A model generated the notes under the pieces. It was not told the DNA's origin, did no database searches, and worked only from the letters and a program-made list of their open reading frames with translations. The translations under genes were made by a program, and so were the position numbers. Positions 1 to 64,000 of a DNA stretch of 64,000 bases are shown here, piece after piece. Source of the DNA: Candidatus Doudnabacteria bacterium (GTDB lineage: Bacteria > Patescibacteriota > Doudnabacteria > UBA920); the NCBI GenBank assembly GCA_963768175.1, contig CAVYGQ010000001.1, positions 446,305 to 510,304 of the forward strand, written 5' to 3'. Positions within the stretch are counted from its first letter, which is position 1. Each line of letters opens with the position of its first letter.

Positions 1-1297
1 TTTGGGTTTGCGCCGCTCCCCCGCTTGCGGAAGCCTGGCCGGCCTGAACTTCTGTTTTTACTTCTGTTCTTGCTTCCAAATTTCCTTTTGCGGAGCCCTC
101 AACTTCAACAGCTCCTTTAACACCCGCCCCTTGGGTTCCGGTCGCGGACATTTGCTCCGTTACAACTCCCCCAACATTAGTCTGGCCTGATGAAATAATC
201 CTACCGCTAATACCAGCCGTTCCGGGACTACCTCCTCCAATAATGCCACCGCCCCCTTGAACGGTTGACGATAAGGACGATTGGCCTGAAATTGCCGTAG
301 AAACTCCAGTGGGTAGAGGTGTCCCCTCTGCAGCAGAGGGGACACCTCTACTGGACCCGCCAACAGATCCGGATATTTCAACGGTTCCGCCGGTACTAAT
401 TGTCCTGGTTGTTTCCGCAGTTCCCCTCTGCGACACCTCGGTTGTTGATTCAGCCGTTCCCGATTCCCTAATGGTTTGCCCGCCAGTGGAAATTTCGGAT
501 GTGGAAGTTGCCGCGCCGCCTCCCGTTTCCTCAACTTCCTGCTGGATTTCCTCACTATAACCTCCACCCTCATCAACTGTTCCTCCGGATGAAACTTCTT
601 TTATATTAGTTGTGCTAGCCGTACCCGACTGGCTTACGGTTTTAGCTCCCACCGAGGAAACGCCGGTTGTTGATTTAAGCGCTCCTAAAGCAGCCCCGGC
701 AATCCCGCCCAAAACATCCCCCATGGCCCCCAGCATCAACTCCGTCGGTCCTGGTGTTACCGCTTTACCCTCACTGCTTTGTCCCGATGCCTGTTCCGCC
801 GCCTTTCGCTTTTTGGCTTGTTCTTCGGTTTCCTTCCCAAAAACCAAATAATGGGAGATTGTGCCGGAAAATTGGGGTTGGCTTTTACTGATAAGCCTGA
901 CAAAAACTGCGTTATTGTCGCCAATTGCTCCGGCAAGATCTTGAGGAATTATAAAACTTAAATATCCGGATTTCCCCAACCCAACCGAATGAGGATAAAA
1001 ATGAAAAATTTTATTTTCATGGCCCGCCCACAGCAAAAAAATCTCCTTATAAAGTTCAAGATCGCTGACATCAACCAATATTTCCGATCCGGCGTAGCAT
1101 CTTGCTCCCTTTACGTTTTTTGGGCCACTACCTACGGCAATGCTTTTTATGGGAATGGTGCCGGAAATTTTGGTAACTCCCGGAATAATCGGCCGGTTGG
1201 GATTACCCGAAACGGCGGATCTTTTTGATTGCGATCCGTTGCCGACGCTTTTGCCATCCACTTCATTTGGGTTTTGTGTTGGCGTAGGGGTTGCCAT
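1..1297 (-). CDS. Partial Gly/Ser/Thr-rich low-complexity secreted or surface protein; N-terminal 432 codons in window, 3' end off-window
   Basis: Manual translation of the minus strand gives an ATG at 1297 and an uninterrupted frame to position 1 (MATPTPTQNPNEVDGKSV...GGGIIGGGSPGTAGISG...). It is absent from the ORF track because there is no in-window stop. It contains the in-frame palindrome at 314..350 (RGVPSAAEGTPLP). Confidence 0.5.
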   Translation of the reverse strand, partial: MATPTPTQNPNEVDGKSVGNGSQSKRSAVSGNPNRPIIPGVTKISGTIPIKSIAVGSGPKNVKGARCYAGSEILVDVSDLELYKEIFLLWAGHENKIFHFYPHSVGLGKSGYLSFIIPQDLAGAIGDNNAVFVRLISKSQPQFSGTISHYLVFGKETEEQAKKRKAAEQASGQSSEGKAVTPGPTELMLGAMGDVLGGIAGAALGALKSTTGVSSVGAKTVSQSGTASTTNIKEVSSGGTVDEGGGYSEEIQQEVEETGGGAATSTSEISTGGQTIRESGTAESTTEVSQRGTAETTRTISTGGTVEISGSVGGSSRGVPSAAEGTPLPTGVSTAISGQSSLSSTVQGGGGIIGGGSPGTAGISGRIISSGQTNVGGVVTEQMSATGTQGAGVKGAVEVEGSAKGNLEARTEVKTEVQAGQASASGGAAQTQ

Positions 1298-1320
1298 AAA
1301 AATTAAAAACTTAACATTAA

Positions 1321-1400
1321 GGCGTCATCCTGAGCGGAGCGAAAGATCTCAAACCTAAATAAGAGATTCCTCGTTCATGCTACTTCCTCGGAATGACGCC
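1321..1400. repeat. MITE-like palindromic element, family D (terminal inverted repeat GGCGTCATCCTGAG ... CTCGGAATGACGCC)
   Basis: The termini are inverted repeats. Homologous copies occur at 5221, 17026, 18032, 58907 and half copies at 4269 and 22351. Confidence 0.7.
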
Positions 1401-1501
1401 AGGGATTTTGTTATTTAAACGGTAAGCGAGGGCTGTCCTTTGCTTAGGCATTTCCAAGAAAAGGACAGCCCTCTTCCGCGCGATTATTGTTATAGGGATT
1501 G

Positions 1502-3355
1502 TTACTTGTTAGCCAAACTTTCCTGGCTCTCCTGGATTTCCAAAAGCTGCTTGGGGTCGGTGGTAATAATCTGGTCTTCCACGTAGGACGCGTAAATTTT
1601 AATGGCCGCGTGTTTTAACCCCGCGAAAAATATCCCCTCGCCAACTTCGCTTTCAAGTAGCAGATATTTTTCGCCTTCGGTTAAAAAGAAAGTCTCGGCA
1701 ACTACGTTTATGGCCGCCGGGCTCTGCTTAAGCAGCATCTGGATGGAAGAGTTGGTAACTATCGGTTTGCCGTAAGGACTGGCCAGAAAATCGGCCACGT
1801 CCTGCGTAATGGTGGTCAAACCAAGATAATATTTGCGGGCGCGCTTGGCAATGCCGAACAGGAACCTCGCGCTGTCTTCGTGCTGCATCAAAATCCAGGC
1901 TTCGTCCACCGCCAAGATGCGCTTTTTAAGCTCTGAGCGCACCATATTCCAAATATAATTTAAAATAATATACATAGCTATAGGCCTTAACTCCTCTTCC
2001 AAATCGCGAATACTAAACACCACCAGCTGGTTGTTCAACACTACATTAGTCTGCTGGTTTAAAAGCCCGCCAAAAGTGCCTTCGGTAAATTTTGTCAGGC
2101 GCTGGCCTAAACTTTCCGCTCCGACCATATTGTTTAAAATTTCCACCAAATCGTTCATAGTCGGATATTCCAGGCCGCGGAAATCCGCCAAATCCGGCGT
2201 GACATCTTTTTTGGCGTAAGTCTGCCAAATCGCCTTATCCATCAGCGCTTCTTCCGTGGGGTTTAGCTTGCCTATCATCAAACTAAACAACCCCAAAAGG
2301 TTAATAACCGCGGTGCGCAAAACGTCGGCGTTGCTTTCACCTTCAATAGCCACAGGGAGGTCAAACGGGTTTATCCGCGAAGCCGAATTCAGCGATACGC
2401 TTAAATAAGTACCACCCACGGCCGCAGCCAAGTGCTGGTATTCGTTTTCCGGATCGACGATAATGACTTCGGTGCCGATCATCAAGCTGCGCAGCACTTC
2501 CAATTTTACGGCATACGATTTTCCGGCACCGGATTTGGCAAACACCACGGAGTTGGCGTTTTCCATGGCAAAACGGTCAAACAAAATCAGGCTGTTGTTG
2601 TGGCGGTTAATGCCGTATAAAATGCCGTCGTTACTGGTTAAATCCGACGACACGAAAGGAAAACAAGAAGACAAGGGGCTGGTATTCATATTGTTGGCTA
2701 CATCCAGTTCGTCCAGCCCGAGTGGCAAAGTGGAATTCAGCCCGTTTTGGGTTTGCATCAACGCGCGCTTGGTCACGATCAATTTGGAACCGAGCGAGCT
2801 CTCCAGGGTGCTGGAAAATTTATCCAGCTCCTTTAAGTCAGTGGCATAAATTGTAAAATACAAAGCAAAACGAAAATACTTTTCGGTACCCTGCATCAGG
2901 TTGTCCCGCAAACCTTCCACGTCTTTGTAGGCGGTCTCCAGCATCGGATCGCGCACCATGCCTTTTTCCTGGTTAATGGCCATCTGGCTACCGAGCTCCC
3001 CGACCTTGCTTTTAAGTTTTTTTAAAATGTCCGCCGAATCTATAGGGTAAATAAACATGGACAAATCCAGCGCGCCTTCGGCCTGGATAATAAAAGACAG
3101 CCAGTTGCTGGAGAGGAACCTTGGATAAGCCAGCACAAAAAAACTCCTGCCGAATTTGCCGTTAAGCTCAAAATGGGAGCTGTCAAATTTCAACGAAGCT
3201 GGGGCTATTAAATCTTTTAGCGTAGTTAAACCTTCGCGGTAGGTTCTGTCCAAATCCCCAAGACTTGAGCTCAAACTACGTTCGGTTTCGGCTTCTTTCA
3301 GGCTTTGTTTTCTTGCTTCCAGCTCTTGGGGAGTGATTTTTGAAAAAATGCTCAT
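1502..3355 (-). CDS. virB4: VirB4/TraC/CagE-family type IV secretion ATPase
   Basis: 617 aa with Walker A FAKSGAGKS and Walker B ILAVDEAW. The N-terminal domain is typical of Gram-positive VirB4 homologues. Confidence 0.8.
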   Translation of the reverse strand: MSIFSKITPQELEARKQSLKEAETERSLSSSLGDLDRTYREGLTTLKDLIAPASLKFDSSHFELNGKFGRSFFVLAYPRFLSSNWLSFIIQAEGALDLSMFIYPIDSADILKKLKSKVGELGSQMAINQEKGMVRDPMLETAYKDVEGLRDNLMQGTEKYFRFALYFTIYATDLKELDKFSSTLESSLGSKLIVTKRALMQTQNGLNSTLPLGLDELDVANNMNTSPLSSCFPFVSSDLTSNDGILYGINRHNNSLILFDRFAMENANSVVFAKSGAGKSYAVKLEVLRSLMIGTEVIIVDPENEYQHLAAAVGGTYLSVSLNSASRINPFDLPVAIEGESNADVLRTAVINLLGLFSLMIGKLNPTEEALMDKAIWQTYAKKDVTPDLADFRGLEYPTMNDLVEILNNMVGAESLGQRLTKFTEGTFGGLLNQQTNVVLNNQLVVFSIRDLEEELRPIAMYIILNYIWNMVRSELKKRILAVDEAWILMQHEDSARFLFGIAKRARKYYLGLTTITQDVADFLASPYGKPIVTNSSIQMLLKQSPAAINVVAETFFLTEGEKYLLLESEVGEGIFFAGLKHAAIKIYASYVEDQIITTDPKQLLEIQESQESLANK

Positions 3356-3362
3356 AAGTTTT

Positions 3363-3565
3363 CCGATTCGGATTTACGGATTGTATCCGGATCAACGGAT
3401 ACCTGCGGATACTTTTTAGTAAGTTTTAAAATTATTTTTGGTTTAAATTATACCAGTTTCTTTTCATAAAACGACCTGCTTTTCTGCTTGCCTCTTATAT
3501 AAGTACCCGTGGTTATCTGTAAATCCGGATTGTCCCATCCGTATATCCGGATCGGGTTTATTCGG
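3363..3565. repeat. MITE-like element, family C (ATCCGGAT-containing arms at 3363..3412 and 3518..3565 are inverted copies of each other)
   Basis: Left arm is cggatttacggattgtatccggat. Right arm is its reverse complement, gtaaatccggattgtcccatccgtatatccggat. A related copy sits inside rsmA at 17587..17697. Confidence 0.55.
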
Positions 3566-4241
3566 AAATTTTAATGTCTTTCATCTGTGCCGGATCAATT
3601 AACGGGGCAGCGTCAAAATTATAGGAATTGTAATACAACTGGATAATCTCCTCGGTCTTTAGCCTGACACCCCTCACGCCAATGCCGGAAAGGTTAGAAA
3701 GTATCGCCATAACCCTTGTGTCCAATTTTTCTTTGGCTTTCTCAAAATTCTCTATTTTTTTGGCAATCTGTTTGGATTTTCCGCCGCCAAAAATGCGGGA
3801 AAAAAATCCTGCGGCGGGGGGAAAAATGCTCTCTCCCAAAGGAATTATGATATAAAAATTTTTATTCATAATGCTGGCGTTCTCAATAAGCCGGGCTATA
3901 AATTCCGTGTACTCAACGGTCTGAACCCTCAAAAGCTCGTTGGTTTGCTTTTCGGCCAATCCCTTGAGCTTTTCCAGGTAACCGCCAATTTCCATTTTGC
4001 GGCTTTGCATAAGAATTTGGACTGAGAAATCCAAGCTGTTTAAAAACCGCTGAAAATTAAAAATAATGGAATCCTGTTCGTCCTGGCTCTTTAAGTCAAA
4101 ATTGGTGCTGGACACGGACAAAATCGCCCTAAGTGTCCCGTCGTCCGCCACCACGGTGTCGTTTTTTATTTCACTAAGCCGTAAAAAACTTTGGGTGGTT
4201 TTTCCCAGCGGCTTTTTCTTGTTTTGCATTTCAAGCTTCAT
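3558..4241 (-). CDS. Hypothetical protein in the T4SS-like cluster
   Basis: The ORF track gives 3558..4298, but its first 19 codons (MAALGAQDDAT...) are the translation of a family-D repeat half copy. The start probably lies at the MKLEMQNKKK methionine. Confidence 0.5.
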   Translation of the reverse strand: MKLEMQNKKKPLGKTTQSFLRLSEIKNDTVVADDGTLRAILSVSSTNFDLKSQDEQDSIIFNFQRFLNSLDFSVQILMQSRKMEIGGYLEKLKGLAEKQTNELLRVQTVEYTEFIARLIENASIMNKNFYIIIPLGESIFPPAAGFFSRIFGGGKSKQIAKKIENFEKAKEKLDTRVMAILSNLSGIGVRGVRLKTEEIIQLYYNSYNFDAAPLIDPAQMKDIKISE

Positions 4242-4268
4242 AGTAATCGCAAATATACAAATAAGAGT

Positions 4269-4313
4269 GGCGTCATCCTGAGCCCCGAGTGCAGCCAAGG
4301 GGCGAAGGATCTC
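4269..4313. repeat. Family D repeat, half copy
   Basis: ggcgtcatcctgagccccgagtgcagccaaggggcgaaggatctc. Confidence 0.6.
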
Positions 4314-4596
4314 AAAATTCAGATGATAAGTCTTTCCATTCCGGGTTTATACTATTAATTAAGTTAATTTTCTTTTGCCTTGTCCAACCCTTTATTCTTT
4401 TCTCTTCCGCGATGGCTTCTAGTGCGGTTCCAAATTCTTTATAATAAACAAGTTTTGTTACATTATACTTTTTCGTAAAACCCTCTACTAACTTATTCTT
4501 ATGCTGATAATTCCTGTTTACGATACTATTGGTTATACCTGTATAAAGAACCGTATGAACTTTATTTGTCATTATGTAAACATAAAACGATTTCAT
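4312..4596 (-). CDS. Small GIY-YIG nuclease-family protein
   Basis: FYVYIMTN...LYTGIT...R...H motif pattern, 94 aa. Confidence 0.7.
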   Translation of the reverse strand: MKSFYVYIMTNKVHTVLYTGITNSIVNRNYQHKNKLVEGFTKKYNVTKLVYYKEFGTALEAIAEEKRIKGWTRQKKINLINSINPEWKDLSSEF

Positions 4597-4708
4597 AGTT
4601 TGAGATGCTTCACTTCGTTCAGCATGACGCCGTGAAATAGAATCACTTTACTCGATTTTTACTGTTATCCATTTTGTATTTTAATTTATTTTTGTATTTT
4701 CGCGATTA

Positions 4709-5155
4709 CTATCTCATTTTCCCCGCAATATCCTGTTCCTCCGAAACAGTTTTTCTTAACAACTCCTGGACTTCTTTTAGATGCGCCTGAGGGTCTTGGG
4801 GGACCGTAGCTTCAGCCTTAACGGGAGAAGAAAGCTGGGCGTCGGACATTTTACCGTTTGGCATCAGGGCGCGCGTTTCTTTATGGAAAATCAAAATCTT
4901 CGGGCTGGTAAAAAACTTTATAAAATTACCAATGCTGTTGTATACCGGCCGTCCGTTAATTTGGACAAAGGCCATGCCTAGAGCCGGCAAGCCAAAAAGC
5001 ACAAACAGGAAAACCGCGACTAAAATGCTCTTGGTGGCGGAAAAGCCCAAAAAAATAACAATGCCGGCGGCAAAAATTATGCCAAACTGTTTTATTGTCA
5101 AAGGCCCAATAATTTTATCTTCCACCTCGGTAAATTGTGGAACTGGAAATTGCAT
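4709..5155 (-). CDS. Small two-TM membrane protein, PrgI/VirB3-like T4SS component (tentative)
   Basis: VEDKIIGPLTIKQ motif followed by two hydrophobic helices. It lies beside virB4. Confidence 0.45.
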   Translation of the reverse strand: MQFPVPQFTEVEDKIIGPLTIKQFGIIFAAGIVIFLGFSATKSILVAVFLFVLFGLPALGMAFVQINGRPVYNSIGNFIKFFTSPKILIFHKETRALMPNGKMSDAQLSSPVKAEATVPQDPQAHLKEVQELLRKTVSEEQDIAGKMR

Positions 5156-5220
5156 AATCTCACTTTAATTATAACACAGACTATCCTTTATCTTTGATCA
5201 ATAAATCGCTCGCTGCACCC

Positions 5221-5364
5221 GGCGTCATTCTGAGGCCTGAATAAATCTGCCTTTCGACTTTGCTCAAGGCACCCTGAGCGAAGCCGAATGGGTGAAGGCC
5301 GAAGAATCTCTTTGCCCTAGATTTTTAGATCCTTCGGTCGGATGCACTCCCTCAGGATGACGCC
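5221..5364. repeat. Family D MITE-like element (long copy)
   Basis: ggcgtcattctgagg ... cctcaggatgacgcc termini. Confidence 0.7.
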
Positions 5365-5455
5365 AATAGAGAATGCTACGTTTAATAATACCCCATCACA
5401 ATCTCTAAATTTAAAGCCATACTTGTCTGCCATGGGTAAAAGATTAAGAATAAAA

Positions 5456-5495
5456 GATGAAGGATGAAGGATGAAGGATGAAGGATGAAGGATGA
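5456..5495. repeat. Heptanucleotide tandem repeat (gatgaag/gaaggat) x about 5.5
   Basis: Direct tandem repeats are visible immediately 3' of the 5498..6376 gene. Confidence 0.8.
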
Positions 5496-5497
5496 TA

Positions 5498-6376
5498 TCA
5501 ACTTGTCTGTATTTTCGCCAACAAATCAGTAAACTTCTCAAACTCCTCTTTGGTCAAATAATCCCCTGTACCCTCGACATCTAAACTTTCAAAGTCGGGT
5601 TGCCCCGAGAGTAATTTTAAACCCGTGTTAATATAATTTTTATAAGTCTGGCTTTTTTCCAAATTAAAAATTACTTCAAAATACCCGTACTTGGCGACTA
5701 ACGACTTAATCTTTTTTGCCAAGGCGTCCAAAGGCCAAGCCTGTAACATCCGGTTTTCAAACACAGCCAGATCCTGCAAGCCGTTTATTGCCTGTCCATT
5801 TGACGCAACCGGCTTTGAAACCGGCGGCTCGTAGGTAGGCTGTTTTTCCAGTGGAAAATCTTGTCCGGGCAATTTTGAAAGGGAACTTGCAAAACTGGGC
5901 TTTTGCTGAAATGTTGACGGCTTTGCGGCTAACGGGGCAAGCGGCACAGCGGATACGGAGGGAAAAACGGTTTTTGGCTTTGGCGACACCGCTGGCGGAA
6001 CTTTTAATACGGGAGAGGCGGGCTTAACGGTCTGGGGGCTGACAAACGGCTTTTCCCTGATTGGAAAAAAAGGTTTTAGAGCCGCAGCCTGCCCTTTTTG
6101 ATCTTGCCTGATAAATGGTTTTTGTTCTATGATCTGTGATTTGTGATCTATGTTCTGTAATTTATGCCCCTCCTCTAACTCTAACTCCGGATGCCCGGGA
6201 GGCAGCTCTTTTTCCTGAAAAATTGATTTTAAATTAGATGCAAAAATTGACGGCTTCTTTTGGGCAAGCGGCTGCTGGATCTGCGAAGTGGTCTTGGGAG
6301 CCTCATATTTTATAGCGGGAATTTGACCGAATTTCCCTAAGTCTGGCAAATTCATTATGTGGCTCAACTTCGGCAT
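5498..6376 (-). CDS. Hypothetical Pro-rich protein
   Basis: 292-aa ORF co-oriented in the cluster. Confidence 0.5.
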   Translation of the reverse strand: MPKLSHIMNLPDLGKFGQIPAIKYEAPKTTSQIQQPLAQKKPSIFASNLKSIFQEKELPPGHPELELEEGHKLQNIDHKSQIIEQKPFIRQDQKGQAAALKPFFPIREKPFVSPQTVKPASPVLKVPPAVSPKPKTVFPSVSAVPLAPLAAKPSTFQQKPSFASSLSKLPGQDFPLEKQPTYEPPVSKPVASNGQAINGLQDLAVFENRMLQAWPLDALAKKIKSLVAKYGYFEVIFNLEKSQTYKNYINTGLKLLSGQPDFESLDVEGTGDYLTKEEFEKFTDLLAKIQTS

Positions 6377-6619
6377 TTAAGTCTTCTGCTCCATTCCCCT
6401 CCTTTCTAAGGAGGGGCTAGGGGAGGTTATTGTCTTAATTGCTGATTGCTTATTACTTACTGCTGACTGCTGACTGCTTGCCAGTATCTTTTCCAGCTCT
6501 CCCAATTGTTTATCGCTCATTGAATCCAAAAGCGCCAGCCATTCCGTCCGCTCCGAGACCGACAAAATTGCCGAAGACCTAACCAACCCTTTAATTTTTT
6601 CTATTTCCGCGATATTCAT
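6377..6619 (-). CDS. Hypothetical small protein with an in-frame family-B repeat (..ITSPSPSLERRGM..)
   Basis: 80-aa ORF. A 42-nt repeat at 6391..6432 lies inside it. Confidence 0.4.
   Translation of the reverse strand: MNIAEIEKIKGLVRSSAILSVSERTEWLALLDSMSDKQLGELEKILASSQQSAVSNKQSAIKTITSPSPSLERRGMEQKT
6391..6432. repeat. Family B palindromic repeat (ccattcccctcctttctaaggaggggctaggggaggttattg)
   Basis: Identical 42-mer at 7231..7272 and a related compound copy at 33652..33728. Hairpin CCCTCCTT/AAGGAGGG. Confidence 0.75.
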
Positions 6620-6740
6620 CTTATATAAAAGCTAAATTCCTATTTGACAAAAATATTAATATAATATATTTAGTTTTACAGAACCACTCCCGCAAGAAGG
6701 CGGGTTTTTTTATCTGGATAGGCTTTTGCTTTAAGTTTCT

Positions 6741-6832
6741 CCATAATTCCTAACTCCTAACTCCTAACTCCTAACTCCTAACTCCTAACTCCTAACTCCT
6801 AACTCCTAACTCCTAACTCCTAACTCCTAACT
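6741..6832. repeat. Heptanucleotide microsatellite (ctaactc/taactcc) x 13
   Basis: Perfect tandem array overlapping the stop codon of the 6827..8185 gene. Confidence 0.9.
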
Positions 6833-8185
6833 TTTAATTCCGTCCTGCGTCTTCTTCCTAAGTTCCTCCAACTTCCGGTCAATTTCCTGCTGCTTAGATT
6901 GTATATTCTGCGGCGCCGGCTTTTTCTCAAGCAAAGGATTTAAAACAAAAGACGAAGGATTTTTACCCTCTACATTTTCATTTGAAATTGCCTGCCCGCC
7001 AACCGCTGGAGCCGAAGGCGACTGCGGGCGGGGAAATTTGTTATTTGGAATTTTCTCTACCCCCTCTCCCATCTTAAGCCCCGCTGTTGTTTCCTCACTC
7101 CGATCCCTGTTCTTCAAAATATTTTGGATGTTCACCCTGCTGGGCATCACGCCGATACCCGTCCTATCTGTCCAATCAGTCTTATCCATCCTATTTTCTT
7201 CAGCAAACACCGGCTTCTGCAACCCCGCACCCATTCCCCTCCTTTCTAAGGAGGGGCTAGGGGAGGTTATTGGGTTGTTGAAAATTCCTTCCGACCTTCC
7301 GATTTCCGATTTCCGACCTTCTGATATTCCGACATCCGACATTCCGACCTTCCGATTCTCCGATGCGTTCTTTGGCACCGGCACTGCGGGCGGCTGCTGA
7401 TTGGTGATAGGTCGTGGAAGCTCATTTGATGACAATTGAAATTTCTGGGATTGCATATAAGGCAAACCCCCCGTAGTTTTCGTCTGTTCGCCTGGCTCTT
7501 CTGGAATAACTGCGGGCCCCGGCGGCGGAAATAGCAGCCAATCGTAAATTTCCAAAATTTGTTTAAGCACTTCCTTGTCGGTGTTATTAAGTTGGCTAGC
7601 TTGCCTATTATTATTGAAAAAATTAATCTGGTTAAACTTGTCCCTATTTACGGTTAAAGGCTGATTTGTATTGTAACTTTTTAACCAATTTTGAATAGTT
7701 GGCTGAACTGCGCCGACATCTAAACTCAAAGGTTTGTCACCCAACTTTTCTTGATTATTTTCTAAAGAATAAATCCAGCCGCGGCGAGTTTCCTTGTCCG
7801 GTCCAACGCGAAATTCATATATCCCTAATATTTTCTTTAGGCATTCGGAAACATTTACGCCCAATTTTATGGAATCGACTAAATTCTCAGACAAAATATT
7901 TTTACTCTGTTTAAGGGACATGGCCGGCATGGCCTTCCAAGAAAGCACCCACAAAACCGCCATTAATTGGTTATAAATTATTGGGTTAGCTTCCACTTGC
8001 CCCTGATTATCCTTTACCAACTTGTCCAATTGATCATAAAATTCCATTGCGCGCCCAGGCTCCAAATCAAACTCCGCGTCTTGAGCTAACTCAGACAATT
8101 TATCTAAAACACGCTGGTCAGCCAAAGCTTCAGCGTCAAGCAAAAATAAATTTTTTATATTCAATATGTCGGCGATACTAGCCAT
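6827..8185 (-). CDS. Hypothetical protein carrying in-frame repeat insertions (family B and TTCCGA tandem repeats)
   Basis: 452-aa ORF. The IGRSEGI.. and PSPSLERRGM segments are encoded by repeats at 7288..7365 and 7231..7272. Confidence 0.5.
   Translation of the reverse strand: MASIADILNIKNLFLLDAEALADQRVLDKLSELAQDAEFDLEPGRAMEFYDQLDKLVKDNQGQVEANPIIYNQLMAVLWVLSWKAMPAMSLKQSKNILSENLVDSIKLGVNVSECLKKILGIYEFRVGPDKETRRGWIYSLENNQEKLGDKPLSLDVGAVQPTIQNWLKSYNTNQPLTVNRDKFNQINFFNNNRQASQLNNTDKEVLKQILEIYDWLLFPPPGPAVIPEEPGEQTKTTGGLPYMQSQKFQLSSNELPRPITNQQPPAVPVPKNASENRKVGMSDVGISEGRKSEIGRSEGIFNNPITSPSPSLERRGMGAGLQKPVFAEENRMDKTDWTDRTGIGVMPSRVNIQNILKNRDRSEETTAGLKMGEGVEKIPNNKFPRPQSPSAPAVGGQAISNENVEGKNPSSFVLNPLLEKKPAPQNIQSKQQEIDRKLEELRKKTQDGIKS
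7231..7272. repeat. Family B palindromic repeat, intragenic in-frame copy
   Basis: Identical to 6391..6432. Confidence 0.75.
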
Positions 8186-8199
8186 AGTTGTTTTTTAAT

Positions 8200-11100
8200 T
8201 TAAATTGGCATCATATGGTCAATAAACAATTTTTCAGCTGCTGCTCTTTGTACCGGGGTCAAAGTTGATAATTTATTACCAGTTGGCAGGCGACCTGCCA
8301 CCGCTGCTATCTTACCAGTTACCTGGGCGGCAAAATCTGCCCTAGTCACTGCACGGCCTGCGATTGTAGCCGCATCAAAGGCGTTGCCTGCCAACGGTTG
8401 TAATTCTTTTCTTAATTCGGATATTTCTACAGGCGTTAACTTATAATCTTCATCTAGTCTACTAATTACGGTCATGGGGTTATATTTTTCCGAGTATTCG
8501 TCCCTAACTTTTTTGTATATTTCGTCCTTGATTGCGGTAACGTGTGTTACTGGCGCACGGGCAGTTGTAAAAGCAGAACGTATGTTTGCTTCTATTGTTG
8601 CCGGAGAACTTGCCCCTCTATAAACAGCATCAATCGCATTATCTATAACCTTACCTCCTCTTAAAGCGTCAGTTTCTTCCTTCTTTAATCCCAAAGTTTT
8701 GCTATCAATCACTTCAGTTGATACGGTCTTAATGACCGGGGTTACTGTTACTGTAGAGTCACCCAAATGAGCAACGGGGGTTGTTTTGCCGGCGGCATCC
8801 AGCTTTACCACCCTAATTCCTTTCACCTCAATAGGTTGCATATTGGTTAACTGCGCATACATGCTACGTACCAAATCCGGATTTTCTTCATACAAACTCT
8901 GGATACGCTTAACGTCAAGATCGTCTTTGACAATAACCGCTCCAGTGTTTTTATCTATATCATCACTTAAAATCCACTCCTTAGTTCTTCCTTGTGAGAA
9001 ACTCGCCTGCTGCAAAGTAGCGCCGTCAAACATAGACAAAACACCCCGTTGATATTCATCAAGCTCCCCACTGGTTCTTCCATACATTTGATCCTTAATT
9101 TCATTTACAGCGTCAATATTTCCACCTGCGTCCAGTTTCGCGCGGAGAGTCACCATATTATGTGGGGCAATTTGCGAGCGGGCACGCCCGCTGACTTTTT
9201 TCAGCTCGCCCACCGCATAATTAGTTTGCCAAGTATTTTTTAGCTTACCTCCCTTAATAGTTCTGCCTCCTACTCCTTTGGCATCGCCAACCAACTCCAT
9301 CCCCCGCTTAAACCTTTTTGAATCATTGTCATAATACGCATGCCCCAGATACTCATAGTGCCCTGTGGACTTGCCAAGTTCTTCAAGATCTTCAGCCATC
9401 AAGCGCTGGGCTTGTTCATCGTCGCCCAAATAACCGTACAAAAACCGGTTTAAAACTTCTGCGCTATAAAAAGTGCCATCGTCATCAGCATACTGGTCTG
9501 CAAAATGCTTTTTCCTAAGTAGGTCGTCCATATATCCTTGTTTGGCAGCTGCCAAGACAATAGCGCGGCGCCTTCTCTTGCCTTCTTCTCCGCCTAACTT
9601 TTCGGCATCTGCGGCCGCATCCATTAAACTTTCTTTACGCATGGTAGAATAGTCCTGAACCAAAGCATTTTCGTCTTTTCTTTCCGCAAATTGCCTATAA
9701 GGAATTTTTAACTTGCCCCTGGTTAAAAACCGTTCTGACATTTCACGCCCGCCTGCCGTAGCCGTGCCTTCTGCTTGATGCTTTAATTCCTCTGCGCGCT
9801 GTTGCCAGCCCTTAAAAAAAGCATCTGGGTTAGAAAGCAAAAATCCGGTTTTTTTCAAAAAGCCCGGTTTATGCTCGCCTTCCTGCTCTAAAAGCGAAGA
9901 ACCAATTTCCTGTCTCTTTCTGTTTACCCAGCCAACTCCTCTTCCAGCCAAAAACGCTGCACCCTGAAACGGAGCAAAGATTCCCTTTCTGGCTATGTCG
10001 GTTATCCCTTGGGCACCGTAGACGCCGGCCAAGGTGGCTACTTTTAAGGAGGCGATTAAAAAAACCAACAATAAAATATTACTTCCCAAGGTCACAATCA
10101 GGCTGGACAAACCGTTTTGTCCATTAAAAATGCTGGCGTTATTGGCCGCAATCTGCAATTGAGAATTGACAGTTGCATTGGTTGCCATTAAAGCTGCCAT
10201 GTTCAGGAAAAAGGCCATTATTGGTGTAAAAAAGGCGTATTTTAAAAACTCCTTCCACCATTTCTCCCTATACTGGGCCGTACTGGGCAAAACCCCAACG
10301 GCATAAGCCACGGGAGAAATCATTAGCAAAAGCCATAACATTACAATCCGGATTACCAAAAACGCCGCAATAGCGCCAAACACGGCAAGCGAGCCCAAGC
10401 TCATAGCCACCCAAAATACAGACGCAACTAATCCTCCAATACTACTATTTACCGCCGATGCGTTAGCGTTCTGCTGCCCTTGGAGGTAGTTCATTAATGT
10501 ACTATTATTTGTAGTCATTAATTTATAAGCCAACCCGTTTACTGACGCAGCGTCGGCAGGCAAAAACTGCGCCTGCACGGTGTCCGCCACGGCTAAAATA
10601 GACTGGCCAATGACCAAACTAAAGTTAATCAGCAAAGCCGCGATAATTAGTTGCACCAATAAATGCCGCGCTTTATAACTTTCCACGCGGAACAACGTGG
10701 CCATGGCAATAATAATCAATGCCACTATAAAAAATATATCGCACAGATTCCGAATGGTTTCCCAACCCGAATAAATAACCGCGACAAAAGTATCCTGATA
10801 AGCGTGAATACCAAGCACAGCAACAATCACTGGTGAAACAAGCAGGAAAAAAATTCCGTAAATAAGCTGCTGAATTGAAGCTAAGACAAAAGCGACTATC
10901 TCGTTTAATAATTGCATCAGCTTGTCGGTTACCCCCGGACCTGCATTGAGATTGTTTCCGGAACCTACGGCGCTGCCATATCCGGGAACGCATCCAGAAG
11001 GTATATTGGCTCCGGTGGTCGGATCGGTACCGGTGCAAGCAAGAGGCGGGCCTGTAACTTTATTGGCGTTTGCCTGGGTGTCATAAAGCTGGACATAAAA

Positions 11101-11850
11101 ACTATTACCACCTTTGAAATAAGTATTATAGGCGTGCGCGCCGGTAAGGGAATTGAAGTCTGTTGATAAATTTTGAAAATCAATTTCGGGGTAAGCATAA
11201 GCCTGGTTCGTTCCGCTATTTGGATCGGTCCCGTTATTAAGTTGGGTTATGCCTAAATCGGTAAAATTGGTCTTATCAATAGTAAATGTGTAATCAAAAA
11301 CAGGCTGCCCGGCTTGAAAGGTTGGGCCGCTAATTTTATTATTACTCTGAGTCGCATCAAAGTAGTTGTTTGGGTTACTGCACACATTGGAAATTAAACC
11401 AGTGCCTATGGGCCCCAATGACTGATTTCCACAAATTTGGGAAGTATTACTAGGCGTTAACACTGCTCCAAAACCTAACAGCTTTCCTGTATCCGGTGTT
11501 CCGCCTGGAGGTGTTGTGGTGCCGATATTAGTACTGTTAAAAGTCAGTGTCGGGGGACTTACAAGGGTAACTATAACCTCTATCGTAGAACTTCCATCCT
11601 GTTGGCCAAGACGAACGAAATTTGTAGTCTGGCCATTAATCTTTATGTCTGTTTTTAAAACTATGTCATTAAAATTACAAGTTTGTGCATTACCTTGGCT
11701 GGTGCCGCAGGTGCTATCAGCGGAAACGGTTATGGGAGTAAGTATCAACAAAACAAAAACCGCTAAAATAAAAGAAAACCACGGCCAGAGGCATTTGGCG
11801 GCAGTTTTGGTTGGGTTGGATTTATTTAAAACTTTTGGTTTCAAATGCAA
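8200..11850 (-). CDS. Giant polytopic membrane protein, VirB6/TrbL-like T4SS channel candidate
   Basis: 1216 aa. N-terminal signal/TM, then about 270 aa Thr/Gly/Asn-rich ectodomain, then about 8 TM helices (residues about 320-640), then about 560 aa charged cytoplasmic tail. Confidence 0.4.
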   Translation of the reverse strand: MHLKPKVLNKSNPTKTAAKCLWPWFSFILAVFVLLILTPITVSADSTCGTSQGNAQTCNFNDIVLKTDIKINGQTTNFVRLGQQDGSSTIEVIVTLVSPPTLTFNSTNIGTTTPPGGTPDTGKLLGFGAVLTPSNTSQICGNQSLGPIGTGLISNVCSNPNNYFDATQSNNKISGPTFQAGQPVFDYTFTIDKTNFTDLGITQLNNGTDPNSGTNQAYAYPEIDFQNLSTDFNSLTGAHAYNTYFKGGNSFYVQLYDTQANANKVTGPPLACTGTDPTTGANIPSGCVPGYGSAVGSGNNLNAGPGVTDKLMQLLNEIVAFVLASIQQLIYGIFFLLVSPVIVAVLGIHAYQDTFVAVIYSGWETIRNLCDIFFIVALIIIAMATLFRVESYKARHLLVQLIIAALLINFSLVIGQSILAVADTVQAQFLPADAASVNGLAYKLMTTNNSTLMNYLQGQQNANASAVNSSIGGLVASVFWVAMSLGSLAVFGAIAAFLVIRIVMLWLLLMISPVAYAVGVLPSTAQYREKWWKEFLKYAFFTPIMAFFLNMAALMATNATVNSQLQIAANNASIFNGQNGLSSLIVTLGSNILLLVFLIASLKVATLAGVYGAQGITDIARKGIFAPFQGAAFLAGRGVGWVNRKRQEIGSSLLEQEGEHKPGFLKKTGFLLSNPDAFFKGWQQRAEELKHQAEGTATAGGREMSERFLTRGKLKIPYRQFAERKDENALVQDYSTMRKESLMDAAADAEKLGGEEGKRRRRAIVLAAAKQGYMDDLLRKKHFADQYADDDGTFYSAEVLNRFLYGYLGDDEQAQRLMAEDLEELGKSTGHYEYLGHAYYDNDSKRFKRGMELVGDAKGVGGRTIKGGKLKNTWQTNYAVGELKKVSGRARSQIAPHNMVTLRAKLDAGGNIDAVNEIKDQMYGRTSGELDEYQRGVLSMFDGATLQQASFSQGRTKEWILSDDIDKNTGAVIVKDDLDVKRIQSLYEENPDLVRSMYAQLTNMQPIEVKGIRVVKLDAAGKTTPVAHLGDSTVTVTPVIKTVSTEVIDSKTLGLKKEETDALRGGKVIDNAIDAVYRGASSPATIEANIRSAFTTARAPVTHVTAIKDEIYKKVRDEYSEKYNPMTVISRLDEDYKLTPVEISELRKELQPLAGNAFDAATIAGRAVTRADFAAQVTGKIAAVAGRLPTGNKLSTLTPVQRAAAEKLFIDHMMPI

Positions 11851-12177
11851 GGGTTTAAAAGTTTACCCCGTTGCATTTTCCTTTCATCAAAATGTCCCTA
11901 ATTTAACAATAACTGGATATATTAAAGGAAAATCTTGATTATTATTGAGACTAAATGCTACCGGGGCTTAATAAACTGGGCTTTTATATTGCGTATTTTC
12001 ACTAAAATTATACCACAAACCCCTAAAACCGCAAAATTTTTGGCTTTGTGGATATTTCCCGGATTTCCGGCTGATTTGATTGCAAAATTCTGTCCGCTTT
12101 CGCCGGAACACCAATTTGGTTCTGCCGGAACAATCAATCTAAAACCCGTCAATCAAATTATGCTGACATAAAAACCC

Positions 12178-12213
12178 CATGTTAGCATAAAATGCGGCCG
12201 CATTTTTTACTAA
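12178..12213. repeat. Family E palindrome (TTAGCATAAAATGCGGCCGCATTTT..), NotI-core hairpin
   Basis: Related copies at 12777..12816 and 47180..47213 flank gene ends. Confidence 0.7.
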
Positions 12214-12224
12214 CAAATTATCAA

Positions 12225-12749
12225 CTAAGACAACCCAAATTTCTTTTTTAAGTCCTTGTCGTTATCCATCTCTTCTACTTTTATTATCCTTATATAGCCG
12301 TCCAGTCCCGTTTCCAATAAATATTTTAAGGCTTCCCGATTTAAAGGATAAGGGTTAATATACACGCTGGCCTGTAATTTGCGGAAGTTGTTCCTTTTAA
12401 GCAAATCTCTTAGCTGATTTCTTTGCTGCTTGGCAGATTCCGGAATGTCAAATACCACCATTCTCCATTTACCGTCCCATTTACCGGCAACGGGCATTTT
12501 GGCTTTCGCCAATAAAATTTCCAGCTCTCCTTTTTTTGTGAGTTGTAAAAATCTCTTGCCATTCTTGCTTACAAATTTTATGGAACCGCGCTTTTTTAAG
12601 TTATAAGCAGCGCTCCTGTAAGAGTTATAACTTCTCCCGAATAAAAATTTACTTCTCAGAGCGTAAGGCGAGAACGCCATCATGGTTCCAACCGTAGCGT
12701 CAAGGGCGAACAAAATAGCATTGATGATTGTCGATTCCTTTTTTGGCAT
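12225..12749 (-). CDS. PaaX-family-like transcriptional regulator (wHTH plus WDGKW..FDIPE..LR..L...F..LQ.SVY core)
   Basis: 174 aa. The motif pattern W.G.W..V.FD.PE..R..R..LR..L...GF..L..SV resembles the PaaX family. Confidence 0.45.
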   Translation of the reverse strand: MPKKESTIINAILFALDATVGTMMAFSPYALRSKFLFGRSYNSYRSAAYNLKKRGSIKFVSKNGKRFLQLTKKGELEILLAKAKMPVAGKWDGKWRMVVFDIPESAKQQRNQLRDLLKRNNFRKLQASVYINPYPLNREALKYLLETGLDGYIRIIKVEEMDNDKDLKKKFGLS

Positions 12750-12776
12750 TTTTATTTCTTACTTGTTAATTGATCT

Positions 12777-12816
12777 AATGTTAGTATAAACTGCGGCCGC
12801 ATTTTATGTCAACACC
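12777..12816. repeat. Family E palindrome
   Basis: atgttagtataaactgcggccgcattttatgtcaac. Confidence 0.65.
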
Positions 12817-12903
12817 CACTTTTTACTTCTGTTTTGGCCCGATAACAAAACCGCCATATTTTTTAGGCGGCTTTGTTAGACTTTTATTTTAATTATTTTA
12901 TTA

Positions 12904-14850
12904 TCAGCGAAGATTAAGTTGGGTTGCGGGACCGCGGGTTTGGATAACGGGCTTAGCGGTAAACACCCCGGCCACGGCCGGAGCTACAGAAGGCGAATTA
13001 AATCCCATCGTGCCTTCAATAACGTTTACTGTTCCTAAAACAACTGTGGAAACTAGATTTTCATTAGAGTCGTATATTTGGGCAGCTAAAGTATTAGACC
13101 CGACGGTAAAATTACTATCTATGGTGATAGTGTAGCCGCTCATCTGGTCGGCGGCTACGTCCTGGTAATTTTGCCCATTAACGACAAACGTTACGGTTCC
13201 GTCCGTAGGAAGGTTGGATGACGAAATGGGAATCTGGTCTCCCATACTATACTGGCTCTTTAGGCCTCCACTAACTGATATTTGGGGCGTAAGGGTGCTT
13301 GTGGCAATGTTATTACCGGAACCCTGCGCGATAAAACCAACCGTGGCATTAACGGCTTTATTTTCATTAATCAATGCGGTTTTGGCTCCGGCGCTGGCGC
13401 CGCCCAAAACCATACTCGTGCCGATTTGGGAAACTATGCCGGAAATGATATTCACAAAAGCCGGCAGGTTGCTACTATTGTATTGGGTTAAATCGCCCCC
13501 AACGGCTTTAAACATTGCGTCAATGCCCTGATTAACCAAAACCGCAGGTGAAGATATTGCTTCACACAAAACTATTGCCGGGTTGGTGTCTGTGCTGCCG
13601 GAGCTAGAGGTTAAAGCTTGCGGGGCATTGGTCCACGCCAGTGTAGCCGCATCTACGTCAGCTTGGGCCTTAGCGAGATCGGCAGCCGGGACATTCTTCC
13701 CTGCTTGCACGGCAGCCGTAAGGTTGTCCAGTACATTTTGGCGGTCCAGCATTTTGGCTTCCAAAGCTTGCGCTTGGGCGTCAATTTGTTTTTGCTGGGT
13801 CAAGGCCCCGGCGCAATTTACCGGCGCCTTATAACCGCTGCCCTGGCTAATCTGCTGTTGGGTAGTGGCCAAAGAAGCGGCGCGCGACTGGTTCACGCCG
13901 CCAACATAAGCTGTTTGCAAATAATACGGGTTGGCGCTGGGACTACCCATGGCCGCCATCTGTCCGTAAAAATTCGGGCTGGCCGGATTAATGGCCGACG
14001 GGTTAAAGCCCAAAGCCGCATTGGCGGCCACAAATATTCCGGGCTGGATTTGCGTGCGGAATAAAGGATTGCTTAAAATCGCGCGCGCCATTAGCTGGTC
14101 CTGCGCGTTAGGAAAATTCTCGCGGATAAACTGGTTATCATACATCAAGGTGGCCGCGGAATCTATATACTGCTTTAAGTTGGTAATTTTATAGTTTTGG
14201 ACCAAATGAGTAACCAAAGCATCGGCAATGGCTTTACTGGTTTGCAGCAAAATGCTAATCAGTAAAGTTTTCCAAAATCCTTGGTTGGCGTTATCTATCT
14301 GGGCCACCAAGTCGCCCTGCTTTTTTGTGTAAGTCGCGATGCTAGATTTAATCTGGGCTTCGTCTTGCTCCTTCATATTGCTGACATAAAGGCTGGTTGC
14401 CGCGAGTTTGGCAGCGGCAAGAGTTGTTAATTGCAAGTTGGCACAAATCAAAAAAATGCTATAAGCATCATTCAAAACTTCCATAGCTGCCAACCCCGTA
14501 CTATTCCCCGTTGGGCTTAAGACAGCTAAAGTAGAGTTTGCAACATTAGTTTGTACAAAAATCTGCTCTGCCACTTGCACTTTTGTGAGGCAAGCTTTAT
14601 AAGCTATAAATGGCGCGGACAATCCCGCTATTTCCGAGATATTTAGCGCCATACCAGCCAATCCTCCGGGATTATTACCGGCATTGGCATCGGCACTCGG
14701 TACTGCTTGCGCTAAAACAATCCCCGGCCAAAAGGCAAGCTGGCTGAAAATTAAAAAACCGGCAATGATTTTTTTTATTTTACCCCGCACCACTTTTTGA
14801 TGGTTATTAGGATTACTCAATTTTAAAATTTGTTCAGAATATTTTGCCAT
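12904..14850 (-). CDS. Hypothetical secreted protein with signal/TM anchor and Ala/Gln-rich coiled-coil segment
   Basis: 648-aa ORF with a hydrophobic N-terminus. Confidence 0.5.
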   Translation of the reverse strand: MAKYSEQILKLSNPNNHQKVVRGKIKKIIAGFLIFSQLAFWPGIVLAQAVPSADANAGNNPGGLAGMALNISEIAGLSAPFIAYKACLTKVQVAEQIFVQTNVANSTLAVLSPTGNSTGLAAMEVLNDAYSIFLICANLQLTTLAAAKLAATSLYVSNMKEQDEAQIKSSIATYTKKQGDLVAQIDNANQGFWKTLLISILLQTSKAIADALVTHLVQNYKITNLKQYIDSAATLMYDNQFIRENFPNAQDQLMARAILSNPLFRTQIQPGIFVAANAALGFNPSAINPASPNFYGQMAAMGSPSANPYYLQTAYVGGVNQSRAASLATTQQQISQGSGYKAPVNCAGALTQQKQIDAQAQALEAKMLDRQNVLDNLTAAVQAGKNVPAADLAKAQADVDAATLAWTNAPQALTSSSGSTDTNPAIVLCEAISSPAVLVNQGIDAMFKAVGGDLTQYNSSNLPAFVNIISGIVSQIGTSMVLGGASAGAKTALINENKAVNATVGFIAQGSGNNIATSTLTPQISVSGGLKSQYSMGDQIPISSSNLPTDGTVTFVVNGQNYQDVAADQMSGYTITIDSNFTVGSNTLAAQIYDSNENLVSTVVLGTVNVIEGTMGFNSPSVAPAVAGVFTAKPVIQTRGPATQLNLR

Positions 14851-14881
14851 ATAGGATAAAAACTAAAAAGTGGTGTGGGGT

Positions 14882-15739
14882 TTATTGGGAAACATCGCCA
14901 TTGTTAAAAGTATTTAAAAGATTTTGAGAATTGTCGGCGCTTGCGGAATTGCCCGAAGCAGCCGACTGCTGGATAGGCTGGCCGTTTGAGTCAACATACA
15001 AAGAAGAGCTCGGGTCCAAAGATCCAAACTTTTGCGCAATGGAAACATTCTCGGTATTTAAGTCCTGCTGGCTTTTTATAAACTGCATCAAATTTTGGCT
15101 AACCAAAGTCGGGTTGCTGTCGGCCTGCGAAAAATTTTGCAACAGGTTAATTGCGGAAGTGTACTGGATGATTTTTAACTTTTGCAGTTTAACCAAACTC
15201 TGCGGCACGCTAAGCTTTTGCAACGCGTCGCGGACGCCAATTAATTTTTGTGCCTGCTGGTCAATTTGGCTTTGGTCGTCGGAAGTCAAAGCTGTTTGAA
15301 AGGCGGCGTTATCTACGGGATTGAGTTCTATTTTCTGCGCCTGAGAAAAATATTTTGTAATCGCGTCGCCCGAGTCTGGCACCTGGCTGACCTGGACGCT
15401 GTCTAAAGACAGCTGCACGTCTTGCGTGCTTGCCGCCAAAACCGATCCGGCGTCCACCGGAGAAACCGTGCCGTCGTCGTTAATGATGCTCGGACCTTGG
15501 TCGGTGCTGGCGCCTAAAACTTGTGGCTGTTGGTCGCTAATCGGAGGAACGTATGCATAATAGTGCGGCACATTCTGGTCGCCTTGTGCCGCATTCTTTT
15601 TAAAACTAAAAAGATCCGGCTTTTCCATCCACGACATTCCCAAGACCAAAACCATGGTCATCATTACGGCGCCAAAATGCCCCCAATGAATTGGCGACTC
15701 AATTTGAGGTGGTTGGGTTTCGAAATTTAAATCACTCAT
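14882..15739 (-). CDS. Hypothetical single-pass membrane protein, Gln/Ser-rich
   Basis: 285-aa ORF with an N-terminal TM. Confidence 0.5.
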   Translation of the reverse strand: MSDLNFETQPPQIESPIHWGHFGAVMMTMVLVLGMSWMEKPDLFSFKKNAAQGDQNVPHYYAYVPPISDQQPQVLGASTDQGPSIINDDGTVSPVDAGSVLAASTQDVQLSLDSVQVSQVPDSGDAITKYFSQAQKIELNPVDNAAFQTALTSDDQSQIDQQAQKLIGVRDALQKLSVPQSLVKLQKLKIIQYTSAINLLQNFSQADSNPTLVSQNLMQFIKSQQDLNTENVSIAQKFGSLDPSSSLYVDSNGQPIQQSAASGNSASADNSQNLLNTFNNGDVSQ

Positions 15740-15767
15740 ATTTTTACAAAAATAATGTTAAATAATT

Positions 15768-16286
15768 TTAAAAAACACAAGGAAGGGCGCTGGTGCCGAT
15801 TCCATACAGACCATATGGCGCATAAAAAAATCCAGGGAAAACCGGGTATGGCAAATTACAACTGGCAAAAGGCACCGGCAAATATTCTCCCATAACGCAA
15901 ACCCCCGGCGTAACTAAATTTTCATAAAGAAAAATAAGCGAATAAGGAGGCATGGTGTAAATACCAATAAGAGGAGGGAGTAAGATTCCTTGGGCTGCAT
16001 TATAAATACTGGTAACGCTATTATCAATAATCGTATGCGCGGGACACACAGCCGGAGCGGGAGGAACAATAGGCGGCACGACTGAAATAATTCTTCCCCC
16101 AAACGGTATGGCGCCGGGCGTGGCAAAAGCTTGCGGAGCGCTCATGAAAATGCTAAAAAGCAAACCGCCGGTTATTAAAAACCCAACCATCATCACCAAC
16201 AAAATTCTGCTAGTTTGATTTTGCCTCATAAATTTTATTTTTTGTTTGGGTATTTTTTGTTTGGGTAAACAAAGACGGCTTAACAA
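15768..16286 (-). CDS. Hypothetical Pro-rich membrane protein. The start may be the internal MRQNQ methionine
   Basis: 172-aa ORF with a TM helix. Confidence 0.4.
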   Translation of the reverse strand: MLSRLCLPKQKIPKQKIKFMRQNQTSRILLVMMVGFLITGGLLFSIFMSAPQAFATPGAIPFGGRIISVVPPIVPPAPAVCPAHTIIDNSVTSIYNAAQGILLPPLIGIYTMPPYSLIFLYENLVTPGVCVMGEYLPVPFASCNLPYPVFPGFFYAPYGLYGIGTSALPCVF

Positions 16287-16478
16287 AATAAGCCAAAATA
16301 AAAGAGAATTTGCCTGTAATTATTTTTTTCCCTGTTAAATGCGGCTTTTTGCTGCCCCGCTTCGCGGGATTTAACAGGGTGAATTTTTGTTTCGAAGATC
16401 TTTTCTTAACTTTCTATATATATTATAGCACATCTGGAAAAATTTTGCAAGAGATGGTACAATTTTGAAGTAAACGGG

Positions 16479-16521
16479 TTTGAGGACAGTCCTCTAACTC
16501 GCGAAAGATGACTGTCCTCAA
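16479..16521 (+). promoter_or_regulatory. 5' UTR hairpin (12-bp stem TTGAGGACAGTC / GACTGTCCTCAA) immediately upstream of the SD and start of the DUF192 gene
   Basis: Perfect inverted repeat. AAGGA Shine-Dalgarno 7 nt before the ATG at 16532. Confidence 0.4.
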
Positions 16522-16531
16522 GGAACGACTT

Positions 16532-17014
16532 ATGAAAAATATTTTAATAGCGATTGCTGTACTAACAATAATTTCCGCAGGCTGCTCAAAACAAAATATA
16601 CCTACTGGAAACACTCTTCCCTCCTCCGCGCCGCAATATAATTATACCCACCAATTAAAAATCGACGGGCAAACTTTGATGGTGGAAGTTGCGACAACTC
16701 CCGCACAAAGGCAACAAGGACTTTCGGACAGAAGCGAAATGGCGGACAACCAAGGAATGCTTTTTGATTTTGGATCCAATCCCAGTTCAACCCCCTTTTG
16801 GATGAAAGATATGAAATTTGATCTGGATTTTATTTGGATTACTGACGGAAAAGTTGTTGGCATCACCGCCAACGCTTTCGCGTCTCAATTACCTGATAAT
16901 AATCTTCCGTTATATTATCCGCCCGAACCGATAAACCAAATTTTAGAAGTCAACGCCGGCTGGGCGAAAAAAAATAACATCGCGGTGGGAGACGATGCTC
17001 AATTAATAAAATAA
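16532..17014 (+). CDS. DUF192-family lipoprotein
   Basis: Lipoprotein signal MKNILIAIAVLTIISAGC and the DUF192 pattern ..GLSDR..M..GMLFDF......FWMKDM...LD.IWI. The ORF track start at 16508 lies inside the UTR hairpin. Confidence 0.75.
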   Translation: MKNILIAIAVLTIISAGCSKQNIPTGNTLPSSAPQYNYTHQLKIDGQTLMVEVATTPAQRQQGLSDRSEMADNQGMLFDFGSNPSSTPFWMKDMKFDLDFIWITDGKVVGITANAFASQLPDNNLPLYYPPEPINQILEVNAGWAKKNNIAVGDDAQLIK

Positions 17015-17025
17015 TATATCGTAAC

Positions 17026-17099
17026 GGCGTCATTCTTAGGGAGTGCGGCCGACCGAAGAATCTAATGATGAGATTCTTCACTGCGTTCAGGATGACGCC
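17026..17099. repeat. Family D MITE-like element
   Basis: ggcgtcattcttagg...ttcaggatgacgcc. It overlaps the last codons of rsmA. Confidence 0.7.
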
Positions 17100-18013
17100 A
17101 TAATGGTATCGACTAACTCAATCCATTCTTCAATTGAAAGTTCCTGCGGTCTAGCCGCGGGATTTATTTTAAGCTGCGATAAAATTCCAGCGACCGAATT
17201 TTTATCCAGGGCCAAATTATTTACCAGCGTATTGTGGATTTGTTTGCGCTTGCCGGCAAAACAGGCTTTGACAATTTTAAAAAATCTTTTTTCATCCGAC
17301 AAAATGTATTTGGGTTCTTTGAATAAATCTATTTTTACAATCGCGCTGTCCACTTTTGGCGCGGGATAAAAACTTTTAGCTAGAACAGTTTGGACAATTT
17401 CAGGCTGGCCAAACAGCTGTATCGAAATTGCCAAAATGGACAAGTCCCCCGCTTTGGCGCAAATGTTCCTGGCAACTTCTTTTTGGGTAAGTATGGTTAT
17501 ACCGGAAGGTTTTGCTTTTGTGGCCATTAACATTTGCAGAATTTTCCCGGTAATGTAATACGGGATGTTGGCAACAACTTTATAATCCGATCCGGATTTA
17601 CGGATTCTATCCGGATGATCCGGGTAACTACGGATGGCGCGATCTGTAGATATCCGCAGATCCGGATTCTCATCCGCAGATCGGGATCGGAATGCCGCCT
17701 GAAAATCAAACTCCAAAGCATCGGCGATTTCAAAACGGAAATTTTCAGGATAATCTTTTTTTATTGATTTGAGGATCGGGAAAAACTTCGGGTCTTTTTC
17801 CACGCTCAACACAAAGCCGGCTCTCTGGCAGAGCAAACGGGTTAGGTTGCCGATGCCCGGACCAATTTCCAAAACCGCATCATTAGGCGAAACCTCCGCG
17901 GCATCCACAATGTCCTGTAAAACCAAATCGTCAATTAAAAAATTCTGCCCGTAGGTGAAGTTGGATTTGAGGTTATAAGAGCGCAAAAATTTTTTTAATT
18001 GATCGGTATCCAT
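17087..18013 (-). CDS. rsmA: 16S rRNA (adenine1518/1519-N6)-dimethyltransferase RsmA/KsgA with an in-frame repeat-derived insertion of about 25 aa
   Basis: YGQNFL..EIGPGIGNLT..VEKD..NIPY motifs. The extra segment RSRSADENPDLRISTDRAIRSYPDHPDRIRK is encoded by the family C repeat at 17587..17697. Confidence 0.85.
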   Translation of the reverse strand: MDTDQLKKFLRSYNLKSNFTYGQNFLIDDLVLQDIVDAAEVSPNDAVLEIGPGIGNLTRLLCQRAGFVLSVEKDPKFFPILKSIKKDYPENFRFEIADALEFDFQAAFRSRSADENPDLRISTDRAIRSYPDHPDRIRKSGSDYKVVANIPYYITGKILQMLMATKAKPSGITILTQKEVARNICAKAGDLSILAISIQLFGQPEIVQTVLAKSFYPAPKVDSAIVKIDLFKEPKYILSDEKRFFKIVKACFAGKRKQIHNTLVNNLALDKNSVAGILSQLKINPAARPQELSIEEWIELVDTIMASS

Positions 18014-18031
18014 AGAAGTTTCTGTTTTTCC

Positions 18032-18124
18032 GGCGTCATCCTGAGTCCGAATGCATCTGAGGACGAAGGATCTCTATCCAAGAATGAGATCCTTCGGTCG
18101 GATGCACTCCCTCAGGATGACGCC
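18032..18124. repeat. Family D MITE-like element
   Basis: ggcgtcatcctgag...cctcaggatgacgcc. Confidence 0.75.
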
Positions 18125-18131
18125 GGCTCAC

Positions 18132-20441
18132 TTAAGTTAATTCATACTCCAATTCTTCCCCGTCATCGCGAAAATGCTCCTTGGCCATTCCCTTTAAAGC
18201 TACCTTATCGCGCGGCAAGACTTTTAAAATCCGCGAGGGCTGGCTAATTTGCACGTTGCCAAAAACGCGGCGGTTATGCGTATAGACCAAAAACAGGCGC
18301 TTGCGCGCGCGCGTCAGACCAACGTAAGCCAGGCGGATTTCTTCACTAAGCTCGCTTGGGTCTATCAGGCTGCGGCTGTGCGGCAATATCCCCTCTTCCA
18401 AGCCGACAAAAAACACGTTATCAAATTCCAAACCTTTGGCGGAATGAAGCGTCATTAACGTTACTGCGTCTTTGCTTTCGTCTTTTTGGTCAATTTCCGA
18501 AATGAGCGCGACTTCTTCCAAAAACTCCCGCAACGCTTCCCGCCAAGGTGTATTGCCGAACTTGTGGGCGACATTAACCAACTCTTCAACGTTTTCCCAG
18601 CGCGTTTCCCCTTTTTCGCTGCCGTCGCGCAAATATTTTCCATAACCGGTCTTTTTTAAAATGAGCTTCATCAGCTCCGGCAAAGTGAACTTCCCGTCAA
18701 ATTCGGAAAATCCCTCAATTAGCCCAAAAAACTCCTGTGCCGCCTGCCAGGCTTTAGGCTGGATTTTAACCCCCACACCAAATTTATTTTTAGATACAGT
18801 TAAGGCCAATTCAGATAAATTCTGATCTTTAAAATCGTCTGATTGATTAAAAGATTTGGTGTGGGGGTGAATATCGGCAAAGGCAATTCGGAAGTCGGAA
18901 GTCGGAGAATCCGCTTTTCCGATTTTCCGATTTTCCGATGACGCAATATTGGAATTATACTGATTAAAGTTTAAAATAAAATCCCTAATTACCGCATACG
19001 ATTTATCCCCAATCCCACGCGGCGGCTCGTTAATTACCCGCCTAAGCGAAACCAAGTCGCGGAAATTCAAAGTCAGGCGCAAATACCCCAGCAGGTCTTT
19101 TATTTCCTTGCGTTCGTAAAATTTTAACCCGCCGACAATTTGGTAAGGGATGGAAGCTTCTATCATAACCTCTTCCAAAGCGCGCGACTGCGCGTGGGTC
19201 CGGTATAAAACGCAAAACTCTTTTAAGCTTTCGTGCTTTTTGGATAGTTGCGGGATAAACCCCCGGCCGAATGAAGATGGGTATTTGGCCTGCAATTTTT
19301 TTGCTTTGATAAATCTATCAAGAATGGAAAAAGGCTTGGGTTCGGCCTGATCAAAATCCGCCTCATACGTTGAATCCCCGCTTCCGCGTCCGTCCGCGTT
19401 AAATTCCGCGTCCGTCCGCGTGGATAATTTGATTATCCACCGCGCCACAAATTCGGCCTCGGCGCGCTCGTCTTCCTCGCAGGTTAAAATGATTTTTTCT
19501 CCCTGGACGTTTTCGGTCCACAAAGTTTTGGGTTTTTGCTCCGGGTTCATTTCAATAACTTTTTGCGCGGCATTCAAAATATTTTTGGTACTGCGATAAT
19601 TCTGCTCCAGCTTAATTAACAAACCTTCGGGATAGTCTTTTTCAAAATTTAAAATATTGGTAATGTCGCTACCGCGGAATTTATAAATGCTTTGGGCGTC
19701 GTCCCCCACCACAAAGATATTGTGATGGATTGCCAGCAAAGACAGCAACCGATACTGCACCGGATTTGTGTCCTGATATTCGTCCACCAGCACATAGCTG
19801 AACTTTTTTTGGTATTTTGCCAGAACTTTAGAGAAATTCTCAAAAATTTTTACCATAAGCAAGAGCAGATCGTCAAAGTCCAAAGCGTTTTGTTTGTACA
19901 ACGCGTCCTGATAACGCGCGTAAACCTCGGCCAGTTTTTCGCGCATCGGCGATTCTAATCCTAAATTTAAATCTGCCGGAAGCTGCAATAAATTTTTGGC
20001 GCGCGAAATCAGGGCGCCAAACAAAGACGGCGGCATTTTTTTGCTGTCTATCCTTAAATCCTCCAAAATTTCCCGCAAAACTTTTTGCTGGTCGTCGGTG
20101 TCAAAAATTACAAAGTCGGAAGCGTAGCCCAAGACCGCAATCTCACGGCGCAAGATTCTGGCGCAAACCGAATGGAACGTGCCCATGGTCAGGCTTTCGG
20201 CTGCACCTTTATAGCGGGCCAAAAGTTTTGCCACCCTGCTCCTCATTTCCTTGGCCGCCTTGTTGGTAAAAGTCAGGGCTAAAATGTGCTCGGGTTTCAC
20301 TATGCGCTTATCTATAATATAAGCAATGCGGTACGTCAAAGTTTTGGTCTTCCCGCTGCCCGGCCCGGCCAACACCAAAACCGGCCCCAAGGGAGCTTCT
20401 ACGGCCTGTCGTTGTTTGTCGTTTAGAGAAGATAGATCCAT
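18132..20441 (-). CDS. uvrD: UvrD/PcrA-family ATP-dependent DNA helicase
   Basis: 769 aa. GPGSGKT Walker A and the usual UvrD motifs. It contains small in-frame tandem repeats at 18886..18940 and 19382..19421. Confidence 0.85.
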   Translation of the reverse strand: MDLSSLNDKQRQAVEAPLGPVLVLAGPGSGKTKTLTYRIAYIIDKRIVKPEHILALTFTNKAAKEMRSRVAKLLARYKGAAESLTMGTFHSVCARILRREIAVLGYASDFVIFDTDDQQKVLREILEDLRIDSKKMPPSLFGALISRAKNLLQLPADLNLGLESPMREKLAEVYARYQDALYKQNALDFDDLLLLMVKIFENFSKVLAKYQKKFSYVLVDEYQDTNPVQYRLLSLLAIHHNIFVVGDDAQSIYKFRGSDITNILNFEKDYPEGLLIKLEQNYRSTKNILNAAQKVIEMNPEQKPKTLWTENVQGEKIILTCEEDERAEAEFVARWIIKLSTRTDAEFNADGRGSGDSTYEADFDQAEPKPFSILDRFIKAKKLQAKYPSSFGRGFIPQLSKKHESLKEFCVLYRTHAQSRALEEVMIEASIPYQIVGGLKFYERKEIKDLLGYLRLTLNFRDLVSLRRVINEPPRGIGDKSYAVIRDFILNFNQYNSNIASSENRKIGKADSPTSDFRIAFADIHPHTKSFNQSDDFKDQNLSELALTVSKNKFGVGVKIQPKAWQAAQEFFGLIEGFSEFDGKFTLPELMKLILKKTGYGKYLRDGSEKGETRWENVEELVNVAHKFGNTPWREALREFLEEVALISEIDQKDESKDAVTLMTLHSAKGLEFDNVFFVGLEEGILPHSRSLIDPSELSEEIRLAYVGLTRARKRLFLVYTHNRRVFGNVQISQPSRILKVLPRDKVALKGMAKEHFRDDGEELEYELT

Positions 20442-21003
20442 TGCATCATTTTAACATACTATCATCTTAACATTACCGCCAAACCTCCGTGATGATAAAA
20501 TGTTAATATGTCAGAATGTTAAAATGATAATGTTTCCCCCTTGTTTAAAACCCTTTAGCCAAAATCCCCTTTAAATTCAACAAAAAGCGGATAACTTGTG
20601 GATTAAAACCTTGCCCGAAGCTTAAGGTCTTGCTAAACTTAATTTTAGATATAAAAAATATTAAGAATATTTAAGCAAATTTTTGCTAATATTGGCAAGG
20701 CGCAAAAAACAGGCCAAAATTAGCCTACCGATCTTCTTTGAAGGACAACTAGCTTAAATATTCGTTATCTTTTTAGGGCACTTTAGCAATATCCGACAAA
20801 ATTCCAACCCTCACCCTAACAAGATAAAAGGGAAAACAATACCCGAGTTAAAATCTTGGCTGTCTCAATTAAAAAGGACATTTGCAAAGACAGCTTTTTT
20901 CTTACAATACTATAGTAAAAAACTCTTTTCCCAAATCAAAAAAAGAGCGCCCTCTCTCAAAAAGCTTCATTTTGAGAGTTTTCCTGCTATCCACATAAAA
21001 CGC
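20442..21003. promoter_or_regulatory. AT-rich divergent intergenic region with palindromes and a few DnaA-box-like 9-mers (cTATCCACA at 20981, TGTGGATtA at 20593)
   Basis: 8/9 matches to TTATCCACA. Hairpin plus T-runs at 20859..20900. Confidence 0.25.
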
Positions 21004-22173
21004 ATGGACTGGCTGGATTTTTTGTTTAAATTTTCCAGCGAACTTTTGGTGGTAATTTTAAGCTTGATGGTGGGCGGCTTAAATTTATTTTACTTCCACA
21101 TGGCTGTTTTCCGGGACCAAAGCTTAGCCAGCGTTTTTATTAACCACCACCAAAACGCTAATCCCCTTCTCTACGCCAAGAACAACAGCATTGTAACCAT
21201 AGTCTCCTCTCAAGGCGGCATTATCCCCCAGGCACAAGCCGACGATTTTACCGGCTTAGGCAGCCAAACCGCCGCCGATAATACAGGCGACACCGCCTTA
21301 GGCAGCAGCAACATCGTGCTCAGCGACGACAACAGTATTCTGGCGCCAAACCCCGATACCATTCAGGGCCTGATGGACCAAGCCGTCAAAAAGGTCTATA
21401 CCACCCAAGCAGGCGACACCCTGCAGTCAATTGCCGCCGCCTACGGCGTTTCACCCGACAGCATCCGCTGGAGCAACCCGTCCCTGACTTCAGATAGCAT
21501 AAAACCCGGATGGGATTTGGTTATTCCCCCCATAGACGGCGTGGCCGTGACCGCCGGCAACAACGACACCCTGCCGGATTTGGCGGCCAGGTACAATCCT
21601 TTAAGGTACAATTCCGATAAAACTGCCCGCGACAACAGCGCCGCCCAACTGCTGGACTCAATTATTTCCTATAACGGCTTAGACAGCGCCGAAGACATTA
21701 ATCCCGGCGACTTTTTAATTATCCCCGGCGGAGTAGTGGCCGTGCCTCCCGTGGCGCCCAAACCTCCTAAAACCAAATCCACCAAACCTACCGCGCCGGA
21801 CAACAGCATTAACGACGTTACCAGCGTAAGTTCCGGCTACGATGACATCAACCATCTGTTCCCCAGAGGCTACTGCACCTATTATGTGGCCACCCAAATG
21901 AAAATAACCTTTGGCGGCAACGCCAAAAACTGGCTGGCCAACGCTAAGGCTTCCGGCTATGTAACCGGCAACGAGCCGGCGCCCCGTTCGGCCGTGGTAA
22001 TGACCGGCCCCAAAGGCGCCCTGCGCCGCTACGGCCATGTGGCTTACGTAAATTCCGTCAATGGTGACGATACTATAACTATTTCCGAAATGAACTATGA
22101 CCACTTTAACCGCGTTGATACCCGCACCCTTTCCGCCACCGACCCCAACATCCGCGGATATATTTATCCTTAG
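21004..22173 (+). CDS. Secreted peptidoglycan hydrolase with two LysM domains and a C-terminal CHAP domain, a candidate T4SS cell-wall hydrolase
   Basis: LysM pattern YTTQAGDTLQSIAAAYGV...IKPGWDLVIP. CHAP catalytic Cys (GYCTYYVA) and His (GHVAYV). Confidence 0.75.
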   Translation: MDWLDFLFKFSSELLVVILSLMVGGLNLFYFHMAVFRDQSLASVFINHHQNANPLLYAKNNSIVTIVSSQGGIIPQAQADDFTGLGSQTAADNTGDTALGSSNIVLSDDNSILAPNPDTIQGLMDQAVKKVYTTQAGDTLQSIAAAYGVSPDSIRWSNPSLTSDSIKPGWDLVIPPIDGVAVTAGNNDTLPDLAARYNPLRYNSDKTARDNSAAQLLDSIISYNGLDSAEDINPGDFLIIPGGVVAVPPVAPKPPKTKSTKPTAPDNSINDVTSVSSGYDDINHLFPRGYCTYYVATQMKITFGGNAKNWLANAKASGYVTGNEPAPRSAVVMTGPKGALRRYGHVAYVNSVNGDDTITISEMNYDHFNRVDTRTLSATDPNIRGYIYP

Positions 22174-22350
22174 CAGGACTTACGCACCGCCGCTTTTTGG
22201 GCTGGCGGAGCCAGACCCTCAAAGCGGCTTTGGCCAATTTCTTCGTTATTTTGCTGCGGTTTTATTCGCCGTACCTAAAGTACGCCTCATAAAATCCTCA
22301 CAAAATGCCTCGAAATTGGCTCAATGCGGAAGTCCTGCAAAATTCCCCCC

Positions 22351-22388
22351 GGCGTCATCCTGAGCGAGCGGAGCGAGTGAAGGATCTC
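22351..22388. repeat. Family D repeat, half copy
   Basis: ggcgtcatcctgagcgagcggagcgagtgaaggatctc. Confidence 0.6.
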
Positions 22389-22467
22389 TTAATAAAATAA
22401 AACCCCGGATTTACCCGAGGTTTTTTTGATCCCTAATTCCTAATTTTTGCTTCCTAATTCCAGCCTC

Positions 22468-24309
22468 CTACGGAATTACCTGCCCGTTGCCAAAACCATT
22501 GGTACCGGCCACGTCGGAGGTGGTGATATCGTCGGCGGAAATATTTACGGCCTGGGAGGTAAATAAATCGTTGGCCGTAAAGTTTATGGTATTGACTAAA
22601 GTCGGCGACTGGTTAACCTGCGAAGACGAAGGGCTTAAAGTTATCTGGAACTCCAAAACCCTGGGCTGGCTAAAACGCCCCGTGTTAGCGGGCAGGCTGC
22701 CTACGTTCCAGGTTAACTTGTTTGTAGAAGGGTCAAACTGGGCATTGGCCAACTCGGCCCCAGTTACGCTGCCGGCAATAAACCCCGACGGGATAAACGC
22801 CGTGAGTACGCCGTTTGAAAAATCATTGCTGGAATTACTCAGCGCAAAATGGACTTTATAAACGGTAGTTTTCCCGACCTCCGGAGGCAACTGGCCGGAA
22901 ACAAAACTCAATACAGTACTGATTTTAGAAGGGCTGGAAATTTTTAAGTTCAGCTGGCCGCCAGGAAAAGCGGAAGAGTATTCATTGGACTGGATTTGGA
23001 TGCTGGAAACCAAAGTCAAATTTTTGGAAGAATCTTTGACGGCCGGATTATTTATTTTTACGCTGAACGATAAATCCCCGGACTGGCTGGGCGAAAGGCT
23101 CTGGAGCTGTGGCACGCCGGAGGCGTTCCACAAAATAGTGTTGTTATTAACCTGTCCGCCCTGGGTGCGGATGGAGCTTAAATCCACGGCTTTGGAATTT
23201 AGAGTCACCTGGACATTTACGCCCGTGGCCACGGTGCTGGCGTTATTTTGGTAATGCACGGTGAAATTCAGGGTGTCACCGGGATTAATTACATTGTTGG
23301 AATTGGCCTGCTCAAGGCTTTGGGTCACGAGCAGCGGCAGACTGGAAATGGCGGTAACAAAGGAAGATGTATTTTGAACGGAATACTGTCCGTCGGACCC
23401 TAGGACCAAAAATTCGGCCTGGGCAGTTTTACTTTCCCCGGGATTTGAGGAGTTAAACGTGCCCTGAATTTGGATATTCCCCTGCCCGCTATTGGCAAGC
23501 GTACCGATGTCCCAGGTGTCGGTGCCTGAATCCGGCGGCGGCGTTGCTGAAGCAAAACTAAAGCCGTCGGGATAAACCATTTTTATCCGGGTATTTTGCA
23601 TATCAGCCCCGGAATTATTCTGATATTTTATCGTATAAAGCACCAACTGGGCATTGTTGGTGGTCGCCGGACCGTCCAGCTCAATCATTACGTTTGAAGC
23701 CAAAAGCGTAATTGTGGAAGTCTGGTCCTTAACAAATTGCAAGCTGAAATTGGGGTATTGGTAATGCAACTTGATATCTAAAGTTTTTTGGTCATTGACG
23801 TTTCCCGTGACTTTGGTTTTAACAATCACCACGGCATTTTGGCCGGAGATTAAATCGGGAACGGTAAACATGCTGCCGGATATATTTTGCGCCTGCGGAC
23901 TGCTATTTTCATAAGTTTCACCGTCGGGATAAGTCAGCTCCAAAGTCATGTTTGTTAATTTTTGGCTATCATTATTTTGCACTGTAATTGTATAAACCGC
24001 TTCGCCGCCGCTGGCTACCGTTTGGGGAACATCTACCGAAATATTGACATTGGCTTCCTTCGGCGCCACGGCCGGAGATTTTCTAAAGGCAAAATAAGCC
24101 AGTACGCCTATAATGACTACGCCGACTAATATGGCAAAAAAATACCATTTATTGGCCCGGTAAAAAGCCTTAAACCCTCCGCCTTCGCTGCTTTCACCGT
24201 CAGAAACCATAATTTGCCCTCTGACGTCGGAATCTAAAATCGGCGTTTCCACGGTCTTTTTTATGAATTGCGGATTTTGGGAGGGATCGGCAGGTTTTGT
24301 TTCGTCCAT
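22468..24309 (-). CDS. Hypothetical TM-anchored surface protein with repeated beta-rich domains
   Basis: 613-aa ORF. TM at about residue 55-77, then Thr/Ser/Asn-rich repeats. Confidence 0.5.
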   Translation of the reverse strand: MDETKPADPSQNPQFIKKTVETPILDSDVRGQIMVSDGESSEGGGFKAFYRANKWYFFAILVGVVIIGVLAYFAFRKSPAVAPKEANVNISVDVPQTVASGGEAVYTITVQNNDSQKLTNMTLELTYPDGETYENSSPQAQNISGSMFTVPDLISGQNAVVIVKTKVTGNVNDQKTLDIKLHYQYPNFSLQFVKDQTSTITLLASNVMIELDGPATTNNAQLVLYTIKYQNNSGADMQNTRIKMVYPDGFSFASATPPPDSGTDTWDIGTLANSGQGNIQIQGTFNSSNPGESKTAQAEFLVLGSDGQYSVQNTSSFVTAISSLPLLVTQSLEQANSNNVINPGDTLNFTVHYQNNASTVATGVNVQVTLNSKAVDLSSIRTQGGQVNNNTILWNASGVPQLQSLSPSQSGDLSFSVKINNPAVKDSSKNLTLVSSIQIQSNEYSSAFPGGQLNLKISSPSKISTVLSFVSGQLPPEVGKTTVYKVHFALSNSSNDFSNGVLTAFIPSGFIAGSVTGAELANAQFDPSTNKLTWNVGSLPANTGRFSQPRVLEFQITLSPSSSQVNQSPTLVNTINFTANDLFTSQAVNISADDITTSDVAGTNGFGNGQVIP

Positions 24310-24398
24310 AAAGTATATAATTAATTACTTATATTATACCACAAAGACTGGCCTGTTAGGATCACACGCCAACAATGGGCGTCATTGTTTCCGGAACA

Positions 24399-25115
24399 TT
24401 ATTGTTTTAAATATTTTTCCGACTTAACTTTTCTTTCCAGCTGGTATTCTATAAACTCTGATAACAGATTTTGCAGGTCTTTTTCCCCCGCTGTGTTTTT
24501 GGCTTTCCGCAAATTTTCAAATCCAACAGCCTGCAGCTCCAAAAATAATCGGTAAACTACCTGGCTGACTTTTAATGCATCGGCCGAGGCTCGCCGGCTA
24601 AAGCCGCCCCTTAAAGCGCTAAAAAAAATCCGGCCGCCCTCCCCCGCCCCGGCGCTGCCCTTTACGCCCAAACCCAGAGCCCGCAAAATTTCCAGTTTAA
24701 ATTTTGCCAGGGCCAAATCCAAAACCGGTTCGGGATTTTTAGAATTCAAAAATTCCAAAAAATTTTCCAGCAATACAAACAACGGTTGATTTTTTTGCTC
24801 ATCGGGAGTAAATTTCAACACCAGTTCCTGCGCGTAAAAAGCCCGCTTTAAACTTTCCAGATTTTCCCGCAACCGCTGAAAAACTTTTACGGGCTCAACC
24901 GAAATAATTTTGGGCAGCCGGCCGTGAGAAAAACTTAAATTTACCAAAAATAAAGCCTGCAGTTTTTGCTGCAGCTTGGACTTGGACAACTTAACCGACT
25001 TGGCCAAGCAGCGGATTTTCCCCAGCTCTAAGGTATAAAAGGTAATAATCTCATCACCCTCGTTAAAAGGCTGTTTTTTTAAAATTACTGCCAGGCAGTT
25101 GGTTTCTCTGGACAT
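24399..25115 (-). CDS. recO: DNA repair protein RecO (tentative)
   Basis: 238 aa. N-terminal OB-fold-like ..AVILKK..NEGDEIITFYT...GK... pattern. Confidence 0.5.
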   Translation of the reverse strand: MSRETNCLAVILKKQPFNEGDEIITFYTLELGKIRCLAKSVKLSKSKLQQKLQALFLVNLSFSHGRLPKIISVEPVKVFQRLRENLESLKRAFYAQELVLKFTPDEQKNQPLFVLLENFLEFLNSKNPEPVLDLALAKFKLEILRALGLGVKGSAGAGEGGRIFFSALRGGFSRRASADALKVSQVVYRLFLELQAVGFENLRKAKNTAGEKDLQNLLSEFIEYQLERKVKSEKYLKQ

Positions 25116-25244
25116 TGGAAAGTTATTTAGATTTACTTAAGTATAGCAAAATCGGAACAAAAACCATAAATAATTTTTTGTCTATACGGTTTGTTTGTGA
25201 TAAAATTAGCAAAGGGAACTTAATACATAATTTAAAATAACTTT

Positions 25245-26282
25245 ATGAAAGCTGCTATTTTTTACGGCCCGCGCGACATTCGAGTGGAGGAAGTTCCGGA
25301 TCCAAAAATCCAAAACCCCGATGAAGCGGTTGTTAGAGTCACATACAGCTGCATTTGCGGCTCGGATTTATGGCCGTACCGTGGGTTGGTGCCAAGGCAG
25401 GCGCCCAGCCGCATTGGGCACGAATTTATGGGGGTGGTGGAAGAGATCGGGCCGGCGGTCAAAAACGTCCGTGTTGGGGATTTGGTTGTGGCGCCGTTCA
25501 TTCCCGTGGACGGAACCTGCCCGGAATGTTTGGCCGGCATGTCCAGCGCCTGTAGAAGCCGCAAAAGCTGGGGCGTAAACGGCTATGACGGCTGCCAGGG
25601 CGAAAAAATCCGCGTGCCTTTGGCGGACGGGACTTTGTTTAAAATTCCAAAAGAAAAAGCTCCGGAATCGCTGATGCCTGCTTTGCTGCCTTTATCGGAT
25701 GTCTTATGCACCGGCCATCACGCCGCGGTTTCCGCGGGTGTCGGTCCGGGGAAAACCGTTACCGTAGTCGGCGACGGCGCGGTTGGTTTGTGCGCCGTGG
25801 CCGCCAGTAAACGCCTTGGCGCCAAACAAATTATTTTAATCAGCACCCATGAAGACCGCGCAAAAATCGGCAGACAGTTCGGGGCGACCGACATTGTTGA
25901 AAAGCGCGAGGAAGAAGCTGTGGCGGTTATCAAAAATATGACCGATAATCTAGGAGTGGATTGCGCTTTGGAATGTGTGGGCCTGCCCGCCTCCTGGAAA
26001 ACCGTGTTTGGCGTAGTCAGGCCCGGCGGCAATATCGGCTTTGTGGGCGTGCCCGTGGGCGTCCCAGACATAATAGTTAGGGATTTATTGAACAGCAACG
26101 TCGGCGTCAAGGGCGGCATAGCGCCGGCTGCCACTTATATTCCCCAGCTGATGCCGGATGTGCTTTCGGGCAAACTTGACGTCTCCGCCGTCTTTACCAG
26201 AACCATGGCCTTAAAAGATATTGCCGAAGGCTACCGCGCCATGGACGAACGCAAAGATATAAAAGTTCTGGTTAAACCATAA
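25245..26282 (+). CDS. Zn-dependent alcohol dehydrogenase-family oxidoreductase
   Basis: CGSDLW, GHEFMGVV and GDGAVGL motifs. Confidence 0.85.
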   Translation: MKAAIFYGPRDIRVEEVPDPKIQNPDEAVVRVTYSCICGSDLWPYRGLVPRQAPSRIGHEFMGVVEEIGPAVKNVRVGDLVVAPFIPVDGTCPECLAGMSSACRSRKSWGVNGYDGCQGEKIRVPLADGTLFKIPKEKAPESLMPALLPLSDVLCTGHHAAVSAGVGPGKTVTVVGDGAVGLCAVAASKRLGAKQIILISTHEDRAKIGRQFGATDIVEKREEEAVAVIKNMTDNLGVDCALECVGLPASWKTVFGVVRPGGNIGFVGVPVGVPDIIVRDLLNSNVGVKGGIAPAATYIPQLMPDVLSGKLDVSAVFTRTMALKDIAEGYRAMDERKDIKVLVKP

Positions 26283-26350
26283 AATAATCTTCGAATTAAA
26301 AAATCACCCTGCCACTACGAAAGGCAAGGTGATTTTAATTATCCATTAGT

Positions 26351-27418
26351 TTAGAATCCAAACATGCGCTTAAAGAAATTGCCGAAACCGCCAAACATAT
26401 GGCTTATGCCGCTTGTTATGCCGCCAATAATGCCGTGCTGATGCTGCTGATTACTGCCCGGATTGTTTGTATTGGGATTTACGGTTGCTTTTTGATCAAT
26501 CACTGACGAAGCGGTTACGCTTGTGCCGTTAACTGTTCCTTGGACCACCAAATTATCCCCGACTGCGACATTTGAAATTGTCGGGCTTGCCACTCCCGCT
26601 ACAACAAATTTGGCATTAGTGGCATCAATAGTGTATGTGACATTGCTTTTGTTTGTAATCGTAATGCTGTTTCCGCTTATTGCGGTCACGCTCCCCGCCA
26701 CCACCGGCTCGCCGTTGCCTTGGATCGCCTGCTGGGCTACCCCGTCTTTTATGGTTGTGGCGGTTACACTAGCACCGCTCACTGTTCCTTGAATCATTAC
26801 CGTATCACCGACAGCTATGGCGGATACGGAAGAGGCCTGTCCGCTCTTGGTTACCGTTGCGTTTGAAGCGTCAACCGTATAGGTTGTGGTTGCGGTCGTG
26901 CTGCTAAAACCCTGGCTGCTTGTAACGGTCAGCGTGGTTCCGCTTATTGATGCGACGGTGCCTCTGATTCCCATTCCGCCCGGCCTAATGGCCGGATTTG
27001 CGGTTCCTGGGTTACCTCGCCTTGAGCCTCTTCCCGCCATAATTCCATCCCGTATGGTTGTGGCGGTTACGGTGGCGCCGCTTACTGTTCCCTGTATCAA
27101 GACTGTATCGCCCACGGCGATACTTGAAACCGTGCTTGCCGCGTTATTCTTTGTTACGGTAGCGTTAGTGGCGTCTACCGTATAGGTTGTGGTTGCGGTC
27201 GTGCTGCTAAAACCTTGCCTACCGGTGACCGTTAAGATATCGCCGCTTATCGCGGAAACCGTGCCAATAACAGCCGGCGGCTGGCCGCCGTTCACCCTTC
27301 CACCAAAACCGCCCGGCCCTCCTCCTTGCCCTTGCCACTGCTGGGCAAAAACCGGCGTTGCTAAAGCTAAGCTACCCAAAGTTGCCAACACTATGATTAA
27401 CGAAATATATTTTCTCAT
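26351..27418 (-). CDS. Secreted protein with three tandem ~95-aa repeats
   Basis: Signal peptide. Repeated units TVTG.QGFSSTTATTTYTVDA.NATVTK....S.IAVGDTV.IQGTVSGA.VTATTI. Confidence 0.55.
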   Translation of the reverse strand: MRKYISLIIVLATLGSLALATPVFAQQWQGQGGGPGGFGGRVNGGQPPAVIGTVSAISGDILTVTGRQGFSSTTATTTYTVDATNATVTKNNAASTVSSIAVGDTVLIQGTVSGATVTATTIRDGIMAGRGSRRGNPGTANPAIRPGGMGIRGTVASISGTTLTVTSSQGFSSTTATTTYTVDASNATVTKSGQASSVSAIAVGDTVMIQGTVSGASVTATTIKDGVAQQAIQGNGEPVVAGSVTAISGNSITITNKSNVTYTIDATNAKFVVAGVASPTISNVAVGDNLVVQGTVNGTSVTASSVIDQKATVNPNTNNPGSNQQHQHGIIGGITSGISHMFGGFGNFFKRMFGF

Positions 27419-27752
27419 ATTTGTCGCGTTTCTTTCTTTCTATAACGAAAGTTAATTTTTTTATAACGGCCTTTATGCAACAATAATACGAACGCCGGAT
27501 GCAAAAAGGTTCATTAAAAAAATTGCATTGACAAGCGATAATTATTAATTAGGTAAAACTTAAAGCTCTCGTTTACAAAAAAACTGCGGATGTTTAGTCC
27601 GCAATTTTTGGTTTAAATTCTAGTTGGCTGGCCACGTCGCTCGCGAGCGATGTGGCTGTGGGGATCAGTTACCCACCTACCAGATAGCAACATTATAAGG
27701 GCTTTTGGAAGATCTTGTCAGCGGCCTGTTGACGCTCCTCGGTCGTGCATAT

Positions 27753-28481
27753 TTAGTAAATTTTTCGCCAGCGTTTAAAAGCTTTAACATCCGAAGAATT
27801 CAAATTAAACCATTCACCCCTCTTCCGTTTAGATGTAAATCTAGTATGCCAGTATTTCTCAATACCATCCATATCGTCTGTTTCTATCTCATGAATCAAT
27901 TTAAACGGTTCCGACCCTAGTAATGTAATGTCTTCTCGACGACGGTTTGCGTCCTTTGCTTTACCAATTTTATAATCTCCATGTTGCTTGCCTAAATAAA
28001 CAAAACCTTTAGATACTAATGGATCCTCAGAGGTCCTGTCTAGATTTTCAAATCCCTCAAAAACTAAATTACATATTTCTACAATGTCCTTATATTTTTT
28101 TTTGTTTTCAACGAATTCAAGAATAGTTTTTGCCAGATTTCTTGTTAAACCAAGTTTTTTATAAAATGTTGCTGAGTTGGGAAAGCTCAAATCATTGTGA
28201 TGTTTAACATCTAAATCACCTCTCGTTGGCCATTTACGCTTTTCACGAATAACAGTTATAAAAATTTCACATAATTGATCATGACTATATTTAGTTTTAT
28301 CAAACTTATTAGGAGTTAATCCTGCTTCACGAACGAGTTCGCCGTAATTAGACCAGTGTTTCATTCGTTCATATCTATTGACATCAGTGTTTTCGTAAAA
28401 GCTTGACTCGCTTGGTGTCTTGCCGTCATTCAACTGAGTATACTTTTGGATTTCCTTTATTATCTCATCTTTTGTAAACAT
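27753..28481 (-). CDS. T5orf172/GIY-YIG-like (DUF4357-type) domain protein
   Basis: C-terminal YKIGKAKD..RR...L.....EPFKLIHEIETDD...IEKYWHTRF...R.RGEWF pattern. Confidence 0.55.
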   Translation of the reverse strand: MFTKDEIIKEIQKYTQLNDGKTPSESSFYENTDVNRYERMKHWSNYGELVREAGLTPNKFDKTKYSHDQLCEIFITVIREKRKWPTRGDLDVKHHNDLSFPNSATFYKKLGLTRNLAKTILEFVENKKKYKDIVEICNLVFEGFENLDRTSEDPLVSKGFVYLGKQHGDYKIGKAKDANRRREDITLLGSEPFKLIHEIETDDMDGIEKYWHTRFTSKRKRGEWFNLNSSDVKAFKRWRKIY

Positions 28482-28531
28482 AAATTATTGAAATTAATTA
28501 CGCACCTCGGTTACTTACTAAAAAAAGTTGA

Positions 28532-28605
28532 TGGCTGGGGTGCCAGGATTCGGACCTGGGATCAGCGGTTCAGAGCCGCTTGCCTTACCGCTTGGCTACA
28601 CCCCA
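28532..28605 (-). tRNA. tRNA-Gln (anticodon CTG), CCA encoded
   Basis: Manual fold. Acceptor TGGGGTG/CACCCCA, D arm GCC-AAGCGGTAA-GGC, anticodon stem AGCGG/CCGCT with loop CTCTGAA, T arm CCAGG-TCCGAAT-CCTGG. 74 nt. Confidence 0.8.
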
Positions 28606-29043
28606 ACGATATCAAAATCTAAAAACTAAACCCTAAATACTAAACTTTAGACAACTGATATATTATAAAATAAATCAGAAAAAAAGAAAAGGGCTCGCTT
28701 TTGCCTGTATTCCTAAATAGTGATAAAATAAGATTAGGTTTTAAAGGCGTTCCGAAATCAAAATGTTCAAAATCCTAAAAATCGTGTTTTATATTGTCAT
28801 TGTTATAGTTGTTGTGTTTTTATATTGGTTTTTGCCCAAGTATTCCTATGTCAGCAAAAACCCAGGATATTGCACCCAATTAACCAGCCATCTGTACTAC
28901 TGCGGAAACATAGGTAGCATGGACAAGCTTATGGGTGGCGGCAAATAATTGACACGGGTTTTTTGGGATTGTATAATAAAATTGCCCTTAAACCCAAGCG
29001 AAACAAAATTTACCCTGTTAAATAATTTTAAATTTTTTCTCCA

Positions 29044-29316
29044 ATGCAATATGTCTATATTTTGCAGTCAGAAAAGGACAAAAAATTTTATACAGGGTAT
29101 ACAAAAAATTTAAAATTAAGATTTGAGCAACATAAGAAGGGCCAAGTTAAATCAACTAACGATCGCAGGCCGCTTAAACTAATTTACCATGAAGCGTGCT
29201 TAAACCAGCAAGATGCTACCCATCGCGAAAAGTACCTAAAAACCTACCTTGGAAAAATGTTTATTAAAAAACGGCTCAAATCTTATTTCAACCTGTTAAA
29301 TAGTTTCACTTTGTGA
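29044..29316 (+). CDS. Small GIY-YIG nuclease-family protein (second paralogue)
   Basis: YVYILQS...KFYTGYTKNLKLRFEQHKKG. Confidence 0.65.
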   Translation: MQYVYILQSEKDKKFYTGYTKNLKLRFEQHKKGQVKSTNDRRPLKLIYHEACLNQQDATHREKYLKTYLGKMFIKKRLKSYFNLLNSFTL

Positions 29317-29343
29317 AAATTTAACAGGTTTAACAGGGTAAAA

Positions 29344-29889
29344 ATGTCAAAACTCTCTCCACAAACAAAAACTTTCATCGCCCTTTTTTGTTTTGCCGTT
29401 TTTGGAACGTATGTGTGTATAATTCTTTGGTCCAATTTGGCCGGATCTGTTCCCAACACGTCCTACAACACAAACACCCTGACAAAAAAAGTCTCGGCCC
29501 AAACTTTACCCGCTTTGGTTCCAGTCCCCGCAGTGGACACGACCGGATGGAATACATACAACAATGAACAATACCAATTAAGTTTTTTATATAAACCAGG
29601 CTGGAAAGTTTTACCGGCTATAAATAAAAATGGCTTTACGGTTTTGCAGGTAGACCCGGGACCAAAATTTTACAATATTAAAATTTACATCAACCCCAAA
29701 GAATTTTACATTATGGATGGCCTGCCCACCAAGACCGAAACCATTGGCGGCCAAACGGCTCTAAATGCCAACAACTCGCTGTATGGGATTGTGGCGAACA
29801 ATTTGCACTATACTTTTGACGTAGGCCTGTCCATGAGCCTGGTGCCGGATTTTAACGCTTTGGTGCATTCGGTAAAATTTGGGAATTAG
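29344..29889 (+). CDS. Hypothetical membrane-anchored protein
   Basis: 181-aa ORF with an N-terminal TM. Confidence 0.5.
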   Translation: MSKLSPQTKTFIALFCFAVFGTYVCIILWSNLAGSVPNTSYNTNTLTKKVSAQTLPALVPVPAVDTTGWNTYNNEQYQLSFLYKPGWKVLPAINKNGFTVLQVDPGPKFYNIKIYINPKEFYIMDGLPTKTETIGGQTALNANNSLYGIVANNLHYTFDVGLSMSLVPDFNALVHSVKFGN

Positions 29890-29897
29890 TGGAAAAA

Positions 29898-29928
29898 CAG
29901 GGGACACCTCTGGAAGAGGTGTCCCCTG
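29898..29928. terminator. Family A palindrome (CAGGGGACACCTCT ggaag AGGTGTCCCCTG) acting as a hairpin after the gene end, followed by TTTTC
   Basis: Perfect 14-bp inverted repeat directly after the stop at 29889. Confidence 0.55.
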
Positions 29929-29938
29929 TTTTCATTGA

Positions 29939-30115
29939 TTACTGTTTTTTATTTATACCAACGACTATCCCCCAAAAACCAAAAACCAGGCTGGCAAACA
30001 AATAACCTCCTGGCAGACTGACGATATTGGGGAAAGCAAAACCGCAAAATCCCACAAGAAATAAAATTACTCCGGTTACTAAACTGTATGAACGGGGGTT
30101 GTTAAGTTTAATCAT
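29939..30115 (-). CDS. Possible 58-aa two-TM small membrane protein (below the ORF-track size cutoff)
   Basis: Manual translation gives MIKLNNPRSYSLVTGVILFLVGFCGFAFPNIVSLPGGYLFASLVFGFWGIVVGINKKQ. Confidence 0.3.
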   Translation of the reverse strand: MIKLNNPRSYSLVTGVILFLVGFCGFAFPNIVSLPGGYLFASLVFGFWGIVVGINKKQ

Positions 30116-30266
30116 AGATTAATTGACATGATTTAAAGGATTTAAATGATTGACATAATTTTCTTTTCTGCAATTTTGTCAATCTTGATCAATCTTTTAA
30201 ATCTTGCCCAATCCTTAATTTTGCCTTATAATTATACAAGATATTATTAACTTTGACTACCCCCAT

Positions 30267-32336
30267 ATGATAGAGAATACGTATTTGTATTACGCCTTGG
30301 GAGCGGCAATTTTAGCCCTTCTGTATGGCGTGTTTTTAATTTTTAAGATCCTCAAACAGCCGCAGGGCCAGGGGAAAATGCTGGAAATAGCCAAAGCCAT
30401 CCAAGACGGCGCCAAGGCCTATTTGTCCAGACAATATAAAACCGTCGGCTTAGTCGCCGTGGTTATTTTAGTTTTGATGTACCTGGCGCATTTTTCCGCG
30501 CATACTATGGAAGGCTTTATCCTAGGCGCCATACTTTCCGCCACAGCCGGTTTTGTGGGAATGAACGTTTCGGTCAGGGCTAACGTGCGCACGGCCGAAG
30601 CCGCAAAAAAAGGGCTGTCTTCCGCTTTATCTTTAGCTTTTGAAGGCGGCAGTGTAACCGGACTATTTGTGGTCGGGCTTGGCCTTTTGGCGGTTACCGG
30701 CTTTTTGCTGGCCACCAAAACCGCCGGCGGCCCCTGCATAAATCTTGGCGACGCCAACCAATGCGTGGGCGGAGGCAGCTTTGACCTTTCGGCGTTGGCC
30801 GGCTTGGCTTTTGGCGCCAGCTTGATTTCCATTTTTGCCCGTTTGGGCGGCGGCATTTTTACCAAAGGCGCGGACGTAGGCACCGATATGGTCGGCAAAA
30901 TTGAAGCCGGCATTCCGGAAGACGACCCCCGCAACCCGGGCGTAATAGCCGACAACGTCGGCGACAACGTCGGCGACTGCGCCGGCATGGCCGCAGACTT
31001 GTTTGAAACCTACGTGGTTTCTGCCGTCGCGGTTATATTACTCGGCTCGGCGCTTTTCCCCGGCTACATCAACGCCGTAATTTATCCACTAATGATTGGC
31101 GCCGTTTCCATTATTACCACAATCATCGGCACCTGGTTTGTCCGCTTAGGCAAAAGTAAAAATATTATGGGCGCCATGTACAAAGGTTTTGCCGTAACCG
31201 GGATATTGAGCGCCGTAGCTTTTTGGCCGATTACCCAAAAAATTATGGGTGACAACAGCCTGTATTCCGTCAGCAACCTTTTTTACTGCGCGCTTATCGG
31301 TTTAGTAGTTACCGGACTCATTACCATGATTACCGAATATTACACTTCCAAATCTTTTTCGCCGGTTAAAAATATTGCCGAGGCTTCCACCACCGGACAC
31401 GGGACTAATATTATAAAAGGCATTGCCGTAGGTATGCAGTCCACCGCCGCCCCGGTATTTGTGATAGTCTGCGCGATTTTATTTTCATATCATTTAGCCG
31501 GACTTTACGGGATTGCGTTGGCTGTTATGTCGATGCTATCCTTGACCGGAATTGTAGTTGCCATAGATGCCTTTGGGCCCATTACCGATAACGCCGGCGG
31601 CATTGCCGAAATGGCCGGACTGGACCAGTCTGTCCGTGATGTGACCGACCCGCTGGATGCCGTTGGCAACACCACCAAAGCCGTAACCAAAGGTTATGCC
31701 ATAACCAGCGCGGGACTGGCCGCCATGGTCTTGTTTGCCGCTTACACCCAACAGCTTTCCGCAAACGGCATTTCCACTGTGTTTGATTTAGGAAACAGCC
31801 GGGTATTGGTCGGCTTGCTAATTGGCGGACTGCTCCCCTATTTGTTTGCTTCAATCGCGATGTCTGCCGTGGGGAATGCGGCTAAAGCCGTAGTGGAAGA
31901 AGTGCGCCGCCAGTTCCGCGAAATAAAAGGCATTATGACCGGGCAGGCCAAGCCGGATTATTCCCGCGCCGTGGATATTGTCACCAAGGCCGCCATTAAA
32001 GAAATGATTATTCCCGCGCTAATTCCGGTTGTAATGCCGATTTTAGTGGGGCTGATTTTAGGCGCCAGGGCTTTGGGCGGGATGCTTGTCGGCACAATTA
32101 TTACCGGCATTTTTGTCGGCATTTCCATGACCACTGGCGGCGCGGCCTGGGACAACGCCAAAAAGTATATTGAAGAAGGCCACTTTGGCGGCAAAGGAAG
32201 CGATGCCCACAAAGCGGCCGTTACCGGCGACACCGTCGGCGACCCTTACAAAGACACCGCGGGTCCGGCCATAAACCCGATGATAAAGATTATAAACATT
32301 GTGGCGCTATTGCTGGTAAAATTCCTGAAACCGTAA
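30267..32336 (+). CDS. hppA: Membrane-bound proton-translocating pyrophosphatase (H+-PPase)
   Basis: [49 protein letters not shown] signature. 689 aa, polytopic. Confidence 0.95.
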
Positions 32337-32343
32337 AATACAA

Positions 32344-32380
32344 CAAAGAGACTCTTTGCGCGACGCAAAGAGTCTCTTTG
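32344..32380. terminator. Family F hairpin (CAAAGAGACTCTTTGCGC / GCGCAAAGAGTCTCTTTG)
   Basis: Inverted repeat after the hppA stop. A second copy after glnII at 49206..49242. Confidence 0.6.
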
Positions 32381-32467
32381 TATAACTATTTTATATAAAT
32401 AAAAAACGAGCGGCTACAGTGACGCAGTCGCCCGGGGTGGCCAGCCCCATAAGTAATAGCCAATGCT

Positions 32468-33028
32468 TCAGCGCCGCCGGTAAGGCCGCCGCGTCCCGTA
32501 AAGGTGAGGCTTGTCCAGCGGAGGCTTGACGCCGTGCGCGCGTTGCCCTGCCATGCCCTCTTCGATCTTGTTGAGATTGACGATGATCGCGAGCTTTTGT
32601 TCCATGGCAGGAGAAACATCTTTGCCGGCTTTGGAGATGTACTCGCGGTATTTGTCAGCCAGATCTTGAGCGACGCGAATCTTTCCGTGAGTGAGCTTGA
32701 GTCGCTTGTATGCAGCGGCGGCGTCCTGAACGTACAATTTCTGAACCTGCTGCGTGACGAATCCGGGAGCAACCCCGATCGCGTCCAGGTCGAGACCAAC
32801 GGTTCCGAGCTGCTTCTCCATCTCCTTCGCGAAACGCGTCGCGGTGTCGCCGTTCTGGGCGAGCATGAAGTCCTGGAAGGACCGAAACGCTTCCGTCTTG
32901 ACTTCGTCGACCTTCTTCAGCCTAGCCACTTCGCGTTGAGCCAGATCAGCTTTGGACGGACCGCACCCGATGAGTGCGGCCAAAATCGCCACCGCAATGA
33001 TGGCGAGCACTACGCGCATGTTGCGCAT
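32468..33028 (-). CDS. Lipoprotein of unknown function in a GC-rich (about 60-65%) islet
   Basis: Lipobox MRNMRVVLAIIAVAILAALIGCG preceded by AAGGGGGA RBS. The ORF-track start at 33118 is probably too far upstream. The overlapping plus ORF 32504..33190 is rejected. Confidence 0.5.
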   Translation of the reverse strand: MRNMRVVLAIIAVAILAALIGCGPSKADLAQREVARLKKVDEVKTEAFRSFQDFMLAQNGDTATRFAKEMEKQLGTVGLDLDAIGVAPGFVTQQVQKLYVQDAAAAYKRLKLTHGKIRVAQDLADKYREYISKAGKDVSPAMEQKLAIIVNLNKIEEGMAGQRAHGVKPPLDKPHLYGTRRPYRRR

Positions 33029-33145
33029 GGTGTTTCCCCCTTTGAAACAAAAGTCCGCCAGATTCAGCAAAACAACCGCCACCCATACTGGCATAGGGTT
33101 AGCATTAAAAAATATCAAAAAAAGACCTTTATGTCAAGGGCTCAA

Positions 33146-33208
33146 AGCTGGAAGAAGTGTCCCCTCTTCCAGTTTAATTTTATGGTATAATAAACAATTT
33201 TTACACAA
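33146..33208. repeat. Family A element, extended 63-nt form (hairpin CTGGAAGAaGTGTCCCCTCTTCCAG plus tttaattttatggtataataaa)
   Basis: Near-identical 63-mer at 41120..41182. Both lie immediately 3' of minus-strand genes and contain TGnTATAAT-like boxes. Confidence 0.65.
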
Positions 33209-34427
33209 TTACCCCGCCGCCCACGCATTCCTTGCCTTTGTATAATACCAAACTTTGCCCCGAGGCGACGGCTTTTTGGGGTTTGTTGAATATAACGCGA
33301 TAATGGTTCTTGCCGATTAGTCTTATTGTTAATGGCACCAGTTCTCCTTGGTGGCGGAAACGCCCAAGTAAAGAAATTTTGATCCCTGAGCCAGTCGAAC
33401 GGGTCAAAATTTCTTTTGGGGAACTTTGCCCTTCCACAAGGTCAGGGGCAAATTTCCCACTGATCCAATTCACGCTATGAATCTGTACTTCTTTTGTCAA
33501 CAAATTTTTGTCGTCCACATTATTCGTAACATACAGAGTGTTTATCTTTAAATCCTTTTTTACCACATAATATGGGCCGGTGCCACCAACTTTAATCCCC
33601 TGCCGCTGGCCGATGGTGTAATTAAAAAGACCATTATGTTCACCAATAACCCCACCTAGCCTCCCCTTTGCAAGGGGAGGGATTACTGCAGATTCCCCTC
33701 CTTGCAGAGGAGGGGTTAGGGGAGGTAATAAAACTATCGGCCCCGGCTTTGCCTTCAGTTTCTGCTCCAAAAAATCTTTTAGCCTAATTTTGCCCACAAA
33801 GCACAGCCCCATGCTTTCTTTCTTCTCGGCGTTCGGCAAACCGATTTTCCGCGCAAGCGCACGGACGGCGGGCTTTTTCATGGCGCCAATCGGAAAAAGT
33901 AAATGCGGCAATTGCTCCGATTTGATGTTATAAATAAAATAAGTTTGGTCTTTGAATTCATCCGCGCTCCTCATCAGCCTAAACTCGCTAAAACCGCGGC
34001 CGCGGTTTAAAGAAGTATTTTTTTCTACCTGCGCGTAATGTCCGGTTGCCAAATAATCAAACCCGTTTTTCATCGCCCAGTTATAAAGCAGCTTAAATTT
34101 AATTTCCTTATTGCACATGACGTCCGGGTTCGGCGTACGGCCTTTTTTATATTCGTCAAAAAAATAACGCATTACGGTTTTCTGGTACTGCTTTTCAAAA
34201 TCCAAAGTGTGCAAGGGGGTGCGCAAAAACGCGGCCACGCGCAAGGCGTCTTGGCGATCCACAAGCCATGGGCATTCGTTCTTAATCAAACCGGCGGTGG
34301 AAGACCAGTTCTTCATAAACGCGGCTTCAACTTCGTAGCCCTGTTTTAACAAAAGATATACCGAAACCGCACTGTCAATGCCGCCGCTTAGAGCGATTAG
34401 CACCTTCTTTTTTCGAATTTTCTTCAT
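33201..34427 (-). CDS. mnmA: tRNA-specific 2-thiouridylase MnmA with an in-frame family-B repeat insertion
   Basis: LSGGIDSAVS PP-loop and a conserved C-terminal domain. The extra LLPPLTPPLQGGESAVIPPLAKGRLGG segment is encoded by the repeat at 33652..33728. Confidence 0.9.
   Translation of the reverse strand: MKKIRKKKVLIALSGGIDSAVSVYLLLKQGYEVEAAFMKNWSSTAGLIKNECPWLVDRQDALRVAAFLRTPLHTLDFEKQYQKTVMRYFFDEYKKGRTPNPDVMCNKEIKFKLLYNWAMKNGFDYLATGHYAQVEKNTSLNRGRGFSEFRLMRSADEFKDQTYFIYNIKSEQLPHLLFPIGAMKKPAVRALARKIGLPNAEKKESMGLCFVGKIRLKDFLEQKLKAKPGPIVLLPPLTPPLQGGESAVIPPLAKGRLGGVIGEHNGLFNYTIGQRQGIKVGGTGPYYVVKKDLKINTLYVTNNVDDKNLLTKEVQIHSVNWISGKFAPDLVEGQSSPKEILTRSTGSGIKISLLGRFRHQGELVPLTIRLIGKNHYRVIFNKPQKAVASGQSLVLYKGKECVGGGVIV
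33652..33728. repeat. Family B compound palindromic repeat inside the mnmA CDS
   Basis: cctagcctcccctttgcaaggggaggg ... gattcccctccttgcagaggaggggttaggggagg. Confidence 0.7.
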
Positions 34428-34543
34428 GGCTACAATTATACTTTAAAGCGTTAAAAAAATCCATCGGCTTCTCAAAGAAAGTTAGATCGGCACCTTCTCG
34501 CAGCGAGAAGGTGCCCATCTATTCAGATAAAATCAATTAAATT

Positions 34544-35296
34544 TTAACTTTTATGATACTTTTTTATCATTTTTAACAAATCCTTATGCACCGCGCCGTT
34601 GCTGATTAGCGCGCCGTTTATTTTCCCGTCATAACGCTGCTCTTTGCCGAATTTGTCGGTTACTTTTCCGCCGGCCTCTTCCACAATAACCTTTATCGCC
34701 GCAATATCATGAGCAAAACTATAATCATAATAAGCCGCGACTGTATGGCCGGCGGCTACTGTAATCGCCTCATAACAAATTGAGTAAAGGTTCAGCCAAA
34801 AAACTTCCGGATATTTTAAAGCTGCATGGCTTGCCGTCTTATGGTCCCAAAATGCCACAGAGTTTTTTAAACCCGATTTATTTACCTTAATTTTTCGCCC
34901 GTTCATAAAAGCGCCTTTGCCGACTTCGGCAAAATACAAATGGTCCAACACGGCATCGTAAATTACGCCCAATAACGGCTTGCCGTTTTTCACCAGCGCC
35001 AGAGAAAAAACAAAAGTCGGGATGCCGTGGGAAAACGGCACCGTGCCGTCCACCGGATCGCACACCCATAAATATTCCCTACCGCCGCTGTGATAGCTTT
35101 CTTCCTCGCCCAAAACCCCGTGGCCGGGAAAATTCTTTTTCACCTGCGCAATAACCAACTTGTTAATTTTCAAATCCGTTTCGGTAACCGGTGAGCCGTC
35201 TTTTTTCCATTTTCTCTCCATTGCCAAACTAAAATCCGTCCGCATTATTTTTCCGGCTTTTTTGGCAAGGTTTATGGCAAAATTTTTATAGGTCAT
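34544..35296 (-). CDS. Inositol monophosphatase-family protein (SuhB-like)
   Basis: WVCDPVDGT..F..G.P motifs. Confidence 0.8.
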   Translation of the reverse strand: MTYKNFAINLAKKAGKIMRTDFSLAMERKWKKDGSPVTETDLKINKLVIAQVKKNFPGHGVLGEEESYHSGGREYLWVCDPVDGTVPFSHGIPTFVFSLALVKNGKPLLGVIYDAVLDHLYFAEVGKGAFMNGRKIKVNKSGLKNSVAFWDHKTASHAALKYPEVFWLNLYSICYEAITVAAGHTVAAYYDYSFAHDIAAIKVIVEEAGGKVTDKFGKEQRYDGKINGALISNGAVHKDLLKMIKKYHKS

Positions 35297-35307
35297 ACCT
35301 TAACCCC

Positions 35308-35730
35308 CTATCTTACAAACACCGTTACCAAAACTCCGGCTACCACCAGCGTACCGCCGATGATGTTGCCGTAAGTCGGGCGCTCGCCCAAAAATATCAG
35401 CGCCAAAATAATGGTTAAGGCTACGGACAGCTTGTCAATCGGTGCCACTTTGCTCGCCTCGCCTAGCTGTAAAGCTTTGTAATAAAACAGCCAGGAAAGC
35501 CCGGTAGCGATGGCCGACAGGACGATGAAAATCCAAGTATGCCGCGACCAGTCTTTTATCTGGCCGCTTGAGCCTTCTATAAACACAATCCCCCAGGCAA
35601 AAAATAAGATAACCGCGGTGCGCACCGCCACCGCCAAATTACTGCTTATCCCCTTAATGCCGATTTTGCCGAAAATCGCCACCAACGAGGCAAAGAACGC
35701 ACTTAAAACCGCATAAATAGCCCAAGACAT
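35308..35730 (-). CDS. EamA/DMT-family small transporter (4 TM)
   Basis: 140 aa, four hydrophobic helices, EamA-like. Confidence 0.65.
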   Translation of the reverse strand: MSWAIYAVLSAFFASLVAIFGKIGIKGISSNLAVAVRTAVILFFAWGIVFIEGSSGQIKDWSRHTWIFIVLSAIATGLSWLFYYKALQLGEASKVAPIDKLSVALTIILALIFLGERPTYGNIIGGTLVVAGVLVTVFVR

Positions 35731-35818
35731 AGTAGTTAATTAACAAAAACGGCAGAAATGACAAAAATGAACTGCAGTCCAATTTTTGTCAATTTTGTCA
35801 TTTATTTAATTTTTGTCA

Positions 35819-36499
35819 TTACTTATAATACTGCTCCGCCTGCTTTTCCATACCGGCTATGTCCGTGCTCTGCAAAATATGACCGTTAAAAAAGAAGCTT
35901 GGCGTGCCGGGCAAATTCAAACCCAAAGCCTGGTTGCTATCGTCTTGGATAACCGATAAATATTTTTTGCTTGTTATGTCGCCCTTAAATTGGTCAATGT
36001 TGGCAACGCCAATGCTTTGCGCGTACCCGGCAAAAGTATCCAACGGGTCCGACAGCCCTTCCCAATCGGCCTGGTTTTTAAACAAAATGTCGTGCATTTC
36101 CCAATACTTGCCCTGCGCCCCGGCGGCCTCCGCGGCCAAACAGGCTTCCACGGTATTCGGATGGATTTGGGCTAAAGGAAAATAGCGGAATACAAATACC
36201 GTGTCCTTAAACACCGTCGGCACCTGCTTGAGCATATCGCTGTAATCGGCGCAGGCCGGACATTCAAAGTCCGCGTATTCAATAAACTCGTTCTTGGCTG
36301 AGGCTGAGCCCTGGTAGTGATCTACGCTTGGATTAAACGCCGGAGGCGTGGAAATGGCTCTGACAGCCGAAGTGTTCAGCGCGGCGTTGTAAGAGGTAGA
36401 AGCAGATTGCTGGGTTTGTTGGGGAGAAATTTTAAACAAAAAATAGCCAAAGCCCAAAACAATTAAAACTATAATAACAATTGTGATAATCTTTTTCAT
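35819..36499 (-). CDS. DsbA/BdbD-like thiol-disulfide oxidoreductase
   Basis: N-terminal TM anchor. CPAC active-site motif in a thioredoxin fold. Confidence 0.75.
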   Translation of the reverse strand: MKKIITIVIIVLIVLGFGYFLFKISPQQTQQSASTSYNAALNTSAVRAISTPPAFNPSVDHYQGSASAKNEFIEYADFECPACADYSDMLKQVPTVFKDTVFVFRYFPLAQIHPNTVEACLAAEAAGAQGKYWEMHDILFKNQADWEGLSDPLDTFAGYAQSIGVANIDQFKGDITSKKYLSVIQDDSNQALGLNLPGTPSFFFNGHILQSTDIAGMEKQAEQYYK

Positions 36500-36526
36500 A
36501 ACGCCTTCCGTTGATTAATTATATAT

Positions 36527-37456
36527 TTAATTTGAGCTTGCCGCAGTGCTTGTGCCCAGCACCATCTCCGCAGAATTAATTAAAGCCAAGATTTGGGCTT
36601 CTGCGGCTAAATCCGCCAAAAGCTTGGTTTCGTCAAAAGCCGTGTATAAGTGGTCTTCGCCCAAAACCACCACCGCCAGTTCTTGCCCGTTGTATTTTAC
36701 CAGGGACGCGAAATTATATTTGGCTTCATCCAAGTACCCTGTTTTAGCGCCTAAAATTTGAATATCCGAATCCGTTAACAGCTTATCGGTATTTTTTATA
36801 GTCTGATTATACCTAAAATTGTTGGCTGAGCGCAACACATAACTGTTTAAGCCGGTAATTTTCCGTAAATAGGGGTTGGAAAAGGCCGCGGTGATAATTT
36901 TCGCGTAATCAGCCGCGGTAATTTGGTTTTGGGGATCCATGCCTGTAGGTTCGTAAAAATGGCTGCCTGTGGCGCCTAAACTGGCGGCCTTTTGGTTCAT
37001 AAGCTCCGCGAATTGGTCCATGGAAAGTCCGGTGCTCCTGGAAAGGGCGCTGGCCGCGTTATTGGCCGAAGGAATCAGTGCGGCGTGAAAAAGCCCGTCT
37101 ACCGTAAATTTTACGCCTGGCTTGGCCTTAATGCAGGCGCCCCCGGAAGTACAGCCACCCAAAGTTTGGTCTTGGGCGGTTATGGCAATCATTTTTGTCA
37201 ATTTGACTTTTGCATCCAAAACCACCAGGGCAGTAACCAGTTTTGTTAACGATGCCGGCGTCCAAGGCATATCGGCATTCTTATTGATAAGCACTTGTCC
37301 GGTCTTTACGTCCTGCACTATATAAGCCTGGGCATTGATGCCTTCCATATTTGCCAAGTCATTACCGCTTTTTGGCATAGATAAAGCGAAGGCGGAAACC
37401 GGCGCCATTAACATACTGCTAATTAAAACTGTGCTTAGATATTTTTTTGACATCAA
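36527..37456 (-). CDS. dacA: D-alanyl-D-alanine carboxypeptidase (S11, PBP5/6-like)
   Basis: SLTK (SxxK), SANN (SxN) and KTGY (KTG) motifs. Signal peptide. Confidence 0.85.
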   Translation of the reverse strand: MMSKKYLSTVLISSMLMAPVSAFALSMPKSGNDLANMEGINAQAYIVQDVKTGQVLINKNADMPWTPASLTKLVTALVVLDAKVKLTKMIAITAQDQTLGGCTSGGACIKAKPGVKFTVDGLFHAALIPSANNAASALSRSTGLSMDQFAELMNQKAASLGATGSHFYEPTGMDPQNQITAADYAKIITAAFSNPYLRKITGLNSYVLRSANNFRYNQTIKNTDKLLTDSDIQILGAKTGYLDEAKYNFASLVKYNGQELAVVVLGEDHLYTAFDETKLLADLAAEAQILALINSAEMVLGTSTAASSN

Positions 37457-37466
37457 TTCTAAATTT

Positions 37467-37748
37467 TTATTCCCTCATCATGTGGCCGAATTTGGATTGC
37501 AGCATTTTCTTGTGCTGCTTAAACAAATCTTCCAAAGCACTGCGGATATGCCTCCCGATTTCGCTTTTATCGCCGACAATCTCCTGGGAAACTTCCACGC
37601 TTTTTACATTTTGGTTGCCGTCTATGATTAAAACAATTTTTCCGCCTGAAGATTTACCGCTGACGGTTTCCGTAGCCAACAGGCTCTCCATATGCTTGGC
37701 CTGCTTGCGCATCTCGTTCATATCTTTTAATTTATCCATTAATCCCAT
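37467..37748 (-). CDS. YbaB/EbfC-family nucleoid-associated protein
   Basis: 93 aa with the family pattern ..SGGGKIVLIIDGNQNVKSVEV.. Confidence 0.65.
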   Translation of the reverse strand: MGLMDKLKDMNEMRKQAKHMESLLATETVSGKSSGGKIVLIIDGNQNVKSVEVSQEIVGDKSEIGRHIRSALEDLFKQHKKMLQSKFGHMMRE

Positions 37749-37980
37749 ATAAATATTTTGTTTAATTTTAAATTAGGCTAATTAATTATAGCTTAAATAT
37801 GATAAAACTTCTAGCCGAGATTGTGTCATCCCGTAATTTTTCACGTCATTGATTATCATAAGTCGTGAAAAATATACGGGATCCAGAACCAAGGAATTAC
37901 CCAGTCCTAGATTCCGGATATTTTTGGCTGCTGATAATTTGCCTGTTTCAGCCAAAAATTCCGGAATGGAGCAAGGGGCG

Positions 37981-38835
37981 CTAACCACCCAAACAAGCAT
38001 TATAAGCTTTAACTTCGGCGTTATATTGGCTTGTAACCAATTTTAAAGTATCAACTTTATTATTGTAAATTCCCACCATACTGTTAAAGCTCGCCACGGT
38101 TTGGTTGTAAGCGTTAAAATCGCTCTGGGTTTGGGGATTTGCGGAATCTAATTGGCTTTTAAGCAGCGAAAGTTGCGGGTTAAGCTGATTAATGTCCGCC
38201 TGCAGGCTGTCTATCTGCGATTTTAAATTTAAATCAACGCTCGGACAACTGCTGGCCGGCTTGCCGAATTCCTGCACCGCCAGCCACGTTTGGTGACCTT
38301 GATATGTTCCCTGGCCCACGGCCACGCCGATTTCCTGGAATTTTACGTTCAAAATGTTGGCCCGATGGCCGGGGCTTTGCATCCAAGCGGTCAAAAGATC
38401 CCGGTCGTCGGTAAAGTTGCCCAGCGCCAAATTTTCTCCTTCGGAAATAAAATTATATCCGGCCTGTTTGGCTAAATCGCCGGGACCGACCCCTTGCGGA
38501 TTTATGTGCTCAAAATACTGCTGCTTAAACATATCCTGAAGCTTAGTTTGCGCCGCCTTGTCCAGCTGCTGATTTTCCGTTAACGCAGGCAGGTTACCGT
38601 TTTGTTGGCGGTCGGTATTTGTCCAAAGAATTACGCCGGCGCGGGTTAAATAGGAATTTGGGTTATCCTGTTGGCCTATAAGCGGCGGCGGGGTTAAAAT
38701 TTCCTGGGTAATTTGGCTGACTTCGGGGGTCTTGGATATTTCCGGCAGTTTTAAAAAAAATTTTTGCGCGGCAAAGCGGTAATACCAAACAGCGGCGGCA
38801 AAAATTAAAACGACGACGATAAAAAACTTTTTCAT
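37981..38835 (-). CDS. CAP (SCP/PR-1)-domain secreted protein with a C-terminal coiled coil
   Basis: N-terminal TM. WMQSPGHRANIL.. HEIG CAP motifs. Confidence 0.7.
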   Translation of the reverse strand: MKKFFIVVVLIFAAAVWYYRFAAQKFFLKLPEISKTPEVSQITQEILTPPPLIGQQDNPNSYLTRAGVILWTNTDRQQNGNLPALTENQQLDKAAQTKLQDMFKQQYFEHINPQGVGPGDLAKQAGYNFISEGENLALGNFTDDRDLLTAWMQSPGHRANILNVKFQEIGVAVGQGTYQGHQTWLAVQEFGKPASSCPSVDLNLKSQIDSLQADINQLNPQLSLLKSQLDSANPQTQSDFNAYNQTVASFNSMVGIYNNKVDTLKLVTSQYNAEVKAYNACLGG

Positions 38836-38861
38836 AATTACGCCGTTATTTAATATTATCT

Positions 38862-39080
38862 TTACTTAACAACCTGCTGGACAAAAAATTTTCCGTTGGG
38901 CAGAGTACACTCGGGCGGATAGCTTTGCATTACTGGATAGCCCGCCGCGGCGCATTGCTCAAAATTGCTTATTGGCTTGGAGTGTTTATTTTTTGCAAGA
39001 AAAAAAATAATCACGCCTAAAGCGGCCAAAATTACGAGAAAAATCCCAGTATAAACCCTGACATCACTGCGCATTTCCAT
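38862..39080 (-). CDS. Small membrane protein, hypothetical
   Basis: 72 aa, one TM. Confidence 0.35.
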   Translation of the reverse strand: MEMRSDVRVYTGIFLVILAALGVIIFFLAKNKHSKPISNFEQCAAAGYPVMQSYPPECTLPNGKFFVQQVVK

Positions 39081-39127
39081 AAAATGCTATAACTTAATAA
39101 TTTTGCTGTTGCTAACTAATGGCTTTA

Positions 39128-39796
39128 TTAATAAGTCAATTTAACATAAAAAGTGAGAAATGTATCCTGTTGATTTTTATCTTTTGGTGGGCGCTTGGAC
39201 ATTTCCAAAATTTTAAAACCGGCACCCCTTAAAATTTCCGCAAATTCGTCCTGCAAATAATAAACAAAATGCCTTTTCTGCCCGCTCTGCTGCCATTCAA
39301 CCATTTTTTCACCAACCCCTGCCTTAATAGCAATAAACCCCACTCCTCCGGGTTTTAATAAAGCTTTAATCTTTTGCAAGATTAGCTTAATTTTTGTTTT
39401 TGGAATATGCAAAAGGGAACAAGCCGACCAAAAGCCGTCAAAACTTTGCGGGGGAAAGTTTAAGTCGTAAAAACTCTGATTTAAGAATAAAGCCTTAGGG
39501 TTTTTGGCGGAGGCTAATTTTATCATCGCTTTTGAAATATCAACTCCCACGTAATAGTATCCATTACCCAAAAACCACAGGCTGTCCCGCCCGCTACCGC
39601 ATCCCAAGTCTATAATTTTACCGCTGGGCAAATATTTTTGGAATTTTCCATACTGATCTTGCCAAAAATCATCACGCCGAGTGAAACTCCAGGCGCTTGC
39701 AATTTTATTGTAAGTATTGAGAGTAACCTGCTCTTCGGCCGAAAGCATAAAATATTTTAGTTCTACAATTGCCGCTTTACTTAAGTATGGCGGCAA
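39128..39796 (-). CDS. Class I SAM-dependent methyltransferase
   Basis: IIDLGCGSGRDS motif I and LKPGGV post-I motif. Confidence 0.8.
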   Translation of the reverse strand: MPPYLSKAAIVELKYFMLSAEEQVTLNTYNKIASAWSFTRRDDFWQDQYGKFQKYLPSGKIIDLGCGSGRDSLWFLGNGYYYVGVDISKAMIKLASAKNPKALFLNQSFYDLNFPPQSFDGFWSACSLLHIPKTKIKLILQKIKALLKPGGVGFIAIKAGVGEKMVEWQQSGQKRHFVYYLQDEFAEILRGAGFKILEMSKRPPKDKNQQDTFLTFYVKLTY

Positions 39797-41066
39797 TCCC
39801 CTCTCGCGATGCTTCTGTTTCTGTAGATTTTGCCAAATTTTTTACTTTGTACTTGCCACTTTTTACTTCCTCCTCCCCCACCACCAGCACGAACGGGATT
39901 TTTTCCTTGTCCGCGGTTTTTACCTGGGCGGAAACTTTGCGGTCGGTTAAATCGACAGCGACATTCACGCCTTGCTTGCGGAGATCGGCGGCTAACTGAT
40001 TTGCGGCTTCCAGATAATTTTCAAGGTGGCAGACGTACAACTTTACCAGCGGATGATATTCCGGCAACAAACCGTGAGTCTCCAAAAAATCGCGGGTGGT
40101 TACGTCTCCCCAGCCAAACCCTACTCCCGGCACTTTTTCCACGCCGAAAATCCCTACCAAATCATCGTACCTCCCGCCGCCGAACAGCGCGCGGTTGTTG
40201 ACAGGGCTGGTATCGTAAAGTTCAAACACGATGCCGGTATAATAATCAAAACCGCGGACCAAAGTCGGATCGTAAACCACGTTCCTAACCCCCGAGGATT
40301 CCAGTTCCCTTAATAAATTATCCAGCTCTTTTGCCCCCTCGCTGTGCGGAATCTTTTCCCCTAGTTCGTCTAAACTTTTCACATACAGCACTTCCATCAG
40401 CATTTTGGTTTTATCGCCCAAGATTTCTTCCGCCCGCTTTAAAAATTCTTCTTTCTTCATTTTACCCATTCGGTCAATCAATTTAGAAGCCTTGTGGGCC
40501 TGCCCGGAATTCAATTTCAGATACTCATCCAACAAATGATTAAGCAACTTGCGGCTGTTTATCCTAATTTCAAAACTTTCATCGCTGGCGCCAAAAGCCT
40601 TCATTATGCCGTAAGCCAAGCTGATAATTTCCACATCGGCGTCAACGGATTCCACGCCAAAAATATCGCAATTAAGCTGCCAATGCTCGCGCAAGCGGCC
40701 ACGCTGGGGACGTTCGTAGCGGAACAAATTGGGGATGGAATACCAGCGTAAAGGAAAAGTCAGCTCTTTGCGCTTTTGGGCAACCATGCGGGCAACTGTG
40801 GGCGTCATTTCCGGACGGATGGTCACGTCGCGCCCGCCGCGGTCAATAAAAGAATAAGTTTGCTCGTTGACAATTTCCTCGCCGGTTTTTGCCCGGTAAA
40901 GTTCGGTCTCTTCTAAAATAGAAGCGCCATACTCCAAATACCCGTAGCTTTCGGCCACTTTGCGCCAAATACTAAAAATATAATTCTGCACAAATTGGTC
41001 TTGGGGATAAAAATCCCGCGTGCCTTTATAAGGCTCCAGTGAGAGTTTTTTTGCTTTTGTTTCCAT
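39777..41066 (-). CDS. hisS: Histidine--tRNA ligase
   Basis: Class II aaRS motifs, YKGTRDFYP N-terminus, C-terminal anticodon-binding domain. The 3' end overlaps the downstream methyltransferase by 20 nt. Confidence 0.9.
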   Translation of the reverse strand: METKAKKLSLEPYKGTRDFYPQDQFVQNYIFSIWRKVAESYGYLEYGASILEETELYRAKTGEEIVNEQTYSFIDRGGRDVTIRPEMTPTVARMVAQKRKELTFPLRWYSIPNLFRYERPQRGRLREHWQLNCDIFGVESVDADVEIISLAYGIMKAFGASDESFEIRINSRKLLNHLLDEYLKLNSGQAHKASKLIDRMGKMKKEEFLKRAEEILGDKTKMLMEVLYVKSLDELGEKIPHSEGAKELDNLLRELESSGVRNVVYDPTLVRGFDYYTGIVFELYDTSPVNNRALFGGGRYDDLVGIFGVEKVPGVGFGWGDVTTRDFLETHGLLPEYHPLVKLYVCHLENYLEAANQLAADLRKQGVNVAVDLTDRKVSAQVKTADKEKIPFVLVVGEEEVKSGKYKVKNLAKSTETEASREGIAAILK

Positions 41067-41119
41067 AAAAAAATACCTTTGACACTATAAGTATATCCAA
41101 GAATGGGCTTTTTTACAAA

Positions 41120-41182
41120 CTGGAAGAGGTGTCCCCTCTTCCAGTTTAATTTTATGATATAATAAATAATTTTTACGCCAAC
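41120..41182. repeat. Family A element, extended form (second copy)
   Basis: ctggaagaggtgtcccctcttccagtttaattttatgatataataaataatttttacgcc. Confidence 0.65.
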
Positions 41183-41616
41183 AAATTCAAATCCCCGTTT
41201 AAAACCACTGGCTGCATTCCTAAAACCTCTTCTTTCCAGGCTGTTTCGGGAATCGGATTTAACAGATAAATTTTTTTGCCGAGATGAAAGGCCAAACCCA
41301 TTTCCATTAAAGTATTGGGGCCAATATAATTGGTAATGCCATTTTTGTCAAAATTCGCGACCAGTATGGCCTCCGACCATTCCACTTTGTTAAAATGGGC
41401 ATGAATCCTCAAGGAATGATTTTTTAAAAATGCCGGGTCGCTAAACGGCTGGGTTTTTTTAAACTTATGGTAATCCGCGGTTTGCCAGAGTTTCCCGTCG
41501 CCATCCGTAAATTTTGTCGGCAACGATTTGGCTTCATGCCCCAATTTGTTTAATTGTTCGGCCACGGCTTCCATCTCCTTAACAAAAGCCGCACTGCCAC
41601 AAATGGTGATTTTCAT
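41173..41616 (-). CDS. Nucleoside 2-deoxyribosyltransferase-like Rossmann protein
   Basis: MKITICGS...EAILVANFDKNG....EMGLAFHLGKKIYLL pattern. Confidence 0.4.
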   Translation of the reverse strand: MKITICGSAAFVKEMEAVAEQLNKLGHEAKSLPTKFTDGDGKLWQTADYHKFKKTQPFSDPAFLKNHSLRIHAHFNKVEWSEAILVANFDKNGITNYIGPNTLMEMGLAFHLGKKIYLLNPIPETAWKEEVLGMQPVVLNGDLNLLA

Positions 41617-42160
41617 AAAAATAATTTTCTGTCATCGGATGGGTTTTTATATTCCCCCGATTTGCTTTCGCGGTGGCTAATAGCTTTATCAATAATGGAA
41701 ATGTCTTTAACAGGGCTTGTAAAAATTTTGTCCTTGATAGTTTTAATATCTTCTACTTGCTCGACAATAAAATCGGAAAAAGTGTGCAAAAACGGATGCA
41801 TCCAGTCTTTTACTTTATACTTATTTTGGAACATCACATTCGACCGGCGATGATAGGAATTTTTAGGCAAAACTGTAATTACCGGTTTGTGAAAATATTT
41901 GGCAATAATAATTTCGTGTGCCGTACCAACGCCCAACCGTTCTTCCGCGTTTACGATAACCAAATCGGAATACTTGATGCTCCGGCTGTCTTTGCCCACA
42001 ATCAACAAAAAATCACTTTCGTCCATATCCCCGGCTCCGGAAGCACAAATTCGGCGTCCAGAAATTTTTCCAAAGCAGCTTTATACCTCAAACGCCAATT
42101 CACAAAAGTTTTTTCTTCTTCCGCGCCCTTTGGCACACTGCCGGCTAAATAAATTTTCAT
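41613..42160 (-). pseudogene. Second nucleoside 2-deoxyribosyltransferase-like gene, interrupted by a 1-nt frameshift at a G4 run (coding strand) near 42027
   Basis: N-terminal 54 codons MKIYLAGSVPKGAEEEKTFVNWRLRYKAALEKFLDAEFVLPEPG in one frame (42160..41996). They continue in the -1 frame as DMDESDFLLIVG...GVGTAHEIIIAKYFHKPVITV (ORF-track 41613..42026). Confidence 0.5.
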
Positions 42161-42401
42161 ATTGAGATATTTGGAACAGGTTATGGAATGATGTTCGGAC
42201 GGAAATAACTAAAATAATTAGCTTTTATGGCCAGCCTTATAAAACTAACTAATTTTTCTTTATTGGATCCGTAATAGGATTATTTATATTTATTCTGGCC
42301 GGTTTGATACCAAAATAGGATAGTTAATGACCTTAGAACCCATCTTGCGGCTGCCACTGAAAGGTTTTATATGCCTAATCTAAAGCCATCAGCTAATAGT
42401 A

Positions 42402-42677
42402 TTAATTTTTAAATTCAAAACTATCAATTACTTGTTTCCAAAATTCATTTTCGGAAAAATTATCTTTTTTTGTCATTCCCGTAACTATTATTCTGACCGC
42501 ATAATTTTCACCGTAAAATTGATAACCAGAATACGGAGCTAATGCCACGGTGGTTGGTAAAATTGTGATGCTGTAAGGGATATTGTTAGAGTTCTTTTTG
42601 AATTCTGGCCCCGACAAATTTGGAATTTTGTCATAGTAAAATATCTCGACTTCCATTCTTGGCGTATCGCCAGGCAA
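42402..42677 (-). CDS. Hypothetical small protein. It may be the downstream part of one secreted protein together with 42745..42987
   Basis: 91-aa ORF. Confidence 0.3.
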   Translation of the reverse strand: MPGDTPRMEVEIFYYDKIPNLSGPEFKKNSNNIPYSITILPTTVALAPYSGYQFYGENYAVRIIVTGMTKKDNFSENEFWKQVIDSFEFKN

Positions 42678-42744
42678 GTCCCCTTTCGGGATGCTATTAA
42701 AGAGAACTATGCATTTTTGTTTACTTGTCGCAACCGGAAAAGGC

Positions 42745-42987
42745 CTATTGAGTTCCTGAAAATAACGGATACTGAAAAATAAAACCGTGCTCTTTCAAAT
42801 AAGGGCAAGAAAAAGTTTGAATAGATAGCGCCTTATTAGATGGATTAGCATTTTCAGAGATGTGTTCATCAAGATCGTGATTTTGAATGCTTTTGCCGGC
42901 GTTCCAAGCAACAAACCATGCCACCCCTATGATTATTATCAAAATAATTAAGACAATATAAATATACATTTTTGTCATTTGTTTCAA
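42745..42987 (-). CDS. Hypothetical small protein with an N-terminal TM or signal
   Basis: 80-aa ORF. Confidence 0.3.
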   Translation of the reverse strand: MKQMTKMYIYIVLIILIIIIGVAWFVAWNAGKSIQNHDLDEHISENANPSNKALSIQTFSCPYLKEHGFIFQYPLFSGTQ

Positions 42988-43053
42988 CTTTTAAATAAGT
43001 TCAATCCCCCTGTCAGTATAACAAAAATACCGCTAATTAATAAATGTTCCCTG

Positions 43054-43246
43054 TGGAGCGGAATACCAGAATCGAACTGGCGCCCTTAGCTGCCCCGTCA
43101 CAAATAGATAGTTCGTGGAGCGAGTGAGCAGAATCGAACTGCCGTCTTCAGCTTGGGAAGCTGACATACTACCACTGTACTACACTCGCATCAACATTTG
43201 TGACGGGGCTTGGGAAGCTAATGTACTGCCACTATACTAATTCCGC
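43054..43246 (-). tRNA. tRNA-Gly(CCC)-like gene interrupted in the anticodon loop by a 119-nt insert (intron-like) that contains another tRNA
   Basis: Exons fold perfectly. Acceptor GCGGAAT/ATTCCGC, D arm GTAT-AGTGGCA-GTAC, anticodon stem TTAGC/GCTAA with loop TTCCCAA, T arm GCCAG-TTCGATT-CTGGT, CCA encoded. The insert is bounded by a 14-bp inverted repeat GCCCCGTCACAAAT / ATTTGTGACGGGGC. Confidence 0.6.
43116..43189 (-). tRNA. tRNA-Gly (anticodon CCC), complete, nested inside the insert of the outer tRNA-Gly-like gene
   Basis: Manual fold. Acceptor GCGAGTG/CACTCGC, D arm GTAC-AGTGGTA-GTAT, anticodon stem TCAGC/GCTGA with loop TTCCCAA, T arm GGCAG-TTCGATT-CTGCT, CCA encoded. 74 nt. Confidence 0.8.
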
Positions 43247-43255
43247 AAAAATTGG

Positions 43256-43295
43256 CTTGTTGACTTTTTGCGCGGCCGCGCAAAAAGTCAACAAG
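43256..43295. promoter_or_regulatory. Perfect 40-nt palindrome CTTGTTGACTTTTTGCGCGGCCGCGCAAAAAGTCAACAAG immediately 5' of the tRNA-Gly locus
   Basis: Exact reverse-complement symmetry. Contains TTGACT -35-like hexamers on both strands. Confidence 0.4.
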
Positions 43296-43365
43296 ATATT
43301 TAAAAAATATTTAACAAATTGCCCCACAGCAAGCTACAAGGAAATCTTCTTCATTATAGCAAATT

Positions 43366-43983
43366 TTACTTTGGTTTAATAAGCGGCACAAATACGAATC
43401 CCCAATGATCTTTGGATTTAAAATTGTCCTCGCCAATTTTATCCAGCACCGTAATTTTATCTGTTAAAGGCATCACCAGCCTGCCGCCAACTTTGAGCTG
43501 GGTTTTTAGCGCCTGGGGGATTTCGCCAGCCGAAGCCGATACCAATATGCGGTCATATTGTGCATAGTCTGGCAGGCCGTCCCAGCCCGAACCGATAAAT
43601 AATTTAATATTTTTCGGTTTATACTTTTCCAAATTTTTCCGCCCGAAATCGTAAATTTCCGGAAAAAGCTCCAACCCGAAAATTTTGCCTTTGCTCCCCA
43701 CGATTTTGGAAAGCATGGCCGTAGTCCAGCCGCTGCCAAAGCCGACATCCAAAACTTTTTGTCCGGGCTTGGCTTCCAGTAAATCCAGCATAAACGCCAC
43801 GGTATAAGGCTGAGAAATTGTCTGGCCAAATTCCAGCGTCAAGGGGTGGTTTTCGTAAGCCATACTTTTTAAATCGGCCGGCACAAAATCCTTGCGGTCA
43901 ATTTCTTTGAACGCGCGCAAAACCCGCGGGTTCTGCAAAACCCTTTCGTTTAATAGGTCTTTGATTAGTTCCAGCCTCTCCAT
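43366..43983 (-). CDS. pcm: Protein-L-isoaspartate O-methyltransferase
   Basis: ISQPYTVAFMLDLL...VLDVGFGSGW motifs. Confidence 0.85.
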   Translation of the reverse strand: MERLELIKDLLNERVLQNPRVLRAFKEIDRKDFVPADLKSMAYENHPLTLEFGQTISQPYTVAFMLDLLEAKPGQKVLDVGFGSGWTTAMLSKIVGSKGKIFGLELFPEIYDFGRKNLEKYKPKNIKLFIGSGWDGLPDYAQYDRILVSASAGEIPQALKTQLKVGGRLVMPLTDKITVLDKIGEDNFKSKDHWGFVFVPLIKPK

Positions 43984-44085
43984 ACTGTTATTTTAGAATA
44001 ACTGTGGATTTTGACAACCTCTAACATTCGTGTAGAATTTAAAAGGATTGTGATTAAGCCCGATTGATATCAAAATTACCCATAA

Positions 44086-45603
44086 ATGTCTAAAGTCCAA
44101 CGCAAAATCCCGGCCACCATGGCCACCCAGCACCCCGACCACGCGGCTCGGCCATTTTGGCACAAAGAAAGCTTTATCCCTGCCATGGAAGAGGCCAGGG
44201 AATTATTTTTGTCTTTTGCCGATTTGGGCATTTCCGAATACATGTGGGATTGGGAAGGCAAGCTGGTTGACGAATCTATTCTGGAACGGCTGTACGGAGA
44301 AAAATATAACTTTTTCAAAAAGCTCCCTCTGGGGAAAGAAAAATTTTTAACTTTCCGACTGCCAAATTCCAAAGTGGAAAATGAGTTCCGGCTGGGGCGC
44401 GCGCTTATAGGCATGCTGTCCAGCGCAAGCATGGCCAAAAAAGTCGGCATGCACTCTCCCCCGCTGTTTGAGGTAATATTGCCTATGACCGAATCAGCCT
44501 CGGAAATGATAAGCGTCCAGGAAGCATTTGCCGAAATCGCCAACTTAAAACATCCGCTGAACAAATTCCAAAAAAATCTGCTTTCCCATATTTTGCTTAT
44601 CCCGCTGTTTGAACAGGTCCATACAATCATCAACTCCGACAGGATTTTGGAACGCTATCTAGTTTTGCATAAAAAGATTTTTGGCTCCAAACCAGAATAT
44701 ATGCGCCCTTTTGTGGCGCGCTCCGATCCGGCGTTAAACTCCGGGCTGGTGCCTACTGTTTTGGCCATTAAAATCGCCCTTGCCCGGTACAAAAAATTTG
44801 CCAAAAAACATAACATTGCCCTTTATCCGGTCATTGGCTGCGGGGCTTTGCCGTTCCGCGGCGGGCTGTACCCTTTAAGGCCGGAAAGGTTTCTGCATGA
44901 ATACAAAGGCATCAGGACCGTTACCATCCAAAGCGCTTTTAGATATGACTATCCCAAACCTACGGTTATAAAAGCAATTAAAGTTTTAGAGAAAGGGCTG
45001 CCTAAAGGGCAGGCGGCGGACATAACGCCGGCGGAAGAGGTTAGGCTGATAAAATCGATTAAAACTTTTGAATCCGCTTATCGGCAAAGCGTGGAAAAAA
45101 TCGCGCCGCTGATTAACGATTTAGCCAAACATTTGCCCAAAAGGCGCGAGCGCGTCCAGCATATTGGATTGTTTGGCTACAGCCGCGGCTTGGGCAAAGT
45201 CAGCCTGCCACGAGCTATTAGTTTTACCGCAGTGCTGTATTCTTTGGGCGTGCCGCCGGAATTAATCGGCACCGGCCGCGGCCTGGCCGCCGCGCGCAAA
45301 GCCGGCACGCTTCCTTTGGTGGAAAAATACTATATTAATTTAAAACATGATTTATACTTTGCCGGAAAATTCCTGTACAAACCGGGTCTTATAAATTTGG
45401 CCAAAAAATTTCCCGCCTGGAAAGGTATTTTAAAAGATGTGGAGGAAATAGAAAAATATTCGGGCAAACCGCTCGCGCCCAAATATTTGAACGAACAGGA
45501 GCACCAGCTGATTTCCGCGCGCGTCCATCAAAACTTTAAAAACGGCAAAAATCTGACCCGCTTAATTGAACAAAGTGCGATTCTGCGGCATAGCATGGGG
45601 TAG
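44086..45603 (+). CDS. ppcA: Phosphoenolpyruvate carboxylase, archaeal type (PepcA family)
   Basis: MATQHPD N-terminus, HIGLFGYSR and LPRAISFT motifs, about 505 aa. Confidence 0.8.
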   Translation: MSKVQRKIPATMATQHPDHAARPFWHKESFIPAMEEARELFLSFADLGISEYMWDWEGKLVDESILERLYGEKYNFFKKLPLGKEKFLTFRLPNSKVENEFRLGRALIGMLSSASMAKKVGMHSPPLFEVILPMTESASEMISVQEAFAEIANLKHPLNKFQKNLLSHILLIPLFEQVHTIINSDRILERYLVLHKKIFGSKPEYMRPFVARSDPALNSGLVPTVLAIKIALARYKKFAKKHNIALYPVIGCGALPFRGGLYPLRPERFLHEYKGIRTVTIQSAFRYDYPKPTVIKAIKVLEKGLPKGQAADITPAEEVRLIKSIKTFESAYRQSVEKIAPLINDLAKHLPKRRERVQHIGLFGYSRGLGKVSLPRAISFTAVLYSLGVPPELIGTGRGLAAARKAGTLPLVEKYYINLKHDLYFAGKFLYKPGLINLAKKFPAWKGILKDVEEIEKYSGKPLAPKYLNEQEHQLISARVHQNFKNGKNLTRLIEQSAILRHSMG

Positions 45604-45698
45604 AGTTAACTAATAACCAATAATTTATAACAATAACTGGACATCCTATATTTTGAGGGATATCGGGGAGCGTGCTTGCGCGCTCCCCGACTAGCCGA

Positions 45699-45920
45699 CT
45701 ACGCCGCCACTGCCCAAGACACAAACTGGACTGGGTTCTCCGCGAGGTACTTTCCTTTCGAAACAACGCTACCAGACGGCAGCTCTACCGTTTGGTGGCC
45801 GCAATTCGGGCATACCAACCCTATGGGACCACCCACACAGCTGTTCTCGTGCACCAAGTGGTGCGAACTTCCACCACATTTCGTGCACTTACGTGCTCTG
45901 AATTCTTGTGCGACGATCAA
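45699..45920 (-). CDS. Possible small zinc-ribbon protein (C-x2-C ... C-x2-C)
   Basis: 73 aa with CTKCGG....CPNCGH. It lies in a GC-rich noncoding-looking stretch, so this is uncertain. Confidence 0.25.
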   Translation of the reverse strand: MIVAQEFRARKCTKCGGSSHHLVHENSCVGGPIGLVCPNCGHQTVELPSGSVVSKGKYLAENPVQFVSWAVAA

Positions 45921-46161
45921 GGTTCCTCCTTGGACACTATGATAAATTTACGAAGATACCCGCAACCGCTTAATCGCCTAATCCGCCGCGCGGCAGAAAA
46001 GTTACGGACACCAGCCGAAAACCTACCCACTAAAAAAGAGCCCTTTTGCAAGGGCTCTTTGGAAAAATTCCAAATTTAATCAGCCCTTGCTTAGCAAAGG
46101 CATCAACATTCCGCTAAATTGGGCTATTCTGTAATTCATAAGCTTATGTTAATATTAACTT

Positions 46162-47163
46162 ATGATAAAAAAACCGTCAAGTTTATATCACCCCCTAACC
46201 CCCTCTTACATTAAGAGGGGGAAACTCTTGGTTGTCGGCAGCGTGGCGTTTGACAATATACAAACGCCGTTTGGGAAAATAAGCAAAACTTTGGGCGGCA
46301 GCGCCAGCTATTTTTCTTTGGCCGCGAGTTTTTTTACCAAGCCTTACGTGGTGGCCGTGGTGGGGAATGATTTTACCTATAAATACAAGGAAATTTTAAA
46401 AAAGAAAAAAATTGACTTATCGGGATTAGAAACAACCAAAGGCCAAAGCTTTCACTGGGGCGGCAAGTATAGCTTTGATTTAAACAACCGCGATACCCTG
46501 TTTACGCATTTAAACGTCTTTGAACATTTTAAACCCAAACTTTTAGAACACCATAAAACCGCCTCTTATGTGTTTTTAGGTAACATCCACCCAGAACTTC
46601 AGCTTGACGTTTTGAGCCAAATAAAAAAACCAAAACTGGTGGGGCTGGATACCATGAATTTTTGGATAGAAAAAGCGCCACAGGAGCTGGCTAAAGTGTT
46701 AAAGCTGACGGATATTTTTGTGATAAACGATTCCGAAGCGCGGGAACTTTCCGGAGAACATAACTTGATGAAGGCCGCCAGAAAAATAATCAAAATGATG
46801 CCCAAAGGCAGAGGTGTCCCCTCTGCAACAGAGGGGACACCTCTGCCACCCGTGCTAATTATCAAGCGCGGGGAATATGGACTGCTGATGTTCGGCAAAA
46901 ACCAGATTTTCCACTTGCCCGGCTTCCCGCTTGAAGACGTTATAGATCCCACCGGCGCGGGCGACAGCTTTGCCGGCGGACTTTTTGGCTACCTAAGCAA
47001 AACCGAAGACAGCTCCTGGGAAAACCTAAAACGAGCATGTGTAGCCGGTTCGGTATTAGCCAGTTTTGGCGTGGAAAAGCTCGGCACCCAAAGGTTACAA
47101 GAAATAACCCAAAACGACATTAACGAGCGTTTTGGGGAATTTAAAAAATTGACAGATTTTTAA
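46162..47163 (+). CDS. PfkB-family carbohydrate kinase (ribokinase-like) carrying an in-frame 41-nt family-A palindrome (KGRGVPSATEGTPLP)
   Basis: DPTGAGDSFAGG signature near the C-terminus. The perfect palindrome GGCAGAGGTGTCCCCTCTGCAACAGAGGGGACACCTCTGCC at 46807..46847 stays in frame. Confidence 0.8.
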   Translation: MIKKPSSLYHPLTPSYIKRGKLLVVGSVAFDNIQTPFGKISKTLGGSASYFSLAASFFTKPYVVAVVGNDFTYKYKEILKKKKIDLSGLETTKGQSFHWGGKYSFDLNNRDTLFTHLNVFEHFKPKLLEHHKTASYVFLGNIHPELQLDVLSQIKKPKLVGLDTMNFWIEKAPQELAKVLKLTDIFVINDSEARELSGEHNLMKAARKIIKMMPKGRGVPSATEGTPLPPVLIIKRGEYGLLMFGKNQIFHLPGFPLEDVIDPTGAGDSFAGGLFGYLSKTEDSSWENLKRACVAGSVLASFGVEKLGTQRLQEITQNDINERFGEFKKLTDF

Positions 47164-47179
47164 GCTTACTAAAAAATTT

Positions 47180-47213
47180 GTTAGCATAAAATGCGGCCGC
47201 ATTTTATGCTAAC
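47180..47213. terminator. Family E perfect palindrome GTTAGCATAAAATGCGGCCGCATTTTATGCTAAC after the kinase gene
   Basis: 34-nt perfect inverted repeat, 17 nt after the stop. Confidence 0.5.
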
Positions 47214-47339
47214 AGTCCTGTTTAACAAATATTATAAACGCCGTGGCAGGTGTTTTTTTGTTTTGACCAAAACTATTATCAAGAATACAATAAACGTATG
47301 TTGGCCTTCTGGCCAGCAATACATCGCTAGCTGATGCTA

Positions 47340-47700
47340 GCTTTCAGGAGGAACCGAAGTGCCATTTCAGGACTTTCCGCCGCTGTCAGGGCCGCCATCA
47401 GGTGAGGCCTTGGCTGCCAAACCCTGGAGGCCCGGCGATACCGTCGGGCGACAACCAGTCATCGATACCGACCATCCCGCTATCGTTCCTGCTGGCACCG
47501 CCAGCCCGAACGTCGGGAAGTGCCGGCCTACCGGCACCGCTACGGGATCGGGGGTTGACCCGCTTCTGATCGGATAACCCGGCCCCGATGCGCCCCCGCC
47601 AAAGTCCGGCCAAAAGCGCGGAACTAGCTAGTCGCACTTAAAGCCAAAACGCAACCTGCGGCGGGAAGTTCACACCTTGAACTTCCCGCCGCCTCACCTC
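47340..47700. other. GC-rich (about 65%) noncoding-looking block upstream of glnII. Contains an AGGAGG-N7-GTG small ORF (47359..47577) and a 14-bp-stem hairpin at 47658..47692
   Basis: Compositional contrast with the flanking AT-rich DNA. Candidate promoter TTGACA-N18-TATAAT at about 47752..47790 downstream of it. Confidence 0.35.
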
Positions 47701-48071
47701 TTGTGGAAAACACAGATAATCCAACAAAATCAGGCTAAATTTGCTTATTTGACAAAAAAAAATAATCTGCTAATATAATAAAGTAAAACTAAATACTAGA
47801 GTTAAAAAAAACACCCTATCTAATTTCCGGAGTATTCCGCCAAAAAGGTGTTTATTTTAATTTATTAATAAATTTTCTACGAAATACCTGCCCGCCAAAG
47901 TTAATTTACTATAGTCGCTTTAGATGTCAATTGACCGCCTGACGCTACTATAAAAATTTTCATTGGCAGGCGTGCGAAAATAACGAAATACTAAATCTGG
48001 AATTTTAGATTTCGTATTTAGCCCCTTTCGTATTTGGTAGATGAACAAAGCGGGGGGAGAAAGAAAAGTAT

Positions 48072-49193
48072 ATGACAAACGGCAAAATAATGGCCGAATA
48101 CATTTGGCTGGACGGCCGAAAGCCCACGGCTAAACTGAGATCTAAAACTAAAGTCATTGACGGGCCGGTAAGAAAGCTGGAGGACGTCCCCGCTTGGGCA
48201 TTTGACGGCTCCTCCACCGAACAATCCGAAGGCCACTTTTCGGATTGCCTGCTCAAGCCGGTTTACTATGTTCCCGACCCGATAAACTTGGGCGACAATA
48301 TTTTGGTAATGTGCGAAGTCTTAAATCCCGACGGCAGACCGCATCCCAGCAACACCCGCCGCGTTTTAGCGAATGTGGCGGAAAAATATAAAGATATGGA
48401 GCCATGGTTTGGCATTGAGCAGGAATATACGCTTTACCGCAAGGAATGGCCCTTAGGCTGGCCCAAAGACGGCTTTCCGCATCCGCAGGGACGCTACTAT
48501 TGCGGCGTAGGCTACGACGAAGTCCACGGCCGGCCGCTAATCCAAGCGCATCTAAAAGCCTGCATTTATTCCGGCCTGTCCATTTACGGCATTAACGCCG
48601 AAGTGATGCCGGCGCAATGGGAATTCCAAATCGGCGCCCTGCCACCTTTGGAAGTCGGCGACCAGCTCTGGTTGGCGCGCTGGCTGCTTTACCGCCTGGG
48701 CGAACAGGAAGAGCACCAGGTTTACGCCAAGCTGGACCCCAAACCCATGCCCGGGGATTGGAACGGCGCCGGCGGCCATACCAACTTTTCCACCCGCTTG
48801 ATGCGTGAAACCGGCGGCCTGGAAGTAATTAAGCAGGCCTGCGAAAAACTCGGCAAATTCCACCGCCAGCACATCCGCGTTTACGGCGCCGATAATGATA
48901 AAAGGCTGACCGGCAAACACGAGACCTGCAGCATTTATGAATTCCGCTACGGTGTGGCGGACCGCGGCGCTTCGGTACGCATCCCTATCAGCACGGCCAA
49001 TGCCGGCCGCGGCTTTTTGGAAGACCGCCGCCCAGCCGCCAATTTAGATCCTTACCAAATTTGCACCGCGTTAATAGAAACCACCTGCGGCGATGGCTTT
49101 GATCCGGACAAATACGGCTGGGAAAATTTTAAATTCCCGGAAGAAAAACAGACGCAAAGGACGCTCCCCGTTGTTCCTTCTCCCATGAAATAA
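48072..49193 (+). CDS. glnII: Glutamine synthetase type II (eukaryote-like GSII)
   Basis: 373 aa, KPMPGDWNGAGGHTNFST signature, GSII length. Confidence 0.85.
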   Translation: MTNGKIMAEYIWLDGRKPTAKLRSKTKVIDGPVRKLEDVPAWAFDGSSTEQSEGHFSDCLLKPVYYVPDPINLGDNILVMCEVLNPDGRPHPSNTRRVLANVAEKYKDMEPWFGIEQEYTLYRKEWPLGWPKDGFPHPQGRYYCGVGYDEVHGRPLIQAHLKACIYSGLSIYGINAEVMPAQWEFQIGALPPLEVGDQLWLARWLLYRLGEQEEHQVYAKLDPKPMPGDWNGAGGHTNFSTRLMRETGGLEVIKQACEKLGKFHRQHIRVYGADNDKRLTGKHETCSIYEFRYGVADRGASVRIPISTANAGRGFLEDRRPAANLDPYQICTALIETTCGDGFDPDKYGWENFKFPEEKQTQRTLPVVPSPMK

Positions 49194-49205
49194 AATAACC
49201 AATTA

Positions 49206-49242
49206 ACAAAGAGACTCTTTGCACTGCGCAAAGAGTCTCTTT
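49206..49242. terminator. Family F hairpin CAAAGAGACTCTTTGCACTGCGCAAAGAGTCTCTTTG followed by TTTTTTT. Bidirectional between glnII and proA
   Basis: Inverted repeat plus U-tract. Confidence 0.75.
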
Positions 49243-49253
49243 GTTTTTTTAAT

Positions 49254-50504
49254 CTAAATCCTTATCTGCCCACTGCCCTCCACCATCCATTTATAAGAAG
49301 TTAAGGCTCCCAAACCCATCGGGCCGCGGGCGTGGAGTTTTTGGGTGGAAATGCCGACTTCCGCGCCCATGCCAAACTGTCCGCCGTCGGTAAAATAAGT
49401 TGAGGCATTATGATAGACGGCGGCCGCATCAATTTCTTTCAGGAAAATTGACGCGTGATGTTTATTATTCGTCAAAATAGCTTCCGAATGCCCGGAAGTA
49501 TGCTTTTTTATAAATTTCAGCCCTTCGGTAAAACTGTTGACGGTTTTTACGGACATTTTTAGCGATAAGAACTCCACGCCAAAATGTTCCGGCCCGGCCT
49601 TCTGCAAAAGCTCGGCGGGATAAATATTTTTTAAAATTCGACGGGAAGGCGCGTCGGCAAAAATTTTCACGCGATATTCGGCCAAAGGCGCGGCCAAAGC
49701 CTGCAATAATTCTTTGACCATCGGTTTATTTACCACAAGAGTATCTAAGGCATTACATACACTCGGCCGCCTGGTTTTGGCGTTGACGATTATGGCTACG
49801 GACTTTTTAATATTGTAATCATCCGCAAAAGTATGGCAGACGCCGGCACCGGTTTCTATAACGGGCAAGCGGGAGTTTTCCCGTACCCAATTGATTAAAT
49901 TGTTGCTGCCGCGGGGAATTAGCACGTCAACCAGTCCGTGCGCGCTAAGCAAATCTTTTTTCCATTCCGATTTTGGATCAATCAGCAACACCGCTTCTCT
50001 CGGCAACCCGTGTTTTTTTAACACTTGGCGGAATAACGAAACTAAAATTTTATTGGACTTAAAAGCTTCCTTGCCGCCTTTAAGCACCACGGCATTGCCG
50101 GTTTTTAAGGCCAAAACTGCCAAATCCACGGTCACGTTGGGACGGGATTCGTAAATAACGCCGACAACTCCCAGCGGCACGGAAACCTTGCTTATTTTTA
50201 AGCCGTTGGGGCGGCTGCTAAAATCTAAAACCCGGTTTAAAGGATCGGGCAACGCGGCAACATCAACAACAGATTTTATAATCCCCTTGATTTTTTTGGG
50301 ATTTAATTCCAGCCGCTCCCTAACCGATTCGTCACCGCCGAATGCTTTAAGGTCTTTTTGGTTGGCCGCTAAGATTTTTTTTGCATTTTTTAAAATGGCT
50401 TTGGCGCCATCGCGCAATAACCGGCTGCGATCGCCGGACGGCAAACCCGCCAGTTTGACGCTGGCTCGTTTGGTTTTTTTCAGTTTTACGGTTAAATCAC
50501 CCAT
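49254..50504 (-). CDS. proA: Gamma-glutamyl phosphate reductase
   Basis: Aldehyde dehydrogenase-fold ProA motifs (..GNAVVLKGGKEA..). Confidence 0.9.
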   Translation of the reverse strand: MGDLTVKLKKTKRASVKLAGLPSGDRSRLLRDGAKAILKNAKKILAANQKDLKAFGGDESVRERLELNPKKIKGIIKSVVDVAALPDPLNRVLDFSSRPNGLKISKVSVPLGVVGVIYESRPNVTVDLAVLALKTGNAVVLKGGKEAFKSNKILVSLFRQVLKKHGLPREAVLLIDPKSEWKKDLLSAHGLVDVLIPRGSNNLINWVRENSRLPVIETGAGVCHTFADDYNIKKSVAIIVNAKTRRPSVCNALDTLVVNKPMVKELLQALAAPLAEYRVKIFADAPSRRILKNIYPAELLQKAGPEHFGVEFLSLKMSVKTVNSFTEGLKFIKKHTSGHSEAILTNNKHHASIFLKEIDAAAVYHNASTYFTDGGQFGMGAEVGISTQKLHARGPMGLGALTSYKWMVEGSGQIRI

Positions 50505-51270
50505 TGCTTAACTCCTTCGCCCTTAAAAAAGCGGCTTTCACGGCTTGCGCGATTATTTTATCAACAGATCGTTTTTGGAAAACTTTTAACGCCGCGTCGG
50601 TTGTTCCTTTTTTTGACCGCACCTTCTTAATCAATTCCTGGTAATCCGCGCCTTTCTGCAATTCGGCCGCTGCGGACAAAGTTTTTTCCACGAGCGTCCG
50701 GCTTTGGGCAGAAGTTAATCCCAACGCCCGCGCCGATAGAACCAAAGCATTCGCCAAATAAAAAAAGTAAGCCGGGCCGCTGCCAGAGATAGCGGTAACG
50801 GCGTCAATCAAACCTTCGTCTTTGACTTCAAAATTCTCCGTAATGCCGTCCAAAACACGCCTGACGGCCTTTTTGTCGAACAATAAAAGTCCCGCGGACT
50901 TCCAAGCCGCAATCCCCTGCCCTACGGCCAAGCCCAAATTAGGCATCATCCTGACAATTTTTTTATGGCTAAACAAACCAGCCAGTTTTTTTATGGGCAA
51001 ACCGGCGGCAATGGAAATAATAATAATTTTCGGATCAACCAGTTGGCGAACCTGCCCGGCCAGCGACGGCACGTCCTGTGGCTTGACAGCAATAATAATA
51101 AAATCAGACTTTTTTAAATTAGCCAATTCCGCATAGCCGACCCCGGCCACGGCTTTAACTTTATCCCGATTCCTATCATAAACAGAAACCTTAAAACCCT
51201 TAGCTTTAACCAAAGCTTTGCCTATAGCCTGCCCCATATTCCCAAATCCAATAATAAATACTTTTTTCAT
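50497..51270 (-). CDS. proC: Pyrroline-5-carboxylate reductase
   Basis: MKKVFIIGFGNMGQAI Rossmann N-terminus, P5CR C-terminal domain. Confidence 0.85.
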   Translation of the reverse strand: MKKVFIIGFGNMGQAIGKALVKAKGFKVSVYDRNRDKVKAVAGVGYAELANLKKSDFIIIAVKPQDVPSLAGQVRQLVDPKIIIISIAAGLPIKKLAGLFSHKKIVRMMPNLGLAVGQGIAAWKSAGLLLFDKKAVRRVLDGITENFEVKDEGLIDAVTAISGSGPAYFFYLANALVLSARALGLTSAQSRTLVEKTLSAAAELQKGADYQELIKKVRSKKGTTDAALKVFQKRSVDKIIAQAVKAAFLRAKELSNG

Positions 51271-51292
51271 AAATATCCTTCCGCAAAAGGTT

Positions 51293-52378
51293 TTAAGCCG
51301 GAATTTTAATTACCGCCATGTGGTCGGAATGGATGACTTCCTTTTCCAAATTCCAGCTGTGACCCAAATTTTTGCGCAAAGCCAAGGCATTTTGGATTTC
51401 CTTTAGACTATAGTTAACTTTACCGTAAGCCACGGCCAAGCCGGTTTTATCTATAACCTCCACTATCTCTCCTTTGTCAAACATGCCGCGGCAGGAAACA
51501 ATTCCGGGCAAAAGCAAACTTTTGGATTTACCCAGGGCGGCGGCAGCGCCGGCATCAACAACGAGCTGCCCAAACCCCTTGGCCGCAAGCAGCCAGCGCT
51601 TTTGCTCATTAATGCCTTTGACTTCCAGCGGTAAAAACTTTGTGCCAATGTGCGGCGAGCCAAGAGCCTTGGCCAAGACCCCCGCGGTGCGGCCGTCGGC
51701 AATAATGGTTTCCACGCCAGCGTTGGTGGCCTGCTTGGCCGCGCGAATCTTGCTGAGCATGCCGCCGCGGCCGCCGGTAGATTTTCCTATGCTGCACAAG
51801 TGTTCCAGTTCAAAACCCACATTCTTGACTTCCTTGACAAGCTCGGCTTTCTTGTCCCAATTGGGATCGGCGGTAAAAAAACCCTGTTGGTTGGTTAAAA
51901 TTATCAGCTTGTCGGCGGCAATTGCCGCCGCCACCATGCCGGCAAGCACATCGTTGTCGCCGGTAACCAAATCGGCCTTGGAAATTACGTCATTGCCGTT
52001 AATTATGGGTAAAACGCCCGCCTTAAGCATGCCGTTTATAACTTCAACCAAATTAACGTAGCGCTCTTTATCGGTAAGCTCACTGCGCAAAATCAGCAAC
52101 TGTCCGACTTCAGCGTTATGCTCTGCCGCGTATTTCCCGTAAAGCTGCATCATATACGGTTGGCCAATGGCCGCCCAAATTTGTTTATTCTCCTCGCTTT
52201 TCAGCACGGGCAGGCGCGCCCGCCCCGAGCCCACCGCGCCGCTGCTGACCAAAACCACTTCGTGTCCTTCTTGGCGGAGCTCAAAAACTTCCGCGGTCAG
52301 CCTTTTAACCACGGAAGTTTGGATAACATCGGAGTTATCCGTTAAAACGTTTGTCCCAACTTTTACGACTATGCGCAT
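51293..52378 (-). CDS. proB: Glutamate 5-kinase with PUA domain
   Basis: MRIVVKVGTNVLT amino-acid kinase N-terminus and a C-terminal PUA-like segment. Confidence 0.9.
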   Translation of the reverse strand: MRIVVKVGTNVLTDNSDVIQTSVVKRLTAEVFELRQEGHEVVLVSSGAVGSGRARLPVLKSEENKQIWAAIGQPYMMQLYGKYAAEHNAEVGQLLILRSELTDKERYVNLVEVINGMLKAGVLPIINGNDVISKADLVTGDNDVLAGMVAAAIAADKLIILTNQQGFFTADPNWDKKAELVKEVKNVGFELEHLCSIGKSTGGRGGMLSKIRAAKQATNAGVETIIADGRTAGVLAKALGSPHIGTKFLPLEVKGINEQKRWLLAAKGFGQLVVDAGAAAALGKSKSLLLPGIVSCRGMFDKGEIVEVIDKTGLAVAYGKVNYSLKEIQNALALRKNLGHSWNLEKEVIHSDHMAVIKIPA

Positions 52379-52481
52379 TGGAAAAATTTAAAATTCAAAA
52401 ATCAAAATTAAAAATGTAGGCGTTTTGCCTGAAGGCAAAAATTCAATTATTTTGAACTTTGATTTTTACATTTTGCATTAT

Positions 52482-52853
52482 TTACACCCTGCCGTAATCG
52501 TCCTCAAACCTCTCAATATCGCTTTCATCATAATGACCGGTTTGGGATTCAATAAAAATTAAATCCTGGCTCTTAGAAGTATTTATTACTCTGTGCTTAT
52601 CGCCTGCTTTAATATCAACAAAACTTCCCACTTTGACTGGCAGTTCGTTACCGTTTAGAATTACCCTGCCTTGACCCTGGACAAAAAACCAATGTTCGTT
52701 GCGTTGTTTGTGGAACTGGTAGGAAACTCTTTGTCCGGGCTTGATTGTCATCTTTTTTACGCAAACATCAAAAAACCCGGGTTCATTTACCAAAAATTCA
52801 GTTAATATTTCATAACTGCCCCAGGGGCGGTTTTCCGTATAATGTCCAGCCAT
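52482..52853 (-). CDS. Cupin-domain protein, mannose-6-phosphate isomerase type II C-terminal-domain-like
   Basis: RPWGSYEIL...IKPGQRVSYQFHKQRNEHW..V.G......IESQTG.Y..E.DIERFEDDYGR. The start is probably the MAGHY methionine rather than the track's 52928. Confidence 0.8.
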   Translation of the reverse strand: MAGHYTENRPWGSYEILTEFLVNEPGFFDVCVKKMTIKPGQRVSYQFHKQRNEHWFFVQGQGRVILNGNELPVKVGSFVDIKAGDKHRVINTSKSQDLIFIESQTGHYDESDIERFEDDYGRV

Positions 52854-52963
52854 ATATAGATTATAACAAATAAACGGGTGGTTAAAAAGGGGTCTGTTGC
52901 CGCAATCGCCAAAAGGACCTCTTGGCAATTTTGGGCAAAAAAACGATTTGTTAACCAGCCAAG

Positions 52964-53629
52964 ATGGATTATAATTACTTCATGAAGCAAATATTATTTA
53001 CATTTTTAATTTTAGGCTTTATTTCCGCCGGCTGCGGAGTTACCGGTCAGAGCCAAACACAATCGCCGCCGCCGACTGCAAACGCGCCTGCGGCAACATC
53101 GTCAATCGTTTCTAAGCCAAATAAAGCGCCAGAGCTTCATGAACCGATTAGTGGCGGGCTTTCCAGAGTAACAAAAAAACCTTTTGGTCTTTACGTTTCG
53201 CCCGGCCACTCACCTGTTTCCCCGGAAAGATTCACCGGCTACCACACGGGCATTGATTTTGAAACCACGCCCCAGGAGCAGAATACGGACGTAGGCGTAT
53301 ACGCGGCCTGCAGCGGCAAACTTTTGCTTAAAAAATACGCTTCCGGTTACGGTGGCGTTGCCGTGCAGGCTTGCAAACTGGACGGCCAGGATGTGACAAT
53401 TATTTACGGCCACCTAAGGCTTTCCAGCATCGCTCCCAACGTTGGCGACGTTCTTTCGCCCGGGCAACAAATTGCGGTTTTAGGCACGGGATACTCCAGC
53501 GAAACCGACGGCGAAAGAAAACATCTGCACTTTGGCGTCCATAAAACAGCGGCGATAAACATTTTGGGTTACGTACAAAAACAATCCGAACTAAGCGGCT
53601 GGCTGGACCCGGCACAATATTTAAAATGA
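52964..53629 (+). CDS. M23-family peptidase lipoprotein
   Basis: Lipobox ISAGC. HTGIDF...YGG...HLHFGVH motifs. Confidence 0.8.
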   Translation: MDYNYFMKQILFTFLILGFISAGCGVTGQSQTQSPPPTANAPAATSSIVSKPNKAPELHEPISGGLSRVTKKPFGLYVSPGHSPVSPERFTGYHTGIDFETTPQEQNTDVGVYAACSGKLLLKKYASGYGGVAVQACKLDGQDVTIIYGHLRLSSIAPNVGDVLSPGQQIAVLGTGYSSETDGERKHLHFGVHKTAAINILGYVQKQSELSGWLDPAQYLK

Positions 53630-53813
53630 TTATTTATCATGGCCCGGCCAAAGAGCGCCTTTGATATCCTTCGCACCAAAATTAAAACTTTATACGTAAA
53701 TCTATTACAAGGCCGCGGCTCACCCCCTGGCCTTTTCCATAAGAATAAAATCAGGAGCGCTTTTGTTAAAACGCTCTTAAACCGTAACAAAATTTATCTT
53801 AACTGTAATATTA

Positions 53814-54620
53814 TCAAGCAAGTGAAACGAGTTTTTCAAAGACTATTTTTGCATAGTCAAACCTTTTGTAAATCTTCCGCCCTATCGACTTGATGCTTGT
53901 GACAAAATCAACTGTTCCGGTAAGGAAAACCTCGTCTGCAATCAATAAATCTCGCAGGGCTAATTCCTTTTCCGTAACTTTAAAATGTTTTAATATCAAT
54001 TTTCTGGTAACACCCGGCAGCGGCCCCGATTTAAGGGACGGCGTGAACAGCTTATTGTTTTTAACTAAAAATATATTCGCGGTGGCGGCCTCGATTATTT
54101 TGTCATTTTCATTTAAAAAGATCACTTCTTTTATTTTGGTATCTCTGGTCTTTGATAAAACTTCTGCGGCTAGCCCATAATTTAGGCCTTTTATTGAACG
54201 GCCGGAGCTGTCTTGGCTAAACTTTTTTATCGGCGAAATTATGGCACTAATTTTTCCCAGGGGGTTAAAATCCCTTTTGGAGAAAATTATTATTAAAGTT
54301 GGCACGGTCTGCGACGATAAACCCTGGCTTCCCTTACCCTTGGTAACTATCAGGCGGACAAAGGCGTCTTTCTGCTTAAACTTTTTGTAATAATGGCTTA
54401 ACAGTTTGGCCAACTCCTGTCTTGAGACGGGAATCTTTATGTTTGCACCGTTGGCGGACTTATATAAACGTTCCAAGTGTTCCCTAATAAAAAACGGCTT
54501 ACCGCTAAATACCCTATAAGTATCAAAGACACCGTCTCCATAAAGAAAACCATGGTCAAACACACTGATTTTATCAGTTATTTTACCATTTATAATCACT
54601 AATGGTCGTGGAGTAGGCAC
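53814..54620 (-). CDS. Class IV aminotransferase-fold protein (aminodeoxychorismate lyase / D-amino-acid or branched-chain aminotransferase family)
   Basis: DHGFLYGDGVFDT..REHL.RL and ..GVTR.. patterns. Confidence 0.75.
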   Translation of the reverse strand: MPTPRPLVIINGKITDKISVFDHGFLYGDGVFDTYRVFSGKPFFIREHLERLYKSANGANIKIPVSRQELAKLLSHYYKKFKQKDAFVRLIVTKGKGSQGLSSQTVPTLIIIFSKRDFNPLGKISAIISPIKKFSQDSSGRSIKGLNYGLAAEVLSKTRDTKIKEVIFLNENDKIIEAATANIFLVKNNKLFTPSLKSGPLPGVTRKLILKHFKVTEKELALRDLLIADEVFLTGTVDFVTSIKSIGRKIYKRFDYAKIVFEKLVSLA

Positions 54621-54673
54621 TTAAATCAGCTTGGCGATAAGATCACGTAGCTGGAGAGTTCAATTAAAATTAT

Positions 54674-55267
54674 TTATTGTTTTGTCACATACTGTCCGCT
54701 AACCCAGCCCTGTTCAAAGCCGCTGTAAGTTATTTGGTACCAATTATTCTGTACCTTGGTATAAGTGTAAATTTCTCCGGGGTGCACCTGGGTGAGCACT
54801 TTGCCGGAAATGGACGGCGCGTTTCTGACATTTAAAAATCCGGTGGGCGTGGAGTTAATTTTAACCTGTAAAATTGCCACGGGGGTAGTTGTGGCAGCTG
54901 CGGGGGGAGTTGTAGTGGACGCAACCGGCGGCGTCCCTCCAGCCAAAGGAAAGGGTTGTGAGGCATTATTTGTAGCCGCAGGAGCCGGATGATAATGCCC
55001 TATAACCGGCGCCTGACCCCTGCCTAATTCCCAAACATAAAGTTCATAACCTCCGGCCACTAAAATAAGTAAAACTATAAAAATAAGCAGCCATCTCCCA
55101 ATATGGTGGTTTTTTTTGTTTACCGAAGCAAAAACCGAAGCCGGCATTAGCTTGGGCTCGGGTACCAACTCAGGTTTGCTTAAAACGGGGGTTATTACGG
55201 GCGGCTCCGACGGCCCGGACGGCTCGGAAATCAGTTCTTTTTCCTTTTGGCTCAAATTGGTCTTCAC
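54674..55267 (-). CDS. Membrane-anchored protein with a C-terminal bacterial SH3 (SH3b) domain
   Basis: TM helix and a C-terminal ..GFLNVRNAPSISGKVLTQVHPGEIYTYT..NNWYQI.. SH3_3 pattern. Confidence 0.55.
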   Translation of the reverse strand: MKTNLSQKEKELISEPSGPSEPPVITPVLSKPELVPEPKLMPASVFASVNKKNHHIGRWLLIFIVLLILVAGGYELYVWELGRGQAPVIGHYHPAPAATNNASQPFPLAGGTPPVASTTTPPAAATTTPVAILQVKINSTPTGFLNVRNAPSISGKVLTQVHPGEIYTYTKVQNNWYQITYSGFEQGWVSGQYVTKQ

Positions 55268-55539
55268 TAAAACTACGTCTTGGGTGTTTTTTGGCGAATT
55301 TATGCCTTCTACAAGCGGTTTTACGGGCTTGATAGGCTTATCGGGAACAGCTTTCTTAGGCTTAACCGGCTGGGTTTTGGGCTGGCTTGGCGCGCCGTCC
55401 TCGGGGATTATAGAGTTCTATTTCGTTGTCCATTTTTTTAAGCGGATAATTTTTAACGTTTACCCCGTAAACTTGTTGTCCAGGGTTATCAAGTTTATTA
55501 TACCACTTTTTCAAACAAACTAAAAATGTACGAGAACTT

Positions 55540-57267
55540 TTATTTTGTTCCCACGAGATTTATGTTTTTTAGGGAAAAATTCATGTCAACTCCGCGTAAT
55601 GAAGAATAGACATCATAGCCTCCGACCACTGCGTCATCTGCGGTAAAGCCGGACGGCGGGGTAACATATTTTTCGTATAAGCCTTTGAAATCAATACTGA
55701 ACGTATGGTATCCACTACCGGGAGAAATTGCCGAAAAACTAATACCCGCGGCCGAAGGGTTAATCATCACAGTACAGCCATATTGGTTATTGGCCGGGTT
55801 AACGACGCAGCTTGAGCCCTGCCAAAATATATCTTTATTTGCCACCGGCTGGGCATTGTAAACGTGTACGCTAAAAATATCCCCTCTAACCCAGGTTCCG
55901 TCAGGCTTAAAGTAATTTACCCTAAAATCACCGGACACATAACCCCAAGGGTCGGTGACGTTTTGAAATGGCGCCTCGTAACCGCTTGGGCAACTCAAAG
56001 CGGGATTGATATTCTGGGCTGAAATATTTAAATCAAACGATCCAGTTATGTCCTTAAATTGTCCGAGGCTCGTATTTGGGCGTATTGAGGAGCTGCCGTC
56101 AAAAGAAACGCCGACCTCGCGGACTTGGCTTGTGCATTGGGAAAGAGGATAAGCGTGGTTTGCATAGGATAATTCCAGCGGAGTGCCGTTTCCGGCGCCG
56201 CTTACGCTTACGTCCCAGCCCGGCCACTTTTGCCAATCGGTGGACTTCCACCAAAAACGCGTATCATTATAATAAGATTCGCACGCGCCGTTGGAAGCCG
56301 GCATATTAGTAACATTATCTACGTTTGTTCCCTGCAAACCTTGCGGACATAATCCAGGCGGATTTCCAACCAAAGACGCCTGCGCTAAAGATGTCCCCGC
56401 CGAAACCCACGGGGCGGTGACAGCGGTCTTGCTTACGTCGTCTACAATTGTTTTTCCCGAAATATAGTCTGGTCCGGGATTATATAAAAGGCTAACGGAA
56501 GTGGTAGTAGCCGGGGTTGAAGTGGGAATCGGAGTAGGGTTGGGGGGAGGTAAAATAATTATTGGTGTTGGCGAGGAAGTGGGGGGAGAAGTTAAAACGT
56601 ATCCCTGGTTAAGATTGGATCCCGGAGGCGGTGTTGTGTTTGAAGAAGAAGTTGTAGTGGTTGCCGGCAGTAATCCGCCGGGGGCTTGTTTGCAACATGG
56701 CACTACGACAGCTTGGCCTGTGACACGCGGATCATTGGCAACCAGTGGCGGTAAATTGGGATTGCCTTTAAGCACAGCCAAATCATACTTATTTGCTTTA
56801 ACAATAAATTTGCTTTGCCCGCCGTTGTTTAAAAATACTGCCCAGGAAGGCACCGGAATTAAACCCTGTTGAGCGGAATAATAAACCGTACCGTTATATA
56901 AAAGCCAGCTGCCCCAAGGGTGCACCATATTAATATTGCTTAATATATAAATCTGGGGAAGGCTGTAATTGCTCAGGTCACCGTTAACCACATTGTGCAA
57001 AGAATAGCCCAAACCGACAAAAGCTTTCCAACTCGTAAACGGAATTTTGGTTGTGCCGCTGATAAAATAGATGGTGGCATTGTCATTTACTAATGAACCG
57101 GTAGGGTAAACCATGACAGAAGACAATGCACCCACGTCTGTGCCTGCCGCGTTATTAAGTCCCTGTGAAATATCTCCCATAGTTAGAGCTGTTGATTTTT
57201 GGTTAGCAAAAAAACCGATGGACAGGATTATTAATGCTGCTGTTGTTATTGCCAATTTTTTACTCAT
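55540..57267 (-). CDS. Hypothetical secreted protein
   Basis: 575-aa ORF with signal peptide MSKKLAITTAALIILSIGFFA. Confidence 0.55.
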   Translation of the reverse strand: MSKKLAITTAALIILSIGFFANQKSTALTMGDISQGLNNAAGTDVGALSSVMVYPTGSLVNDNATIYFISGTTKIPFTSWKAFVGLGYSLHNVVNGDLSNYSLPQIYILSNINMVHPWGSWLLYNGTVYYSAQQGLIPVPSWAVFLNNGGQSKFIVKANKYDLAVLKGNPNLPPLVANDPRVTGQAVVVPCCKQAPGGLLPATTTTSSSNTTPPPGSNLNQGYVLTSPPTSSPTPIIILPPPNPTPIPTSTPATTTSVSLLYNPGPDYISGKTIVDDVSKTAVTAPWVSAGTSLAQASLVGNPPGLCPQGLQGTNVDNVTNMPASNGACESYYNDTRFWWKSTDWQKWPGWDVSVSGAGNGTPLELSYANHAYPLSQCTSQVREVGVSFDGSSSIRPNTSLGQFKDITGSFDLNISAQNINPALSCPSGYEAPFQNVTDPWGYVSGDFRVNYFKPDGTWVRGDIFSVHVYNAQPVANKDIFWQGSSCVVNPANNQYGCTVMINPSAAGISFSAISPGSGYHTFSIDFKGLYEKYVTPPSGFTADDAVVGGYDVYSSLRGVDMNFSLKNINLVGTK

Positions 57268-57360
57268 AAATATATTTTTTTATATTATTCTCCCTGTATT
57301 ATAGCAAATAATGCGAATAAACGCCCAAACAGGGGCAAAACAAGCCTAATGTGTTAAAAT

Positions 57361-58173
57361 ATGGTTATGGATATGAACTCCCCTATCATTTGTTTCGGCC
57401 AGCAACCATGCGGGTTTTTCCCCAAACGATTTTTGGCCGCTAAAATCAATACTGCCCGCGGCTTGCAAAAAGAGCTTGGCGGCAAGATTGTCTTTTTTTA
57501 CCATGACAGCGATGCGGACTACCGGGAAACTATTACTATAATGATTGACAAAGCCAAAACCGCCGACTTGTCCGCCGAAGCTTTAGCGAAGGCGGAGGTC
57601 CGCTTAAATTTTACCCAGGAAAACAAGCTGCAAAAAAAATTCTCCCCTCTTTACTTAAAACGGATTCCGACCGGCTGGAAAGAGGAAGTTTTAAAACAGC
57701 TGCCTCGGTTTGTTGATAAAAGTTTAATCGATATTTTTAAATCGACTAATAGAAAATTTGTCGCGGACTTTTGCCTGGAAATGTACCGCAAAATGGGGCT
57801 GCTGGAAGGAATCCAAATTTTAAGGTCGTCCGATAAAAGCTTTAGGGAGCAGGCGCCGGAGCTTGCGGGAGAGTTCTTTGCTGATGTAGAATATCAAGGC
57901 GAGACTGTCCGGGCGCAAATGCTGGACGGCCGTTTACGACTGCACGAAGGCGGCGGAAAATACACCCAAATCCCCATGCCGGTCAAAATAGAAAAATGGC
58001 AAAAATCGGCGAGCCGCGACCAGCGCTTTGCCTGGATGCAGTCGGTTATTAACTGTACCCACTATATATACGGCGAAGGCGAGAAAGAATATTTGGATAC
58101 CAAGCCGTTTCCCGAAATTAATTTTATTGACCGCGAAAAAATTGACCAGGCCGGTTATGCCTGGCTTGGCTGA
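57361..58173 (+). CDS. Hypothetical protein immediately upstream of bshB-bshA
   Basis: 270-aa ORF, co-oriented and tightly spaced with the bsh genes. Confidence 0.5.
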   Translation: MVMDMNSPIICFGQQPCGFFPKRFLAAKINTARGLQKELGGKIVFFYHDSDADYRETITIMIDKAKTADLSAEALAKAEVRLNFTQENKLQKKFSPLYLKRIPTGWKEEVLKQLPRFVDKSLIDIFKSTNRKFVADFCLEMYRKMGLLEGIQILRSSDKSFREQAPELAGEFFADVEYQGETVRAQMLDGRLRLHEGGGKYTQIPMPVKIEKWQKSASRDQRFAWMQSVINCTHYIYGEGEKEYLDTKPFPEINFIDREKIDQAGYAWLG

Positions 58174-58208
58174 CTAACCACTAAGCACTAACAACTAACC
58201 ACTATCTT

Positions 58209-58901
58209 ATGAAAATCCTCGCAATTGGCGCGCATCCCGACGACGTGGAGTTCGGCGCCGCTCCCCTTTTAATCAAAGAAGTCAAAAAAGGCAACCTGGC
58301 CAAAATTGTGGTCTGCTCTTTAGGCGAGGCCGGCACCAGCGGCACGCCGCAAAGCCGCAAGAAGGAAGCATCCAGCGCGGCTAAGGTAATCGGCGCGGGA
58401 ATTGAGTTCCTCAATTTGGGCGGCGACTGCCACATAGAGTATAACCCGCAAAACGGATTTAAGATTGCCGCCATCTTGAGAAAATACAAGCCAAATATTG
58501 TGCTCGCACCCTCGCTCCTAGAAAACCAGCATCCCGACCATCTAAACATTGCCAGGCTCACTCGCGACGCCTGCAGGTTCGCGCGCTACGGCGGATTAAA
58601 AGAACTTAAAAGTCTGCCAGTGCATAAGGTAAGCATGCTTTATTATTACGGTTCCAGCGCTGAATGGGACAAAAAACCGGATATTTTAGTGGACGTAACA
58701 GATGTGGAAAAACAATGGCAAAAGGCTATGGCTTGCCACAAGAGCCAAATGCAAACCAAACAGTATATAAATTTAGTCTTCAGCAAATCACGGGCACTGG
58801 GCGCTTCCTGCGGCGTCAAATACGCGGTCGGGCTTTACTCCAACGATCCTATAAGATCGGATGGAATATCGGATATAACTTTGTCGTCCAGAAATTATTA
58901 A
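58209..58901 (+). CDS. bshB: PIG-L/LmbE-family N-acetylglucosaminyl deacetylase, BshB-like
   Basis: AHPDDVEFG zinc-binding motif. 230 aa. Adjacent to bshA. Confidence 0.75.
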   Translation: MKILAIGAHPDDVEFGAAPLLIKEVKKGNLAKIVVCSLGEAGTSGTPQSRKKEASSAAKVIGAGIEFLNLGGDCHIEYNPQNGFKIAAILRKYKPNIVLAPSLLENQHPDHLNIARLTRDACRFARYGGLKELKSLPVHKVSMLYYYGSSAEWDKKPDILVDVTDVEKQWQKAMACHKSQMQTKQYINLVFSKSRALGASCGVKYAVGLYSNDPIRSDGISDITLSSRNY

Positions 58902-58906
58902 CTCAG

Positions 58907-58998
58907 GGCGTCATCCTGAGGAGTGCAGCCGACGAAGGATCTCGTCTGAGGTTAATAGATTCTTCGCCCTCAGATGCATTCGGGCTCAGAATGACGCC
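58907..58998. repeat. Family D MITE-like element in the bshB-bshA intergenic spacer
   Basis: gggcgtcatcctgag...ctcagaatgacgcc. Confidence 0.75.
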
Positions 58999-59011
58999 AA
59001 GGGTACGACTA

Positions 59012-60145
59012 ATGAAAAATCTCAAGATTGGCATAGTCTGCTACCCGTCCATAGGCGGCAGCGGTATTGTAGCCACAAGTTTGGGAAAAGCTTTGGCGGA
59101 ACTCGGGCACGAGGTCCATTTTATTTCTTACGAGCAGCCTTTCCAACTGGATTTGAACAAGCCAAACCTCCAATTCCACAAAGTTAATATTAACGAATAC
59201 ACGCTGTTCAAATATCCCGATTACACCCTGCCTTTGGCTGAAACAATTGTAATGGTACACGCACGCTATAAATTGGACGCGCTCCACGTGCACTACGCGG
59301 TGCCCCACGCCACGGCAGCGCTTTTGGCCAAACGCATCATGCTTGCAAACCGCCAGGAGCCGCCCAAAGTTATAACCACCCTGCACGGCACGGACGTTAC
59401 CCTTTTGGCGCGCGACCCAAATTTGTTTTCCGTCATAAAATATTCCATTGAACGTTCCGACTGTGTCACGGCGGTATCTGAAAATCTCAAAAAAGAAACC
59501 GTCAAAACTTTGGAAACCAAAAAAGGAATTGAAGTAATTTACAATTTTTATACCCCCCTGCCTCCCACGATTCCCCGCGAAAAAGTACGTCAAAGATTAA
59601 ATATTAAAGACCACGATTCCCTTGCCATCCATCTTTCCAACCTTCGCCCTGTCAAGCGCATTCCCGATTTGCTAAAAATTGCAGCTCTGTTAAAAAACCG
59701 TCATAATTTTAAATTACTCATATTGGCCGGGGGGTCATTTGCCAAATACCAGCCACTGATAAAAAAACTTAAGCTTAAAAATATTATAGTTAAAAAAAAT
59801 ATTAAAGACGTAGAAAATTATTTAAACGCCGCCGACCTTGGCATATATACTTCCGAAGAAGAAAGTTTTGGCATGGGCATATTGGAAACCATGAGCTACG
59901 GCAAGCCGGTTTTGGCCACAAATGCGGGGGGCGTGCCGGAAGTCATGCAAAGCGGAAAAGAAGGTTTCTTGCTCAAAGTCGGCGATGTTAAAGGCTTTGC
60001 CGATAAAATAAAACTGCTGATGAACGAACCCAAACTTGCAAATAAACTCGGCCAAAATGCCGCCAGACGAGCTAAAGAAAAATTCTCGGCTGGGGTTATT
60101 GTAAAACAATACCTAAAACTTTACCGCCACGCCTGCGGGCAATAA
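59012..60145 (+). CDS. bshA: N-acetyl-alpha-D-glucosaminyl L-malate synthase (GT4 glycosyltransferase BshA)
   Basis: 377 aa. The N-terminus MKNLKIGIVCYPSIGGSGIVATSLGKALAELGHEVHFI...HVHYAVPHA matches the BshA hallmark. The ORF-track start at 58664 is upstream read-through across the repeat. Confidence 0.8.
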   Translation: MKNLKIGIVCYPSIGGSGIVATSLGKALAELGHEVHFISYEQPFQLDLNKPNLQFHKVNINEYTLFKYPDYTLPLAETIVMVHARYKLDALHVHYAVPHATAALLAKRIMLANRQEPPKVITTLHGTDVTLLARDPNLFSVIKYSIERSDCVTAVSENLKKETVKTLETKKGIEVIYNFYTPLPPTIPREKVRQRLNIKDHDSLAIHLSNLRPVKRIPDLLKIAALLKNRHNFKLLILAGGSFAKYQPLIKKLKLKNIIVKKNIKDVENYLNAADLGIYTSEEESFGMGILETMSYGKPVLATNAGGVPEVMQSGKEGFLLKVGDVKGFADKIKLLMNEPKLANKLGQNAARRAKEKFSAGVIVKQYLKLYRHACGQ

Positions 60146-60222
60146 ATTATATAACAAAGCAAGACGGCCTTTTGGTTAAACCAAAAGGCCGTCTTTTATC
60201 AATTAACAATAATACATTCTGC

Positions 60223-60840
60223 TTATTTCTTTTTCCATTCAAGCAATTTCCCCGCTTCAATTTCAATCTTGTCGGCTTCTCGTAAATTCCTGATTTGCGT
60301 GGGCGTCAATATTTTATAATGCCTAGCCTTGTCCAAATATTGCGGCAATTCCGTCAAATCTTTTTTCGTAGTCCGCCAGTTTAAATAATTAATCCGGTTA
60401 ACATTAAACGGCACCGAATACTCCAACAAGGTCTTTTTGCCGTTGTCCAAAAAATATTCGTGGAAATAAGAAAGCGCCAATTCACGCAAGGTTTTGTATA
60501 TGGGTTCCCGATACCGCAAAACCGCATGATTGGTTTTACTTATAGCGCCCCAGCAGCCCAATTTTTTAAATAAAGCCACTACGTGATCTAAATCGCTAGA
60601 TGCCGATCGCAAATCCATAAGCAGCGGCTTCTGGCCGTGAAATTCCAAAATCGCGGCGGCAAGCAACGCGCCTTCCATACAGTGGGCTTTGCCGAGCCGC
60701 AAAACCATCCGCGGGCTGCGGCATTCCACGCCGTCTTTGGCCGGATTGTGCCTGATTTTAAACGCCAAAAAATCCTGAATTTTTTGTGGGGTATTGAGCT
60801 TCTTAAAAATTTTTATTTCTTCCTGCCCATATCTTTCCAT
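60223..60840 (-). CDS. Hypothetical protein with conserved Cys/His (GKAHCMEGA ... LDHVVALF), possible papain-like fold
   Basis: 205-aa ORF. Confidence 0.45.
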   Translation of the reverse strand: MERYGQEEIKIFKKLNTPQKIQDFLAFKIRHNPAKDGVECRSPRMVLRLGKAHCMEGALLAAAILEFHGQKPLLMDLRSASSDLDHVVALFKKLGCWGAISKTNHAVLRYREPIYKTLRELALSYFHEYFLDNGKKTLLEYSVPFNVNRINYLNWRTTKKDLTELPQYLDKARHYKILTPTQIRNLREADKIEIEAGKLLEWKKK

Positions 60841-60878
60841 ACGGTAATTTTAGCACATCCCAAAGGCCCCAAACCACC

Positions 60879-61589
60879 CTACTGCATAACCCGCAGGGCG
60901 ACTAAGCTGCCAACCGGCAAAGCCCGGTCCGCGGCATTGGCCTTAACCACGTTGGAGAAATCATTATCGCGGTGCCAGCTGTTGTAGACCGGCAAGGAAG
61001 GATAGCCGTGCTTTTGGCTATCGACGCCAAGCCAATAAATCGTGCCGTTGTCGTTAATATTCACGCCAGACAGGTGGGCGGCCGTGGGGTTGCCCAAATT
61101 GGCCGCTTTGGGCAAACTTTGCAGTTCGGGGTCGGTAACAATTAAGACATTGGCAAAACTAAAGCCCAGGGCCTTAAAGACATTTTCGGAGATAAAGGCA
61201 TACCTTTGGCTGTTGGAAATCAGGTAAACGGTCTTGTCCTGGCTGGATTTAACCAAATAACCGTCGCCGGGCAAAAGCAGGGAGCCGGGGGCAATGGCGA
61301 GGTCTGAGGCTTGGGCGGCTTTGGCATCAGAAAAGTCAAAGCCATAGCTATAGAGGATACCGGGAGAGGTTATGCCGAATCTCTGGCCTTGTTTGATGAG
61401 ATAGAAGGTGCCGTTGCTGTTGATTAACCTTAAGCCTGGCAAGGAAGCCTGCCCGCCGGTATTGCCGGATGAAGTTGCGGCGGGGATATAGACAGTCACA
61501 GGGGATGAGCCGCCACCGGATGAGCTTCCTCCCCCACCACCACCGCCTCCACCGCCACCACCACCGGAAGAAGGAGGGGCGGCCGTCAC
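60879..61589 (-). CDS. C-terminal portion (Gly-rich linker plus 200-aa domain) of the large surface protein, separated from 61682..63982 by a 1-nt frameshift
   Basis: The in-frame upstream translation of this ORF continues the third Ig-like repeat (..GATIAIDNNIGDVSSLSSKSISPASTVTYTLTATNSAGTATAQVTISVTAAPPSSGGGG..). Confidence 0.5.
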   Translation of the reverse strand: MTAAPPSSGGGGGGGGGGGGGSSSGGGSSPVTVYIPAATSSGNTGGQASLPGLRLINSNGTFYLIKQGQRFGITSPGILYSYGFDFSDAKAAQASDLAIAPGSLLLPGDGYLVKSSQDKTVYLISNSQRYAFISENVFKALGFSFANVLIVTDPELQSLPKAANLGNPTAAHLSGVNINDNGTIYWLGVDSQKHGYPSLPVYNSWHRDNDFSNVVKANAADRALPVGSLVALRVMQ

Positions 61590-61681
61590 GCTAATTGTGA
61601 CTTGAGCCGTGGCTGTGCCCGCGCTGTTGGTAGCCGTTAGCGTGTAAGTTACGGTGGAAGCCGGGGAAATAGATTTTGAGC

Positions 61682-63982
61682 TTAAGGAAGAAACGTCGCC
61701 GATATTATTATCAATGGCAATGGTAGCGCCGGGGTGCCGGAAACACTCCAGGACAAAGATGCTGCCGCTCCGGCCGTAATAGAGGAAGGCGAGGCGGTAA
61801 AGGAAGCAATGGACGGCGGGGTGGAAGTGGGCAAAACTACGGTATTGTTGACTGTAACCGTGGTTTGGGCCGTAGCTGTCCCGCCGGAGCCGGTGGCCGT
61901 TAGGGTGTAGGTGGTGGTTACGGTTGGGCTGACGGATTTGGAATTTCCGGTTACTGTGCCAATGCTGTTATCTATGGATAAAGAAGTTGCGTTGGTTGTG
62001 CTCCATGACAAAGTTGAGGATTGCCCGGAAGTAATGCCGGAGGGGGAAGCGGTAAAGGAACTAATAACCGGGGCCGGGGGTGGGGGCAAACTTAAAGTTG
62101 TAAAAGTAAAGTCGGGGGAAGAAGTACTGTTGCTACTGCCGTCAATGGATGTAACTTTAAAATGATAGGTGGTGGCAGCGGACAAACCAGTCAAGATAGT
62201 GCTGTGGGAGATGGTTAAGGGGCTGTTATCCAGCAGGGCTGAAGAAGAACCATAACTGGCGGTTGTGCCATAGAAAACCTGCCCATTGGTAACCACATTG
62301 GTCTGCCAGGAGATTTGGGTGGTGGTGGCGGTAGTATTGGAGCCAAGTAGGTTAGAGATGGTTGGAAGCAACGGGTTTACTGTAACTGTGGTTTGGGCGG
62401 TCACGGAGCCGGAACTATTTGTGGCAGTCAGCGTATAAGTTGTTGTTTGGGTAGGCGAAACGGATTTGGTAGACAGTGAGGTCACGTCCCCTACCGAATT
62501 ATTTATGGACACCAAAGTTGCTCCGGAAACCGACCACGACAAAGTGGCCGACGAGCCGGAGGTTATGGACGAAGGCGAAACGGAAAAAGAAGAAATGACC
62601 GGCGGGTTGGAAACCGGCGGCGTATAGCTCGACAGGTATTCGTAAGCGCCGATATCTAAACCGGAACCTTGGGGTCGGAGTGTGCCGGAAACATCCATGG
62701 CCAATCCGGAAATGGCCGTACCGGCGTCTATGGCCGGGCTGCCAGCCAGCAAATGTGCATCGCCTCCAGCGGTGCTCGTTAATTTCGGGTCCTGGTTAAC
62801 GGAGCCGGTAACCAAATTCGTAAATGTCGGGGCTCCGGCGCCGTAAACCAAATTGTTTGAGCCGGTGAGGTTCGGGCAAACCGAAGCGGAATCTCCGCTT
62901 GTGCAGGAATGATAACTGGTTTGGCTGCTTTCCTCGTAAAAATAAGGGCTGCCAGAGCTTAAAATAATATTGTTGCGCAACCGGTCAATCAAGGCCTGTC
63001 CCTGATGAACCTCAAAGCTGCCGCCAAAACCCGGACCGCCGCTGTAATTAAATACGGTATTATTATAAAAATCAACGTAGCCGGACCCTACGCCGTGCGA
63101 CTGGTCATAATCCGAACTGTCCGCGCGGTAAATCGCGCCGTCCATCCCCTTGCCGTCCATTCCGGTGTTATAAACCACATTATTGTAAACGCTGACCGGC
63201 CCTTGAGACGGGTCTACCGTATCTATAATTATTCCTTCTTCCGCTATGTTATGCACTACGTTATCGTGGATACTGATGTCATACATTACATAGCCGTTGC
63301 CGGAAGAAAGCGGCGAAGAATGAATTTGGATGCCGGATCTGCCTTTAGCGTTATTGACCATATTCCAACCGACTTCCAAATGGTTGCTGTCCGTGCCGGG
63401 ATACAGCCCCTGCTGGAGACGGTCGGTGCTGGCCAAAGCCAGGTCGTGGCAATTATTACCCAGAACTTTTGTATAAGTGGACATTTCCACCCCAAGAGCC
63501 GAGCCCCCGCCGCTGCCCCCGCCGGCCTGCGGATTGGACACGTCGTTGCCGATAATCCGCCAATAACTGCTGGGACCATTGGTTTGTAACGGCTGCGGGC
63601 CCCGTAAATTTAATTCCGCTATCACCCAATTGCCTCCGCAAGCTCCGCTGCCGGCGGTAAAATCCGTGCCTTCTATACCGTAGCCGGGGGAATTACCGGA
63701 CGACCCCACCGTAACCGTGGCTCCGGGATATGCGATTAGGGCTTTTTGATTTGTAGCCGTGCCCTGGCACCATTCACCGCGCAACAAAACAGCCGCGCCC
63801 CAGCCCTGCCCGTCGTCAACCGTGGCGCTCACGCCGTTTTCGGCGTATATGGTTGCGCCGGCTCCCGCGGTCTGTACGGCGTGCGGCAAAGTTTTCCATG
63901 GCGCGGCAAAACTGCCGGCATTGGAATCACTACCGCCGGTAGACACAAAATAAATGTTGCCCGACCGGACCGCAAACGGCAA
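61682..63982 (-). CDS. Large secreted protein with a right-handed beta-helix (pectate-lyase-like) N-terminal region and three Ig-like ~95-aa repeats. Prematurely terminated by a frameshift near 61735
   Basis: Parallel beta-helix repeat signatures (NNVVYNTG.., NNIILSSG..). Repeats PPVISSF.ASPS.ITSG.S.TLSWS..ATS.SI.N.IG.V......VSPT.TTTYTLTAT. Confidence 0.6.
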   Translation of the reverse strand: MPFAVRSGNIYFVSTGGSDSNAGSFAAPWKTLPHAVQTAGAGATIYAENGVSATVDDGQGWGAAVLLRGEWCQGTATNQKALIAYPGATVTVGSSGNSPGYGIEGTDFTAGSGACGGNWVIAELNLRGPQPLQTNGPSSYWRIIGNDVSNPQAGGGSGGGSALGVEMSTYTKVLGNNCHDLALASTDRLQQGLYPGTDSNHLEVGWNMVNNAKGRSGIQIHSSPLSSGNGYVMYDISIHDNVVHNIAEEGIIIDTVDPSQGPVSVYNNVVYNTGMDGKGMDGAIYRADSSDYDQSHGVGSGYVDFYNNTVFNYSGGPGFGGSFEVHQGQALIDRLRNNIILSSGSPYFYEESSQTSYHSCTSGDSASVCPNLTGSNNLVYGAGAPTFTNLVTGSVNQDPKLTSTAGGDAHLLAGSPAIDAGTAISGLAMDVSGTLRPQGSGLDIGAYEYLSSYTPPVSNPPVISSFSVSPSSITSGSSATLSWSVSGATLVSINNSVGDVTSLSTKSVSPTQTTTYTLTATNSSGSVTAQTTVTVNPLLPTISNLLGSNTTATTTQISWQTNVVTNGQVFYGTTASYGSSSALLDNSPLTISHSTILTGLSAATTYHFKVTSIDGSSNSTSSPDFTFTTLSLPPPPAPVISSFTASPSGITSGQSSTLSWSTTNATSLSIDNSIGTVTGNSKSVSPTVTTTYTLTATGSGGTATAQTTVTVNNTVVLPTSTPPSIASFTASPSSITAGAAASLSWSVSGTPALPLPLIIISATFLP

Positions 63983-64000
63983 GCCGTTGGAAGTCCCGTT

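Follow-up and report, generated by a model that had tools for sequence, protein, structure and literature searches.

The Rickettsia RPEs are palindromic inserts carried in frame by housekeeping genes, at sites thought to be compatible with the fold and function of the host protein (PMC10969869). Bacterial MITEs (Correia, ERIC, Nezha, and others) are small, non-coding sequences with terminal inverted repeats and hairpin potential; they are internal-deletion relatives of a longer element with the same ends, and fusion to a host ORF is possible. In the REP/REPIN-RAYT systems, palindromic doublets that form a long hairpin are tied to one small repeat-flanked gene and occur at low to moderate copy number. 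Free-standing homing endonuclease genes (phage T4 seg/mob, GIY-YIG, and HNH) are very small nuclease genes that lie in the spacers of conserved operons and are present or absent among relatives.

The repeat family described here, family C, resembles each of these systems in part. As with RPEs, units of ~100-150 nt are palindromic and read through as extra peptide, and the hosts have small gene-dense genomes; nevertheless, the phyla concerned are unrelated, and the likeness is one of behaviour, with no evident relation in sequence. We know of no partner gene for RPEs, whereas family C has its arms in common with an element that carries a PD-(D/E)XK nuclease gene. A further difference is that rsmA is the only host gene in which family C was seen in frame. 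All of the MITE features listed above recur in family C. However, a target-site duplication was not detectable, each arm is built as an array of 5-nt units, and the parent encodes a GxxExxY/PDDEXK_3 protein of ~125 aa and not a DDE, HUH, or serine transposase. The PD-(D/E)XK fold of the enclosed protein likewise differs from the Y1 HUH fold of the RAYTs. Homing endonuclease genes, to the best of our knowledge, are without inverted arms and leave no arms-only derivatives. RPEs and MITEs are the closest systems in behaviour, and REPIN-RAYT, with another enzyme fold, is similar in organisation. The kind of element is already known (RPE-like, MITE-like), but the nuclease-gene parent and the hot spot in rsmA appear to be undescribed.

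The DNA analysed was a 64,000-nt window from a Doudnabacteria-like (CPR) bacterium, in which two copies of family C were found. Copy A lies in the spacer upstream of virB4 and copy B within rsmA. The two copies, their parts, and the host genes concerned are as follows.

1502..3355, minus strand: virB4/TraG-like ATPase gene on the downstream side of copy A (PF19044, E = 7e-27)
3361..3556, minus strand: copy A, a family C element of 196 nt, internally deleted (arm alignments, hairpin, spacer comparison)
3361..3414, minus strand: 3' arm of copy A, ending 5 nt upstream of the virB4 ATG (alignments)
3415..3502, minus strand: A+T-rich core of copy A (alignment A2, local alignment)
3503..3556, minus strand: 5' arm of copy A (alignments A1 and A2)
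3558..4298, minus strand: TraC-like gene on the upstream side of copy A (the orthologue in L102 has the Pfam label TraC-like)
17087..18013, minus strand: rsmA/ksgA host gene of copy B, 308 aa, 16S rRNA A1518/A1519 dimethyltransferase (PF00398, E = 7e-49; PDB KsgA matches)
17587..17691, minus strand: copy B, an arms-only family C element of 105 nt or 35 codons; 17586..17692 when the outer T and A are included (repeat units, KsgA alignment gap, A1 alignment, hairpin)
17587..17639, minus strand: 3' arm of copy B, translated ...YPDHPDRIRKSGS (translation)
17640..17691, minus strand: 5' arm of copy B, with the parent element taken in sense orientation; its translation is FRSRSADENPDLRISTD (alignment A1, translation)

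The octamer ATCCGGAT occurred 10 times in the window against an expectation of 0.74, a count reached in none of 100 shuffles. Six of the 10 sites fall within the two loci; those at 367, 964, 8875, and 10346 are isolated singletons and were not accepted as family members. Clusters of at least four CGGAT/ATCCG units were found only at 3369..3552 and 17585..17676. The description in the earlier note was thus confirmed, and its interpretation was largely right apart from two points taken up below, the last codons of the upstream gene and the strict MITE status. The latter cluster bears out its claim that the insert DNA in rsmA is made of repeat units. Its further claim, that a ~200-nt element in the virB4 spacer has inverted arms built from these units, also proved correct. 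The arms can be aligned, column by column, with those of copies in other genomes (A1). The bounds given there for the two elements, 3363..3565 and 17587..17697, were corrected to those listed above. All four arms of copies A and B have in common the pattern CCGATyCsGATnTnCGGAT-n(3-6)-ATCCGGAT. Both copies are imperfect palindromes with terminal inverted repeats of 77-89% arm complementarity, and each folds as one long hairpin beyond the level of dinucleotide shuffles (copy A, z = -6.4 as RNA; copy B, z = -3.2 as DNA and -4.9 as RNA). Neither a complete GxxExxY ORF nor a full-length family C copy was present within the window, and both window copies are non-autonomous derivatives. A search of the window with Rfam at the gathering threshold returned two tRNAs and nothing else.

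When one genome per species was scanned with a 21-base arm pattern, 18 loci matched (loci of other genomes are given L-numbers below, and GxxExxY protein relatives P-numbers). Nine of these were in MAGs labelled Doudnabacteria, Patescibacteria, or Saccharibacteria and had the same multi-unit arm structure. The others (Burkholderia, Sphingomonas, Thauera, and further genera) were high-G+C matches without the element structure and were treated as chance. The search for other copies that the earlier note had proposed thus placed family C in several Patescibacteria MAGs, two of which (CAZFQP01 and JAMDAY01) hold two or three loci each. Eight copies align along both arms (A1) with the consensus TTCCGATCCGGATTTACGGATnTTATCCGGATCTnCnGATAACTACGGATA ... 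ATCCGTAGTTATCCGTAGATCCGGATTGTCATCCGTAGATCCGGATCGGAA. The arms are ~50 nt long, consist of CGGAT/ATCCG units spaced about 8 nt apart, and have the ends TCCGATCC...GGATCGGA. The element is present at the same rsmA site in L100, L102, and L104, where the host protein is 75, 66, and 64% identical, respectively, and similarly built arms-only units are found in several genomes where the context is unrelated. No match was found when viral_contigs was scanned with the arm pattern or when a plasmid collection was searched by distant blastn with copy A as the query.

At 10 or more junctions no consistent direct repeat indicative of target-site duplication was seen, although the flanks are A+T-rich and the palindromic ends obscure short duplications. 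The earlier note had called the virB4-spacer element a MITE. The term is apt for a miniature, non-autonomous element with a larger gene-bearing relative that has the same arms. In the strict sense it is not proven, since target-site duplications were not found and the protein is no known transposase. Analysis of seven arms-only copies with RNAalifold gave no usable covariation; pairs were mostly invariant, two pairs had double changes, and the register was spoiled by the internal repetition of the arms.

The full-length element is ~480-500 nt in length and consists of an arm, one GxxExxY/PDDEXK_3 gene of ~125 aa, and an inverted arm. At L011, L003, and L106 the arms enclose this ORF instead of adjoining each other. 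The enclosed ORF scores 42.6-46.9 bits on PF13366 (curated cut-off 22) and 42-46 bits on TIGR04256 (curated cut-off 35). Five full-length elements, including those at L107 and L112, have arms that are formal inverted repeats 375-450 nt apart. L107 and L112 carry divergent genes together with matching divergent arms (TTCCGTAG units and ATTCGGA units) that keep the CCGATCC / GGATCGG ends. No convincing arms flank a more distant GxxExxY gene (51% identity) that L113 carries between uvrD and rsmA, and the arm-gene-arm layout may therefore be limited to one subfamily.

The association of gene and arms was also apparent from the protein side. Relatives of the L011 protein were searched for without reference to the DNA arms, and the best 39 were taken. 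Approximately 15 of these 39 (within P0122-P0137) have the C-terminal sequence ...RETRKxPQxSxDPDxIRKSGSE, a translation of the 3' arm. In keeping with a repeat, nearly all of the tail-bearing relatives come from contigs of less than 5 kb. Residues E57, D68, and K80 are invariant in all 39 GxxExxY proteins, and position 78 is D or E in the sequences inspected by eye (e.g. VDLK, IEIK). These residues fit the D...(D/E)xK nuclease motif, and hence the protein, as judged from its sequence, is likely to be an active PD-(D/E)XK nuclease. A survey of PD-(D/E)XK proteins lists the function of GxxExxY as unknown (PMC3424549). Searches of the PDB sequences and PADLOC with the GxxExxY protein returned nothing, and PHROGs returned one unannotated family only. 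In the literature searched on GxxExxY, on PDDEXK_3, and on palindromic insertions in Patescibacteria, no earlier description or assigned function was found. The element described here gives the GxxExxY proteins a concrete role that can be tested, namely the binding or cutting of CGGAT-unit arms.

The nature of the enclosed gene bears on the idea that family C is a REP/REPIN-type element mobilised by a RAYT, an IS200-like Y1 transposase. Such an element would likewise form a hairpin of two inverted halves; GTAG/CTAC motifs are present within the arms, and the related genome L102 has a RAYT-like gene (PF01797, E = 7e-7). That gene, however, is flanked, and even interrupted in frame, by another repeat (GTAGGGACAGGTCGCGACCTGTCC...) and not by family C. 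Moreover, no Y1 gene adjoins any family C copy, and the gene enclosed by the arms is of the PD-(D/E)XK type. We regard this explanation as largely refuted and give it scarcely any credence.

Full-length copies sit in the tiny spacers that separate host genes. Their neighbours are HtrA, a triosephosphate-isomerase-like gene (assigned by eye), virB4, GH1, P-type ATPase, and SmpB genes. At L106, for example, a stop codon is followed by 5 nt, the arm, the gene, the second arm, 6 nt, and the ATG of an HtrA-like gene. The distance from the end of the 3' arm to the next ATG is 3-14 nt in most copies, and all seven full-length copies have the same orientation as their neighbours. It may be, although this is speculation, that the 3' arm (GGATCGGA) stands in for the ribosome-binding region of the gene downstream.

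The spacer upstream of virB4 was informative about the origin of copy A, which fills it from the TraC-like stop codon (3558..3560) to the virB4 start codon (3353..3355) and begins one base past the former. On the minus strand, both arms of copy A can be aligned with those of the full-length elements, and most of the gene is missing. Some 30 nt beside the 3' arm (about 3417..3452) match the last GxxExxY codons (YIKPKRIL). The local alignment of the core with the 3' end of the gene scored 32-33 at a collinear position, compared with a mean of 19 (sd 2.6) for shuffled sequences. A TGgTATAAT motif was noted by eye on the minus strand of the core; a consensus promoter scan of copy A found no full sigma-70 -35/-10 site.

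For comparison of this locus between genomes, the start of the orthologous virB4 served as the reference point. L102 has no element there, and just 7 nt (TAAcctcactATG) lie between its TraC-like gene and virB4. In the Doudnabacteria contig L013 a GxxExxY gene and 3' arm lie 6 nt upstream of virB4, the 5' side of this copy being lost at the contig end. The locus is thus found empty (L102), gene-bearing (L013), and internally deleted (the window). On this sequence evidence, copy A is best explained as having arisen from a full-length element by an internal deletion that removed most of the gene. Such a copy could have decayed in place and so is uninformative about the movement of short forms. 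The same comparison overturned the suggestion that the element supplies the last codons of the upstream gene. The TraC-like protein ends in KDIKISE* in the window and in KDVKIVE* in L102, where the spacer is empty, and its C terminus is therefore native. In the window, two T4SS genes that lie next to each other in L102 are separated by an inserted GIY-YIG gene.

The three states of the virB4 locus also speak against a model in which the arms do not move but serve GxxExxY genes as regulatory or structural flanking sequences (arrays of operators, a hairpin that stabilises the mRNA, or a processing site), with the rsmA copy derived by recombination or gene conversion. The model would account for the position of the 3' arm at the usual distance of a ribosome-binding site, for the shared orientation of full-length copies and neighbours, and for the co-variation of the arms with the gene subfamily. 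It is harder to reconcile with a locus that is empty, full, or deleted depending on the genome, with similar arms-only units in unrelated contexts of several genomes, and with a copy inside an essential coding gene. We consider it quite improbable.

Copy B lies in frame in rsmA and encodes RsmA residues 108-142 (FRSRSADENPDLRISTDRAIRSYPDHPDRIRKSGS). B. subtilis KsgA aligns with residues 6-110 and 143-301 of RsmA, leaving 32 residues opposite 6, in agreement with the extra in-frame stretch that had been noticed between the DAL and NIPY motifs. By coordinate arithmetic this unalignable stretch coincides with the repeat DNA. The length difference is real in that close orthologues without the insert have a loop of 10 residues; the insert is not simply added to such a loop, however, and ~7 native residues appear to have been replaced. 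The reading frame of the 3' arm in RsmA is the frame that yields the ...DPDxIRKSGSE tail of the GxxExxY proteins, giving ...PDHPDRIRKSGS in RsmA. Copy B is open in three of six frames, whereas hardly any frame is free of stops in its intergenic arms-only relatives, which indicates that the rsmA copies are a selected subset. A search with the 36-aa insert peptide against 1.84 billion representatives, for which so short a query has little power, found nothing at E <= 0.001.

All of the RsmA motifs are present, including the invariant G51-G55 (SAM-binding GxGxG) and N149-Y152 (NIPY), and RsmA with the insert would be expected to remain active. An AlphaFold model built with 37 orthologues had a mean pLDDT of 83 and TM-scores of 0.88-0.91 to the B. 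subtilis KsgA structures 6ift and 6ifw. Residues 111-138 had pLDDT values below 50; the remainder of the model was confident. The copy B peptide is accordingly predicted by the model to be a disordered surface loop ahead of the NIPY strand. It sits between a helix at 104-109 and a strand at 144-149, the latter ending in N149-I-P-Y152. From the standard topology of class I methyltransferases, as opposed to a measurement on the model, the loop side of this strand should be opposite the catalytic pocket.

Taken together, the membership of the family, the arm-gene-arm build, the presence and absence of the element at orthologous loci, the in-frame insert, the disordered-loop model, and the intact catalytic motif lead us to conclude that family C is probably the inverted-arm pair of a small selfish element of Doudnabacteria-like Patescibacteria. 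Copies A and B would be gene-less derivatives of it, with B tolerated in a loop. In the mechanism we envisage, the PD-(D/E)XK protein would recognise the CGGAT-unit arms, or the hairpin that they form, and move them; short forms would be mobilised in trans by the nuclease of a full-length copy elsewhere in the genome. As no target-site duplication was seen, the chemistry could be transposase-like, homing-like, or structure-specific cutting. Insertions would persist only in the spacers and permissive loops of gene-dense genomes. Copy B would be translated in a single sense frame, the one from which the element also derives the C-terminal tail of its own protein, and it would be tolerated because it falls within a surface loop where the NIPY strand has its N-terminal end. 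If correct, this would extend the phenomenon of selfish DNA inside protein-coding genes, best documented so far in Rickettsia, to the Candidate Phyla Radiation.

The length of the RsmA loop, taken as the segment between DFQ and YKVVANIPY, was compared in the 120 closest orthologues. It is 12 residues or fewer in 51 of these (mode 10, typically FFKEQGYKS), 13-17 residues in 11, and 18-51 residues in 58. The 58 long loops, which carry unrelated inserts, form about 27 sequence clusters. In a neighbour-joining tree built from the protein outside this segment, which is not robust and was used for leaf order only, the insert types appeared interspersed with empty forms. Dozens of unrelated inserts are thus accommodated by a single loop of an rRNA methyltransferase that is conserved universally. 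Those examined as DNA (L020, L023, L102, and L104) are all strong hairpins, with z values of -2.4 to -8.8, the L102 rsmA copy being near-perfect (z = -8.8). The rsmA insert of L111 includes AATTCGGAGCATTCGGATAGAGTTCGTAGGTTAGGATCGGA, with a 41-nt stretch that is almost the same as the 3' arm of the GxxExxY element in L112; elements of this class have thus arrived in the RsmA loop with at least two arm variants. A metagenome scan for RsmA relatives gave only four close loci, the others being of 44% identity or less and of little use.

The rsmA copy proved to be unusually well conserved. Between the window and L100 the rsmA flanks have a nucleotide identity of 77-81% and a third-position identity of 59-61%, compared with 94% and 86% (30/35), respectively, for the element. 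By a binomial estimate the third-position identity of the element is ~3 sd above the flank rate. An element that is more conserved than the synonymous sites of its host is unlike a neutral passenger that has been drifting since one ancient insertion. Three readings remain, namely later or repeated arrival, conversion against other copies, and constraint on the DNA or RNA.

A high frequency of inserts at one site would also be expected of homing-like insertion, in which the nuclease would recognise conserved DNA beside the YKVVANIPY (motif IV) codons. The loop would then be actively targeted instead of simply permissive, and the intergenic copies would likewise have entered other conserved junctions. 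Inserts are present at exactly this rsmA site in the 58 orthologues noted above, in about 27 peptide clusters. Two different GxxExxY arm variants landed there, the insert ends 1-2 codons ahead of the most conserved DNA of rsmA, the L102 copy is a near-perfect hairpin, and the excess conservation of the element over its flanks fits a more recent or repeated arrival. Nevertheless, many inserts at the site come from unrelated repeat families, and the varied neighbours of the full-length copies look like dispersal instead. Variable loops are also found elsewhere, in UvrD and in a second RsmA loop, which favours a selection filter. On balance we consider homing to this site unlikely. Under the selfish-element reading, the many unrelated loop inserts would reflect repeated insertion and selection for permissive sites.

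The conservation of the insert, together with its being in frame and stop-free in four orthologues, might alternatively point to an adaptive lineage-specific extension of RsmA, for example for contact with an unusual CPR ribosome, the palindrome being incidental or a leftover. However, 51 of the 120 close orthologues are without it and others have unrelated sequences in its place. It is predicted to be disordered, and the same DNA is present in non-coding spacers and as gene flanks. In addition, the third-position conservation points to DNA or RNA and not to protein. An adaptive origin is therefore highly improbable in our view.

A broader proposal, which we advance tentatively as possible though short of probable, is that GxxExxY/PDDEXK_3 proteins, a large family, are the nucleases of an unrecognised class of miniature arm-gene-arm mobile elements. 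Arms-only forms of these elements would colonise intergenic spacers and, in frame, surface loops of essential proteins in ultra-small CPR genomes. The RsmA loop just ahead of NIPY would be a preferred site entered again and again, its element DNA homogenised by continued nuclease-driven turnover. The RsmA loop could be a natural insertion-tolerance site and a marker of repeat activity for uncultivated lineages. For annotation, such insertions account for the odd ...DPDxIRKSGSE C-terminal tails and for length variation in CPR proteins. One type of RsmA loop insert, AEFNAEKRGSG..., is found again in the uvrD gene of the window itself, also in frame. With the variable UvrD and RsmA loops, this makes in-frame repeat insertion look widespread in these genomes.

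The GIY-YIG nuclease gene of the window is flanked by T4SS genes, PrgI-like on one side and TraC-like on the other.

4312..4596, minus strand: GIY-YIG nuclease gene, 94 aa (PF01541, E = 6e-16)

At L102, a locus of another genome, the gap between the PrgI-like and TraC-like genes is only about 20 nt. The GIY-YIG gene appears to be the second free-standing nuclease gene to have inserted into the same T4SS operon.

The spacer that separates the stop codon of uvrD from the start codon of rsmA is filled by a palindrome, which belongs to a repeat family other than family C (the CGGAT/ATCCG-armed elements).

~18030..18127: palindromic element of ~100 nt, GCCGGCGTCATCCTGAG ... CTCAGGATGACGCCGG, uvrD-rsmA spacer

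In a more distant CPR genome (L113, 3001..3393) uvrD and rsmA have a GxxExxY gene exactly between them, with a stop codon that overlaps the rsmA ATG (ATGA); no convincing inverted arms were found around this gene. At L006 (5434..6237) a HAD-like phosphatase has the C-terminal end ...PKRILRETRKNQQLSADPDSIRKSGSE, a tail that consists of the last codons of a GxxExxY gene and the 3' arm, which became the C-terminus of a host gene by fusion.

UvrD of the window also contains lineage-specific in-frame stretches, and relatives carry different inserts at the equivalent positions.

18132..20441: uvrD, in-frame stretches notably at ~19350..19410 and 18762..18875

The UvrD stretch TDAEFNADGRGSG is similar to the inserts of three RsmA orthologues (P0003, P0005 and P0058), and a uvrD palindrome with CCCCCACACCAAAT arms, translated as KFGVGVK, is related to window 14767..14896. 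In the RsmA orthologue closest to that of the window (P0002, 345 aa; L100 10001..11038), a second stretch, of ~37 residues (PLRRFSAEAEKNYRGSSSEALAKEDVKASGGKPQNFRP), is inserted in frame in a different loop, after ITGKILQMFMT. A coding sequence at L102 holds an in-frame repeat.

L102 5250..5900: RAYT-like gene (Y1_Tnp)

Repeats of the form GTAGGGACAGG...CCTGTCC lie on both sides of this gene, with one further copy (GVFVGDGRDRPVQK) in frame within it.

Further palindromes occur in the window, the first type being REP-like with GTAG at the 5' end.

313..351, 29894..29932, 46807..46847: perfect palindrome in three near-identical copies, GTAGAGGTGTCCCCTCTGC / GCAGAGGGGACACCTCTAC
12180..12215, 12779..12814, 47179..47214: three copies of palindrome TGTTAGCATAAAATGCGG/CCGCATTTTATGCTAACA
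32343..32381, 49205..49245: fifth palindrome type, ACAAAGAGACTCTTTGCG

Over the whole window GATC is rarer than expected from base composition (114 observed versus 245) and CCGG is commoner than expected (428 versus 172). Six GATC sites fall in the 105-nt family C element inside rsmA (copy B) alone, and two in the internally deleted element beside virB4 (copy A).

Follow-up and report, generated by a model that had tools for sequence, protein, structure and literature searches.

Nested tRNA-Gly(CCC) genes

On the minus strand of the window (the whole 64-kb stretch of DNA that was analyzed), a complete tRNA-Gly(CCC) gene (43116-43189) is located within the anticodon loop of a second tRNA-Gly(CCC) gene (43054-43246). 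The inner gene was called by ARAGORN and scored 68.3 bits with Rfam RF00005 (gathering score 29). The original prediction, which described such a nest, had proposed running ARAGORN with intron detection; in this mode the outer gene was called with i(37,119), i.e. an insert of 119 nt at the canonical position 37/38, in agreement with that description. The 5' part of the outer gene (43211-43246) comprises the 5' strand of the acceptor stem, the D arm, the 5' strand of the anticodon stem and the loop up to A37, and the 3' part (43054-43091) comprises A38, the 3' strand of the anticodon stem, the variable loop, the T arm, the 3' strand of the acceptor stem, U73 and CCA. The halves first proposed, 43191-43246 and 43054-43072, had been delimited incorrectly.

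The insert (43092-43210, minus strand) consists, in tRNA sense, of an A, the 5' arm of an inverted repeat, a 6-nt spacer, the inner tRNA (74 of the 119 nt), a 10-nt spacer and the 3' arm; its boundaries are ambiguous within a 3-nt repeat, AGC. The arms, GCCCCGTCACAAAT (43196-43209) and ATTTGTGACGGGGC (43092-43105), are complementary at 14/14 positions, as had been predicted, and the 5' arm belongs to the family GCCCCGNACNAAAT. With up to 3 mismatches allowed, this repeat gave no above-chance matches elsewhere in the window. The inner tRNA was likewise as described, complete (74 nt, with its own encoded CCA) and sequence-distinct, and has U73 and no stem mismatches. Since just 53/71 positions are identical between the inner and outer tRNAs, the inner is not a local duplicate of the outer; the two share the 13-nt AGCTTCCCAAGCT around the anticodon loop.

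After removal of the insert in silico, the outer tRNA was recognized by ARAGORN at default settings, with 19 Watson-Crick pairs, 2 G-U pairs and 0 mismatches in its stems, and with the T-loop TTCGATT. Its arms are therefore perfect, as had been stated, if G-U is counted as a pair. If precisely joined, the outer junction would read ...CATTAGCTTCCCA/AGCTAAGGGCGCC..., the hypothetical spliced junction being CATTAGCTTCCCAAGCTAAGGGCGCC. Folding of the 193-nt RNA gave a predicted structure of -73.4 kcal/mol (z = -4.25), which kept the 14-bp helix together with the stems of the inner tRNA and the acceptor and anticodon stems of the outer one.

Upstream of the nest, directly after the stop codon of the PCMT gene, lies an extended -10-like box, TGCTATAAT (43353-43361, minus strand), which is a candidate promoter for transcription of the tRNAs. 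Between this box and the outer tRNA is a 40-nt perfect palindrome followed by a T-run (43256-43295), resembling a terminator.

The uninterrupted locus in a sister lineage

Three assemblies from three samples (L148, L149 and L150) encode a PCMT 89% identical to that of the window and share the gene order PfkB-PEPC-PCMT-...-HisRS. Downstream of PCMT, each contains an uninterrupted tRNA-Gly(CCC) gene matching the outer gene, minus its insert, at 73/74 positions, the sole difference being a D-loop base; except for this base, the outer 5' part corresponds to L148 4650-4685. Because of this identity to a real, uninterrupted gene, the outer tRNA is not a chance cloverleaf. The filled and empty loci were compared directly; MAFFT paired the empty alleles with the inner tRNA. 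The empty site reads TTCCCAAGC/TAAGG and the filled site TTCCCA-AGC-CCCGTCAC...GTGACGGGGC-AGC-TAAGG. Since the sister assemblies are uninterrupted at the same site, the insert represents a gain at the DNA level in the lineage of the window and, judging from the alleles compared, a recent one. The original prediction had raised the case that other strains might carry an uninterrupted outer gene, leaving this locus a decayed pseudogene: the uninterrupted gene does exist in relatives, but the copy in the window is undecayed.

The box TGCTATAAT is shared by L148, where the uninterrupted tRNA begins about 25 nt downstream of it. The 40-nt palindrome is missing from the sister locus, with a spacer of about 120 nt in the window vs 34 nt in L148, and represents another palindromic insertion. 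In the slightly more distant L151 (PCMT 85% identical), an uninterrupted tRNA-Gly(CCC) of another sequence type occupies the same site. Searches for syntenic sites via distant PCMT homologues (about 55% identity) found a different gene order and no tRNA following the gene.

Related elements in the window

A second copy of the inverted-repeat family (18771-18872, minus strand), with arms CCCCCACACCAAAT and ATTTGGTGTGGGGG and a non-tRNA interior of about 70 nt, forms a 102-nt, 34-codon in-frame insertion in a gene for a UvrD/PcrA-like helicase. The insertion is missing in 13/13 aligned homologues, and at the DNA level the site is empty in L162 and L163, with no target duplication; L163 and the sister genome L149 come from the same sample. 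Presence/absence polymorphism is thus found at two orthologous sites, the tRNA site and the helicase site. At the former, AG/AGC is repeated (CAAG in relatives). The third copy (14783-14880), with arms CCCCGCACCACTTTTT and AAAAAGTGGTGTGGGG, holds the start codon and first codons of a 648-aa ORF (12904-14850, minus strand). RNA splicing does not explain the copies in the helicase ORF and at the gene start. The window also carries several other palindrome families, some of them within ORFs.

Recurrence in other genomes

Species-representative genomes were scanned for pairs of Gly(CCC) anticodon loops spaced too closely to come from tandem genes, and the matches were then filtered; most of the 120 genome matches of this first pattern scan were of low complexity or due to chance. 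Nests of tRNA-Gly(CCC) in tRNA-Gly(CCC) with the identical junction were found in Falkowbacteria, Berkelbacteria, Moraniibacteriota, Uhrbacteria, Paceibacterota, Saccharibacteria and several further MAGs, so the look into other genomes that the original prediction had proposed showed the arrangement to recur. More than 15 MAGs and metagenome contigs, unrelated to one another, show the same architecture. The nest of a Falkowbacteria genome (L008) is three layers deep with all layers intact, and L128, syntenic with the window, also has three layers, the outermost being decayed. Most of the Gly nests share the motif TTCCCAAG-CCCCG(N)AC(N)AAAT...ATTT(N)GT(N)CGGGG-CAAG, although the arms are degenerate or absent in some (L025, L056 and L113). 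Inner and outer tRNAs are always co-oriented. From genome to genome, the tRNA sequence types are found in different layers, and other types occupy the syntenic site in L151 and L128, which fits serial replacement.

A context-free scan of metagenomes for both arms gave 26 loci, in 16 of which a tRNA lies between the arms: Arg-GCG, Pro-GGG/TGG/CGG, Gly-CCC, Val-CAC, Ser-CGA, Leu-CAA/TAG or Glu-CTC. Unrelated sequence between the arms, or arrays, were found in the other 10. Around several of the bracketed tRNAs (Pro, Leu and Val), remnants of another tRNA can be seen whose anticodon, or the readable part of it, is the same. The insert of the window is a member of this widespread CPR family, which has covarying GCCCCGCACCAAAT-like arms and a variable interior of 70-110 nt consisting of diverse tRNAs or unrelated sequence. 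Pattern scans of viral contigs for a phage vector gave no match, and this candidate was dropped.

Covariation of the arms and decay of the outer layers

In an alignment of the GCCCCGCACCAAAT-like arms (alignment A3), 96.4% of cells were paired and compensatory double changes occurred in 9/15 pairs, values reached in 0/500 shuffles. The covariation extends to the two positions that the search pattern had left free. The propagated unit is the hairpin itself, as single-stranded DNA or RNA. In two close relatives (L142 and L144), the element and its tRNA are identical at 111/111 positions and the outer 5' part differs at 2/33.

The layers of the nests differ in condition. The innermost tRNA has no stem mismatches in 11/11 Gly nests, whereas 7/12 outer layers are degraded, with 4 mismatches in L016, 7 in L024, loss of the 3' half in L048, L107 and L076, and invasion by palindromes in the outermost layer of L128 and in L046 (one-sided hypergeometric p ~0.003, our own calculation). 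The invading palindromes include CCTGCCTGCCGGCAGGCAGG and TCCGCC-NNN-GGCGGA. The other 5/12 outer layers are fully intact (the window, both of L008, L037, and the middle layer of L128). The outer copies are not generally maintained. In several multiply interrupted outer tRNAs (among L124, L132, L133, L140, L142 and L146), no simple excision rule yields a 7-nt anticodon loop. About 50 CPR loci yielded no tRNA in which a hairpin was inserted alone, with no cargo to replace the gene, and a search for tRNAs restored by removal of one small hairpin returned edge artefacts alone.

Origin of the insert

Our best reading, which we consider likely, is that a 119-nt protein-less, hairpin-ended mobile cassette carrying a foreign tRNA-Gly(CCC) has broken up the resident tRNA-Gly(CCC) gene and brings the substitute for it. 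Disruption of a tRNA gene by an element that carries a tRNA and ends in inverted repeats had been one of two alternatives in the original prediction, and it is supported by the empty site in the sister lineage, the non-tRNA insertions of the same family and the recurrent nesting with decay of the outer layers. The cassette would have entered recently, in the lineage of this Patescibacteria (CPR) genome, at the 3' edge of the anticodon loop, immediately after TTCCCAAG. The locus would still be transcribed from the old promoter, and RNase P and 3'-end processing would free the inner tRNA, presumably the functional gene, which may take over the decoding of GGG. The two outer pieces would then be by-products, and the outer gene a fresh pseudogene that can be expected to decay. 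The youth of the insertion would explain why the outer layer of the window is intact; among the five intact outer layers, such youth is established for that of the window alone.

Each inserted tRNA re-creates the target site for further copies, and this would account for nests up to three layers deep. That cargo and host have the same anticodon would follow because an insertion into an essential single-copy tRNA gene survives only if the cargo replaces the lost function; we infer that same-anticodon nesting reflects a preference for the site after TTCCCAAG combined with survivorship of the complementing insertions. For the strict same-site, same-anticodon pattern, the cassette reading offers no mechanistic account, and the terminator-like palindrome between the putative promoter and the tRNAs counts against it.

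The mobilizing enzyme may be a single-strand HUH-type transposase acting in trans. This guess derives from the lack of a target duplication at one site and from the flanks at both solved sites: on the strand reading extension + CCCC...GGGG, the same element end is abutted downstream by 5'-CTTG at the tRNA site and by 5'-GTTA at the helicase site (GTCA in the sister), two junctions to which nothing evident corresponds in other family members. The element boundaries and the target rule rest on these two solved empty sites, and the tRNA site fits equally well a 2-4-bp target duplication (AG/AGC; CAAG in relatives). Comparison of the 50 ORFs of the 64-kb window with Pfam revealed no transposase, RAYT, IS91-type or Y1 transposase gene, and no autonomous element with the same arms was found in the window or the fetched loci.

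Other origins of the insert were weighed against this reading. An assembly artefact, with two tRNA-Gly(CCC) genes wrongly connected through k-mers common to their anticodon loops, is highly improbable. Both tRNAs do contain AGCTTCCCAAGCT, and an independent Logan contig (L001) breaks off within the 40-nt palindrome, about 100 nt short of the locus; a chimera, however, would neither yield a perfect inverted repeat of 14 bp, from a family found around tRNAs in dozens of independent assemblies, nor restore the match to the sister gene on both sides, and the architecture recurs in unrelated genomes. At the DNA level, homing or gene conversion would be a variant of our best reading with a different engine: a free-standing nuclease (e.g. 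of the GIY-YIG type) would cut the uninterrupted tRNA-Gly(CCC) gene at the anticodon, and repair would copy the cassette from the interrupted allele of a relative. To this we assign little probability. The insertions recur at the exact site in diverse tRNA-Gly types, the nesting is recursive, and three GIY-YIG-type ORFs are present in the window, one of them 50 nt from a tRNA-Gln gene, but these ORFs are not linked to the elements. Moreover, the outer flanks in the window equal the sister resident gene as far as the junction and keep the lineage-specific anticodon stem TTAGC/GCTAA, so that a co-conversion tract is lacking; because they are of the resident type throughout, homologous recombination seems excluded in the window. 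At the unrelated sites that the family also occupies, e.g. in the helicase ORF, a homologous donor allele would not be expected.

The other alternative in the original prediction, an intron-containing or split tRNA that needs ligation, has gained no positive support. As an RNA-level intron of a class new to bacteria, the insert would be cut by a protein endonuclease at both ends of the conserved 14-bp helix, a ligase would rejoin the outer tRNA, and RNase P and 3' processing would free the inner one. One gene would in this way give two (or three) functional tRNA-Gly(CCC), and the DNA polymorphism would represent intron mobility. We regard this as improbable. A group I or group II intron was rejected with Rfam, no group I core (RF00028) being matched at the gathering score in the whole window and no group I/II signal being obtained even at E <= 10 in 42900-43400. 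In a bulge-helix-bulge (BHB) intron, a 4-bp helix lies between two bulges of 3 nt each at the exon-intron junctions, and this geometry is not present at the locus: both the sequence and the fold place a 7-nt/1-nt asymmetric internal loop between the anticodon stem and the 14-bp helix (7 nt vs 1-2 nt on the two sides), and an alternative 4-bp pairing of UUCC with GGGG leaves a 5'-side loop of about 8 nt in place of the required 3-nt bulge. Neither RtcB nor an EndA-family splicing endonuclease was detected with Pfam among the 50 ORFs of the 64-kb window.

Several properties of the nests are nevertheless those of an intron. The insert lies at the canonical position 37/38, the arms are conserved in sequence and covary in pairing across phyla, inner and outer tRNAs share one orientation, all helices are kept in the predicted fold, and the fully intact outer layers of the window, L008, L037 and L128 look as a functional spliced outer tRNA would. 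Several outer tRNAs with multiple hairpin insertions at different positions also recall the multi-intron tRNAs of archaea. The junction, however, is one base off: relatives need the helix and 2 nt removed and the window the helix and 1 nt, so that an enzyme measuring from the helix would leave an anticodon loop of 6 or 8 nt in the window. Decay confined to the outer layers, arms that are degenerate or missing in some nests, the same element in frame in a helicase ORF and at a gene start, and the failure to find cargo-less hairpin "introns" in otherwise intact tRNAs likewise speak against splicing. It is accordingly unlikely that the conserved helix is the recognition element of a protein-dependent tRNA splicing system in Patescibacteria, the nested loci being polycistronic "tRNA-in-tRNA" genes with every layer maturing into a functional tRNA; if it were, this would be the first intron class in Bacteria that is neither group I nor group II.

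A full-text literature search found no description of nested tRNA genes or of the hairpin cassette family, which is apparently both widespread and undescribed. Insertion of such cassettes would be a new mode of tRNA gene turnover, in which a protein-less hairpin breaks an essential RNA gene and brings the replacement with it; a cassette that does so is hard to lose, and further copies can nest inside it. Horizontal movement of tRNA sequence types among CPR phyla appears to take place. For annotation, the nested outer genes escape default tRNA finders, and the heavily interrupted tRNA-like remnants of CPR genomes should be scored neither as introns nor as missing tRNAs. The very small CPR genomes are riddled with several palindromic element families, some of which are translated within ORFs.

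Comparison with known systems

Group I introns in bacterial tRNA genes, including those of Patescibacteria, are self-splicing ribozymes of 184-894 nt, and bacterial tRNA introns have been reported as group I and, rarely, group II only (PMC13011429). Like the insert described here, they lie in the anticodon loop of tRNA genes in this phylum, and the host tRNA is missed by standard annotation (PMC13011429); unlike them, the insert is 119 nt long, contains no group I core and is made up of a helix and a tRNA. The archaeal BHB introns, split tRNAs and transposed tRNA introns share with it the 37/38 position, the multiple insertions per tRNA seen in some relatives and, according to a summary of Fujishima et al., the mobile-like character of the intervening sequences (PMC10714607). 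In the present case, however, the host is bacterial, there is no bulge-helix-bulge and no splicing endonuclease in the window, and the outer copies decay. An archaeal origin was ruled out by U73 in both tRNA-Gly, by U1-A72 and G73 in the tRNA-Gln, by the Patescibacteria homologues (the closest named homologues of PCMT and the UvrD-like helicase belong to this group, e.g. to Doudnabacteria) and by the geometry of the junction. In split tRNAs the two halves come from separate loci, in permuted ones their order is changed, and pairing of the leaders brings them together. At this locus the halves are collinear, 119 nt apart and on one strand, and the gene is uninterrupted in a relative.

Integrative elements that enter tRNA genes and bring a replacement segment measure kilobases and have an integrase gene, and of the tRNA they duplicate the 3' part alone, in the form of att sites. 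They follow the logic of the cassette, in that the element which breaks a tRNA gene also makes up for the loss, but the cassette is only 119 nt long, carries a whole, sequence-distinct tRNA and encodes no protein. Elements of the IS91 family insert at 5'-CTTG, GTTC or GTCC without target duplication (PMC13181058) and tend to mobilize arbitrary adjacent DNA (PMC13181058; PMC3189936). The flanks 5'-CTTG and 5'-GTTA (GTCA in the sister), abutting the same element end, are similar to these targets at two junctions, a resemblance not obvious in other family members. The ends of IS91, in contrast, are two different subterminal palindromes and not one long terminal inverted repeat, and no HUH transposase was found in the window.

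The Rickettsia palindromic elements are small and, in a reduced genome, insert in frame into protein-coding genes (PMC10969869). The 102-nt, 34-codon insertion in the helicase gene is comparable to these and to other intragenic MITEs. Rickettsia palindromic elements are not known to carry tRNA genes or to nest in tRNA anticodon loops, and no sequence relation to them is expected. More generally, to our knowledge none of the REPINs, Rickettsia palindromic elements and IS91-type miniature elements carries a tRNA or targets tRNA anticodon loops. With terminal inverted repeats of 14/14 bp, a total length of 119 nt and no transposase gene, the insert has the features of a MITE or mobile cassette.

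REPINs are doublets of REP sequences that form hairpins, are mobilized by RAYTs, and are non-autonomous and multi-copy (PMC3116915). Their length of about 100-130 nt, two conserved inverted arms, less conserved spacer and predicted single-stranded DNA or RNA hairpin are shared by the cassette family (PMC3116915), whose arms pair and show compensatory changes at the frequencies given above and whose interiors are mutually unrelated, as in an inverted doublet. The cassette arms, on the other hand, are not internally palindromic and have no GTAG/CGTC tag, and the copies are located within tRNA genes, in an ORF and at a gene start, and not just in extragenic DNA, so that within the window the confinement typical of the REPIN-RAYT system (extragenic location, palindromic REP cores and a single-copy RAYT) is not seen. 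The window contains no RAYT, the family is common to many CPR lineages, and the spacer can be a whole tRNA gene. Taken with the features shared with MITEs and REPINs, the cassette is a palindromic mobile element that is small and non-autonomous and has both an unusual cargo and an unusual target.

Nested tRNA genes and hairpin arrays in other genomes

In L008 (VMTK01000019.1), approximately positions 7535–7885 (plus-strand coordinates) hold a perfect nest, three layers deep, of three different tRNA-Gly(CCC) genes. The stems of all three genes are intact, and every layer is bordered by AGCCCCGCACCAAAT...TTTGGTGCGGGGCA. The arm family of the tRNA cassettes also occurs in L126, where positions 50–310 form a tandem array of short hairpin units (GCCCCGTACCAAAT...ATTTGGTTCGGGG) separated by 13-nt linkers (CAGGATTAAATTC).

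Smaller palindromes are repeated across different CPR genomes, often within the outer, disrupted tRNA copies. The 20-nt palindrome CCTGCCTGCCGGCAGGCAGG is present in L046 (291–310 and 2067–2086), L107 (3959–3978), L138, L145 and L146; it lies in the D-loop in L046 and at position 31/32 in L107, and L020 has a variant. The same behaviour is seen in L128, L130, L136 and L138 for a family of 15 nt, TCCGCC-NNN-GGCGGA.

In many actinobacterial genomes, the tRNA-Gly(CCC) anticodon loop is preceded, at a distance of 45 nt, by a conserved TTCCCAAGC motif. The loci carrying it (Mycobacterium/Actinomycetota; L026, L038, L057, L061, L071, L077, L086, L088, L089 and L092) lack arms of the CPR type. The motif is probably unrelated and is perhaps a leader or an att remnant.

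Palindromes and ORF-free stretches of the window

The tRNA and the conserved box TGCTATAAT are separated by a perfect 40-nt palindrome (43256–43295; core GCGGCCGC, followed by a T-run) that the sister locus lacks. Palindromes of 36 nt that are related to it (TGTTAGCATAAAATGCGGCCGCATTTTATGCTAACA) lie at 12180–12215, 12779–12814 and 47179–47214.

A separate, GCAGAGGTGTCCCCTCTGC-like family occurs at 313–351, 29894–29932 and 46807–46847, the last copy being within the PfkB ORF and encoding ...RGVPSATEGTPLPP... The PfkB of the window, at 333 aa, is longer than those of the sister assemblies (296 and 323 aa), and this difference suggests an additional in-frame palindromic insertion.

Two stretches near the PfkB gene contain no ORF. 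The island at 47335–47700 is GC-rich (64%, versus 46% window-wide), ends in a 15-bp hairpin, is strongly structured whichever strand is folded (z = -4.6 and -3.6), and matched no family in an Rfam comparison. It is missing from the sister genome, which has a PfkB-GlnA spacer of about 155 nt, as compared with about 900 nt in the window. An unknown RNA gene and DNA of foreign origin are both possible identities for the island. The other stretch (45660–46060), also relatively GC-rich at 54% and flanked by the genes for an archaeal-type PEP carboxylase and PfkB, is conserved in the sister genome only over its final 94 nt or so and gave no hits in an Rfam search.

Possible mobility genes and a cassette-like inverted repeat

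Three small GIY-YIG-type ORFs (4312–4596, 27753–28481 and 29044–29316; T5orf172/MUG113 and GIY-YIG domains) may encode free-standing homing nucleases. One of them stops 50 nt from tRNA-Gln (28532–28605), in a low-GC patch (36.5% GC over 28–30 kb). Type IV secretion or conjugation-like genes occupy 1502–11850; their products include a P-loop ATPase of the TraG/VirB4 type, a member of the PrgI family and a protein of 1216 aa that weakly matches TrbL/VirB6. A Cas2-like/PaaX_M domain protein is encoded at 12225–12749.

The spacer separating the rRNA dimethylase and helicase genes contains a perfect 16-bp inverted repeat (18030–18126; CCGGCGTCATCCTGAG / CTCAGGATGACGCCGG) with arms 65 nt apart, which is similar in architecture to the tRNA-bearing cassettes but differs from them in arm sequence.

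Follow-up and report, generated by a model that had tools for sequence, protein, structure and literature searches.

A perfect palindrome read in frame within a PfkB-family kinase gene of Candidatus Doudnabacteria, a probable low-copy REP/RPE-like repeat

A gene for a PfkB-family kinase in Candidatus Doudnabacteria contains a perfect palindrome of 41 nt that is read in frame with the enzyme. Is this palindrome one copy of a mobile repeat, a structure kept for a function of its own, or a hairpin that only looks like a repeat? To answer this question, we analyzed the whole stretch of DNA in which it lies, 64 kb in length (hereafter the window). The window holds two dimeric copies of the element (A1) and three relatives outside the coding sequence (A2 and A3), located as follows:

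46162..47163, plus strand: host gene, PfkB-family kinase (nucleoside-kinase-like; PF00294)
46807..46847, plus strand: A1 copy, perfect palindrome of 41 nt, in frame in the PfkB kinase, encoding GRGVPSATEGTPLP
313..351, minus strand: A1 copy, perfect palindrome of 39 nt (GTAGAGG...CCTCTAC), in frame, encoding RGVPSAAEGTPLP at residue 317
29894..29932, no strand assigned: A2 relative, AAAACAGGGGACACCTCT gga AGAGGTGTCCCCTGTTTT, core shared, arms in opposite order, flanked by an A-run and a T-run
41120..41176, minus strand: A3 relative, 3'-UTR module of 57 nt that starts with the stop codon of a 147-aa gene (41173..41616)
33148..33204, minus strand: A3 paralogue, a second copy of this 3'-UTR module of 57 nt, starting with the stop codon of mnmA (33201..34427)

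A sequence-only reading of this DNA had described a perfect 41-nt palindrome within the PfkB gene that leaves the frame intact, and this was borne out. Positions 46807-46847 (GGCAGAGGTGTCCCCTCTGCAACAGAGGGGACACCTCTGCC) consist of two 19-nt arms, 100% complementary, around a 3-nt centre, and encode KGRGVPSATEGTPLP within the ORF 46162..47163 (+), the reading frame being unbroken. The net insert is 39 nt or 13 codons, and GVPSATEGTPLPPVLIIK is an example of a peptide that spans it. The insert had been placed just upstream of a conserved motif; it actually lies at residues about 218-231, some 30 residues upstream of DPTGAGD (262-268). The TTG at 46228 is likely the true start of the kinase, giving a product of 311 aa; this protein (P0001), 100% identical to the window kinase, is encoded on a 949-kb contig, and its nearest homologues were all found in Patescibacteria/Doudnabacteria MAGs. 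An assembly artefact was ruled out, since the insert is present in four independent assemblies (ENA ERZ27237183, NCBI GCA_021791515.1 and GCA_038249015.1, and Logan SRR19962012).

In the AlphaFold (AF2) model of the kinase (pLDDT 87.5), the insert (residues about 213-230) forms a coil between helix H202-212 and strand E231-235. With a pLDDT of 64-68 it is the sole internal stretch of low confidence, the remainder of the model exceeding 90. The closest solved structure, the Chlorobium nucleoside kinase 3kd6 (48% identity, TM 0.96), lacks the insert and has a short loop, MGPK-TLIIK, in its place; the HMMER alignment opened a gap of 15 residues at the exact position. The placement in a surface loop, for which a protein model had been proposed as a check, was supported. 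For the enzyme, the insert is most likely either neutral or a little harmful. The RNA of the kinase copy has a folding energy of -42.3 kcal/mol (z = -8.1). Both A1 copies of the window lie in the middle of an ORF without a U-tract or T-run behind them, and neither was flagged in a terminator scan; with no U-tract after the hairpin, transcription termination is not expected at the kinase copy.

Comparison with close orthologues and with 3kd6 showed the kinase segment to be a discrete insertion. The closest relative compared, a 21-kb sequence from metagenome Ga0182027 (L046), is syntenic with the window at 37-55 kb, and across 12 syntenic orthologues at 73-90% identity the 13-aa/39-nt segment was the sole indel longer than 4 aa. 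The empty site reads ATG ATG AAA AAA AAT CCA ATC CTA in L046 and ATG ATG GGC AAA AAC TCT ACG CTG in a second relative, L047; a third close relative, L048, has another hairpin in this position, CCCTCCCCT-cata-AGGGGAGGG. Filled and empty sites were paired in two clades, the window against L046 and L047, and L003, another carrier, against L049, which shares 83% identity with it and is empty at this site. Pairwise identities of PEPC, encoded by the neighbouring gene, and of PfkB agreed on these clades (window with L046, L047 and L048; L003 with L049). In the empty nearest relatives, the loop is the family-wide ancestral GKNST-type 5-mer.

The sister copy had been placed at 314..350 on the minus strand. 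Its in-frame reading held, whereas its true span is 313-351, with 19-nt arms 1 nt apart; in the open minus-strand frame it is read as SSRGVPSAAEGTPLP. Its host (P0121, start 1297, minus strand) is an 888-aa membrane protein whose gene exits the window at its start. The protein consists of a conserved N-terminal domain, a long low-complexity middle rich in Gly/Ser/Thr/Pro, in which the palindrome sits, and a conserved C-terminal membrane domain. P0121 is a real, conserved gene, and its two detectable homologues, P0122 and P0123, lack the element peptide. The gene adjoins a type-IV-secretion-like cluster.

Both A1 copies of the window are read in the same frame, RGVPSAxEGTPL. As predicted from the sequence alone, the palindrome encodes one and the same peptide whichever strand is read; moreover, stop codons are absent in all three frames of either strand. 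The non-RGVPS frames would give QRCPLCNRGDTS and AEVSPLQQRGHLC, which contain Cys and are less loop-like. The architecture is one of 13-nt inverted repeats flanking a variable 7-nt spacer. Each arm is itself a small hairpin, the 19-nt unit GCAGAGG-TGTCC-CCTCTGC with a 7-bp stem and a 5-nt loop, and the palindrome is therefore a head-to-head dimer of this unit. That the window contains a DNA-level repeat family beyond chance, as had been claimed, was substantiated by counting, and the repeat is not a motif of the protein: the 13-nt core GAGGTGTCCCCTC had 8 matches at up to 2 mismatches in 64 kb against 0.62 expected, a number reached in 0 of 100 shuffles, and GGGGACACC had 7 matches against 0.30 expected. 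By our own calculation, about 0.002 exact 13-mers would be shared by chance in 64 kb.

The three relatives between genes share the core with the coding palindrome and differ in how it is arranged. The A2 hairpin begins 5 nt past the stop of the ORF 29344..29889, folds as RNA with -33.4 kcal/mol (z = -6.7) and looks like a bidirectional intrinsic terminator; it escaped the terminator consensus scan, its T-run forming part of the stem. The A3 module at 41120..41176 consists of an AT-rich spacer and a hairpin with one core, CTGGAAGAGG-TGTCC-CCTCTTCCAG (41120-41144). In its paralogue at 33148..33204, a single G-to-A substitution leaves the stem with a mismatch. Both A3 hairpins (33148-33172 and 41120-41144) have a 10-bp stem that is capped by the single core. 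A2 and A3 alike show the intrinsic-terminator arrangement of a GC-rich hairpin at a gene end followed by T-rich sequence. The 41120 hairpin has an ortholog in L046, in which GAGG/CCTC is replaced by GATG/CATC; the change is compensatory, keeping the stem and losing the core, and hence structure rather than core sequence is conserved at this site. The A3 sites would therefore be ordinary structured 3' ends under structural selection, as judged from this comparison. The sequence-only reading, which had taken the intergenic sites for further copies resembling terminators, was right about the terminator-like hairpins and wrong about the identity of the element: what A2 and A3 have in common with the coding palindrome is a hairpin unit of 15-18 nt in a different arrangement, and not one element. 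The window also holds several further families of repeated perfect palindromes at gene ends.

Outside the window, the perfect dimer is rare. Among 185,579 species genomes it was found at only 6 loci, 4 of them in the MAG FK3.bin112, 1 in a Doudnabacteria MAG and 1 in a Saccharibacteria MAG. A relaxed metagenome scan returned 35 loci, only about 5 of which were the CPR element; the remaining, non-CPR loci (GC 0.54-0.73) were rejected as unrelated hairpins with nothing but common 11-nt arms. One of these non-CPR hairpin groups is a REP-like family in an organism of about 58% GC. The CPR copies outside the window and its PfkB orthologues were located as follows:

L006 and L013: PolA, in two lineages 67% identical
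L008: endonuclease IV (Nfo), in frame
L012: Tgt, a variant 2 nt shorter
L010: 5'UTR of the dihydroorotate dehydrogenase (DHODH) gene
L036/L014 and L009: intergenic DNA

Judging from our reading of the ORF translations, the PolA copies probably fall in the linker between the 5'-nuclease and 3'-5' exonuclease domains. As the Tgt variant is 2 nt shorter, the second half of the element shifts frame there. Most of the dimers found are intragenic. At the protein level, searches of protein databases with a 42-aa concatemer of the element peptide gave 399 clusters that shared words with it, none at E <= 10, which suggests that coding copies are not numerous; a 50-aa segment of the kinase gave no word matches. 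Decayed copies were not seen in DNA scans that could detect perfect arms only.

These copies bear on whether there is a mobile family at all. GC-rich terminator hairpins in an AT-rich genome might merely look alike, and the coding copies might have arisen by template-switch (quasi-palindrome) mutation. The vertical inheritance of the A3 hairpin with its compensatory change, the other palindrome families at gene ends, and the fact that phage terminators and unrelated hairpins from high-GC organisms have the same 11-nt arms all fit such an origin. However, no independent origin in situ can account for identical sequence of 33-41 nt at a minimum of 8 non-homologous loci from several genomes, the empty sites contain no half-site to copy from, and the count of core matches was not reached in any shuffle. 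We consider this origin improbable overall; it is effectively refuted for A1, and possible for the relationship of A1 to A2 and A3.

The frame in which the coding copies are read is the same throughout. In each of the five independent hosts (PfkB, the G-rich protein, PolA, Nfo and Tgt) the element opens with RGVPS, and we calculated the chance of a common frame in five hosts as P ~ (1/3)^4 = 0.012. Since all frames are open and a single one is used in five hosts, this points to selection on the element peptide. It also bears on whether the insert is translated at all. Ribosomes can hop over a stretch of mRNA by programmed bypassing, as in T4 gene 60 and at the GC-rich 'byp' elements of Magnusiomyces mitochondria, and a strong hairpin inside an ORF, with a CCC codon before and after the element in the window and in L001, could be read in that way. 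Yet whole codons, the lack of stops in any frame and one frame in five hosts fit only an insert whose peptide is produced and under selection, and L003 lacks matching take-off and landing codons, so that bypassing of the insert is scarcely credible.

To place the kinase insert among its relatives, we compared the 120 best kinase homologues. Two of them, P0023 (FK3.bin112) and P0029 (La4 Doudnabacteria), both 66-68% identical to the window kinase, also carry the element peptide, in the same loop. The expectation that alignment with orthologues would reveal a lineage-specific insertion therefore holds for the insertion, most orthologues being empty, and fails for the lineage specificity. As most orthologues, including the nearest relatives in two clades, lack the element, it still counts as an insertion, one that has recurred or has been kept very unevenly. 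In their DNA, the palindromes of these two orthologues differ from that of the window only in 2-3 central bases and in a degenerate right end, CCTCCTCCC, and the arms of the window, L001 and L003 PfkB copies are identical at every synonymous site. Third-position identity at conserved residues of the four-fold type was 0.34-0.47 outside the element and 10-11 of 12 inside it. With arms identical while the synonymous sites of the host are near saturation, there are two possibilities: the element is far more recent than the lineages, or its nucleotides are under constraint.

In a neighbor-joining tree of the 120 homologues, the three carriers fell in three clades. The left junctions differ between lineages (CCCAAA| against GGTTTT|), and the CCTCC right end of L001 and L003 is a subfamily trait that was also found at two other loci. 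The PEPC and PfkB clades, the differing left junctions and the CCTCC subfamily together favour at least two independent insertions into PfkB, as far as can be judged from sequence comparison; recurrence in one gene is surprising for so rare a family. A recombination patch common to the window and L001, to which the 'PK' shared before the insert might have pointed, was rejected, since 'PK' also occurs in the Chlorobium loop (MGPK) and is ancestral-like rather than evidence of transfer.

Would constrained nucleotides account for this pattern? The palindrome might be an old insertion that is kept for a nucleotide-level function in the gene, inherited vertically and lost in many lineages; candidate functions are an RNase III-type processing site, a ribosome-pausing hairpin or a site for a dimeric protein (lox/FRT/dif-like architecture). 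The invariance of the arms against host synonymous sites about 34-47% identical speaks for it, as do the filling of one PfkB loop in three lineages and of PolA in two at 67% identity, and the extreme stability of the hairpin. We nevertheless regard it as unlikely. The nearest relatives in two clades have the ancestral 5-mer in place of the element, and the element is also found in unrelated genes, a 5'UTR and intergenic DNA. Covariation is absent from the arms, so that it is the sequence that is kept and not the structure, whereas the orthologous A3 hairpin does covary. The differing left junctions and the occurrence of the CCTCC right end at other loci likewise argue against it. A scan of the window against Rfam returned two tRNAs only, and the element matched no family.

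CPR cells take up DNA, and the DUS of Neisseria and the USS of Haemophilus are precedents for uptake signals: short words present about once per kb, in both orientations and mostly as single copies. The core could be a signal of this type, or could have been spread by recombination, motif-bearing alleles being preferentially imported into the homologous site. That would suit a core that is invariant across lineages in the same loop, the inverted core pair that forms the terminator at 29894, the reading-frame bias, and hosts that include the repair and replication genes PolA and Nfo. The cores are, however, far too thinly and patchily spread: the 64-kb window has 8, the 21-kb syntenic L046 has none, and L001 (18 kb) and L003 (11 kb) have one element each. 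What is conserved is the 19-nt arm and the whole palindrome and not a word of 10-12 nt, and every core lies inside a hairpin. With flanks about 65% identical, the three PfkB copies are moreover too diverged for homologous recombination. Membership of the DUS/USS class was rejected, and spread as an uptake-type signal appears quite improbable.

The reading that we prefer, with a probability of about 60%, is that of a low-copy REP/RPE-like palindromic repeat, a head-to-head hairpin dimer, which is tolerated in permissive loops. The element would be a very short non-autonomous DNA repeat of 39-41 bp, a dimer of the 19-nt hairpin unit, belonging to a small family common to a few related Patescibacteria (Doudnabacteria-like) lineages, and its copies would be pasted into new places at the DNA level. 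A genic copy would survive only if it added whole codons, hit a permissive surface loop or linker and was read in one frame, the surviving frame giving the flexible Gly/Pro/Ser/Thr-rich peptide RGVPSAxEGTPL. In the kinase, it lengthens the helix-to-strand loop by 13 residues. The intergenic relatives are predicted to act as terminators or 3'-UTR hairpins.

We infer that the element is mobile (copy-paste) and not retained for function, and that the bias in frame and site arises from selection. As to the mover, our guess is a hairpin-recognising transposase of the HUH/Y1 type. Scanning 61 sequences of the 64-kb window against Pfam revealed no transposase, RAYT (Y1/HUH transposase) or IS200/IS605 gene. 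Target-site duplications were not consistent, direct repeats flanking 2 of 8 copies (CCA..CCA, TTG..TTG), and a target preference for A/T-runs was unsupported (4 of 11 copies against a background of 0.36). A phage origin was rejected: no dimer was present in IMG/VR, and the 19 single-arm matches there, about the chance number, fell into three unrelated phage groups. Further findings count against mobility. With 6 perfect dimers in 185,579 species genomes, 4 of them in one MAG, copies are very few for a mobile family; scans for perfect arms showed no decayed copies; the filling of the same PfkB loop in three lineages and of PolA in two is unexpected for rare random insertion; and the identity of the arms across lineages could equally mean functional constraint on the nucleotides. 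This identity turns into a testable question, namely whether there is a specific mover enzyme or a retained function.

How does the element compare with known repeats? Rickettsia carries hundreds of repeat copies. The Rickettsia palindromic elements (RPEs) are Rickettsia-specific long imperfect stem-loops of 105-146 bp with 12-bp terminal inverted repeats (PMC2229807), and the RPE-1 type was described with 19 intragenic copies in one genome, copies diverging with their host (Ogata et al., 2000; PMC2229807). Like the RPEs, our element is a palindromic repeat of a reduced-genome, host-dependent bacterium that lies between genes and in frame in conserved genes, at tolerated positions (the PfkB copy being in a loop); some sites are common to species, the host protein is functional or nearly so, and the insert is viewed as selfish or neutral. 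It differs in being 39-41 bp long, perfect, low-copy, nucleotide-identical across lineages and hosted by Patescibacteria of the Doudnabacteria-like type, and the published description sets it apart: it is not a member of the RPE family. The earlier match to RPEs hence stands for the in-frame, loop-borne palindrome and falls for family membership. 'RPE-like selfish palindrome in a surface loop' was right in spirit and too specific, and it missed that other lineages share the element in the same loop, that the intergenic relatives are arranged differently and that the loop is a general hot spot.

In anatomy, the closest known sequences are the intragenic head-to-head dimers of REPs. GTAG/CGTC-tagged REPs are units of 20-40 bp with stems of 5-13 bp and short loops, mostly arranged as head-to-head dimers (Di Nocera et al., 2013, PMC3733652). 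They lie mainly downstream of genes, and some lie wholly inside ORFs and add residues; intragenic dimers in Opitutus terrae and Rickettsia conorii, often in replication or repair genes, encode 20-30 aa, and the short RPE-4 and RPE-6 are REPs of the CGTC type (PMC3733652). Here too the unit is palindromic, A1 being a head-to-head dimer and A3 a single unit with a longer stem, the hosts include repair and replication genes (PolA and endonuclease IV), and the inserts, which lie in loops or linkers, are proposed to be neutral. However, the unpaired GTAG/CGTC tag is absent, the ends being GGCAG, ACAG or GGAAG; 1 of 11 copies (the 313 copy) starts with GTAG, which is base-paired in the stem. The element is also neither high-copy nor predominantly extragenic, it is a perfect palindrome in Patescibacteria, and it encodes 13 aa. 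Lacking the tag, low in copy number, shorter than 100 bp and non-rickettsial, it belongs to neither the tagged REPs nor the RPEs, and it behaves like both.

Hairpin elements or GC clusters of 17-84 bp are found in AT-rich compact mitochondrial genomes (PMC2800124), where they sit in protein and rRNA genes (PMC2800124, PMC6649704), and mitochondria of Nematomorpha have coding palindromes whose arms encode conserved protein parts (PMC6649704). These too are short and GC-rich, intergenic and in variable parts of genes, kept in transcripts and patchy as if by repeated invasions; they are, however, organellar and of other sequence families, and the Nematomorpha arms are conserved protein and not an added loop. 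Intrinsic terminators resemble A2 and A3, GC-rich gene-end hairpins followed by T-rich sequence, one of which keeps its stem by compensatory change, but not the two coding A1 copies in mid-ORF. MITEs measure 70-300 bp, share terminal inverted repeats with a parent IS and are marked by target-site duplications. A MITE was rejected: our element falls short of this length, a parent IS was not seen and direct repeats flank 2 of 8 copies; the viral single arms are unrelated terminators.

In-frame palindromic repeats are a well-known peculiarity of Rickettsia and of a few other bacteria. A repeat of the REP/RPE-like kind in this genome extends them to the CPR, a large group of reduced-genome, host-dependent bacteria, and does so in a minimal form, a perfect palindrome of 13 codons in a phylum new for such repeats. 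The kinase loop is not specific to one repeat, either. Among the 120 CPR PfkB homologues there were only two internal insertion hot spots, namely this loop, with a basal length of 5-7 aa, and a turn some 20 aa further downstream, with one of 4 aa. Loops of 12 aa or longer were found in 38 homologues at the first site, in 23 at the second and in 47 at either. The insert peptides at the two loops were of ten or more types. In these genomes, hairpin inserts thus seem to be gained and replaced generally at permissive loops, the window insert being one instance. If hot-spot loops are general, part of the unexplained insertions in CPR proteins would be accounted for, a natural map of permissive enzyme loops would be at hand, and caution would be needed in gene calling, 5'UTR hairpins being translated as N-terminal extensions.

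Tentatively, Patescibacteria might even have an active, sequence-specific hairpin insertion that repeatedly hits the same loop-coding sites. This possibility is based on at least 10 hairpin families in two loops, in 39% of the 120 orthologues, and on the nucleotide identity of the family studied here across lineages only about 66% identical in protein. If true, tiny translatable palindromes would be a major source of loop indels in CPR proteins, and their conservation would imply an undescribed dedicated trans-acting enzyme or a drive by uptake or recombination. All five insert types that were checked as DNA proved to be hairpins:

L050: GCTAGAGGGGCATCCTCT...AGAGGGTGCCCCTCTAGC, sister core with the arms in opposite order
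L051: GCAGATGGGCATCTTCTGCA-tc-TGCAGAAGATGCCCATCTGC, termini and centre the same as in the window kinase element
L052: AGATGGGAATCTTCCAG-ttta-CTGGAAGATTCCCATCT, modules in common with an intergenic hairpin of L046
L048: first site, CCCTCCCCT-cata-AGGGGAGGG; second site, CCCCTCCTTT-caa-AGGAGGGG
L049: 84 nt, ATGTCATTGCGAG...CTCGCAATGACAT

Besides the first loop, in which PfkB of the window carries the palindromic element A1, the alignment of the kinase with its 120 best homologues revealed a second insertion hot spot, and a hairpin was also present in the 5'UTR of the window gene:

46199–46221, perfect hairpin CCCCCTCTTA-cat-TAAGAGGGGG in the PfkB 5'UTR
46228, TTG start of PfkB
46897–46908, GKNQ turn of PfkB, second hot spot, lying some 20 aa downstream from the first loop

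While the window copy holds no insert at the GKNQ turn, hairpin-derived inserts of 12–44 aa were found there in 23 of the 120 homologues (P0004, P0017, P0042, P0094, P0120, and others). Among these inserts the GTCATTGCGAG...CTCGCAATGAC family was widespread, giving peptides such as EIVASS...TPRNDM. In PfkB of locus L050 the second loop contains an in-frame member of the family to which the 5'UTR hairpin of the window gene belongs.

As the 3' arm of this 5'UTR hairpin is the Shine-Dalgarno-like AAGAGGGGG, located 6 nt upstream of the TTG start, the ribosome-binding site of PfkB is predicted to be sequestered. Under the longest-ORF call the hairpin is read as the peptide HPLTPSYIKRGK; similar N-terminal "extensions" were observed in 15 of the 120 homologues and are probably gene-calling artefacts.

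Two further palindrome families were detected at gene ends in the window:

12180–12215, 12779–12814, 43256–43295, and 47179–47214, intergenic palindromes of 36–40 nt centred on GCGGCCGC
32343–32381 and 49205–49245, perfect palindrome (A)ACAAAGAGACTCTTTGC(G)...GCAAAGAGTCTCTTTGT, present twice

The GCGGCCGC-centred family occurs in the form TGTTAGCATAAAATGCGG|CCGCATTTTATGCTAACA and in the variant CTTGTTGACTTTTTGCGCGG|CCGCGCAAAAAGTCAACAAG. All its window copies are intergenic, one of them 16 nt downstream of the PfkB stop codon; they were terminator-like in a consensus scan and also contain –35/–10-like hexamers. The ACAAAGAGACTCTTTGC/GCAAAGAGTCTCTTTGT copies lie at the ends of an H+-pyrophosphatase gene and a glutamine-synthetase-like gene. 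Identical hairpins serve repeatedly as terminators in this genome.

The 57-nt 3'-UTR module, a relative of A1 following mnmA and a 147-aa gene, includes an AT-rich part:

33173–33204 and 41145–41176, AT-rich part of the repeated module

On the plus strand this part contains a perfect extended –10 motif (TGGTATAAT / TGATATAAT), which is directed antisense into the upstream minus-strand gene and is kept in L046, a close relative syntenic with the window.

Apart from the A1 insert of PfkB, only one further sizeable indel was found in the syntenic genes:

39777–41066, HisRS gene
40347–40391, extra segment VLYVKSLDELGEKIP of HisRS, 15–18 aa

The segment is absent from the close relative L048 and from L001, another carrier of A1 in PfkB. 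It is non-palindromic and folds with –8 to –10 kcal/mol.

Outside the window, a REP-like family of the form GAGGGTGTCCCCTCC-TAAGTTA-GGAGGGGACACCCTC was found at loci L015, L017, L019–L021, L023–L025, L027, L029, L033, L038, L039, and L043, mostly of metagenome Ga0134121, in a host organism of about 58% GC. Its loop contains stop codons and its sites lie mainly at ORF ends. Although its 11-nt arms are identical to those of A1, which is curious, the family is probably unrelated to this CPR element. The Tgt protein of L012 (metagenome Ga0182027) contains a 2-nt-shorter A1 variant near the N-terminus and, near the C-terminal half, another insert that looks palindromic but is unrelated, RVPFPSPSGRGIKGEGSQ; two hairpin families thus appear to have invaded this single protein.

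The second A1 host of the window, an 888-aa Gly/Ser/Thr/Pro-rich membrane protein, is encoded directly downstream of a type-IV-secretion-like cluster. This cluster and a further gene pair are as follows:

1–12000, type-IV-secretion-like cluster
1502–3355, VirB4/TraG-type ATPase of the cluster
4709–5155, PrgI-like protein of the cluster
8200–11850, 1216-aa protein of the cluster, weak TrbL/VirB6 match
27753–28481, MUG113/T5orf172-domain (GIY-YIG-like nuclease) gene
28535–28605, adjoining tRNA gene

The nuclease-like gene and its adjoining tRNA gene may represent the remnant of a mobile element.
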